Source: Acanthaster planci (taxonomy: Eukaryota). Taken from it: 64,000 nt of DNA. The notes below the pieces were generated by a model. That model did not search any database. It worked only from the letters and a program-made list of their open reading frames with translations, and was not told the origin of the DNA. The position numbers were made by a program, and so were the translations under genes. Below are positions 1 through 64,000 of this stretch, piece by piece; position 1 is the stretch's first letter, and each line of letters starts with the position of its first letter. The stretch is from NCBI RefSeq assembly GCF_001949145.1, contig NW_019091362.1:1867838-1931837 (forward strand), in the 5' to 3' direction.

Positions 1-114
1 GCCCGGAGTTATCGGTGGCAGTGACCTCCGGGTAGGTGACCGAGGCAAACCCGACGCCTTCGTCTGTGGTCTGGTTCATGTTCCCTGGGCATTTAATGCT
101 TGGCTCCTGTACAT
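1..114 (-). CDS. Gene A exon: HYR domain N-terminal part (runs off window)
   Basis: Acceptor ttgcag, then (D)[37 protein letters not shown], matching the HYR pattern DxxPPxIxCP...A.V.W/Y.P.ATDNSG. Confidence 0.85.
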
Positions 115-3100
115 CTGCAAATGAATCATGCAGGAAATGAAGATCTGAAGGTGATTGATCAAACTTTTCAATTTCAGTTATGTTTTTGTTTCGCATGGTT
201 TCACATTGCAGGGGAGATGACTTTTTCTTTTAAGCTACATTTTTTAACTACTTCAAGGATGGATTTACACCGGGGAGATGTACATTGATTTGGGTTTTTC
301 GCCCTGCCTGACGTGTATTTAACACTGTACATTCAGTGTATGCCCCTGAAGGCTTGTGAAAAAACCACAAGCGTACTCAGGTGGGATTCGAACCCACGAC
401 CTCCTGCTTACTAGTGCAGACGTCTTAGCTACTCTACTACCGAGCTTGCCAGTGTCGGCTGGCTGGTTCAAATCAGATGTAGCAGCAGGTACCGCGAACA
501 ACTCTTTCATGGATAGATTTGCGCCGGGGAGATGTAAATTGATTTTGTTTTTTTTTTTAGTCCCAACCGAGTACGCTTGTGGTTTTTTCACAAGCCTTCG
601 GGGGCATACACTGAGAATACAGTGTTAAATACACGTTGGGCCGGGCAAAAAAACTAAAATCAATTTACATCTCCCAGGCAGAAATCCATCCTTGAAATAC
701 TTGTTTGTGGTACCCGCTGCTACATCCAATTCAAACCAGCCAGCCGACACCGACAAGCTCGGCAGTTGAGTGGTTAAGACATCTGCACTAGTAAGCAGGA
801 GGTTGTGTGTCCGAGTCCCACCCGAATATGCCTGTGGCTTTCACAAGCCTTTTGGGAGCATACACTGGGTATACAGAGTTAAATACATGTTGGGCAGGGC
901 AAAAAACCAAAATGAACTCATTTTTTTCCATGGAAGGAATATACGTTTACTATCTCAGGATGAGAACTTAAGCCCTTTATTTAAAGCCCAAAATCAAACA
1001 TGTTTTCACTTGGAAAGTATCTCCACTTTGCTCACTTAAGTTTCTTTGAGTTCTGAAGGTTTTCCTCTGCTTCACCTAAACTGAAATCTCAGGTAAGTTT
1101 TGGGGGAAAAAAAAGATTCTCCGGCATTTGGATCAAGTTGCTGAATAAAGACTAATGGCCTAGATTTTCAAATACTGGTATTTTCAGTGAGTTTGCTTTG
1201 CATTTTCATGATGGAAAATTTGGGTTTTGGGTTCATTCTTATAGCTTGGTTTATCATTAGTCTTATACAAAAGAGCTGGGCCTTATAACAAAAGACCGTA
1301 CTCAGAACAAAAGACCGAGCTGCTGGGAATTGCCAATTTTTTTTCAGTTGTCAATAGCGGAGGAAATCCATCATTGTTTTGAATGATTATACCACTGTTT
1401 GTAGCATTCAGCAGGAGCGGATTACCACCAGGGACAAAAGCGCTCTATGGATGAGCGACATGATACCGCTGCACGATCCGCATTTAAAAAGAGGCCAGCA
1501 GCGCACTGGGCTAGTTTCGGGAACAAAAGACAATTACGTAATACTGCACAATCTGGGCTCTCTTTACAAGGTGGCAGGACTGGCTGAAATGCTTGGGCGT
1601 CAATAGATGTTGTCTGTCAGATTAGAGTAGCCACCAGACAGTCATTCGTGTGGGCGTAAAGGTCCAGTAAATGAAGTTATGAATTTTTGAAGAATGTTGA
1701 AAACGGAAAATCTTGAAAATCCCCCGGGTATAAGTCATGCAACTTCAAAAATAAACCCGGCAGCATATCGTTAATAAACAAGGTTTGTAGTGAAATCCTA
1801 ATTTCTGCAAAACATCAGACCCTAAACTGGGTCACTATGCAGCCCTCTTCCATGAGTGTTTCATTAACGGAAAGTCCATCAAATGCAAGGCTTTTCACTG
1901 CAATGAGAACTACTTCTCAGTTGTAAGGAAAAAAATAAACTCCTTTGGTAACTTGCAGAGTATTAAAGGTGAGGTTTCCGGGCTCGTCGTCATTGCCACA
2001 CAGATCTACTATATTGACGTCCGAAGGTCAACAAACGTGACCGTTTCTTTGAGCTATTGTTATGCAGTTTCGGGTGTGATCCCGCTTTCTGAACAGGGCC
2101 AATGCGAACGCAGAAGTACCGGGGGAATGAGAACGATGGGCACGTTCCTCCTGTGCGCCAGCGTCGAAAAATATTTTTGTTTTTTCCCCTTAATAGCAGT
2201 TATGACTGTGGTGACCAGGTCTTGACTTTAACACTGGCATGCCTCAATGCACAGGTAGCAGTGCCCTCCAGTAAAAGCCATAATGCCTCTCACATTAAGT
2301 GAAATCTGCCAAATTGCCAATCTGCTATTATTGACTGTAGCTTCCATAAAGTTTGTGATCTTTCACCACAGTAAAATCAAGTAAAAAGGATACGGTTGAT
2401 CGGTGGTACTGAATATCGAATACTGTCAAGTAATACCGAGTACTGAATATACCTGCACATATGACAAAACATGCTCATCTCTGTGGGAACGTGTCCGCGG
2501 TCGGCTTTCCACAGCCATTATCGGACGGATGTCACGGACAAAAAAATACATTGTCATGCACTGGATGCATAGCCAACTTGTTCATTAACAAAACAATCAA
2601 GTTCAAGAATAACTCTCCCAAGACTGAAGTGCAGGTTCCTCTCCATTAACAAGTCAAATCCCTACGAGGAAATAATTGCTTTCCACCACGTTCTGAGGAC
2701 AGCAAGTGTATCCAAATCAGGCATATACAACACATATATGTGAATACTTTTACACTGCATGCTGGTTCCCATCCATCTTTACACTTCATTCAGCCAATCA
2801 CTGAACCCCTGATGCGTGGCACAAGTCCACATACACTGAGCATCATTAAAGATTTGTTCAAGTTAATCTGCCAAAGCCAATTTTTTGGTCTTGATTGTGC
2901 ATGTATTTTCCATTTTTCTTGGTCAGAGGACAAACCAGTGCCCACAGACCGGCCAAACTCTGCTTCTTCACACGTAAAACACAACAGTTACCTTCTAGTA
3001 CTTATCAACGTTCTAAATAAACAAAGGCTCACAACAAATTATCAATACAAAAAGAAAAAACATTTCCAAAAAACTTTTAGTTTTTCACATTTTATCTTCA

Positions 3101-6100
3101 AAAACAAAAAAAGAAAGAAAAAGAAGACATAACAGGCCTAGACATACATTGTAAAATTATGTTCAACTGCACTCATATGGTGTACATATGTGCAAAGGTG
3201 CTGTATGAGAAATCTATCTTTAGCACCCTTGAACTTGGCCAGAATGACCTAATTTTTTTTTATCAAAAGCACTCAAAGCCAACTGGCCTTGCCCCTTGAA
3301 AAGTTAAAGTTAAAGTTGAGGCCCAGGTGACTTTCAATCCCTCTTCAGTCAACAGGATGTTGTGACTAGCCAAATGAAACAGCCCCCTTGTACCCCAGCT
3401 TAAAAAATCATGAGTAAGCACTATGGTGTCTTCGCAATTTTGATGGGCCGGGTGTGGAAAGCATCCATCAGACTTTGTGTCACTTGAACTCAGAAAAAAC
3501 CTGCCTGACCGTTGTGTACGACATGGAATGTACCTTCCTCGCAGTTTTTTCCTGAATAGCCCTCCATGCAATAGCAGCCGTAGTCATTGCTGCCTATACC
3601 GTAACAGTAAGCTCCGTTCTGGCATGGGTCGTCATCGCAAGGCCCTGTGTAAAGGAAAAATTGAAAGTGCATGTATGTGCAAGAATGCTCAGTTCAAAAC
3701 AGTACCGAAACTTGGGGCTAACTTGTAGGAAAATGAAACATCCATAAAACGATCACCTGAGGTTTTGAGGGTTCCAGCATCTGTGGTGTTTGTATATTCA
3801 CCTATAAAAGGCACTCCCTTAAAATAATAAAGTTTGTTTTCTTCTTTTCTGTAACAACTTTTACCTGTAAAACACTGTACATTCAGTATTTTCCAGATTT
3901 TAAAAGAAGTTAAAGGAAAATACCGAGATAAGGAAAATCTTATGAAGAAAATGGCCAACAGGGTTTTGTGACTTGCTGAAGTGCACGCAGCAATCACGTT
4001 AAGACACACATCAGATATAAATGGTACAGACTGTATCACAGAGTTGTCAATCTCATAAAGACCAATCCTGGGACAATTATCCAACCTCGGATGGGTTTTT
4101 TTATCACAAAATCAGGAAAAAGACCAGCTGGAGTAAAATTGTTTCTTGTCTTGGCTTTTCTCCAGGGAAAAAAATTTTTTCCCAGATGGCAAAAAATCTC
4201 CAAAATGGGTTTTGAATGAACATGTACCACGTAGCAAAATGTTTTTGGATTGAAACAAATAAATATTAAAATATGAGTAAATATTAAAAAAAAACCAAAA
4301 TGACCACGCAAACTGAAAATGAGGAGGTGAGGAGACAGAAAAAATGAAGGCTGAAGACATGAAACTTGAGTTTTTTCCCAATGTTTTGTTCCTTTCTCTT
4401 GATTTGATCAATGAGAGAAAAACAGCCTATGACGGGAAGTGATAATTACACCTACAGACAAAATCACGTACACAGTGACCCGGGAAAAGGGAGGCAACGG
4501 TCATGTTGGGTACGGTATCCCTCCAGCAAACTTTTGTTTCAAAAGAAAAATAATAAAAGGCGGGTTTGTGTTCTATTCCTTCCAAACGTGTGTAAAATGT
4601 TAGCCCTCCCCTACAAAAACCTTGGCCTTTTTGAAAATTTGGTTTTTAAATAGTCCTCGCATTTTTACTGTACAGACATGATAGACCTCTGTCATAGGGC
4701 GGCCATCTTGCTTTTCTACATAGAACCAAACTTAGGGTGGAAGGAAACTACTCCGTCCCCTTTTATCAATATGTCAGGTGTCTTACTACTGCCCGACTGC
4801 CAGTGGAGATACAGGGAACAAGACGAACATGGCGGCATTATGATAACTGCCCAGAAATCTCTCAGTGAGGAGATTGGGAGATGACCAACCTGGTGTGCAG
4901 GTGCACGTTTCACACTGGTACTCGTTCTTCTCATGTCCATGCTTGCAAGTTTCCGTGCAAGAAGATAGGGGATCGCAAGGCGAGTCTAAAATCAGGAAAC
5001 AAAGAAATAAATCAGAACTTTCAAAGTCTCCTCCGTACAGGGTGAACCACCAGTTCTATGATTTGAGCAAAGTTGAAATGCAAAGTCTAGTTGTCTGCGT
5101 GTGTTGACATCCTCCACTTTATGTAAAATTTCACAATAAATAAAAAGGGAAAAGATTACGCAGTGGTTATTGTTGCATGAGTTTAAATAGGCTTCTGTCT
5201 ACTTTTTTGCATCAGTTGGGTGCACTGGAAACAGGAACCAGACCAGCATGGATCTCAGACTTAATGTCCCTTGAAAAATCCTCCAGAGGTATAAATCTAC
5301 CAAAAAAGACGAAAAACTTGTACAGAAAGTAAAGATACGATCTGAGAAAAAGAAAATGATGGGAAAAAAATCGGGTCGGAAGTGGGGCTCGAGCCCAGCA
5401 TGTGTGCTTCATACAGCAGCGAGGTACCTACTTTGTTACTGCAGTGCTACGATGGTAAGAGGTAATTAAATGATAATTGTGCACTAGTGTAACTACAGAA
5501 TTTGTGTACAAAAAGTTGCGTTACAGTTTAGCCTACTGCAACAATAGCCACTTTGACAAGATTTTACATGTAGTTATACTGGTCTGATTTCTGTGTGTTT
5601 GCTTCAGAATGGCCGTGCAACTGTGGCAAGAAAAGTAGGCCTCCTGCTAAACAGCAACCAACCTGTAACCTAGTCCGAGTGACTTGGATTCTATAAATTG
5701 CCATTTTAAATATTTAGACATGGTCGGGTGATTTACTGTAGCTTGGCCAAGTCCAAATGTTAAAAAAGGTGATTCGTTGAGTTCAAGTTCACTAGAGTTA
5801 CTTGGACTACCTGCAAAATGTGTAAGTAGGCCCACAGTGCAGTGCACATGCAACACTCAGCGGCACTGTATTTATGACAAACTACTTTGGGCCCAGCTGG
5901 TCGATACAGTCTTGATCTCAGACTATCCTCTGATTCATAGAGTTTTCGTTAGCCAGCATGAATATCAAGAATCATTGCGTTCAGTATGAGTTCACTACAC
6001 GAAGATCCTACATGTGAATAACTTTAGAACATTGGTGAACATTGGGTCTACATGGTCTATGGTTCACTCACTGATCTCCTTTACACATGTAAGGATCAAT

Positions 6101-9100
6101 GGTTCATTCTTTGATCTCCATTACACAAGTAATTAAGGCACTGAAAGAGAGAGATCCAGCCACAGGATCAATGCGGGTCACGAGTCGTACATGAGCATGC
6201 GATCGAACACGTGCGAGCGCGCAGGGTAGAAATAACGGGCGCCCCCAAGAGGTTATTTTCACACACAGTTTGGCGTCTTCTATTTCTTGAATTAAAAAAA
6301 TTTTAAACCAACTGAAGTACGGATGCTCGATTATTTCTGTCGCACTTAGTTAACCGTGGTCTATCAGGCTTGTAGGTTTGGACCGGCATGCGCAATATGT
6401 GGCAAAAGGCCTTACCTTCCGCTTGTCACAAACTACTCTTACCCCGCGCTATAGCAAAATACAACGCGTTTTTCACCAATAGACAAAAGTCCCATGAATT
6501 TTAGCGTTTCACAAAGACGTGAATTTGTTTGTCTACAAAATAAAGAATTTTATTCATTAAATATGTTTTGGAAGCTTTGTGTCATTTAAGATCCCCTCTT
6601 TCTTGTAATAGCATTTGTTACGTCAAAGGAATGCTCAATACTGGGAAAATAACTGTTCAAAACAGAAACTAGTAGGTTTTACTCTCTGGTATGAAATTCG
6701 CCTCTTCGTGAAAATGTTGACGAAGTTTGGAAGAACTTGAAAATGCTTCTCAGCTGTGGACCCTCAAAGCATTATGGGTCACTTTCTGTGGGCCTATCCA
6801 TGCATACAAGCAGTGCGCACGTGTCAGACCGTAAGCATTTCCGCCCTTTGAAGAGCTTTAAAACTATCGTGCCGTATGTGGGTACAAACCAAAGCAGAAT
6901 TCACAAAGTATCACAAAATATCGTGTTAATCTGAAAACAATGATATCAGGTTAACACTGATGAAGCAAAAATGCATGCACTTGAGGCAGAAGTTGTTGCT
7001 ACCTATAAGGTGGTGAGCTTTCCACAATTTTTGCCACCCACGCAAAATGGCAAAAAAACTATTTGTGAACAAAACCAAACAAACCGTTTTGAATTACTAG
7101 ATGTATACCCAACGGGGTCAAGAGTTCATTTGATTTGCATCACAAATTATTGGAAGTGTTTACAGCAACGTGCATCCGAGTACATCACATAATTTTGATC
7201 TTTAAGTACGTTCGAAGAAACAGACGTCAAAACCCACACTGCGGACCATTCTTCCGCGACTAAAGACAACTTGTCACTTTGAACATCTCTTCTGAATCAT
7301 ATCAAACAACACCGTCAACTTCGACCATAATAGTTTGCATTGCATTGTTGGACACTAACTAACAAGCTTGCGATTTTTTTCCCGTACTATTTTTTTTTCG
7401 CCCAACGCCGTCTTTTCCGTAATTTAATTATGGCAACAGAATTCAATGATCTCTTAATTCATTCACACTATGGAGCTGTTAAACTTATACAGACTCTTCA
7501 TCTGTCCTTATGAAAAAAATTCTCCAGACTATCTTCTTTTCATTACCTTAACCAGCTTCTCGATAGCACTTTGAAAAATATGATGACAAAGATAGCATGG
7601 ATAGGAACAAATCTCCAACTCTTCAGTGACAAAGTGAGCTTTTAAATCAATAAGCCTTGAAAACGTGCTGATCTTCCGAAAATATTTCTTGATACCTAAT
7701 CAAGCGCACAGAAGTAGTGTACGACAATTACGTTATGTATTTTGTAATGTTCATTTATATTATTAGTGACATCTTGCATTCAGTACTCTGCGCCAACAGT
7801 GAGTATTTGTCATGGGAAAAGAGTGACCGACTTGGCCACTTCAGGACCCAGTAAGCATGAAGTGTTATCTAACCCTGGGATAGAGTTGACTTTGACCATG
7901 ATGTTTTCACCTATTTGACCTGTTCCAGAAAAAATCGTACTTACAAAGATTGATTGAATTGTACCGTTTTAATTGTAACACACGATTTAATTGTAGCGTC
8001 TCAGCGTTAGGTGCTCAGCATGATAAAAATTTGAGAGTCTAGCTTTTAGAGGCGATGATTTCAAATGTATTTTTTCTAAGGCAAATTTACACCGAGCCAT
8101 TGGGGGATCTGTTGAAAATGTCATTTCTAACGTGAACTTTTGCCAATGTTGATTTCACCAGAATGGTTTCTCAATGTTTGCAACAAATAATGCACAAATT
8201 ATTTGAGATTTGCTGCATGATTTTTGCCTTACTTGCCGTGTTAACTCGTGCGTGCATGCGTAACTGTTACTGTTTAACACTCGCATTAGCTTGAGGTTTT
8301 AGATATTTCACAATCAGGTTCGTATGTGTGACGTCACTTCAGCTTAAACCACACCCACTCCACAAGAACTGCACACTGAGCTAATCGCCTCTTACATGGA
8401 ACTGTGGAACCGGAGCTCAACGCGCAACTTCAGCGATCGTCCAATGGGAGCCTGCAAATGATGGCGCGTCCGCGTGTATGACGAAGCCACTTACGAACCG
8501 GATAAGAAAAATAGACCGTTATTCGCGAGTCCTGAAGACCACCAATAGGTGCTGTCAACTGTCAGCAAGACGACTACCAAAGGACACGGGTCACTTTGGT
8601 GCCAATGTTTAGACAATCATCTCGGCATGCTACAATGAAATAAGCAAATAAAGTCCTTGAAAATAATAACCGTTGATTTCCATGGCACCCACCTTTGCAG
8701 TCACAAGTTTGACAACCATTACTGTCCGTTTTGAAGCCAAAGGCGCAGGTCGTATCGCCACAGTCGACGTTCCTACAGTCCCCTTTAGCAGCAAAAATGG
8801 GTGCATATTCAAGTTTTTGTCTATAAGTAATGTGTAATCTTATCTAATATCAGAATAATTTGTGACCTACGAACATCTGGTGACTAAAATTTACTGTTCA
8901 CAATTCGCATTAAGATAAAAAAACAAACCAAAACCACCCCCCAAAAAAGAAAGAAGAAACAAGGACAGTTTTCTTACCAGATGACCAATTACAACATTCG
9001 ATGTCTTACAAGTGTACCGATTATTAATGTGAAAGTTTGTTCTAATTCTTGAAAAGGGATGCCGTCATACTGCGGGCCTTTTTCGGCAAGAATAAAATTG

Positions 9101-12100
9101 AAGTAAACTGTTATTTTGTCGCATCTTTCACATCAACATTTATTGACGCTGCTTGGAGCTGGAACACCAGCAAGAATCTCTACAGTGAGTCTACTTAAAC
9201 AAAGTAGGTAACGATGTTAATCTTACTTGGTTGTTTAGTGGTCGTCCCTCCCAGTTCTGAAGAAAAAACAGAGAGACCAAAATCAAAAGCAGTAGTTAAA
9301 AAGTCAGTGTAGACAGTAGTACATGGCATGGAGATGGATTGGGATAAAGAATTTACAAACAAACTTGGGGCGTGGAAAGAAGCAAAAGGCCGGTCCTTGA
9401 AAACAGGTGATACTTTTCAACGCAGATCGAGCTACTATAAAACCCCCTAAAGGCTCAACTCCTGGAAGAGTTTCAATGCCGCTGTATCTTAAAAATATGT
9501 TGGGGGTGCGGATTCTGCCCAGCTCTTTTATGGATTAAGGGTGGGTACTTCGTAAACAGTTGAAAATTGCACGTGTGCGTAATGGCGGTTCAAATTAAAA
9601 ACAAAAGAATTAGATTTTCACTGCTACTAAAAGGGCCTGTAACGGTCATTTGTGATCGCAGCTCAGCTTTTAAAATTCAGAATTTTGGTATGGACATGAA
9701 AACCAACCCAGATGGGATCCAAGACGGAAGCCTATTTGCGACGGTATTGCACTAGAGGGTTCTCGTCTTGAATTCCGTTTGCAGTTGGGCTGCAAGCACC
9801 AAATGGGATGATGTGTTAACAGGTGTGGGAAGTCAGATCAGCTGTTTGGTATTTCTTGTTTTTTTTTGCCAAATATTTACAAAGCACGTGGCCACTGAAT
9901 GATAAAGATGCAACAATTCCCAAAATGAACTCACCTGAGCCTGAGCCTTGGCCTGAAAAGAGACAAAATGCCGTAATTGATTGTTAGTAGTTTGTACTAC
10001 AAATAAAACGATGATTACGGATAGATGCCTCTCTTGAACCTACTGATGGTGAACTTAATTTGATGACGGTTTAGTTAGTTAATCAAACTCATAAATCCGC
10101 GGTAGTGTGGGGGACGGAATGCACCGTTCGAGAACAACCAAAATGACATCGTTACTGCACTGACAGGCGAGTCGCCCCCAGTGTGTAGTGACGATGTTAT
10201 TTTGGTTGTTCTTCAATAGTGCTTTCCGTGGAGGACAGGATAGCACTGCTATATACCCTGAGCTATACTTACTGACACACTCGTCAGCAAAACGGAAGTC
10301 TCCAAACAGCCCAATGTTGGTACTGCCGGTGGCAAAACCCACGTACCGAGGGTTGAAGGTCTCACCAGATGGTACTTGGTACTCCAAATAGGGGGCGCTA
10401 TCACCTGCTCGTCCTAGTTTGATCCTATCCGACGGAAGGTGAGAAACTTTGAGTGTACATGTCATAGAACAAAGGAGCTAAAGCTCTCTGCTGCCATCAG
10501 TTCGAAGTCAAATACCGATACAGGGATAAGGTACTGATTCAGAAGCAAATGCCGGCATCAGGAAGAAAACAACTACCATGGAGGCGTGCGATCGACAACT
10601 ATCGGGAAAATGTATGACGCCTGTCCGGAAAGAGTGAAGTGTGAAACGTCCGTCGGGAAAGCGTGTGGGTCAGGATGGTGCGTCGTGGGGTAATCCTACA
10701 AGGTACATTCGTTGTACTTGTGGGGTACTAAAACGGTACTCCACAATATTTTCACGAAACTGATATTTGGAACTGACCAAAAAAGAATTTTTGTCGCAAA
10801 TCTGTTGCAAGTGTTTCTTTTATTTAAAGGGACATTCAGTCAAAATTTCGGCCGAGGAAAATGATTCGGGGCCAAATGGAAGCAATTAGGAACCTAGGTT
10901 TCATACGCTTATGCTTGTTGTTACTACACGTGTGCAGTACCTAGACTTGTTTTTGGAACACAACAAAACTGAGCTAAGACATTTGCCTGTAAGGATTTGG
11001 TAGACCATTGAGAGGATGCAAGGAAAATTCAGGAAGCAAACTGAAACCCAACTAAATGCCTCACATTGTTATAACTACGCATAACAGTCAACACAAGTCA
11101 AACATGGCCGAAGAACAACCCGAGCTATATCCAGCACGTTATGTGGCAAAGGAGGACCCCCCCTAATGTGATGCGCAAGTTATATACCCTAAGGCCTACT
11201 TAAACCCCCCTGAAAATCTGAAAGAAATTCCAAAGATTCCTTCAACACAAAAGAAGACACAATAGAGTGGGGCCCTTTAATTGCCACATATCGTGCATCA
11301 AATGACCCGAGCTTGATGTAATTGACCAACCAGATTATTCTCCGTATCCTGAAGATGGACAGACCACTGTCCGAAAGATATCCGGCACGATATGTGGGAA
11401 GGAGGGACCCCCCAATGTGATGCACAAGCAGTATACCCTATGGCCATTGTGCCTACTGCACCCCCCTCGGAAATCTGAAAGGAACTGCAAAGATTTCATC
11501 AATACAAAAGAAGACGCAATAGAGGAGGGGTTCCCCCTTTGCCACATATCTTGCATCATATGGTCCGAAACGTTCAGTAAACCGGCTCTTTTCAGAGCCA
11601 CACCTAGCTGTCTCACATACGAGATTTGTCATGCTTCATGGGACGTGCCATGTACTGCAAACCACTGCCTTACGTAACATATGAAGCAAGGTATGAGACG
11701 GAGAGAACCCCCTCTGCTTTGTGTTGGTCATTGTTTTACAGGTATCTGAGGAATTCTTTTCAGACATCTAGGGGGGGATGTGTCAGGTAATAATAGTCTT
11801 GAGTATGTATAGCAATTGGACATGTGGGGGGGTACCCCTCGGTCTCATTTCTTGCTGGATATATTACGTACACCCACCATGCCACTATACCAAGAAGGCG
11901 AAAGGTGGTACCGTCGACTTACGTGTCGCTCTGAAAACAGATCCAGTAGCCATTCATGCAGTGATCCATGCAGCGCAGTTCACTCTCGCGGAAAGGGCTT
12001 TCGTCTGCGACTGAGTGCGATACCAGTACGGAACCATCGTACCTCTTGATAGTGGTCAGCAGGTTGTTTTGCCCGATAGCTGGTAAAAGAACGAGCCAAA

Positions 12101-15100
12101 TGGGCGCATTGTCACAAACTGAAAAAAAATCTACAAAATTGCCAGAGCCATGAAATCCAAATTGATCATTCATACATGCACAAGGAACAGTCGGGGTACA
12201 TTTTCTGAACTAAATGTTATTTAAGTTGCATGGCTGTTAAACTAGATTTTCACCGGACATTTGCCAAAAACTGGCAGCCGAGTTTTGAGTTAAGCCAATT
12301 ATCACTTTTAGAAAACAAACAAAAGCAAACCAGCCCCCCTTGCACCAGGTCAGTAAATCGGCTCGTCAGCATGGATACCACCAGACAATCGTAAGTCATA
12401 GTCTATAATGCCGAACAATCGGCCCCGCCTCAGCATTCAAGTGTAAATTCAAGCGGTGACTACAAAGTTGACCACTGTTCGATGAGTGGGCAGTTGGAAT
12501 GTCCAGTCCACCATCTAGCACTAGCCCTTGGAGCGTAGTTGCCCGGTGCAGAGCCAGGTATTTCATGTGTGGGTGGTGGTGGTGGGGGGGGGGTGGAAAG
12601 CTTATATTCGTGCTAAGTGGGTTTCAACAATGCGTCCATTTATCTAGTGTTCTGATTTTTTTTCTAGTCGCACACATGTACATAGTCTAGATTATTTTGA
12701 TGATCGCGTCTTTCGTTGTGTGCAATGCGAATCGCGCACAACACGCACAGCTGAGGAGGCAGACTTTAGGCACCTTTCCATATGTACGTAACACTTCTAC
12801 CAAGCGTTGCGTACCAGTTAAAATTACTCCCGGGCGATTTTGACGGCCAAATGCAACGTACACGTGTGTTATCTTGATGGAGTCGATGTTGGTGTCTGTG
12901 AATTAACGGAAACGCATGAACGCAACATGTCAAAAAAACCGTACACATGTGCGTGTTTTTCGTGCGATGTGTACACAATTTATGCATGCGTTTCACTTTC
13001 ACTGACACAAAAATCAACGACGTATCTGAGCACACGCCCCTATACGCGGTGCATGCGCATTACGAACGGCCGCCAAGATCGCCCTGAGAGTGATTCTGAC
13101 AGATACGCAGCGCTTGGCGCAAGCGTAGTAACCCACCAACCGTCCTCAAGATGATTGATGGTATTAAAGCCCTACTCTCTCTTTTCTAGTTTGGAAGATT
13201 TCATGGTTCCACCAAGCGTTTTCGTTTTGGGTTGAAATGAAATCTTGTTCTGAGAGCTGCAGTTGCAGGACCAGGAAAGGGCGCAATTTTCCTACCAACG
13301 CAGACTCCTTTTTTAGGAATTTCACGTGCGTTCGATTAGCTTACACGTGTAAGTCAAACTTACACGAGAGCGTTCGTTTAGCCATCACGTGACCTTCGTG
13401 TCTGCCCTGGTGCCAGCTACCACTACCCCGGCTGGCAATCGGGCCCGGTCTCTGGAAGCTAGCTACCCGATTGTAATGACGTCACGGATGGACTGTTCGA
13501 GCATGGACATGATGGAACGTGGCGGGGGGTGACCTTTTTCCCAGAATACCTTGGCCAATACACAGCAGCGTTCGATTAGCCTCATTTAGTTACGTGTAAC
13601 ACTGGTGTATATTCAGGGAAGCTAATCGAACGCACCCCACGAGATGCATGCGTTGCGTGCACGTCAATACCAACAAAACACTCCCAACCAGCACGGCTCT
13701 TTTCATCCGATGAGAGGGTACATCTGCTGAAGGTAGAGAGACGCCTGTAAATTCTACGGGCTGCTTTTTCCTTTTCCTGAGTTGCTAACCAAATTCGTAC
13801 GCATACATTACGTATAGTTATCATGAAAAGGTGAGTCACGTGCTTAAAACGCATTGTGAGCGCAACATACACGCGGCGCACATAACACGCAAAGAAAATG
13901 TGCATACGGAAAGGCAACTTCGACTCCATGGGCTGTTTGCGCGGTCTTTGAACCAACATGTCGCGGCAAGATCGTACCCACGGGAACGGGGTCAATGCAA
14001 AGGCGTCTTTTAACACGCACGCCGCGCGTAATATTTCGGGATCTGGTTGCATATTTGGCGTGGTCTAGCTTGCATATCAGGGAATACAGAGGAGACTGGA
14101 AGACCAGCCGGCTTCAGAGGATGAACAAGTTTGGTATCCCAAAAGCGCATGCTCAGCACGCGCTAAAGGAGGGTACTTCCATTCGCTCTCTGCACGCTGT
14201 CGCCATAGGTATGCAGAGCCTCGATCTGGCAGCTTTAGGCGGTTCAGTGATTCCTGTGTCTGTCGCTTATGTAATTTTGGGCGTGCTGCGTTAGTTCTTA
14301 TACCATGCGATTGGAGAAAGCGAATCTGACGCAATTGTGCAATTAAGCTGCCAGTTTGAGGGTCTGCATGGCTCTGGCAAATAGAGCAAACAGAGCTACT
14401 GCGCCAATTTCTCCTTCTCCGAGCGGAGAAAATTTAACACCACTTGGGGCGCAGACACTTTGAACCCATGTGCGTGTTTGTAGAACATTCGAAATAAGAA
14501 TGAATATCAAATTATGCACTCTAAATGCAAAAGCACTTTTGGTACATACTCAGAACAAAATGATACGCTCATTTAGGTTTGCGCACAAACATAGATGTGC
14601 CAAGTAGGAGTCACTTTATACATGCATCAGCGCTCTCTTTTTATATCTCAATGGATACTACCAACTTCACAGATACACGCATTGTATCATTATCTATTAC
14701 TATTACTACTGAAGGCGCCTTTCCGTATGCCTGTCAACATCTGCGGCAAGCGTTGCCCTTTGGACGGCCGAATGCAACGCACACGTGTGTTATGTTAGTG
14801 GAGTCGATTTTTTGTCTCCGTGAAAGTGAAACGCGTTGACGCATCGTGTACGCAACCCAACCTAAAACGTACATAAAGGCGCCTTTACCCTAAAACCAAT
14901 CCAAGGCACTCGCACGGCCGTCCGCACGTACGTACGTGCTGCGTACAAAATGGGGATTCAGTGCGCATCGTTCGGGTCGCTAAAAGTTTGCCTGTCCTCA
15001 AATTTCCCAAGAATATTTTTGAATGATGCTCTCTGATGCCATCATTCTCCACTGCATCCGGTATTTTGGAAAGAAATATCTTCACCAGTATAAGAGAATT

Positions 15101-17104
15101 ATGCTCCAAATGACGGCTCGAAACTTTCCATCCAGTTGCCTGTACAAATTTGTTTTACCTGTCCAATCCTCCTTTTTTAGGCACGTACACGACTTCAGCT
15201 CTGTGGTTTCTCCTTTAATGCTAGTGAGGATGCACTTCCACTCACGGCAAACTTCTATTTTAAAATGATTTCCGACTCAATTCCAACTTGCAATTTCAGA
15301 TTTTACATCCCTTTGAAAAGAAAATCCTCTAGAGCCTCAATTAAAGCTTTTATTCAAGTTGAGCCACTCAGAGTGTTGTTTAAAAAAATCACTTTCAGAG
15401 ATGCATTATTCTAACACCGAACTGGCTTACTGATACTTACTGATGACGTATGCTGCAGTGTCCTCCTCTGCATAGGGGGACAGCATGATTCTTACGTCAC
15501 TGTTGGTCAACACCTTGAAGGAGAAGGAGAACTCGCCATCGTTCAGGACGTTTGTATCGAAGGTGTACTCTCCTGTGCCAGCGGTTGGTCGGTATTCACA
15601 CGACAAGTCGTTTACTTCGGAGGACAAATAAACAGAAAACTGTCACAAATGAACGAATGAGATTGAATCAGAGCCCCTTCGTCTCTAGTCCTTTGGTAGA
15701 CGGATTAGTTCAAGCGTTAAACTTGTAGGCTTACTAACCGTAAAAGAGCTGCGGGTGGCGGGAAGCCGCTGTGAGAGGGGCCAAAACTCCTGGCTATTTT
15801 AGGGTTAATTTACACCATCAGTTGCTATGCATTCGATTGCTTTAGATTTTCCAGGCTAATTTTGGAAAATGTGTAAATGAATTAGTAATAGCAGCATTCG
15901 TTTTCGAGCGAAATATAATGAACATTTAAACCCCCGTTTCAATTTAACAAATATAAATTCTATTGCAATGAGGGTGTATATTCAGTCGTTCAATTTCCCA
16001 GCATTGCACTGGTTCAGTATGTCGACATTCATTTTTGTGCGAAATTGAGTGCACCTCTGCAATCCTGTAACCAGCTTAATTTGAACTCAATCTTTTTCAC
16101 AAATTATGCAGGCGATTTCACGCGAAGTGTTCTTCGGGCACTACGGGTCAAGGATTAGAATTGGTTTGTGTGCTAACAGAAGTTGCATTTTTGGAAGTGT
16201 TCAGTTGATTCGTAAAATGTTGGAACATTCCTGATTGAAATAAACCATTTAGGTTGTCTTTGGAAAGCCAACTGTGCGAATCATGTTGAAACACCGACGC
16301 TAAGGGAACTTTCCTTCTTGTGATGCGTGTTTGATCTGCTGTCTCCTGCACGCTCTGGCATTGGCCTTCTTGATCAAGATTATAACTCCTAAGGGATAAA
16401 GGTTGTTATTGATGGTGTTTACCCACGTTCGTCCCCCAGTCTTTTTTACTCTTCTCTTTACTTCATCATAAGTAATCTTTGGCTGGTGCATTGTGGCAGA
16501 TGCATCATAAAATACTTCATAGGTGAGTAGGAAAACAAGTAATAGGTATATTTGTTTTTCAAATATTAGCACCAAGACCCTAAGAAAAATATATTATTGA
16601 TTCCCCCAATACCAAAAACCTTGATATGCTAGTGGGTGACCGTCATACTTAATTCCAAATGACAGCCTATCATGTCAAGTACTATGATTCAAGGGCCGGC
16701 TTCGCTCACAGAGTAAGCCCCGTGACTGTTTGCTTACCACTTCCACAAGCAGACAGGTATCTGATTCAAAATAAAGTGTGAAAAATAACCGTACTAGGCA
16801 GGAGTGCCCCAATCCTCACAAATAAGGCTTATTTGTACTACGGAGTGAACAATGACGTTTTGATATATATTTTCATTCCATTTCTTCCCCAAAGTGTGTA
16901 CGACGCCCTGCAATTTTTGCCCTTCTTGTCTAAACATAGTAAAGATTACAAAAACTAATCGTCAAAGTTTCTGGTTTCTGATAAAACGTTCCCTCCCAAA
17001 AATTTGTGGGTGGTTCCGTTGACTTTATTTCTCGGGGTGTTCTTACCTATCGACGAGACAAGCGAAGGGAGTACAGCAACAATCAGAAGGATAAGGCTGC
17101 CCAT
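1..17104 (-). CDS. Gene A (spliced, 3' end outside window): secreted mosaic protein SP-FAMeT-like-linker-antistasin-EGF-HYR. Coding exons 17047-17104, 15441-15614, 11923-12079, 10273-10424, 9935-9952, 9227-9256, 4890-4985, 3534-3644, <1-114
   Basis: All exons have AG/GT boundaries with compatible phases and join into one open frame: [27 protein letters not shown]...[32 protein letters not shown]...[13 protein letters not shown]...[16 protein letters not shown]... Confidence 0.85.
250..915. repeat. ~255-bp-period tandem repeat with a tRNA-Thr(AGT)-like head; orientation flips near 560
   Basis: tRNA-like copy on minus 374-445 (T-arm GTGGG-TTCGAAT-CCCAC, CTAGTAA loop) and on plus 757-828; flanking unit sequence recurs at ~251/505 and 561/816. 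Confidence 0.75.
3534..3644 (-). CDS. Gene A exon: EGF-like domain
   Basis: 111 nt, phase 1-1, cacag/gtacat; [36 protein letters not shown] has the six-Cys EGF pattern. Confidence 0.92.
4890..4985 (-). CDS. Gene A exon: antistasin-like domain
   Basis: 96 nt, phase 1-1, ttttag/gttggt; [31 protein letters not shown]. Confidence 0.85.
9227..9256 (-). CDS. Gene A 30-nt linker microexon (E)LGGTTTKQP
   Basis: Strong acceptor tgttttttcttcag, donor gtaaga, phase 1-1. Confidence 0.65.
9935..9952 (-). CDS. Gene A 18-nt microexon (S)QGSGS
   Basis: Acceptor tttgtctcttttcag, donor cag|gtgagt, phase 1-1. Confidence 0.65.
10273..10424 (-). CDS. Gene A exon: FAMeT-like domain, C-terminal part
   Basis: [45 protein letters not shown]; IxxGR...YVGFAT is typical of Methyltransf_FA; phase 2-1; donor gtaagt. 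Confidence 0.85.
11122..11790. repeat. Diverged ~250-bp-period direct duplication (11122-11305, 11377-11562) plus an inverted partial third copy (~11670-11790)
   Basis: Shared motifs aatgtgatgc.caag, aaatctgaaag, acaaaagaagac.caatagag, tgccacatatc.tgcatca. Confidence 0.6.
11923..12079 (-). CDS. Gene A exon: FAMeT-like domain, middle part
   Basis: (T)[51 protein letters not shown](T); ttttaccag/gtaagt; phase 1-2. Confidence 0.85.
12767..13920. mobile_element. Putative non-autonomous DNA transposon with imperfect TIRs, containing a nested MITE
   Basis: Left end taggcacctttccatatg and right end catacggaaaggcaact are imperfect inverted repeats; left part is homologous to 14712-14885. Confidence 0.45.
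13324..13637. mobile_element. MITE, same family as 50524-50836 (opposite orientation)
   Basis: TIRs gtgcgttcgattagctt / aagctaatcgaacgcac; interior matches the reverse complement of the 50.5-kb copy. Confidence 0.8.
14712..14885. mobile_element. Short deletion derivative of the 12767-13920 element
   Basis: Ends aaggcgcctttccgtatg ... cataaaggcgcctt; internal gacggcc.aatgcaacg.acacgtgtgttat shared with ~12840-12870. Confidence 0.5.
15441..15614 (-). CDS. Gene A exon: FAMeT-like domain, N-terminal part
   Basis: (V)[57 protein letters not shown]; FxFxV...DxxIxLS motif; 174 nt, phase 1-1. Confidence 0.85.
17047..17104 (-). CDS. Gene A start/signal-peptide exon (exon extends as 5'UTR to acceptor at 17159)
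   Basis: ATG at 17104; [19 protein letters not shown] has a hydrophobic core; donor gtaaga; acceptor ttttctttcttttatcag. Confidence 0.8.
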
Positions 17105-17642
17105 CCTTGGGCCTTGATGAGGACACCTGGCAGACGGCAGGTTCTCCAGTTCAGTCAGGCTGATAAAAGAAAGAAAACCTTAACCATGCAAACCATAGTG
17201 AAAGAAGCGTATTGCCAGCCAAACTTCTTTCACATCACCTGCAATTACCTGAAATATAGGGCAACTACTTCGATCAATCATGCACAGCCTTTAATTACCC
17301 ACTCGACACTCCTTAAGGTTGAAATATCATTTCTTTTTAAGGGAATCATTTCTGTAACAGTTTGATTTGATGATACAGTAAAAGGGAAATGATCAGCAAA
17401 AGGCAGCACTGAATCGATGAAAATAGCAACTGATTGGAGCGAAGTTTCAACCCAATATCAAATGTTGCTTGCAACTGTACGTGATTCGGACCTTATCAAT
17501 GGCCGTGTTTGTACGTCGGAATCTTTTGAGCCGCAGACAGGTCCCAGTAGTTCCTGTGGTCTTATTACACCTTCCTTTAAAAAAAGTTTAAACCAAGGAT
17601 ATACACCGTACAAGTGCCGTGCAGAACTTAAATTGTTTGTTC

Positions 17643-17697
17643 AAGGCCGTTTCAAACGTTGTGCTTTATGCCTAAGCACAATGTTTGAAACGGGCCT
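17643..17697. repeat. Small hairpin/palindromic element
   Basis: aggccgtttcaaacgttgtgctt ... aagcacaatgtttgaaacgggcct. Confidence 0.5.
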
Positions 17698-20600
17698 AAC
17701 TTCGGCACGGCAATAGCACGGTATATAGCGTCAATGTGGCTCGATAAATTACATTCAGAACGGCAAACCCTTTAAGCCCTCAAGCTTGACGGGGTACATG
17801 CCGAGCTGTCTGTACATGTGTTTGCGCAACTGCTGGGCTATTGCCGTGCCGTTGCCACACCCAGCTCAAGTTTGCTCGACTTTAAAAAGGTGCATAGCCT
17901 GGGCCTTTACTGTCAAAGGTTTCGTCCATGCGGTATTTTGAATGAGACTTTATAGAATTGTTGCAGCTTGTAATCGTAGGAGTTCATTTTCCAGTTACAT
18001 TATTAGTGTGAAATGCACTCGAAACAGTTCGAATCAGATATAAGGTGTAACATAGGAGAACATCAATCAAAGTAATCAAGTAGTCTCGGCAGAAAAAGAC
18101 TTACAGCCAAAAGATGGGAGGCAAAAAATAAACGGCGATTAAGAAGAAGGTAACATCTATATGTTTTATGCTTCCAGTTCGAATCCGCACCTTTATCAAT
18201 AAGAAGTTAAATACTTACATTTTGTTGATGTATTGTTCTTGCCGGCAGCTTGTGTTTCGTGAGACAGCCTGGCCGCAAGTGATAACAGTGAATAGTTTTT
18301 CCACCAACAGCTTCAAAACTGAACATGTTTTGTTCCCAATTCCTTTCAATATATTGATTTCCACATTGACCGTGCATTGTCTAACCACAAAAAGCAGTCC
18401 AATACACCTGTTACAAAGTTCGATACTTTGTGTTCTGCCTTTGTTTCAAACTGACAGTAGTGCATAACGAAATGCCAAGGTTTTGGCAACTTGGGCAGTT
18501 GCAAACAATGCCCATTCAATCGATGAGATGAGCCTCATGGCTCCACAGTTTTTCTACTGAGTATACTGCAGGCGAAGATGGAGTAGACGGGTTGGGAGGA
18601 AACGGTCTTCTTTGTTGTCATTTTGTTGTTACGATAGCAATCTGAAAGTAAAAATCATCCGAATTATAGATTCTAAGAATTCATTTGATTGTTGTTCAAA
18701 TTGTCGTTGCATGGGATATTGCTTTAAGCAGAGGTAGGTCTTCAGGATTTTAAAAGACGCCGTCTTAATGATGATTTGCATGATGTAAACGAAATAAATG
18801 AACACAGACATAAGGGTCTTGGTGAGAAAACATTCATCCTAAAACTTCACCGTAATTTTTAATCAAGACAAATTTATTTTATACACCTGTGCCGTGTCGT
18901 CAGTAACAAACAGAAAAACAGGCACGTCACATTCTCACATTGTTAAACTTTTCCAACCAACTGGTATGGATTATTAATGCCCTTCATATTATCATAACAA
19001 TTGTATTTAAATCTATTTAGTCGGAATGAATCAATTTTCTTATTGATTAGCCTAGAAGTAATGATTTCATCGAAGCTCACGTACTGGGTGTCAAAGAAGC
19101 ATCAGACAGGCTATTTTTTAAATAATCCATAAAATCAAAAGAACCAATTTATTTTGAGGGAAAGTGGGTTTGAGCCATAAAACGGTATCAATCTGACTAT
19201 TATCATGAAGGCCACAGATGACCTTTGAGTTGAAAATCCCTAGGCTTGATCTTAGAGCTTAATTGATAGACCTTTTTATCGTTCGTGGGTACTGGTGACC
19301 TCTCTCCTTCAAGCCCAAACCTATTGGACTAAATTTTTCCCCTGCCGATCAGCGCTGTCATTCACTGATTATGCCAATTTCAAGTGTAGCTGCATGAATT
19401 TTTCTGAGACACGATTTTTTCCTGCAATTTGTACTCTTCTGCAATGTATAAAAAGGTCTGCCAAATTTATCTCTGGTTAAATGCATTGAAAAAGTGCACT
19501 TTTAAATTGGCGACCATAATTATCCATGCTCTCCAGGACAGCTGAGGGCGCTGTTGCTATGATGTCATCCAGGAAACACATAGCTCAGTGCAAAGGTTTT
19601 TCTGTGCAAATTGTGAACACAGAATACACTCAATGAAAACATGTCTAAGAAAGGGAATGACACTTCCTGCTATACACACGGTCAACAGTGAATCAGCAAA
19701 GAAGAGAAAGTGTTTAGTCCATTAAGCCAACTAAAATGCACGTCTTTCTTGTGTACAAACCAATGTAACACTGAAGCTTTCCTCCTTGGTTGACATCACA
19801 GTTTTGCTCCTGAATATTTACATTTTCAGTGGCATAAAGACCAAAAAAGGCAGTAAAACGCCCTTTGAAAGAGTGAAACAAAAGTCAAACAATAAAGTTA
19901 ACTGAGACATATAGGTGCAATTGGAAGGTACGTATTAAAACAAATTGATTGCAGCAACCTTTTTACGGACAACGCCCGAATACATGTAACCACTTCTGTC
20001 GTTCGACCGGTTACTCGTCTCACCGTGCTGCTGAATTAAGCGTTCGAATGCACGATGGGGCCCCTATGCCAAATGAAATCCACGCAAAACTGAGCGTTCT
20101 ATTCCAGAGTCTCACGAAGGTATGTGATAGTGACATTATTTTGGGCTTTATTCTTTTAAAGCAGGTTTGGTTAAGAATTGTATTCAGACACTGGGTAGAA
20201 CAATGGATGCTTTGCCCCTGTTGCGAGCAAACATTCCCCAATGATCTTCTTGTAATGTAATCACACACTACACCAGACAAGGCTACCTGCTTCAAACAGT
20301 CTGTGGCACCATTAATCCTTAAACACCAAATAATCCTAATTGTTTAATTATTGGTTTCCACACTCTGCTGTGAATTTCAGGTATTGATGAATATGCGATG
20401 AAGTATCATTGAATTCCTGTAAACTCTATGTTTGCTACTAATCCTCAACAGCTGCACTCTTTATTCTCTGATTGATTGGAGGTGTTTCAAAAGATTATAC
20501 CAAACAAACAAGAGAAAATTAAATTGGTAACAGGCGTTCAAAATAAATCAATTAATCACTGCAAGGTTGGACTCCTGTGTTAATCTGCTGAATACATTTT

Positions 20601-22350
20601 GCTTATTACAACGTCAGCCATGAACAGAAGCTTTTCTCGGGAAACAAGGTTGTAATTATCGTGACCTTTACTCTTTTCCTCAGTCTATATGCTTGTCATT
20701 TTCCGAACCATTTAACTTAAGACACATGAATAGTACCATTGAGGCCAAGATAAAACTCAAACAAGACCTGAAACGTTTCTCAGGAAACGTGTTGTACAAA
20801 AAAGCGAATTCTCCACGAAATGAGAGTCAGAAATGACAACAATACCAGGAGACTCAAATAAATTTCAAAAATTTCTCAGCGAGGGTTTTTTGTTGAATGT
20901 TTCGCCTAGGTACCTTTCCCTTGAAGCTCTGTGTGAAAAGAAACTCTCCAGAGGGCTCATAACTCTGACCAGTAAACTGCTTATTATAATGTCTTATTGT
21001 ACATTAAGTGTTCATAAATACCTCAAACCTCAACACTGCACTGATGATTACGTTATGCTTTGCGCTTGTTCATCCCTGTAAAGCCCCGACTGGAGGGAGA
21101 GAGGGCGCAATTTTCTTTCCAGCGGAGGCTCCTTTGCTGGGAGCTGCACTTCGCTGCATCTTCATGCAGTCAATAATAAAAAGCCTATCTGAACTTCGTG
21201 GATATTTGATCGATTTTCGTTGAAAGAACGACATCATTTGTCTAAATCCAGACGAACTCAACACGTTCTTTAGCGTCACTTGATATTGAATATTGTCGCT
21301 TGTTTGTCCAAAGCAATTAGTGAACATAATGGATTCCGCTGTATTTTTGGAGCACGGACAATCGCCCACACAGGCAGGTGACCTTCGCATTGGCTTTTCG
21401 GACAGGTGCATTGGAGATTAATCCGCGCACTGAACAAAATGCAATCGATGTACCAAAAAAAATTCATCAAAGTGCACAATTAAGAGGGCTGATATTCCGA
21501 CATCATTGTGCATCCGTCCAACTAATCTGGCCACGTGATTTTCTGAACAAAAGGTACAGTGATTCCGCCATCACGAGCTGCCATTATCTTTTGTACTGAC
21601 GTCATCTGTTTCCCAGAATCCTATATACGACGCAACAATTTTTAATGTCAGGCCAGCTCCCAAACGGGCGTTTTTCATGCCGGCTAGGGCAATGCACTGT
21701 AACGTTCTGATGGCAAACACAGAAGTCGTAGCCACAACATACCCTGTTTCGACATGGGCTTACTTCGAGTTGACGAATCGCCAAGAATCGTTGGAGAGTT
21801 TTTGTCCCCTATTAAGATAATGTGGGGATTTTGTGGATGCTGGTCTTATAATCCCGTTATTATTAATTTTTGAACGTAGATTTTGTTCGAAATGATTTTA
21901 AGTTCCTACATGTCCTCTTCATCCACAAACCATTACACCCCCCCCAAAACAGGAAAAGGTAGTTAGCTTTGACCCTACTGCAGTTCTATCTTTCAGTAAC
22001 CATGACCGGGAAATGACCTGGTAGTAAAAAACATCCACCTCGCTGCTCGGAGTTATTATCCGACCGGAGTATTTTTTTCCGGCTGAGGGGAAGCCCCCAT
22101 GTTTACTGTGACCAAACCCTGTTGTTGGGCATGAAGCGAGGTAGGATTAGACGGGAGGTCTTTGCAGTTGGCCATTAATCTCTATTTTTAACAATCAATT
22201 AACAAAAGTCGGCGTAAACTACTGACGTCAGTTCCTTAAACCAAGAATTTAAACGAGCATAATGATAATGATATTTTTGTTAAGGGAGTCTACCGCATCA
22301 GGTTTTGGTCTACCACAGAGCTACCTATAGGTGAAATAACGCTAGATAAT

Positions 22351-22493
22351 GGGCCAGTTTTTTTTCAGGTGGATCTGGACTCGGTCAGTGATCCCTTCGC
22401 TGGTTTGACCCACCAACTGGGTGGGCTTTGGTGTCAGTTAAGCAACGAAGGATCACTGATCGCAATCTGGATCCGCGTGAAACAAACTGGCCC
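22351..22493. mobile_element. Palindromic MITE, same family as 58319-58463
   Basis: gggccagttt...ggatctgga...cagtgatcc and ggatcactg...tctggatcc...aaactggccc are inverted termini. Confidence 0.65.
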
Positions 22494-25466
22494 TGAGTTT
22501 GGAAACGAAATTCACCATTGAATATCAGCTGTCAATGTGCACTGCGCGTGCACCTGCCAATTTGTTTCCAGTAATAGTGACGTGATATTCATGTTGCAAC
22601 TCTCTCCACAGCCCTGGTCACTGCAGAGCTATATATAGAGAGAATCACCAGCTTAGACTTTGAATCCAAATGACAGTTTCTTATGTGTTCGGTACAGCAT
22701 GCAGCAATTGTGTGCTAATTTTCCAATTAACAGCTAAGTCTATTGCGAAGAAAAACCTCACTAAGTAACTTCCTCTGCCGAAATATAGAAACAGAAGCGT
22801 CGAAGGGTCGCAACTAAAGATTTTTTAAAAGTCGTATCTCACCGCGGACAGTATTGAGTAGGGCCTTTGTATTTTGCCACGGGAATAGTATTTTCAAGTG
22901 CGAGTTTACTACTTCACCACTCTGTGAGAGAGTGAGCAGGGCTGAACGCAAATCATTTTGACGTGCTGTTCATGATGTGTAATTCCAGTGCATTTGCTCA
23001 TGCACTTGCATTATTTTTAAAATTCTTGTTTCCATGCCATCATGAAAAATAAAAGTACAATTTCTGTCAAGAAATTGTTCGTTTTGCTTTGTTCAAGTTA
23101 TGAATTTAATATTTGCAAATAAGCAAAAACTTTACTCATCATCTGCTGTAATTTACTGTAGAAGCTAAAATCTTCAAATTCATAACAAAATTTTAATGCT
23201 GAAATGATGGAAACATCGAGATTTGTCGTAGAATGGTTAATACATATGATAATTTATCTGAAAGCTTTTGCTGCAACTCACTTCTGCTAGAGGTACGCTC
23301 ACAACTGATTTAACTCGTCGCAGCGAAAAAATCACTTCGAAATTATAAGCATAAAGTAACGCGCAGTAGTCACGCGCAGTAAATGCGTAACCGTGACATG
23401 GCGGTGACTTGTTGACTTGTATTGTGTTACAGGCTATGGGTAAGCGTTACACCATTCTGTGCATCGGACAAAAATGCAAATGAAAAAATTTTGAGCGAAA
23501 CCATTTCGTTTTCAACATGTTCAAAAAGTTGGTAAAAAATGGTCATGTTGAACCAAGGGATTTCCTTCAAATTTCTGCAGACAAAATCCCAACCCTTTGG
23601 TAACCCAAGGAATAAAACTGAAATGTTGAAAGCATTTTTACCAAAAAGATTCTTTTATTCGTGGATTTTAGGGGTGTCACCCAGGAGGCGAAATAGTATA
23701 AGCACATTCATCGCACGGACTTGTGTGTGGGATAGAATGCCCTGTTTCGAAACCAAAATACAATTTTGTTTCTGATGCCATCATGTAGAGTTATAGACAA
23801 ATAGTGTGCTTATTTTTACATGAAAGACAAATATATGTAATTCATTTAGATATTGTACAACATGGGAAAGTGACTGTGGACATGATTTTTACGTACATTC
23901 TTTTTTTTGTACAAATGGTAGTGGCTCACAGACAGCCGTTCCCACTCGGCTCTCGGCCCCGCCTCTGAGCTCCCTGGTCGAGTTCGGGCGGCCTTTTCTT
24001 GGCACGGGTTTCTTGTTCTCGCGCTCGAACGGCTGGAACACGACTCAAGAACACTGTTCTCGGAACAGGATCACACACCACCTCCTCGTCAGGGGAACAC
24101 ACGGAAAAACTCGTTAGATTTTGATTTTTGAACTGTTGCAAAAAGTTGAGCAATGGCTTTCAAAGCCAGATTTACAAAAGTAACATTACTCATTTTCCAT
24201 AATACAGAAATGAATGTTCCTGTTTAAACAGCAAAGAATTCAGCCCAGTTATGCAAACATTGACTCGAATAACGCACATGGACGCCGCCATATTGCATGT
24301 TAATTAACCGGTTGTACGTTTCCGGCGTTCGAGCGGCTGAACAGAAAACAAATCGAACTGTTCGCCAATTCGTGAACATACGCCCAAACTCAGCCTTGGG
24401 TTAGTGTCACGAGGTCTATTTATACTCGTCCTTTTCATAACTCCCTAAAATAAAACGGAAAATTTACGTCTTTCGTGGATGTTAGAAAAGGTCACGTGCT
24501 TTCCTGCGTAATCATTGTGTGCGTTACTAAGAAACACTCCAGCTCATTCAGTTTGGATGGAGCCGACAACTACTTAATCAACAAATGGCGCCCTCTTCCC
24601 AATCTAGAAGGTAAATATTCACTTGGACCACAGATAACTACATGTATTTACAGGTGATATCTTACCGTGCAACGGTGCCGTTTACCTTGAATGAAATTCC
24701 TTTGACCTTTCATTGTGTACAGACTCTGCGGACATGAGGATTCTGGGTTAACACTTCTCGCAAGTTGCTCCCGGCGGCATATTTGCTAAGGACAACGGCA
24801 GATCCAGAACCATTGTTAATTTATGGAAGGGGATTCTTGACATGCACATCAAATTCAAACATTAAGCTAAGACGAAGGGGGAGATTTCCAGTTTTTGCCT
24901 GTAGATTGTAGAGAGTGTACAGTATATGCGATGCTCTACTTTACTCCAAGTTTATTCAACACAGGCAAAAAGTTCCACGTATTTGACTTATTCGTACAAG
25001 CGGGTAATGCGAAATCCGTGAAAGTTGGGGCGAGAATATAGCACCGTACGGGTCGAGCTGGTAAACAACGCTCGTGACAATTCACCCAAACGTTCAGTCA
25101 AAAAGCACTCACTAAAGTCCTCCAAACTGAAGTCAAATGATTGCGGTGCTCGCGATACAGAATCATAAAAACTGGTACTTAACAAGAATGATGATCATGG
25201 CCTGTAATCTTCCGATATGAACAGCGAACAATCTACAAAATCTGAGCATGTACTGACAACTTCACGTGTTTGAGACAGGTACAAAAGCTCAAGGCAAAGT
25301 GTGACCTTTGAACTCACGAATATATAAAACTCATTAAAGGAAAAGTGCTAATCTTAAAGGTGCCGCTACAAGATCATCGCTTGTGCAATGTCTGCTTGTG
25401 CGAGGTACAAGTTAGTTTCCCAAAAACACGACAATAAATGTAAGAAATAATTCAGGCGTTTTGCGA

Positions 25467-25614
25467 TAGTGTGCCACCAAGAGTTTGCAATGCATTGGCC
25501 AATCACAATGTGCAAAAATGTCAACACGCAACGCCGGTCGACACGACACGTCAACCCATTCAAACGTGCATTGTGCACAGTGGCCACTGCGTTACAAACT
25601 CTTGGCGGCGCACT
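25467..25614. mobile_element. MITE-like element with ~35-bp imperfect TIRs
   Basis: tagtgtgccaccaagagtttgcaatgcattggcca ... tggccactgcgttacaaactcttggcggcgcacta. Confidence 0.55.
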
Positions 25615-28600
25615 AGGGTGCACTGCCCAATTCAAGGGAAATTCTTCGGCAGAGCGAGGCGCTCAAAAAGTACCCCTAGAGTTTATTTGGAAAAGAGGAG
25701 ATTGTGTGGCTCAAGAATTTGTGGGATTGTAAAAGAATGGCCCAGAATGAACTCCCTAGATTCAAGGGCTCCCATCCCAGGGCAAAGCATAGAAAATGCC
25801 ACTGAAAAATTGTCCCAAGAGCCTGAAAAGGTGGAGGGATGTCATTTGAAAAATGGCCGCTGACAGACTTGGGAAGGTTCACTCTTTGGAAGGTGAGTTT
25901 GTTTTGGGTGGATAATTAAAAATTCCATTGGTTAACCTACTAAAAATTGAAAATCTATTGAGAGCTGAATGACCCCAGAACACTTTGTTTTTTGTTTGAG
26001 AGGCCTGAGGGTCTTTGGTTGCCCGCACCGGGGCTGCAAACGTGGTCGATTTTACATTGTCTTCAATGGGGCTTCAATTAGTTCAGTGCACCCACTACTG
26101 CAAAACGTCATTAAGTCTGGATACCAGACCAGAAACCCGTCTCATCGAATCGAGGGTCCGGTATCACGTAGGCTCAGACTACGCGGGGTCCTCGTGGACT
26201 TCCGCACATCCTTGGCCCCAGGACTACCCCGACTTCCAAAAGTGGAGACTTCGTGGAACAGCTTTCTCTGAGACCCTTTTCGTATATAACGACTTCACTC
26301 ACCCCAATTGGGCATAGACGGGCGATTTTCCGTCTGTTCCTGTCCGTAGAATTTTGGGTTAAATGGTTGTCTCAACGTCGGCCACTCGTTTCAATTCATT
26401 CTTGACGTTTGATGGGTGACAAACGCAGTCGGATCGGGATCTATTTGGCTGAGGAACTAGGCAGCGATAAATGGGATCACCTATACCCGTGTTGTTTTTG
26501 CTGGCTTTGTATCACAAAACAGCCGTAGTGTATTTGCATAAGTCACGTCGTTGTTGTGAATCACAATAGGGAACAAAGCCTAAAAGTAGATCCCTGGTGG
26601 CGCGCTTCCGGAACCCTTGGATGGGCAAAACAATGCGCAAATATATTAGGATTTAATTGTAATATTTTTTAATTCAGTTAGATAAGACTTGAAGCTATGC
26701 ATGGTGGAAGTACTAAATAGGTTAGGCTTGCGGTTGGACGATGTAGAGAAATATCCTGCCAAACCTGACCTGACACTACCGAAAATCTAAACAGTCCAAT
26801 GCTCTGGTCTCGTAAGGAAATGAAGGGATTGGGTTCTATGGGAGTCTGTCGGTATAGGCCAAATAAAAATAGACCAAACAGTTTAAGGATATTGTTCGTT
26901 ATAAGGAAATAAACTTAAAACAATAATCTGCTTAACGAAAGATTCTAAATCTCAATCTGTTAAGCTTTGCTGACGAGAACTCTATCAGGTCAACTCAATT
27001 GAATCTAGAACCTATCGACTGCAGATAGGTAAATTTTGGTCGCCCATCTACATGAATTACTGAGCAGTTGGGTGAATAAAGCCGTAAACAAAAATGGAGC
27101 TAATAGGAAACTTTTTCACAGTCTCTAGGAAGTTCGGTAGCCTGGTTCCACTCTAGGGCGAGGTATCACCCAATTTCAACATAATAAAATGAGAGGATTT
27201 TTTTCTTTTGCTTGTTGTCCACATGCAACACAATGTTGCTCCCTTCCAACGCTTTTTTAGGAGTTTTTACATGTTTCAAAGTGTCTGCCAACATTAGCAG
27301 CTTGCATGTACATATGAACTCAAGATCCATCCAGAGCTTTCCTTATGATTCTTGACATATTGTGTCATGATATATTTATATCTCTGGGTGATACCTGACC
27401 TAAGATTTTCTGGAGTCGGCAGGGCATCTTTGGTCTGGGAACAAGACTAGGCATATACATCATGTTTTCCGGGTTACCTACAACCTTAATGGTTTTCTTT
27501 ATGTTTGCATGATGGACTCTAACATATTGATTGCTTTCATTTGATGTTTTTGATCACGAGACAAAACAAAGGTAATCAGAACCAGGCTGAATGCTTGAGT
27601 AATTTAATTTGTCCCTTCAACACCTAATTCAAATAAACGGCTAAGTCCAACACCAAAATTAAGACAATACAGTTTAAATATTGTTTAAGCTAATCAAACA
27701 AAGTTCAGTATGTAAAACAGGATAATGTTGTGTTAATTCCAGGATCATGAATTGCCCCATGAAAAAAAATCAACTGTTGTCTGAATGAAATTTAAATAAA
27801 ATTTTGCTTTTATGAGAACGGCCAACCAAGCATACATTATATAAAATATAATGCATTTCATCAAATCTCGAAAACTATTACTGTCAGTATGGGGAAACGT
27901 TCACAAAGTTACATTATGAGTGGTCATTAAACAAAGCACTGCTATTTTTGAATCGTGCTAAAGATGTAGTCTATCATTTGCCATTTCTGCATTATATTCC
28001 TCTGAGGAAACAACCAAACTCAAGATTTAAATTAAACATGGGTTTCCTAAGAACGAACCTGATGAAGTTAATCTCATTTAATCCTGTATATTCAACGAAA
28101 GACGATATCCCATGATGTCGAAAATGCCAAATAGAATAATTTAAAGGGTGTCTAGTCTCATAACCATCTTTACACCTAGTTTGCTTTTCAATAATACTTT
28201 CGTAAGGATACCTGCAAATGTTGGAGTTGGACTGAACCTTTAACACGCAAAGTTCAATTTGGGGTTGTTTTAATTTCATTTTCTCCCAGTGATGGTCTGT
28301 TTAAGTATTGTTTATATGAAATAATTTGACATTAAAACGAACTGAAGTCCCAAAGCAAACCGCTGGAAGTGTTGACTCTTGAATAATCATACGCCTATTA
28401 ATTTACATCATGAAGACATAAAACGACTTTGTACGGAACATAATGGGATAATATTATAATAGAGTAATAATGAATGCTCATTTTGTCATATCAATCTCTT
28501 GTTGACTGTGAACTATCTATACTTTTAGGCAGCTTGACTGTGAAACTGTGGAGTAGGCCTATATGTATTCATGGACTATGAATTTGGAAAAATAACGAAA

Positions 28601-30105
28601 GCTAAAAAAACCATTAAAGAAAACCCAAATTGAAGAAAAAATTTCGACAAAATGAAACTTTTGCTTTTCATAATTCTCTCTTGAAGCTCGTGCCATTAGC
28701 CATCTAGGAGCATGCTGGACACAATCGGACGCTATTTGAAATGGGTAAATTTCACTGTAAAAGCCGCATAGTATAATTGTGATTTTGAAAAAGATTGACA
28801 CAACGACGGACAGCGGATCATACAAATGCGCCAAAACAATGGTTATCTCCGAATGGTAAATTTTGAGCAAAAACGAAAGATTTTACCCAAACCAAATATC
28901 TCCCTCCAGTTGGGCCCGCTAAACCTCAAATCTGCTGACTGCATCGACGGTTTCCCGCCACAACGTATGTTCATTATGAATTCCTTGCCCTCTTGCATCA
29001 TTCATTAAGTTATTTTATTATTGCTTGATAGGGATGAAGTTTTGTTTATGAGACCAATCTTTGCATTAGCTTCCCGGGGTCCAACCTCTGGGAATTTTCC
29101 TTTTTGCTTTCATTAGATAAAAATATGTGTAAAGATCCTACGAATGTATCTTGAAACTGAACTTGTCATGGTAACATCGCCACATAAGCTCTAGATTTGA
29201 CTTGTAAATTGTTCTTGGTAAGGACAATGGTTGAAAAGAACAGTCCTCATAACTTCCTTTCATGGTTTGAATATCACAATTTTGGCTTACCCAATAAGAA
29301 CATTGTACATCTAAATTTTACTGACATTTGATAAGTTCATTATAAATAACGACAATGTAAATATCCTCATCAAGTTCGAGAATGAAGTTTAAATATAAGT
29401 CAAGCATACCTCCCCCACTGAATAGATTTTACTGCAATGCCAAAATCTTCCACAAAGTAACTCTCTGACCCTAAACCTAAAAAACAAGGAAAAATACCAA
29501 TTACAATCTTTGTCACACCCTTTTCTCGTAGCATCCTTTAATGCAGGAAATACAACTCGTAAATGATATCTTGATGATGTGGAAATCTTTCCATTGCGCT
29601 GGTTGTTTTGTCTGGAGGGAATAAACGAAAGCCAAAATGTGATTTTTAGCAAATAAGCCCCCCAAATCTGTGTAAAACAAAGATATTTCGCTTTTGAAAG
29701 AGAATCTCTTGGCCAAGAAGGGGCAGGGGGCACGTAGTCCCCACATTTTCCACTCTAGGGAATGGCCCCCACTTTTGGACGTCCTATAATGGGGTGGGGC
29801 TTAATGGATCAGTCTTTTTAATGGCCAATGCCTGATGGTCTAACAACTGCCCCCACTTTGAAAATTGTTCTCTCGCTGCTGTATCAAACACGGCTGGTGT
29901 TGTTTAAGCATGACTGTTTATGTAGTACAGACTTTTTCAAAGCAGTCATTAAGGTATTATATGACTGTTTATTCCATTTCTGATGTGTGAAATATTTTTT
30001 TTTAAAAACTGGGAATAATTTCCTCGTTTGAAACGTTTATTGCAGCACACAAACTGAGTTCGATATCTTAACAATTGTATGGTCATATCACATGGCAACA
30101 CTTAC

Positions 30106-30386
30106 CTAATACGTCGTCCACTTGCCATGGCCTCTTGTTCCAATTGCTAACAGTCTCGACTGGCTAATCCAGCTATCCTCGCACTCAGCCACGACCTGCT
30201 GGACGCCCTCATTATCAAGCCCCATGATGAGTTTCTCACCGACAAGTTTCACCCACAGCTTTCGGTCCTCGGCAAGCCCTCGGCAGATAGACTGGTCGGC
30301 AGGCTCCACGAGGGTTTTACATTTCGTGGCTTCTTTGTCGTCGCACCTCTGGATCCGACAACCGGGATTCTTAGGACAGCCGAATT
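30106..30386 (-). CDS. Gene B last coding exon: divergent FAMeT-like domain C-terminal part and stop
   Basis: (E)FGCPKNPGCRIQRCDD...RKLWVKLVGEKLIMG...RLLAIGTRGHGKWTTY*; acceptor ttgcttccag; TAG followed directly by gtaagt. Confidence 0.8.
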
Positions 30387-33300
30387 CTGGAAGCAAATTC
30401 CACCACAGCGGCAAATTATGCAACTGAGAGCCTCCTTAAGATGACAAAAGATCTAGAGGCCCTGAAATTTGCCGGAAGGCCTTAACATTTATGGAACTCT
30501 GGACGTCTGCCTTATTGGCAGGGAACCGGTAGGATAGCAGTTGAGGGAATTGACAATACTCAATGCATGAGGTTATTATCACACCACTGTTAGACCGATG
30601 AAGCCTGAAGGATTTGGGACCATACATAGCGTTGCACTGGAGACACTGGTACAAAAGTTACCCTTGGAAACGGGAAAAAATCACCAGGAGAGTATAGTGC
30701 CAGCTTCAGGTTCTGGAAACAAAATGGCTTCTCATTTTGTTTATAGTGCAATGTAAAAACAGCCATTTGCTTTCTCCAAAAGCTTACTCAAACATATGTA
30801 AATTATGAATGTGCATGAATAGCAGAACACACAAAGCATGCAACAACCGGGGATTCAACTCTGTGTCACCCAGAGGGAGTTTGTGTGGTAAGAACTCTGG
30901 ATTTCTGTCTCCAGCGGCTGTACAAAGAACCAGATGTGTATTCCAGGCCATTAGACTGTTTGTTTTGCCTATGTTACTAGCCTTTTCATTAAAGAAGATA
31001 AAGTCTCACCTGCGATGATCTGTCCCTCTGCCTCATCACTTGACTGTATGGCCACCAGAGCAACTTCAGTGGAGGTCACTTGAAACTTGTAGTTCTTGTT
31101 TTCCACTCCCCCGAGGGGTATCCAGTTTGGGTCTGACGTAAAATTAAGGATGAGCGAGTTCCATTTGAATTTTGACAAACATTACGGTTGGACTTATAAG
31201 CCCACCAAAAGGAAGTCTATCAACATGATGTCCTCCTATTAGGCTTGGCCTACTGCCAATTTTTCAAAGTAATTACCTTTTTCAACATACGGCCTTACGC
31301 TTGCTTAGCAAAACCGTTAGGAACGATGGCTGCCGTAGAGGTAGGGTTCGACGTGCTTTCATTCAAACACATTTTCCTTCAAAACACGTTACCCGAAATT
31401 TTGTAAAGGAAAAACGTTGCTGTACACCACCCGGAGCTTTCACGATAAAAACAGATTTGGTAGATACAAAATTCCTGCGGATATCAAGAATTCTATAGAC
31501 GAAGTAAATCACTACAATAAAGTCCTCAAGATTCTGTGAGTTATTATTAAGAAACATCTAAGGATGAGTGAATGAAGGCTTACAGTGTATTTCCACCACT
31601 TGTTCCTCGATGTGCGTAACGGTGACAGATACATCGATGTATTTTGGCCTAAACAAGACGTCGGGAATCTTCCCTCTCAAAAGTTCGCTGGCTTCACCCT
31701 TGATACCAAATTCGAACCAGAACTCTTCACTGGTGCAGGCTGGTAGCTTGATCCAGAATGACTTTCTACCACTGTTGAGGATGCCGCTGCGGGTTGCCAC
31801 TTTCTCACCTAGGATCTGGCCGTCATACTGCATGTAACTCCACTCCTTCTCTATGACTGTGGCAGTTGCAAAATAGAATATCGACGGAATGTCAACAAGG
31901 ATGTCTTGGTTTGATTGGTCTTGGTTTGTCTAGTTCAGCTGAAACGTCAACTGCTAAAGAATACTGCTGGGTGTAAGTAAATGAGGAAATGATGCCAGCC
32001 CAATTCAAAACTCAAGCTGAAGCTAATAGCATATTTTGCTTTTTCTTCTTTGTTACCGTAAATACCTGCACCATAAATTGTTTGTTCATTTATCTTAAAT
32101 TTAACACAATAACTACTGATCTGAAATAAATTGGCGTAAAATGGTTTACTGACGACAATCATTGAAAAATAAATTACCACACTGTGATCAACAGAGGCAA
32201 GGATAGGTGCTTGTGTTTAATTCGCCTCCGTATTTATCGTTCTGGTATTGATATACTGGCTGGCAAAAAAATGAAATATTCAGTATCCAAATTGACATGT
32301 CAGGGCCACCGGTCCCTACATGATGGGATGGGGACCAGTCTAACCGTTGCTAAGGAAATAGTGCCCTCTTTTGGCCCAGCTCGAGGCCCATTGACGTTGT
32401 GCCGTACTCACTGTTGAACTGACTCTGCGTGATATCCTAACAAATTGTACACAGTTTAAGATTTCTTTTGAATGTAAAGTGAAACCACTGTGAGGCCCAT
32501 ACTCACCAAACGACAACGTCCTTCCCTTGTCCGAGCCCCTTTGCTCAGTCAAGCGGAATATTATGCCGTCCTCGGGGTCCAATGCAAAACTGACACTTGT
32601 CTCGTAGCCAGCAATTCCCTCAACCTCCTGGAACTGGCCCGGCTTTAAGGTGATTGTCTTCCTCTCTGTCTCTTCCTTGGTCTCTGAATGAGTAAAAACC
32701 CGACTGTGCCAAGTATTTCAGAGCGCTTTAGCCTCCATCCACGTGACGATAAAATTGATTGCGACCGATGGCCTTATTTAGAAATGTTTCTCACCTTTTA
32801 GATAAAGAGTTCTGGCTAATTCCCACCCTGAAGCCTATGTTTCAATGTGAAAATGAAATCGGCTATGTTTTTCTTCTACCCGTGTTGTTGGTAATTTGAT
32901 TCTCATAGATCAAGCTAAAGAAATGACAAAAAAACCTACCAATTATGATCTCTCTGCCGCCGCCATTGCCTACCGTTTGTTAAGAAAGAAGAGGAGAGAA
33001 AAATCATGAAGTGCCGCAAAAACTACAAAAGTCAAGTGAAGCTACATGCAATGATATTCGGCAGCAAGGACGACGTCCTTTTGTTTTAAGCCCAATCTTG
33101 TTAAAAGTGGGAAACTCCGAAAATGTCAACTCTGTTGTGTAAAATGTAAAAAATCATCTGTTCAGATACTAACCTTGAGATCCATTTTTCTTCTGGTGTT
33201 TCTTTCCTTTAATTAAAACAAAGCGACTTAATACGATAAAGTCTAAATTTGATGCACAGGGAATGATGATGCGCGTATCTGCCAAACTTTACATACTCTG

Positions 33301-36300
33301 CATCCCTAGTTGGATTTCAATTTTTATGTGAAATTGTCCAATAATCTGTTTTCCATTGAATTAATTCCTATCATAGCAGCATCAACTTTATCTTCTAAGA
33401 AGCTAACCTTTAGATTTCAGTTTCTTGTTGTGTTTCTTGCCTGGAACCAAAAACAGAAAAACGTGATACGGTAACATGTAGCTTAGTTATTTAACAGTCA
33501 ACGATGTGAAGTGTCCTTGTCTGCCTATATTGTTCAGCTTGAACAGTTTTATGAGAGACTTCCTGCTAGAAATATTAGAGTATGGAATATATTGTATTGA
33601 ATTTACAAGTGATCATCAATTATCAAAACAAACTTCTATCCATTTAAAATATTTGAAAATTTACAGTCAGGAAAGCCAGTTGTCTAAGACTTGACGGCCT
33701 AGATCCTTACTACTCTGATAAAAAATTAACACCCTTCCTATCCATGTGAAGGGAAGAATATCTTAGTCAAGACAGTTGATGAGAGAAAAACTGTAAGTCA
33801 GATTTGAAGCTTTGCATGGTGGAATTTACATGAGATATAGGCTTGCAGGTACACCATGGAATCAGGCCCATTTGAAACAGGAGTGATTCTTAGAAGAACC
33901 GGTAGGTGTTTTCTTGCCATTTCGGCAAGGACGCTTTGGCCATCCTCAGGAAAACTGTATAAACCCAACAGATGGTAAAGCAAAAAGCAAAGTTAAATTG
34001 AAAAGTTTTACCTTTTCCATTCCTGGAGATGGAAAACGAGAAGCTCCTCGATCTGCCACCTAAAAAATAAAAAAGATGTAGTACTCTTTAATTTTAGTTG
34101 CCTCGCCATTATGTCAACCAACATTTGTAACCGGATTTCAATTTTTATGTGAACTTGTCCAATAATTCGTTGTCAAAGGAATTAACCCCTATCATAGCAG
34201 CATCAGCTATATCTTCTCAGAAACTAACCTTTAGATTTCAGTTTCTTGTAGTGTTTCTTGCCTGGAACCAAAAATAGAAAAACGTGATACGGTAGTGTGT
34301 AGCTTAGTTATTTAACAGTCAGCGATGTTAGGTGCGTCTGTGTGAACATAATTTTTCTTGTCTTGAACAGTGTCATCAGAGACTTTCCGCTAGCATTATG
34401 AAAGTATGACAAATCCTGTATTCGATTTACAAGTGATCGTCAACTTTCAAAACATAAATTCTACCCACTACAAATATATGAAAATCTACAGTCAGGAAAG
34501 CCTTTTGTCTATAACCTTTCCAGTCTAAGACTTGACGTTGTAAATCATTTTGATGCAAAATTAACACCTTTCCTAAAAATGTGAAGGGAAGAATATCTTA
34601 GTCAAGACAGTTGATGAGTGAAAAACTGTAAGTCAGATTTGAAGCTTTNNNNNNNNNNNNNNNNNNNNNNNNNNNNNNNNNNNNNNNNNNNNNNNNNNNN
34701 NNNNNNNNNNNNNNNNNNNNNNNNNNNNNNNNNNNNNNNNNNNNNNNNNNNNNNNNNNNNNNNNNNNNNNNNGGAATCAGTCCCTTTGAAAAAGGTGTGG
34801 TTCTTAGAAGAACCGGTGGGTGTTGACTCCCCATTTCGGCTAGGATGCTCTGGCTGTCTTTGGGAAGACTGTATATACCCGAGAGATATTAAAGCAAAAG
34901 CAAAGTTAAATTCAAAAAGGTTTACCTTTTCCATTCGTGGAGATGGAAAACGAGAAGCTCCTCGATCTGCCACCTAAAAAATAAAAAAGATGTAGTACTC
35001 TTTAATTTTAGTTGCCTCGCCATTATGTCAACCAACATTTGAAATCGAATTTCAATTTTTATGTGAAAATGTTCAATAAACCGTTTTTCAATGAACTAAA
35101 CCCGTTCCTAGCAGCATAAGGTAAATCTTATAACAAACTAACCTTTAGATTTCAGTTTCTTGTTGTGTTTCTTGCCTGGAACCAAAAACAGAAAAACGTG
35201 AAACGGTAAAGTGTAGCTTTGTTGCTTAACAGTCAACGATGTTTAAGTGTGTCTGTGTGCTATTACTATCTTTTAGCTTGAAGAAATTCATCAGAGACTT
35301 TCCGCTAGAAATATTAGAGTATGGAAAATCTTGTATTCGATTTAGAAGTGATCGTCAATTATCAAAACACAAATTCTATCCACTAAAAATATATGAAAAT
35401 CTACAGTCAGGAAAGCCTTTTGTCTAACCTTTCCAGTCAGAAACTTGACGGTCTAGATCCTTACTACTTTGATACCAAATCAACACCCTTCCTATCTTTC
35501 TGCATGAGATTTAGGCTTTCGGGTACACCATGGAATCAGTCCTTTTGGAAGATGTGGTTCTTAAAAGAACCGGTGGGTGTTGACTTGCCATTTCGGCAAG
35601 GACGCTCTGGCCGTCCTTTGGAAAACTGTATATACCCAACAGGTGTAAGCAAAGTGAAATCGAAAAGATTTACCTTTTCCATTCCTGGAGATGGAAAACG
35701 AGAAGCTCCTCGATCTGCCACCTAAAAAATAAAAAAGATGTAGTACTCTTTGATTTTAGTTGCCTCGCCATTATGTCAACTAACATCTGAAATCGAATTT
35801 CAATTTTTATGTGAAATAGTCCAATAATCCACTTTCCAATGAAGTAATCCCGTTCCTAGCAGCATAAACTATATCTCATAACAAACTAACCTTTAGACTT
35901 GAGTTTCTTGAGGTGTTTCTTGCCTGGAAACAAAAAAACCAGAAAAACGTGATAGAGTAAAGTGTAGCTTTCTTGCTTAATAGTCAACGATGTTATGTGT
36001 GTTTGTTTGGCAATTTTTTTCAGCCTGAAAAGTTTCATCAGAGAATTTTTGCTAGCATTATGAAAGTGTAGCAAATCCTGTATTCGATTTACAAGTGATC
36101 ATCAATTATCAAAACATAAATTCTATCCACTACAATTATATGAAAATCTACAGTCAGTAAAGTTTTTTGTCCAAAACCTTTCCAGTCTAAGACTTGACGG
36201 TGTAAATCCTTTTGATACAAAATTAACACCCTTCCTATACATGTGAAGGGAAGAATATCTTAGTCAAGACAGTTAATGAGTGAAAAACGGTAAGTCAGAT

Positions 36301-39300
36301 TTGAATTTTGCATGGTGGAATTTACATGAGATATAGGCTTGCAAGTACACCATGGAATCAGTCCCTTTGAAAAAGGTGTGATTCTTAGAAGAACCGGTGG
36401 GTGTTGACTCCCCATTTCGGCAAGGATGCTCTGGCTGTCTTCGGGAAGACTGTATATACCCGACAGATATTAAAGCAAAAGCAAAGTTAAATTCAAAAAG
36501 GTTTACCTTTTCCATTCGTGGAGATGGAAAACGAGAAACTCCTCGATCTGCCAGCTAAAAAATGAAAAAGATGTAGTACTCTTTAATTTTAGGTGCCTCG
36601 CCATTATGTCAACCACCATTTGAAATCGAATTTCAATGTTTATGTGAAATGTTCAATAAACCGTTTTCCAATGAACTAAACCCGTTCCTAGCAGCATAAG
36701 GTAAATCTCATAACAAACTAACCTTTAGTTTTCAGTTTCTTGAGGTGTTTCTTGCCTGGAACCAAAAACAGAAAAACGTGATACGGTAAAGATTAGCTTT
36801 GTTGCTTAACAGTCAACGATGTTTAAGTGTGTCTGTATGCTAATAATATCTTTTAGCTTGAAGAGATTCATCAGAGACTTTCCGCTAGAAATATTAGAGT
36901 ATGGAAAATCTTGTATTCAATTTACAAGTGATCGTCAATTATCAAAACACAAACNNNNNNNNNNNNNNNNNNNNNNNNNNNNNNNNNNNNNNNNNNNNNN
37001 NNNNNNNNNNNNNNNNNNNNNNNNNNNNNNNNNNNNNNNNNNNNNNNNNNNNNNNNNNNNNNNNNNNNNNNNNNNNNNNNNNNNNNNNNNNNNNNNNNNN
37101 NNNNNNNNNNNNNNNNNNNNNNNNNNNNNNNNNNNNNNNNNNNNNNNNNNNNNNNNNNNNNNNNNNNNNNNNNNNNNNNNNNNNNNNNNNNNNNNNNNNN
37201 NNGATGCCAAATCAACACCCTTCCTATCTATTTACATGAGATTTAGGCTTTCGGGTACACCATGGAATCAGTCCCTTTGGAAGATGTGGTTCTTAGAAGA
37301 ACTGGTGGGTGTTGACTTACCATTTCGGCAAGGACGCTCCGGCCGTCCTCTGGCAAACTGTATATACTCAACAGATGTTAAAGCAAAAGCAAAGTTAAAT
37401 TGAAAAGGTTTACCTTTTCCATTCCTGGAGATGGAAAACGAGAAGCTCCTCGATCTGCCACCTAAAAATAAAAAAGATGTAGTACTCTTTAATTTTAGTT
37501 GCCTCGCCATTATGTCAACTAACATCTGAAATCGAATTTCAATTTTTATGTGAAATAGTCCAATAATCCAGTTTCCAATTAACTAATCCCGTTCCTAGCA
37601 GCATAAGCTATATCTCGTAACAAACTAACCTTTAGACTTGAGTTTCTTGAGGTGTTTCTTGCCTGGAAACAAAAAACAGAAAAACGTGATAGAGTAAAGT
37701 GTAGCTTTCTTGCTTAATAGTCAACGGTGTTAAGTGTGTTTGTCTGGCAATTGTTTCAGCTTGAAAAGTTTCATCAGAGAATTTCTGCTAACATTTTGAA
37801 AGTGTAGCAAATCCTGTATTCGATTTACAAGTGATCATCAATTATCAAAACATAAATCCTATCCACTACAATTATATGAAAATCTACAGTCAGGAAAGCC
37901 TTTTGTCCAAAACCTTTCCAGTCTAAGACTTGACGGTGTAAATCTTTTTGATACAAACTTAACACCCTTCCTATACATGTGAAGGGAAGAACATCTTAGT
38001 CAAGACAGTTGATGAGTGAAAAACTGTAAGTCAGATTTGAATTTTGCATGGTGGAATTTACATGAGATATAGGCTTGCAAGTACACCATGGAATCAGTCC
38101 CTTTGAAAAAGGTGTGATTCTTAGAAGAACCGGTGGGTGTTGACTCCCCATTTCGGCAAGGATGCTCTGGCTGTCTTCGGGAAGACTGTATATACCCGAC
38201 AGATATTAAAGCAAAAGCAAAGTTAAATTCAAAAAGGTTTACCTTTTCCATTCGTGGAGATGGAAAACGAGAAGCTCCTCGATCTGCCACCTAAAAAATA
38301 AAAAAGATGTAGTACTCTTTAATTTTAGGTGCCTTGCCATTATTTCAACCAACATTTGAAATCGAATTTCAATTTTTATGTGAAATAGTCCAATAATCCA
38401 GTTTCCAATGAACTAATCCCATTCCTAGCAGCATAAGCCAAATTTCATACCAAACTAACCTTTAGACTTGAGTTTCTTGTAGTGTTTCTTGCCTGGAACC
38501 AAAAAACAGAAAAACGTGATAGAGTAAAGTGTAGCTTTCTTGCTTAATAGTCAACGATGTTAAATATATTTGTCTGCCAATTGTTTCAGCTTGAAGAGTT
38601 TCATCAGAGACTTTCTGCTAGCATTATGAAACCATAGCCTGTATTCGATTTACAAGTGATCATCAATTATCAAAACATAAATTCTATCCACTACAAATAT
38701 ATGAAAATCTACACTCAGGAAAGCCTTTTGTCCAACCTTCTCAGTTTGAGACGTGCCAGCCTAGATCCTTTTTACTTGAATAGAAAAATACACCCTTCCA
38801 ATCCATTTGAAGTGAAAAATATCTTATTCAAAACAGTTAGCCTAAAAAGAGCAAAAATGTAGATACCCGACAAATATTAAGGCAAGAGGAAGGTTCAATA
38901 AAAAAATGTTTACCTTTTCTATTCTTGGAGATGGAAAAGGAGAAGCTGATCGATCGCGACTTGCCTGGTAAAAATTTTAAAAATGTAGTACTTTTAATTT
39001 TGTGAGCCCAAGTTCATGACAACTTATATTTTAAACTAGATTTGAATTCACATGTGTCACTGCCTTATTACCCATTTATTTATGAAGATTATTCCTCTAT
39101 AAACACCATTTGATTTATTTTCAAAGAAAGTAACTTGGATATTTCAGTTTCCTGTGGCATCTTTTTCCTGGAATCGAAAATAGAAAAAAGGCCTACGGTA
39201 AGTTATTAATTTGATGCACAGTGAATGATATTACATGTGTGGAGTTCCTCCTGATAAAGCTAAAAATTGAATTTTACAAATGTTTACGTATACGTCTCAG

Positions 39301-42300
39301 ATTTGACACTAATTGCTCTCTCTCTCAATGGGTTTCCTTACATACCTCTAGTCTTAGGCTTCTTTGGGCGTTTCTTTCCTTGAAAAGAAAAGGCAGTATT
39401 CAGAGTGAGAGATGGTCTTGTTTTGTTTGAATTTGATTTTGACTTTTAGCATGCAAGCTGGAACTTTTTCTAATTCATAAATAGTGTTTTGCCTATTTAC
39501 AAAACTAGTTTAGTTCCAGTGATGGATTTAAGAAATAGCTTGTTTCACTTAACGAAGCATGAATTCCGTCGATGCCTACATCTCTTCAGTTTAAAGTAAT
39601 GCAGTGGACAGTTGCTGCCAAACTATGTGCCCTAAGATGGTGAGAATGTCTTTAGACTCTATTTTGGACAAGCTGAAGTAATATAGCCAATATTTTTACT
39701 ATCAGTTATAGGGACTTTTAATATGAACTCATATTGAGAAACATTTCCACGATTTACTCTTTTCAGCGTCTTAATAGCGAGGAAAGTACCGCATTCACAC
39801 GCAACGTTCAGTCCGAAATAAGACAACGCGCCTAATACCCTAACTCTGCGAGTGACATTGGGCAACTTCTCAATCCATTGAAACTTGTGTTTCTCTTCGA
39901 CTGAATGATAATTACAGACTAATTTATGATTTTTGCACTGCCCGACGTACACTAAATTAAATAACTACAGACTATTTATTAAGCGCTTTTAACAATAATC
40001 AAATCGCTGCAAAAATAGGATACAAACAATAAAAGCATTTGATAATAAGACGAGCTTTGAGGCTAGGTTTATCAAATGAAAAGATGATTTTGTGCAAAGT
40101 CATGGAAAAGGCACTCATAACGAGAATCCTGTGTGATGAGGATCTTATTCCACTCTCTTGGGCCAGCAATGGAGAGTGCCTTAACACCTGTCGTTTTTAT
40201 GTTTATGGGTACATATAAAAGCAGGACTCATGGGTTGTAGACATAAAACCGTTTTCTACCTGATTGATATGGGATAAGTAAATCGGTTAGGTAAGAATTC
40301 ACTCCTGTGGATTACACCCACACAGGATGAATTTGAATTCAATGCGGGTTTCATTGGTCAGTTTGTGTAGCGGATGAATAAGAAGTGTGGTATATCAGTA
40401 GATTAGTCAATACTGAAGATCAGTTTAGCTGCAGGGTTCTGAAGATCGTGTGGCCTGTATCCCTCTCCTTAATTGATTGATATACCGTGTAATAAAAAGT
40501 TGCTGTAATTGAGGCAAAATGTGATTAAAGTGTCGATTGATAATGAAATTCTAACACAATTAAAATCGCGCAGGTGAATATTGATGTAACGCATTGTGAC
40601 AGTGACATAGTGGAGTGAATATCACACCAATATCTCTGAAAATGGATTATGGGGTTTGACTATGGACACTGTCCTAGTCAAAATTCCTGGTCAGATAGAG
40701 AAATGTTCAATTTTGTCGGCATTCAGTTGTAGCTTGTTAGCACACATCCAGAGGTTAATGTCCAATATACATGCTGAAATTTTGTCGAGCTTTGGAATCT
40801 CCAAGAAGCAAAAGTTCTTAGAGCTGCATGAAGTTATATACCATCGGCGTAAATGCGACAGTGAAGATGTCGATGCAGGATGATATCTGAAACCCGTTTG
40901 GCTTAGAAAGGCCCAAAACAACCAAGGGTTCATCCAAAAATACCTAGGAATACGAACTTTCACCGACATGGTGATTCAGACAATTTAAGAAATTTTCTCA
41001 TTGAATTTTGACAAGAATATCATACTGGATATCAAAATTTATTTAGGTTATCTACATCAAGATTTTTCTTTTTATCGGAGTGACGATGGCCTGAGACGAG
41101 TCAAGCAGGAATGTTCCTGTTGTCAGAGAGGATTTTAAAAACACTGTCATTTGCTCGTCTTGTAGGCATTGAATCTGGAAAACATGCACATAATTTTGCA
41201 GAGGAACAGTGATTTACTGCACAATTCCCTATTCGTCAAAAGATCTGAATTCTAACAATGGACGAACCATGTTTTCAGGAAGAAAGTCAAAAGAATTAGA
41301 TTGCTCAGTGCTATCAATGCCATACCAAATAGAAATCACGAACCTTTGTACTTCTTGATGGGTTTCCTGAAGCGCTTCTTTCCTGAGGGAAGATATAAGA
41401 CACAATCTTGGAAAGCGAATTAACAAATTTGGGAAGGTTTTTAGGAATACCTCTCGGTGACACTTGAACCAAGCTTCAAAATTAAGCAACAAGAAAATGG
41501 CACCACATCAAATGTTTACAAATTTTTTTAACTGAAATGAACATCATTCTGGGGAGATATGGTATTTCCAAACATAAGCACACCCACTTAGGTTCAAGTT
41601 TTAAGAATTTTACGAGGAAGCCATTTAAAAAAGAGTGTTTTGTTACGTAAGACCACACACAGAGACTCTGGTGGCTTTTTAGTGAGAGACAACAGTCCTC
41701 ATACTATTCAGATATATTTTTATTTAAATAAGAGCACATTTCCAATTTTTTATCTTTGCAAAATGTTGGATCCTGCTCTGTGAAGCAAACCCGTCTTTAT
41801 ACGCACACCATTAGCCGTACGGAAGCATGGAGGACACATGGGAGGTCGCTAATTGAAGTGGGTAAATTTGGAGCAAACACAGAAGCTTCTACCCAAACCA
41901 AATAGCGCCCTCCTATTGTGTCTGTCATGCTTCTAAAAGGCTCGTGCCAGTTATACGTGCATATTATGCTGCTATGAGTTTACTACGGAAGCTTACAAGG
42001 GCAGTTGCAAATTTCTTTCGAGTTACTGTATCGCTGCGGCGAGATACTCGCCGCAGCGAGATTGTAAGTAGAAAAAAATTCAAAGGGTCCTTGTAAGCTT
42101 CGTTAGTTTACATCGGCGATTGACACGGGCGTTAGTGTTCTTTTGACCTTGGGGAGTATCACAGAAACAATATCGAATATCGCGCGACTTTAATACTCAG
42201 GGCAATTCGAGGTACAGAATCTGTGGGAGAGATGTTACATAACAACTATAGACTTTTTCTTGGCGTGGTAAAGCCAGCAAACGTTTTCAGTAATCCACAG

Positions 42301-45300
42301 AGCATTTCATTTTCTACAGCTTGCTTCATGGGTCACCAAAATAGGGTAGTTTCACTTCACCACTCGAAGCCCTACATTTCTTTCTAATCTAGGTCTGCTT
42401 TTAATGGCTTTGGAAGACATAAAAGAATGACCGTACCTCGTTTGCCCAGTCTGAATCGTCCTGGAAAGAAGAGAAAAAAATTAAATTAACGAATGAATTA
42501 GCCTGCAATAAGACACGAACGGTTTTTGTTTCTGGTATACTGTAAATGGTCTAATGCAAACGTTCTAATAAGACACCTTAATTAATGAGGATCCCAGGCA
42601 ACAGTTTCTAACTTTTTGAAGAGAAGTTGAGGACATTGGTGCTTAATTCATATTAGGAAAAGAATTTCTCACAACTTTGGAAAGAATCCTGGCCCATCGG
42701 CTACCCCCAACACATTTCGTTTTTCTCAGCGTTTCGGAACTCAAAATGCGATCCGGCTTCTGTTGATGCTTGGTGGAGTGATTTGTTCTCAAGGGAGTGT
42801 AACCGATGGCACATGATATCATTATCGATGGGACTATAATTATGTGTTAGTTATAAAGAACACAGCAGATGTGTAACGGTTCAATATGGTACGTTATGGA
42901 ACCGTTGGCATTCATTTTGATGAAACCAGTTTGATATTATTGGAAACGCAATGAGAAAAATCTGTTCCCATAAATCTGCGCAACTTCTGTGGTGCTTTTT
43001 AATTTTTTTAAATCACGTTTAAATGAAGCCGCTTACGTTTCAGGTATTTCAGCCTGGATTTTCTCTTCCCTTTGGACAGAAATCCAATCGATTTGCACGT
43101 GAACGCCTTTCTGTCAGGCTTTCTGTACTCAACTATTGGCATGTCTTCTGACAAGGATTTAAGGAAGACGTTGAAGCCAGTGGTGACAAATCGTACGGTT
43201 ATCTGCACTGTTTTCAGTTGCCAAGCCCACTGCGGTAGCTGTGCATATTTCAGTTTCAATCCACGGGAGTTCAGGATGCATATATCTTTCTTCTCCACCT
43301 CTGAAATTGAACAGAAAGCAAAGTTTTGCAACTGATCCAAGTTGATATGCCCAAAGCTCTGTTAAACAGCCTATTTCAATTTACCACTAGGTTGGGGGGT
43401 TATATGTAAATCAGTGTACATTAAGCGTTTTGCTTTGCTGAGAAATGAAATCCTAGGATCCCTGAAATTACAATCTGGATTCAAAAGGAAAGATGGGACT
43501 GAAGAATTAACTTTACCTATTTTGATTAGCTTCCCACCGTCCGAATGGAAGATGACGTCGGAAGGGTCCTCCTTTTCAATCTCGAATTCCTGGGTGACAC
43601 TGGTGTCTACATCTTCGGTAACTGTCACCTCCTTGGTGTCACCAAAACATTCGACAATCTTCGGCTCTTCTATCTGCTCCTCCTCCTCGGGCTCTGGGTT
43701 ACCCAGTGATGAAAAGGAAAAGAGGCAAAATTGTAATCTTGAAGAAAAGGCTGTCCAATCAGTCAACAAACGCAGGCATGTGTGACCCCTTTTAGGGGGC
43801 ACCGGTAATGTGGAAATTCCTGATAAAGAAAGATTATTGTGATAACATTGAGCTTTAAATGAAGATGCTCCAACGCTCAGGTTATGCAGACACTAAACTG
43901 TTCGTCATAAATTTTAATTTTTTTCCAAACGCAAAAAATGTAAAGGAAAATGGGACAAAAACTCACCTGGCAAGCCCAGGTCAGGTAGCAGAGGATCTGG
44001 CAGTCCACTGTCATCGTCTGTGTTGCAATTTCATGCACAAATTATGCAAAATAAGTGTCGGAAGTGCGAGACAAATCAAAAGCAGCTTGAGTGAAAACTA
44101 ATCGATAGCAATTACTCCCTTCAGAAACCGATGCATCTCCAGCTTGATTCATGTTTAGCATTAACAAAAATTTACAAAACAAAAATTACCTTTGCAAGCA
44201 CAAATCTTGCATCCTTCATTATTGCTCGCGAATCCATTCTTACAACCAAGTCTGCAGAAAACTGGCTTGCAAGCTGCAGAAAGAAAACCAGAAGACAATA
44301 GCCTCTAATTTGAAACCCTTTATATTTGGACCTAACGAGACAGAATGACATTTAAAAAAAATAATATTCTACTCTACGACCTTGAGCTCTCTAGTACAGA
44401 GATTTTCCCTCGACCACTAATTTACATAAGTCGGCAGGCTAGTTTGCTTAGGCGTATAACCCACGACCTCCTCCAAAATACAGAGCCACATATTGAAAGT
44501 TGATTATAAAAAGGCAAAATCATCTGGAATTGTAAAGCATTTGTAAAGATACTCGCTGTTGATTTATATTAACTATAAACGCATGCCAATAAATCATTTT
44601 TTATAAAAAAGAAGCGTTTTCCTTTGCTGTTTCTCTTATCAATTGGAAACCAGTAAAATTGCTTTCCAGTTTGACGACATTAACTTTTGATTTATTGACA
44701 GAAGACAAATTTCTTTTGTTTCATTTACCAGTTGAAAAAGTATTTCGGTCTCCTCTGCACATTTGGTAGGGTTTCCTTGATAGAGGAATGAGTTCAGGTA
44801 AATGCTTATTGTTGATGTGGACAGGCCTCGCTTACAAATGCGTCAGCTATATTACATATTATTACAAATTTACATGTTTAACGAGCATCCTTTTAGTGAG
44901 GAATGAGCTCTGGAAGGGAAACTCGACTTATCAAGACCCTTGAATATTTTATACGAGGACGAAGAAATCTTACTAATGACAAGTCAACATCATGTGGCAA
45001 TATGTATCAAAGGTTGACAACCGATAATATTTTACCAAATGTCAGGATTATTCTTGTTTGATACATAATTTGTTTGGATGCGAAAACTTGATCTTTAATA
45101 AATATTTCGTAATGTCCCAGATGTCGATATGATCTTCCCGCCCCAGAATATTCAAGAGTCTCAACAAGTCAGATGACTCCTCTTGATCTCCGTAGCTGAA
45201 AGTTCCAATATTAAAGCTCCTTATAAAGCCTGAAAGAAAAGGGTCACGTTTCAAACTTCCGGAACCCTCACGACGCTCGCCTTTGGGAATTTACATGGGG

Positions 45301-48300
45301 CTGCCCAAAACATTTCGTGATTTTTGGAAGGATGATGTCTAAATGAAACCACCTTAAGAAACAATTGTCTCCGATTTTTTTTCGTAAATAATAATGGGGA
45401 AAGTCTACTGGATATCGGGAAAAAAAGGAATTTTTCGTAACGACCTTTCAATTCCGGCATTATTGTTTCTAGGTCTCATTCTTCATTCTGTGTATGTTTA
45501 TTACATAATGCACTTTTGTGAGAGCGAAAATGTGTAACATTAGTAGATTTAAATCCCTGCATCTTAATGCGTTCTACATCCAGTTGGACTTATGTCAATG
45601 TCAGCAATGGTCATATTAAACAAGAGAGTTTATCGTAAATGCAGATACTTTCTTCAAGTTTATTTCTTTCAGAGTTTCAACCCCCTCAATTTATTTTCTG
45701 TTCCTATATTCCTTTAAGATTTTACCTCAAAACTATACCGAGAAGAAATTTTCATAACTTTTCGTCTGCCTACGAGTGCAATATGTTGTATGTATTTTAG
45801 ACTTTCAGAAGTGAGAGGTCAGTTTTTGGTATTTCATATCTTTTTCTGGTCACGGAATTCGTTTGCTTTTTTAAAATTGATTTTTACCAGAATATATTTC
45901 ACAAAAGTCCCTTCCGTAGCGAACAAAGAAAAAACAATTTAAGTTTAAATTTGTTTGCACATTACATGTATTTGTCCTACTCAAAGGTTCCAGGGGTAAA
46001 CTTTCAGGTTGTAATACCGACAGCTGGTATAGCTGCATCAGTTTGCAGTAAGCCAAAGGGTTTGTATACTTACGTTCTCTGCAAACACGACCACAGCCAT
46101 TGGAGCAGCATTTCATCCTCCCGTCAGGACAACTCTCGTCATCTGAACACTCGTTAACACAAATTCCAACCACGGACGTTTTAGCTGACACCTCTGGACA
46201 TTCACCGAAACGCATGCGTGCTGGGACCGGAGGATAAACACACAGTTAAAAAAGAACAGAAAGCTCTCATGTCATTCCACAGAGTCCGATTAACTATGAT
46301 TTGAATGAGGAACAGCGGACCAGAATAAAAAAGATTACGTAGGGAGTCTGATTCTATCAAGGGAGTATTTTTAAGTGTAACACTAATNNNNNNNNNNNNN
46401 NNNNNNNNNNNNNNNNNNNNNNNNNNNNNNNNNNNNNNNNNNNNNNNNNNNNNNNNNNNNNNNNNNNNNNNNNNNNNNNNNNNNNNNNNNNNNNNNNNNN
46501 NNNNNNNNNNNNNNNNNNNNNNNNNNNNNNNNNNNNNNNNNNNNNNNNNNNNNNNNNNNNNNNNNNNNNNNNNNNNNNNNNNNNNNNNNNNNNNNNNNNN
46601 NNNNNNNNNNNNNNNNNNNNNNNNNNNNNNNNNNNNNNNNNNNNNNNNNNNNNNNNNNNNNNNNNNNNNNNNNNNNNNNNNNNNNNNNNNNNNNNNNNNN
46701 NNNNNNNNNNNNNNNNNNNNNNNNNNNNNNNNNNNNNNNNNNNNNNNNNNNNNNNNNNNNNNNNNNNNNNNNNNNNNNNNNNNNNNNNNNNNNNNNNNNN
46801 NNNNNNNNNNNNNNNNNNNNNNNNNNNNNNNNNNNNNNNNNNNNNNNNNNNNNNNNNNNNNNNNNNNNNNNNNNNNNNNNNNNNNNNNNNNNNNNNNNNN
46901 NNNNNNNNNNNNNNNNNNNNNNNNNNNNNNNNNNNNNNNNNNNNNNNNNNNNNNNNNNNNNNNNNNNNNNNNNNNNNNNNNNNNNNNNNNNNNNNNNNNN
47001 NNNNNNNNNNNNNNNNNNNNNNNNNNNNNNNNNNNNNNNNNNNNNNNNNNNNNNNNNNNNNNNNNNNNNNNNNNNNNNNNNNNNNNNNNNNNNNNNNNNN
47101 NNNNNNNNNNNNNNNNNNNNNNNNNNNNNNNNNNNNNNNNNNNNNNNNNNNNNNNNNNNNNNNNNNNNNNNNNNNNNNNNNNNNNNNNNNNNNTTATCAG
47201 TGGATCACCTACTAATTGCACTTATTCAGTTGCAATCCGAAAAGACGGGACTGTACTTCATTGCCTTCGATAATGGGATTCTTCTATGGCCACTAACATC
47301 TGTTCTGTGTGATTCACTCAAATTTGTGGCCAGCCAAAGCCAATTTTTCTGACAACGCACTAGAATCCCACAACCTGCCTGAATATTTCAAACAAAATAT
47401 ATTTGAAGCACATGTGATTTACTTCGGCGCACACGACGTTCGTGAGGGCATAGTAGTGGCTAGGGCTAGCCCGGATACCAGTCCCGACAAATCAAGGGTC
47501 CGGTATCACCAAATGTCACGTGTCCAGGACTGGACGAATTCCTCCAGTTTTCCGAAAATAGCCGAAATATTCCGGAGTCGCCCCGTCTACATTCTGCATG
47601 TTCGGATTGTACCGTTGATGTTCGGTTATTCCCGGTCTGGTTGGTGGGCTTGTTGAACATAAACCGTCAACAATCATGCATTGGCATTTAACAACAAAGT
47701 TACAAACAACTTTACTTGTTGATGGGTGTGTGCGAGGAAGGAATGTTGCTGTACAAGAAATGATCAACTAAAAGAATTTCGAAAATGCTTATGAATGATT
47801 TTGAGTTTTCTGATATTTGTTCAAGTGCGCATCATTAGGGAACTTCCGGCTGATTTGAACCCACCACGTATGAAGGGAATTAAATCGAAAACATCCAGGC
47901 TTTCAACTTGTGATCTCTGACCCTTGCGTCATATCTATTTATTTCTGCGGGTGATGGCTGATCCAAGATTCTTTATCATCCCAAGGGTCGTCAGGGAAAC
48001 TTTGGGCAGGGAACCAGACTACCTAGGGTCAGAAAGGTCGACATGACGTCATCATTGTAGCCTCTCAACCAATCAGAACGCTGGATTTAGCTCACATTCA
48101 GCCTCTTTAGCTCAATTTGAGGAGCCAGCCCGTACCATGCCTAGTATTGGTGTCCAATAAGTAAGGTGCGTACTCGTGATTAATTAAGTATTTTTTTATT
48201 TTTCTCTATAATTTTTATTTTTGAACTATATTCCTACAATACGAAGATGGCATGGAACGTGCAAATCAAACGATTTTTTATTGTAGGATTTATGTACTGG

Positions 48301-51300
48301 TATTTGTGTGTATAGCATTTCAAACAGAGGTGGCGGTTTCCATAAAAGTAAATAAACAAAGATTTGACGATAAACATTACAATTAGGGAATGCAAATACG
48401 ATACACATACAGTGAGAATTGGGTACGTGTACATGTACATGCATACCCAGGATAAATATAAAGGTGTTTTTGCAGTTATGGTTTTTAGAATAATTTGAAT
48501 TCCTGTTTCCTATTTTGCCAGTTGAGGAGAATCCCTTGATAGAAACTATATTTCTTTTGTGCAATCCAGCAGGAGCTGGTTAAATAACGTGTCCTTTATA
48601 TTTTGTTTCAAATGATTTAGTGATTTTTTGTGCATCGCATGTCTTTGCAAAGAACGTATCCAATAAAATGAAAAATATGAAATGAAACGTACCTACAACA
48701 CAAAAGTGGTACAACCCTAGCCTACATGTCCGAATTGTATGCTCAGCGGGCGATTCCATGACGTAACAAGGTGAGTCATCGATAGACGACAAACAACCGG
48801 GCACGTCCCGTGTCTGGTCATCCACTGATCAACCAGACTGAAATTTTGCGGGGTTTTCAAATAGTCGTGTTATGTGCCCTCTTAACCTGTTCTCATTGCG
48901 CCGTAAGTCCGATGCGTCGATTGAAAAGAGTTGAAACAGCACAGGACTGAAACGCGGCCGACAGATTCGGATTTCGAACGGATCAAACTGTCATCATGAA
49001 ATAAAAGCCTTTCATATTTTTTCTTACGTTTGCATATGCAAGTCATACATCCTCGTTCGTCCTTTTCGAAGCCGTTTGGGCAAGCTTTTCTGCACCTCAC
49101 CTTCGAACATGATACTATGGATAAAACAAAATGTTCAAAGAAGGGCAAACAGAAAAGGGACACATTCTCAACATCATAAAACTAGGAATGCGACTTACCA
49201 TTCCTCTTTTATACTCATCTCTTGAAAATTGTCATTAAATTTTGAATTAAGATACATGACTTGATCTATGTATTGAACAATCCTAATAAGGCAAATATCT
49301 TTTTGATAATTTCTGAGCCAGAACGCCATGATTACATAAGGTACGATTCCATGTCTACATCATCGCTTGTCACATGCCCATCATTTTTTTCACTCAATAA
49401 TCCAGCCTGTACATGTATTTATCATATATTTATACTGTCCATTCCCTGGTTGCTTTCCATGTGAATTACATGTACATGTTTAATTGTATTTTCTTTGATT
49501 GAGTGCTATGTTTTTGTGATAACTTAAGATTCTTGTTAATTTTAATGAATTACTTCTGAGTGATTCGGAGTAGTTTTGACATCTGCCATTGACAAGCCTT
49601 TGCTTATTAAGACCTTAGTCAATTACTTCTTCCTTCATAGGTTGTTTCTGTTTTATAAACATATCTGTATAATCCTCCTTTATTGTGCATACTAGATAGA
49701 TTGTGTTTTGTTTATGGTTGGATACAAATAAATGTTGCTACGAACAATGTTGGTTTCTGTCAGACACTGTACCATAGGGCTTGAATAAAACAGTTGATGG
49801 TAAGTTTCCTGCAACTAAATATAATTATGTGTGATTTCATTTTGTCTCTTGTTCACTTACCTTCTGGCTCAGTGCCACTTGGGTTATTTTCTGTATTCAT
49901 GCAAACAACCCCCCCCCCAAGTTTTCAGGTATAAAATATGTTCTTAGCAGCAAAGGCCGCTTCAAACTTACACGAAAGCAAAACGAATGTGACTTCACGA
50001 AATTCGTTGGGGATTTAATTTATGAAACCTTTCCAAATTTGCAGCACGAGTAATTGATCTTACACAGCAAAGGTTGCCTTTGTGTTCACTTTTGCACAAA
50101 GGTTGAACTGGTTTCAGAGCTTTGTCAAAGGATTTGAATAAAAGATGCTTTCAAACGGTAGCAAATGTTACCTCGTGCGTTTTGAAAGTGCAGTGGATGA
50201 AACATTAAAAGATTATGAACTTTAAACACCAAAGACTGAAATTTGGGGAACTGTTCAATTGCCACGGGAACAACTCAGCATCCCCCATATTTCGACACTT
50301 TTTCTATAAGAGCAGGCCTTAAACTCTCGACACATGCATAGTGTTCATTTTTTACTCACCTTCTTTCTCAGGGGGGAGAGAAATCACTTCAGGCTCTGTA
50401 AAATAATTTAAATAAGTGGCAATTGAGACGAAGGTGAATAATTGCAGTTTATGATTGTATTCCAGGGATGCGCAACCAAAGTAGGCCAAATGCGCCCAAC
50501 GCGACCAACGGATGCGGAATATAGGGTGCGTTCGATTAGCTTCCCTGAACACACCAATACACTCAAGGAAGCCTCAAAATGAGGCTTATCGAACGCTACA
50601 GTGTGTTTTCAAAGGCATTCTGGGAAAAAGGTCAAGTCCCCGCCTCGTTCCATCATGTACGTCCACGCTCGAACAGTCCATCCGTGACGTCATTACACTC
50701 GGGCAGCCTCCAGAGACCCGTTTGCCAGCTGGGGTAGTGGTGGCTGACACCAGGGCAGGCACGAACATCACGTGATGGCTAAACGAACGCTCCCGTGTAA
50801 GTTTGACTTCCACGCGTAAGCTAATCGAACGCACCCATAGAAAGGATCCAAAAGTCCATGAAATGACAGGCTTGACTGCTTTTTCTTGCGTTTGCTTTCG
50901 CAAGTTTGGCATCCGTTTTCGTTTATCTTAAAGCCGTTTGGACAATGCCTGCAGCGTACCAGCGGACATGCAACAATGGACGAAACAAAATTAACCGAAA
51001 AGATGGAAACACAGAAAAGTGACACACATTCTTAAGATTGTCAAAAGTAGGAATAGGACTTAACATTTTTCTTTTCAATAAATGTCTTCAAAATTGTTAC
51101 TAAATTGGAAAGTAAGATACGTGACACTGACAACTAGCTAGGCAAGAGTAATAAGGCTAAAAATCTTTCTATAATTTCTGAACCAGAACCAGTTGCTTAA
51201 GTAAAGCACGATTCCATGTCAACATTGTGGCTTATCACTATACCCGCCCAGGTTTTTCCATCAATAATTAAGCCTCTACATTTTGTATTCATTCATATAT

Positions 51301-54300
51301 TTACATTGTTCATGAAGTACCTGTTTAATTGTATTTTCTTTGATTGAGTGTTATGTTTTGTGATTACTTTTGACTCTTTGTAATTTCAAGGAATTAGGCC
51401 TACTTTTGAGTGCTTCGGAGTAGTTTTGTGATTAGCCATTGACAAGCCATTGCTTATTACGATTTTAGTCAATTACTTCTTCATTCATACGTTGTTCTTG
51501 TTTTTATAAATGCAAGGGCCAGCGAGGTTTGGCTTTTCAGGGATTATTTTTGGGTTACATGCCTAATCACTGAATCAAGACGATTACGTCATTGGTAAAC
51601 ATCCTCTGGTCATTAACATAGTGTATTCAGAAAGAAGTGATCATATGTTATCGGCCTTGATCTAGAAACTGCATTTCTGGTTGTATAATTGATAACTGTT
51701 TTTGTGAGAATGTATCTGGTGGTTTTTAAGGGCAGTGGAGAAACCAAACTTTATAATTACACTTTCCGTTGCCGCGCACGATACTATCTGTGATGCGCCG
51801 TCTTGGATGTGCGTACGTACAGTTTCTTCCCTTTCCAGACCGGTCTTCAAACTGTAAGTGTTGTGGATATTTTCCTCGTTACAAAATGCATACTTTTAAC
51901 AGTTGAATAAGGCAGTTCCTGACTAATCACGGCCTCACATTCTCGCAGCATACCACTTCAGTCTCTGCGTGAATCTTGTGTGCATATTTTGGTTATAAAA
52001 TTCTATTTTGTCGACTGGATCCGCGGCAAACTCTTATATTCAGTCACATGGTCGAATATATTGTATTCCCACGTGATATGCATGTAACTCTGTAGTATCT
52101 ATGTAGAACTAAACCCTTGGTTGGTCTCTTGGTTACATTGCTTCATTAGGGTGTTTGGTGTGCTTGACATCGGCCAAGAGATTTAACTTGGCGTTTGGGG
52201 AACTGAACGGAACTGAAATGAGTCGAACTGAGTCAATCTGATTAAGAACTTACATGTAATTGAACTATAATAAATTATACTGTATAAATTAAGATATCCA
52301 TAGGGGTTTCTGATAAATCATCTAGTACTGAAAATGAGAAAGCCATTGCACATTATCATTATTCACAGTGCGGGACTGTTTGTCAGATTCAGTATTCATT
52401 CTTTTCTCTGTCAATCTTCAGGTTTTTGAGAGTAAATCAATAATTAAATTATTTTAATTATTTTCCCCAATGGTGGGATATATCTGACTCCTGTCTCAAA
52501 GTTTGAATTGTCCATTTTCCTGCCCAGCCCTTGCTATCTGTAACTAATCATTTGACGGATCTTCCTACCTGACACGTGGTGCATAAAACATTGCCCCGTG
52601 GTCATCCGATGGTCGCGACATAAACATATCTGTATGTTCCTCCTTTAATGTGCATGCAATATGATTGTTTTTTTTTCCTTAGGAGCAAAGGCCTGTCCAA
52701 ACTTCGGCGTAAACGAAAGCGAACGAAACGATTTGACGTCACAAAATTCGTTGGGGATACAGTTTGTGAAACTTTTGCCAATTTGCAGCACGAATATTTG
52801 ATCTGACACAACCAAGGTTGCCTTTGTGTTCACTTTTGCACAAAGGTTGAACCGGTTTCAGAGTTTTGTCAAAGGATTTGAATAAAAGATGCTTTCAAAC
52901 GGTGGCAAATGTTTTGAAAGTGCAGTGAGTGAAATTTTAAAGATTTAGTATATATTTCAACTTTATTATCGTATCTCGGGGATGCGTAATCAACATATGT
53001 CAAATGCCCAAAAGAAAGTCGTTATCTCTAGCGCCGCAAAGTTGGTAGATGTCTGGCGCAAACAGAAATCCAGCTTCATGCATTTTGATTGCATTTTGAA
53101 GTTTACTTGTGTAATTCACAGTGTTGCTGTTCTTGTCACAGAGTTCTTAGCTGTTTTTACCACAGCAATTCGTAAAAAAATGGCCGAAGGGTTTAGAGGG
53201 CGGGAAGCCATCTCAAAAGCCCCGGGAGGACGGTGTGGAACTGAGAGTGTTCAGCGCCTTCACCTGTATATCACCATGCACCCTCCGAAGGGGGATGGTG
53301 GTTTCTTTTACTGAAGGCAACGAAACAGGTCATTAAAAGGGTTAAGGGTTGGTCTGAGTTAGCCACTGTTGCCCCTGGCAGAGGAGACATACCTTGTTTT
53401 AATTCGCAGTATTGTCCACGATATCCATCTGAGCAGTCACACTCGAAGCCATCGGACAGTGGGCGACAGGTTCCGTGAACGCAAGGGGAGCGCAGACACG
53501 GATCAACTGAAGCAGCGAAACAAAATTTACTGAGAATACAGCTATTTCTTCGACTATGTGTCAACCAGACATTTGGCTCCAAGAAAATATCAAAATGTTT
53601 CTCCCAAACTAAGACAGAGGGCAAAAATCACTTTAACTTTCTTTCGTAAATACCGGAGATATGGTTAACGCGATACAATAAGAGCCTACCACGTGGCTGG
53701 TCTTATTGATTGATAAAATACCAACCGACCAAAAAGTGGACCCTACACAGTGACTTGCATGTATTTGCGTATTTCTACGTCGAATCTATCGGTACATAGC
53801 ATTCAATACATGGGGTGACATGAACATTTCGGAGTGTATTTCATTTTAGTCAGAGAAGTAATCCCCCCGACTGGTGGTTTTAAAGCTCACGTATATGTAT
53901 AAAATCATTTTAAGTGAACACTAATTCAAAACCATTAAAAAACTTGAAGTTATATCTCCTTGCCGAAGTTTGAAAAATTGATGCAATATTCCTCTACTTT
54001 CCCATCTTTTCAAGACAAGTCCAAATTCAAAATGCGCTATTTTGAAGCTAAAATAGTGCAGACGGTTTGAGTACGAAAAATTACTGGTTACATGGTGCTG
54101 ATGTATCTCCTGATTGAAAATAAACAAGCAAAATGATTGGAGGAAGCCCCAAAACCTCAACGTTATGATGGAGAAATCACATTCTTTAGTCCTCGAGTAT
54201 AATGAGAGGTATTAAACCTACCCTGCTGATTCTCAATATCATCAAAGGTGAAGAGGCCCACGTTCTTTTTGCTTGTTCCAAATCCCAAGAATTTGGGGGT

Positions 54301-64000: not shown

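What the first reader, a model, noticed from the sequence alone, without database searches (positions are those of the whole stretch)
33174..39167. A 'satellite' that is really a tandem microexon array encoding a cationic/amphipathic block repeat
Seen: each ~750-830 bp unit holds two minus-strand microexons (33 nt GKKH[NYL]KKLK[ST]K; 48 nt GGRSRSFSFSIS[RT]NGK). All 16 copies keep AG/GT ends, phase 1-1, triplet length and no stops. Among the core copies, indels fall only in introns and several exon changes are synonymous (CTG/CTC, AAA/AAG, AGC/AGT). Spliced into Gene B with exon 42437-42460, they give ~220 residues with no Asp/Glu and 9-10 Lys/Arg per 27-aa unit. About 90% of the array is intron, so ORF finders and repeat maskers would miss it. 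Inference: whole intron-exon units were amplified to build a low-complexity domain alternating a Lys-rich segment (Cardin-Weintraub-like basic clusters) with a strictly alternating polar/apolar beta-strand (SFSFSIS). Because all exons are symmetric, skipping could tune length and charge.
Basis: partly seen in the sequence, partly recalled or inferred. Interest (0 to 1): 0.92.

Follow-up and report, generated by a model that had tools for sequence, protein, structure and literature searches.

The report
Microexon array in starfish glue relative
In the crown-of-thorns starfish, a 6 kb tandem repeat is a run of tiny spliced exons that builds a strongly positive, acid-free protein stretch inside a relative of the sea star foot glue protein Sfp8, where it likely helps the glue grip negatively charged surfaces or sugars.

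Summary
The array is real and spliced. The window is Acanthaster planci LOC110991192. Six to seven intron-exon units carry 33-nt and 48-nt exons; one RNA-seq run shows 255 A-to-B and 266 B-to-A junction reads, plus junctions linking the array to upstream exons. It was not missed: RefSeq's 21 isoforms already contain these exons. Corrections: exon 39135-39167 is skipped; two further basic exons (39346-39378, 41344-41382) belong; the stretch is 232 residues, net +91, no Asp/Glu. Every relative has its own basic repeat at this position; only this one has the SFSFSIS strand. It has one FAMeT domain, not Sfp8's two, so I do not file it as Sfp8. Tube-foot expression is untested. Tuning by exon skipping is not shown: A and B alternate in all 18 RefSeq sequences, and reads point to array polymorphism. 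Best reading: a likely polycationic adhesive block grown by whole-unit duplication. New variant of a known kind; interest 0.5.

The parts
58004..58063 (-). First coding exon; Met and hydrophobic N-terminus, likely signal peptide (judged by eye, no predictor run)
   Evidence: tblastn of RefSeq X1 residues 1-20, 100%
54223..57622 (-). Four exons of the single N-terminal FAMeT domain (PF12248); span approximate
   Evidence: Pfam residues 36-164, E 2e-19; tblastn
53393..53506 (-). EGF-like exon (six Cys by eye; matches EGF repeats of the paralogue; no Pfam EGF hit in this protein)
50890..50973 (-). Unused duplicate of the antistasin exon: acceptor reads TG, donor reads GC; flanking intron DNA duplicated with it
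   Evidence: absent from the RefSeq sequences shown
44190..49114 (-). Antistasin exon (49028-49114), WAP exon (about 46074-46218), antistasin exon (44190-44273)
   Evidence: Pfam; tblastn
43037..44017 (-). Acidic linker (net -19, residues 327-404) and family-specific pre-tail domain (residues about 356-493); exons about 43965-44017, 43517-43700, 43037-43300
   Evidence: junction reads; profile match to Sfp7/Sfp8 loci, hhalign 97%; charge
42437..42460 (-). 24-nt basic microexon
   Evidence: 38 and 30 junction reads on its two sides in run X20
41344..41382 (-).
   Evidence: 30 and 15 junction reads; 18 of 18 RefSeq sequences
39346..39378 (-).
   Evidence: 15 and 10 junction reads; 18 of 18 RefSeq sequences
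39135..39167 (-). Diverged A-like copy that is skipped; likely pseudoexon or rare exon
   Evidence: zero depth in 4 of 4 runs, 10 skipping reads; 0 of 18 RefSeq sequences
38914..38964 (-). 51-nt B-like exon
   Evidence: 10 and 8 junction reads
33408..38492 (-). Core array. A exons: 38460-38492, 37630-37662, 36723-36755, 35891-35923, 35143-35175, 34229-34261, 33408-33440. B exons: 38243-38290, 37414-37461, 36507-36554, 35674-35721, 34926-34973, 34012-34059. Two N gaps inside (34649-34772, 36955-37202). Two-unit higher-order repeat.
   Evidence: 255 A-to-B and 266 B-to-A junction reads collapsed on one unit
33174..33206 (-). Diverged terminal A-like exon; present in 15 of 18 RefSeq sequences
   Evidence: not tested with reads
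32940..32969 (-). 30-nt exon closing the basic stretch
   Evidence: 18 of 18 RefSeq sequences; not tested with reads
30106..32683 (-). Four exons of the C-terminal region (32507-32683, about 31585-31857, 31011-31130, 30106-30396); 57% identical to Patiria miniata LOC119722862, last domain weakly similar to the C-terminus of the A. rubens Sfp8 locus model

Best explanation
The array is a run of spliced microexons that encodes a 232-residue, acid-free, net +91 block inside an Sfp8-related starfish protein, where it likely serves as the polycationic grip of a tube-foot adhesive. Shown: the exons are spliced in frame between a pre-tail domain and a C-terminal region; the protein's closest characterised relative is A. 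rubens Sfp8; all relatives examined carry a basic Ser/Gly-rich repeat after the same domain. Inferred: unequal crossing-over copied whole intron-A-intron-B units (latest step a two-unit block), and because every exon is phase 1-1 each gain or loss keeps the frame, so length varies mainly between alleles. Inferred: after secretion the Lys/Arg blocks would bind negatively charged mineral or biofilm surfaces and sulfated glycans of the footprint, and the Ser-Phe-Ser-Phe-Ser-Ile-Ser strands would add cohesion by beta-sheet or aromatic contacts once the charge is screened.
For: Splicing: run X20 gives CT..AC joints for 43036/42459 (38 reads), 42436/41381 (30), 41343/39377 (15), 39345/38963 (10), 38913/38491 (8), A-to-B (241+14) and B-to-A going back (186+80), with zero depth in most intron bins. 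The exon chain read off the window is found unchanged in RefSeq X1. Family: phmmer finds Sfp8 (UVH36224.1) at E 3e-67; the N-terminal FAMeT domains of three A. planci paralogues form a clade (95/89) sister to Sfp8's (94/95), then the Sfp7-like locus (89/82), among 22 rows; pre-tail domain profile against four A. rubens copies 97% probability, E 1.6e-11; C-terminal region against the Sfp8 locus model z=7.2, and last domain 62.6% against a shuffle maximum of 5.7%. Tails: K+R 39% here, 47%, 44%, 43% in the three valvatid relatives, 27% in Sfp8. Sfp7/8 are made only in AC2 cells and lie in the primer film (PMC9382459, passages). Heparin blocks adhesion in a flatworm whose cohesive protein is KR-rich, and is reported there to do so in a sea star (PMC6410801, passages). 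A. rubens footprints hold sulfated polymers (PMC6262867, passages). All Lys positions of the core exons are invariant at protein level; exon A pS 0.186 vs pN 0.060.
Against: No tube-foot expression or footprint peptide was seen: run labels are coded and three starfish supplements had no hit for the gene names. One FAMeT domain, where Sfp8 has two; paralogue LOC110991088 has two and is the better match at the N-terminus. The Sfp8 node is just under the tool's strong-support mark, and Sfp1, Sfp3, Sfp4a and Sfp5, which also carry FAMeT (Sfp3 also WAP and antistasin), were not in the tree. The single Sfp8 pre-tail copy alone scored 11.8%, no better than shuffles (maximum 15.8%). The SF-alternating strand is absent from the tails of all six relatives scanned, so it is not conserved. 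Exon B shows pS 0.029 vs pN 0.026 on three variable columns, no sign of selection by that test. Downstream junctions rest on RefSeq models only, and no DNA run was laid as a control.
Confidence: 0.62

Rival explanations
1. Same gene structure and ancestry, but this paralogue was redeployed to another secretion (body mucus, cuticle, spine or larval attachment) where the basic block binds sulfated glycans.
For: A. planci has three paralogues against one Sfp8; this one lost a FAMeT domain. Expression differed roughly 30-fold or more among three raw runs of unknown tissue.
Against: It alone of the three keeps a C-terminal domain like that of the Sfp8 locus model. No hit in two spine-secretion supplements, a weak test because they may use other gene names.
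Confidence: 0.18
2. The array is a polyprotein: convertases would cut at the Gly-Lys-Lys that opens each A exon and release short amidated cationic peptides that protect the secretion from microbes, alongside the WAP and antistasin domains.
For: 11 G-[KR]-[KR] sites lie in residues 494-725, one per unit. WAP and antistasin domains are discussed as antibacterial in PMC9382459 (passages).
Against: Each unit also has internal Lys-Lys pairs that would shred the peptide; the leading Gly is largely a product of phase-1 junctions ending in AG|G; relatives keep a basic tail but not this spacing.
Confidence: 0.1
3. The repeat is a tolerated expansion: symmetric exons in a disordered region multiply by unequal exchange, and neither copy number nor the Ser-Phe strand matters.
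For: Units are young (introns 3-18% apart), exon A is little more conserved than its neighbouring intron, 5 of 8 variable exon columns change the residue; each relative has a different repeat.
Against: Exon B has 3 variable columns in 48; only 2 of 641 intron windows of that length are as constant. Duplicated exons that fell out of use lost splice signals or inclusion (50890-50973, 39135-39167), while the core copies did not. Basic composition is kept across two sea star orders.
Confidence: 0.09
4. The region is an intronic satellite and the exon-like segments are not spliced.
For: Shared AG/GT ends and open frames are expected of any duplicated unit.
Against: Hundreds of spliced junction reads and near-empty introns in an RNA-Seq run; RefSeq models include the exons.
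Confidence: 0.01

Closest known systems
Sea star footprint protein 8, Sfp8 (Asterias rubens, UVH36224.1; locus LOC117291287), and the Sfp7-like locus LOC117291459
   Same: Hydrophobic N-terminus, N-terminal FAMeT of the same clade, WAP and antistasin, acidic linker, pre-tail domain, basic Ser/Gly-rich repeat; the RefSeq model of the Sfp8 locus also ends in a related C-terminal domain.
   Different: One FAMeT instead of two; 1 WAP and 2 antistasin instead of 4 and 5; one EGF-like module; tail more basic (39% vs 27% K+R), free of acids and with an Ser-Phe strand that Sfp8 lacks; expression site unknown. Exon structure of Sfp8 not examined.
A. planci LOC110991088 and LOC110973026, Patiria miniata LOC119723229 and LOC119722862 (uncharacterised)
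   Same: Same domain kit and pre-tail domain followed by Lys-rich repeats; LOC110991088 isoforms differ in steps of 10 and 20 residues in the tail.
   Different: Different repeat units, none with the Ser-Phe strand; their gene structures were not available to me.
Mlig-ap1 of the flatworm Macrostomum lignano (PMC6410801, passages)
   Same: Secreted temporary-adhesion protein with extremely Lys/Arg-rich regions beside folded domains; proposed target of polyanions.
   Different: KR regions total over 3,600 residues; cohesive rather than primer role; homology not tested and not expected.
Caddisfly H-fibroin (SX)nE blocks (PMC13267644, passages)
   Same: Ser-X alternation in a block-repeat underwater material; allelic variation in repeat number.
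   Different: No Glu and no S-x-E here; H-fibroin repeats lie in one exon after a single intron; phosphorylation untested here.
Schistosome micro-exon genes, MEGs (PMC4350168, passages)
   Same: Very small symmetrical exons in a secreted protein, exon duplication, many splice forms.
   Different: Here the basic microexons give 729 of 3057 coding nt in a multidomain protein, are near-identical tandem copies, and alternate strictly.
Tropoelastin gene (recalled, no call)
   Same: Alternating Lys-rich and apolar blocks, each on its own frame-preserving exon.
   Different: Unrelated protein; Lys there is cross-linked; resemblance from memory only.

Membership tests
Sfp8 / AC2 sea star footprint proteins | Signal peptide | tested here: inconclusive
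   Hydrophobic 19-residue start seen by eye; aligns with the Sfp8 N-terminus; no predictor run
Sfp8 / AC2 sea star footprint proteins | Two FAMeT domains | tested here: not met
   One PF12248 stretch here, two in Sfp8; the other domains did not match a FAMeT profile (at most 3.3%), although Atlas features put the pre-tail domain near FAMeT clusters at 0.90, a lead only
Sfp8 / AC2 sea star footprint proteins | WAP and antistasin repeats | tested here: met
   1 WAP, 2 antistasin
Sfp8 / AC2 sea star footprint proteins | N-terminal FAMeT groups with that of Sfp8 | tested here: met
   Support 94/95 among 22 rows; other A. rubens FAMeT Sfps were not in the set
Sfp8 / AC2 sea star footprint proteins | Pre-tail domain followed by a low-complexity basic region | tested here: met
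   97% profile-profile against four A. rubens copies; 11.8% against the Sfp8 copy alone; tail compositions
Sfp8 / AC2 sea star footprint proteins | Expression in AC2 cells and presence in footprints | not testable with these tools
   Run tissues are coded; no hit in three supplements
Schistosome micro-exon genes (MEG) | Most of the coding region in very small symmetrical exons | tested here: not met
   729 of 3057 coding nt lie in the basic microexons; the rest is mostly larger domain exons
Schistosome micro-exon genes (MEG) | Variation by skipping single microexons | tested here: inconclusive
   A/B alternate in 18 of 18 RefSeq sequences; exon 33174-33206 is left out in 3 of 18; no A-to-A or B-to-B joint listed
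Caddisfly H-fibroin (SX)nE block | (SX)n followed by Glu | tested here: not met
   7 (SX)n motifs but no Asp/Glu in residues 494-725
Caddisfly H-fibroin (SX)nE block | Phosphoserine and Ca2+ cross-linking | not testable with these tools
   Needs phosphoproteomics
Mlig-ap1-type KR adhesive | Long Lys/Arg-rich region in a secreted adhesive, sensitive to heparin | tested here: inconclusive
   Composition fits (91 K+R in 232); heparin sensitivity and adhesive role untested; homology not tested

The most novel reading that the evidence does not exclude
Valvatid sea stars build the surface-binding end of their primer glue from expandable microexon cassettes, and this one couples a heparin-sensitive polycation to an Ser-Phe beta-strand that assembles when polyanions screen its charge. 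It would be the molecular target of the old observation that heparin blocks sea star attachment, with glue charge set by unit number between alleles or by whole-unit splicing.
Probability: 0.22. Interest if true: 0.75.

Novelty: new variant of a known kind. Interest (0 to 1): 0.5.

Why it matters
How sea star primer proteins grip wet surfaces without DOPA is open; the Sfp catalogue paper could only point to predicted disorder in Sfp7 and Sfp8 (PMC9382459, passages). This gene gives a clean 27-residue unit, net +9 to +10, that can be synthesised and tested for surface binding, heparin sensitivity and sheet formation, and it shows that a basic repeat sits after the same domain in all the relatives examined from two sea star orders. 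It is also a clear case of a low-complexity domain grown exon pair by exon pair, with dead copies beside live ones. The exon structure itself is already in RefSeq, and microexon arrays are known elsewhere, which limits the surprise.

Tried and rejected
Tandem Repeats Finder missed the array because its period limit is 500. No whole genome was held. No Rfam match in 29000-45000. A single-sequence AlphaFold model of the 900-aa isoform was uninformative (mean pLDDT 33.6); no fold search was run on it and nothing is claimed from it. The word-indexed homologue search with residues 720-1019 found only the gene's own isoforms; the P. miniata relative came from phmmer. The AbrB-like Pfam hit on the array (15 bits, cut-off 25) is rejected as chance. 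Region 735-880 did not match the second pre-tail-like domain of the Sfp8 locus model (0.16%). Runs X17 and X21 had too few reads (0-5 per junction) to add more than presence; Logan contigs of X1 showed the A-to-B joint and exon 43037-43300 only. Reads at 40256-40287 and 41838-41942 come from dispersed repeats and were ignored. RefSeq's isoform ladder was rejected as proof of regulated skipping: 6 of the 16 shortened or altered sequences need no exon pair absent from the full form, 3 differ only by the terminal exon, and the 7 with new pairs could equally come from other alleles. Earlier-findings look-ups by place, words and sequence returned nothing. Not in print as far as searched: gene and protein names (0 papers), Sfp8 with sea star (1 paper, with 0 mentions of Acanthaster), microexon searches, Acanthaster adhesive searches. 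The supplements of PMC9382459 could not be read and may already note a basic tail in Sfp8; a 2019 cross-species paper on sea star adhesive proteins cited there was not in the listings and may name Acanthaster hits.


Full report
Observation. The minus strand of 33174-39167 holds seven 33-nt A exons and six 48-nt B exons in strict alternation, plus a 51-nt B-like and two diverged A-like segments; all 16 have AG and GT ends, triplet length and no stop in phase 1. Exons are 636 of 5994 nt. A-to-A spacing is 748-914 nt, and two units contain N gaps. The A-B intron is 168-169 nt in 6 of 6 units. Introns after B1 and B3 differ by 3%, after B2 and B4 by 6%, against 11-18% for other pairs, and B alternates Thr/Arg, so the latest step was most likely duplication of a two-unit block (inference). 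Exon columns vary less than intron columns (8 of 81 vs 200 of 735, p=0.0004, copies not independent), but the signal comes mostly from B; only 3 of 8 changes are silent. pS/pN is 0.186/0.060 for A and 0.029/0.026 for B.

The gene is annotated. Exon 43037-43300 hits Acanthaster planci LOC110991192 at 99%; 21 RefSeq isoforms, 18 distinct sequences, are on record. The chain of 21 exons from 43300 to 32507 translates to a stretch found unchanged in isoform X1. All 18 sequences contain array exons, none contains 39135-39167, all keep A/B alternation, and 3 omit 33174-33206. The basic stretch is residues 494-725: 67 Lys, 24 Arg, 43 Ser, 30 Gly, 16 Phe, no Asp or Glu.

Splicing. I laid 4 of 24 listed runs on 38200-44350, which holds one core unit so that reads from all copies collapse on it. 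Raw run X20 gave CT..AC joints along the chain 43036/42459 (38 reads), 42436/41381 (30), 41343/39377 (15), 39345/38963 (10, skipping 39135-39167), 38913/38491 (8), then A-to-B (255) and B back to A (186, plus 80 with an unplaced A variant between). X17 showed the same joints at 0-5 reads, X21 at 0-1. Array joints are 6.7-7.0 times the first flank joint and B depth is 12.7 times that of exon 43037-43300, so that animal's mRNA carries roughly 7 to 13 units; 3' bias was not measured. Reads include variants absent from the window (24 of 443 at 38253; 5 reads with a silent change in A) and 4 reads joining an Asn-type A to the Ala-start B, which in the window lies upstream of both Asn-type copies and so cannot arise by skipping. 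These point to allelic differences or extra copies. No A-to-A or B-to-B joint was among the 15 listed (3 not shown). The downstream junctions and a DNA control were not obtained with reads.

Identity. Pfam gives one FAMeT, one WAP and two antistasin domains. phmmer over 1.84 billion representatives ranked two A. planci paralogues on a scaffold of the same length, two Patiria miniata proteins and A. rubens Sfp8 among the top eight; two others there match only through WAP repeats. A search with the Sfp8 pre-tail region added A. rubens LOC117291459, which has FAMeT, EGF and HYR domains and the Sfp7 antibody peptide, so I read it as the Sfp7 locus. In a 22-row FAMeT tree the three A. planci N-terminal domains group (95/89), sister to Sfp8 (94/95), then LOC117291459 (89/82); long branches are flagged and the AC1 FAMeT proteins Sfp1, 3, 4a and 5 were not available. 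The domain before the tail matches four A. rubens copies as a profile (97%), though not the Sfp8 copy alone (11.8%); the last domain matches the C-terminus of the RefSeq model of the Sfp8 locus (62.6%, shuffles at most 5.7%; pairwise z=7.2). In every relative that domain is followed by a basic, Ser-rich repeat with its own unit (K+R 24-47%); none of six scanned has the Ser-Phe strand in its tail. A second FAMeT/antistasin/EGF gene appears to lie downstream in the window, and seven A. rubens Sfp entries map to chromosome 6 (PMC9382459 table). Because one defining feature of Sfp8, two FAMeT domains, is not met, I call this an Sfp8-related paralogue (likely co-orthologue), not Sfp8.

Mechanism. 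Shown: gene structure, splicing on the upstream side and within units, composition, relatedness. From papers: Sfp7/8 are AC2-specific and lie in the primer film (PMC9382459: passages and section 3.2; supplements unreadable; restated in PMC12817120, passages); Lys amines adsorb to negatively charged oxides and biofilms, and A. rubens footprints hold sulfated polymers (PMC6262867, passages); heparin blocks attachment through the KR-rich Mlig-ap1 in a flatworm and is cited as blocking a sea star (PMC6410801, passages). Inferred: the tail is a polycationic grip, with the Ser-Phe strand adding cohesion (0.62). Rivals: another secretion (0.18), a precursor of amidated cationic peptides cut at the 11 Gly-dibasic sites (0.10), neutral expansion (0.09), unspliced satellite (0.01). 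Regulated skipping as a tuning device I put at about 0.25; allelic copy number is the likelier source of length variation.

Comparison and novelty. Parallels are Mlig-ap1 (charge), caddisfly H-fibroin (Ser-X blocks and allelic repeat variation, but with Glu and phosphoserine; PMC13267644, passages), schistosome micro-exon genes (symmetrical tiny exons; PMC4350168, passages) and, from memory only, tropoelastin. The exons are in RefSeq under an uncharacterised name; ten literature searches, one main-text check (PMC7037938, 0 hits) and three supplement checks found no description of this gene, its array or its link to Sfp8. The library lacks most subscription papers. Verdict: real, a new variant of a known kind, interest 0.5.

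Noticed in passing
window 3535-15640, minus strand: A second gene of the same domain kit appears to lie downstream on the same strand: FAMeT-like exons near 15430-15640, 11922-12100 and 10304-10440, antistasin-like near 8691-8800 and 4897-5000, EGF-like near 3535-3650, and candidate microexons near 9934-9951 and 9227-9256. Suggests a footprint-protein gene cluster.
   Followed up: partly
window 49000-51500: An antistasin exon was duplicated with its flanking introns (offset about 1850 nt); the copy at 50890-50973 has lost its acceptor AG, has GC at the donor and lacks a Cys, so it is likely a dead exon made by the same process as the array.
   Followed up: yes
P0170 family (A. planci LOC110991088): RefSeq isoforms differ by 10- and 20-residue steps in a Lys-rich tail with a different unit, hinting at a separate microexon array in the paralogue.
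   Followed up: partly
P0179 vs P0025 (A. rubens Sfp8 locus): The RefSeq model of the Sfp8 locus (1677 aa) runs on past the published Sfp8 end (1367 aa) into a third basic repeat and two more domains, so the published protein may be a shorter form.
   Followed up: partly
P0024 and P0022 (Patiria miniata, contigs of the same length): LOC119722862 is only the C-terminal 221 residues, 57% identical to this gene's end; it may be the broken-off end of a gene whose model failed at a repeat array.
   Followed up: no
window 41838-42107 and 40256-40287: An inverted repeat at 41982-42107 beside a short dispersed repeat that draws reads from other transcripts; a second short repeat at 40256-40287 does the same. 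Likely small transposon remnants.
   Followed up: no
window 49943-50209 and 52678-52941: Two intron copies of a roughly 270-nt element, about 90% identical in its core.
   Followed up: no
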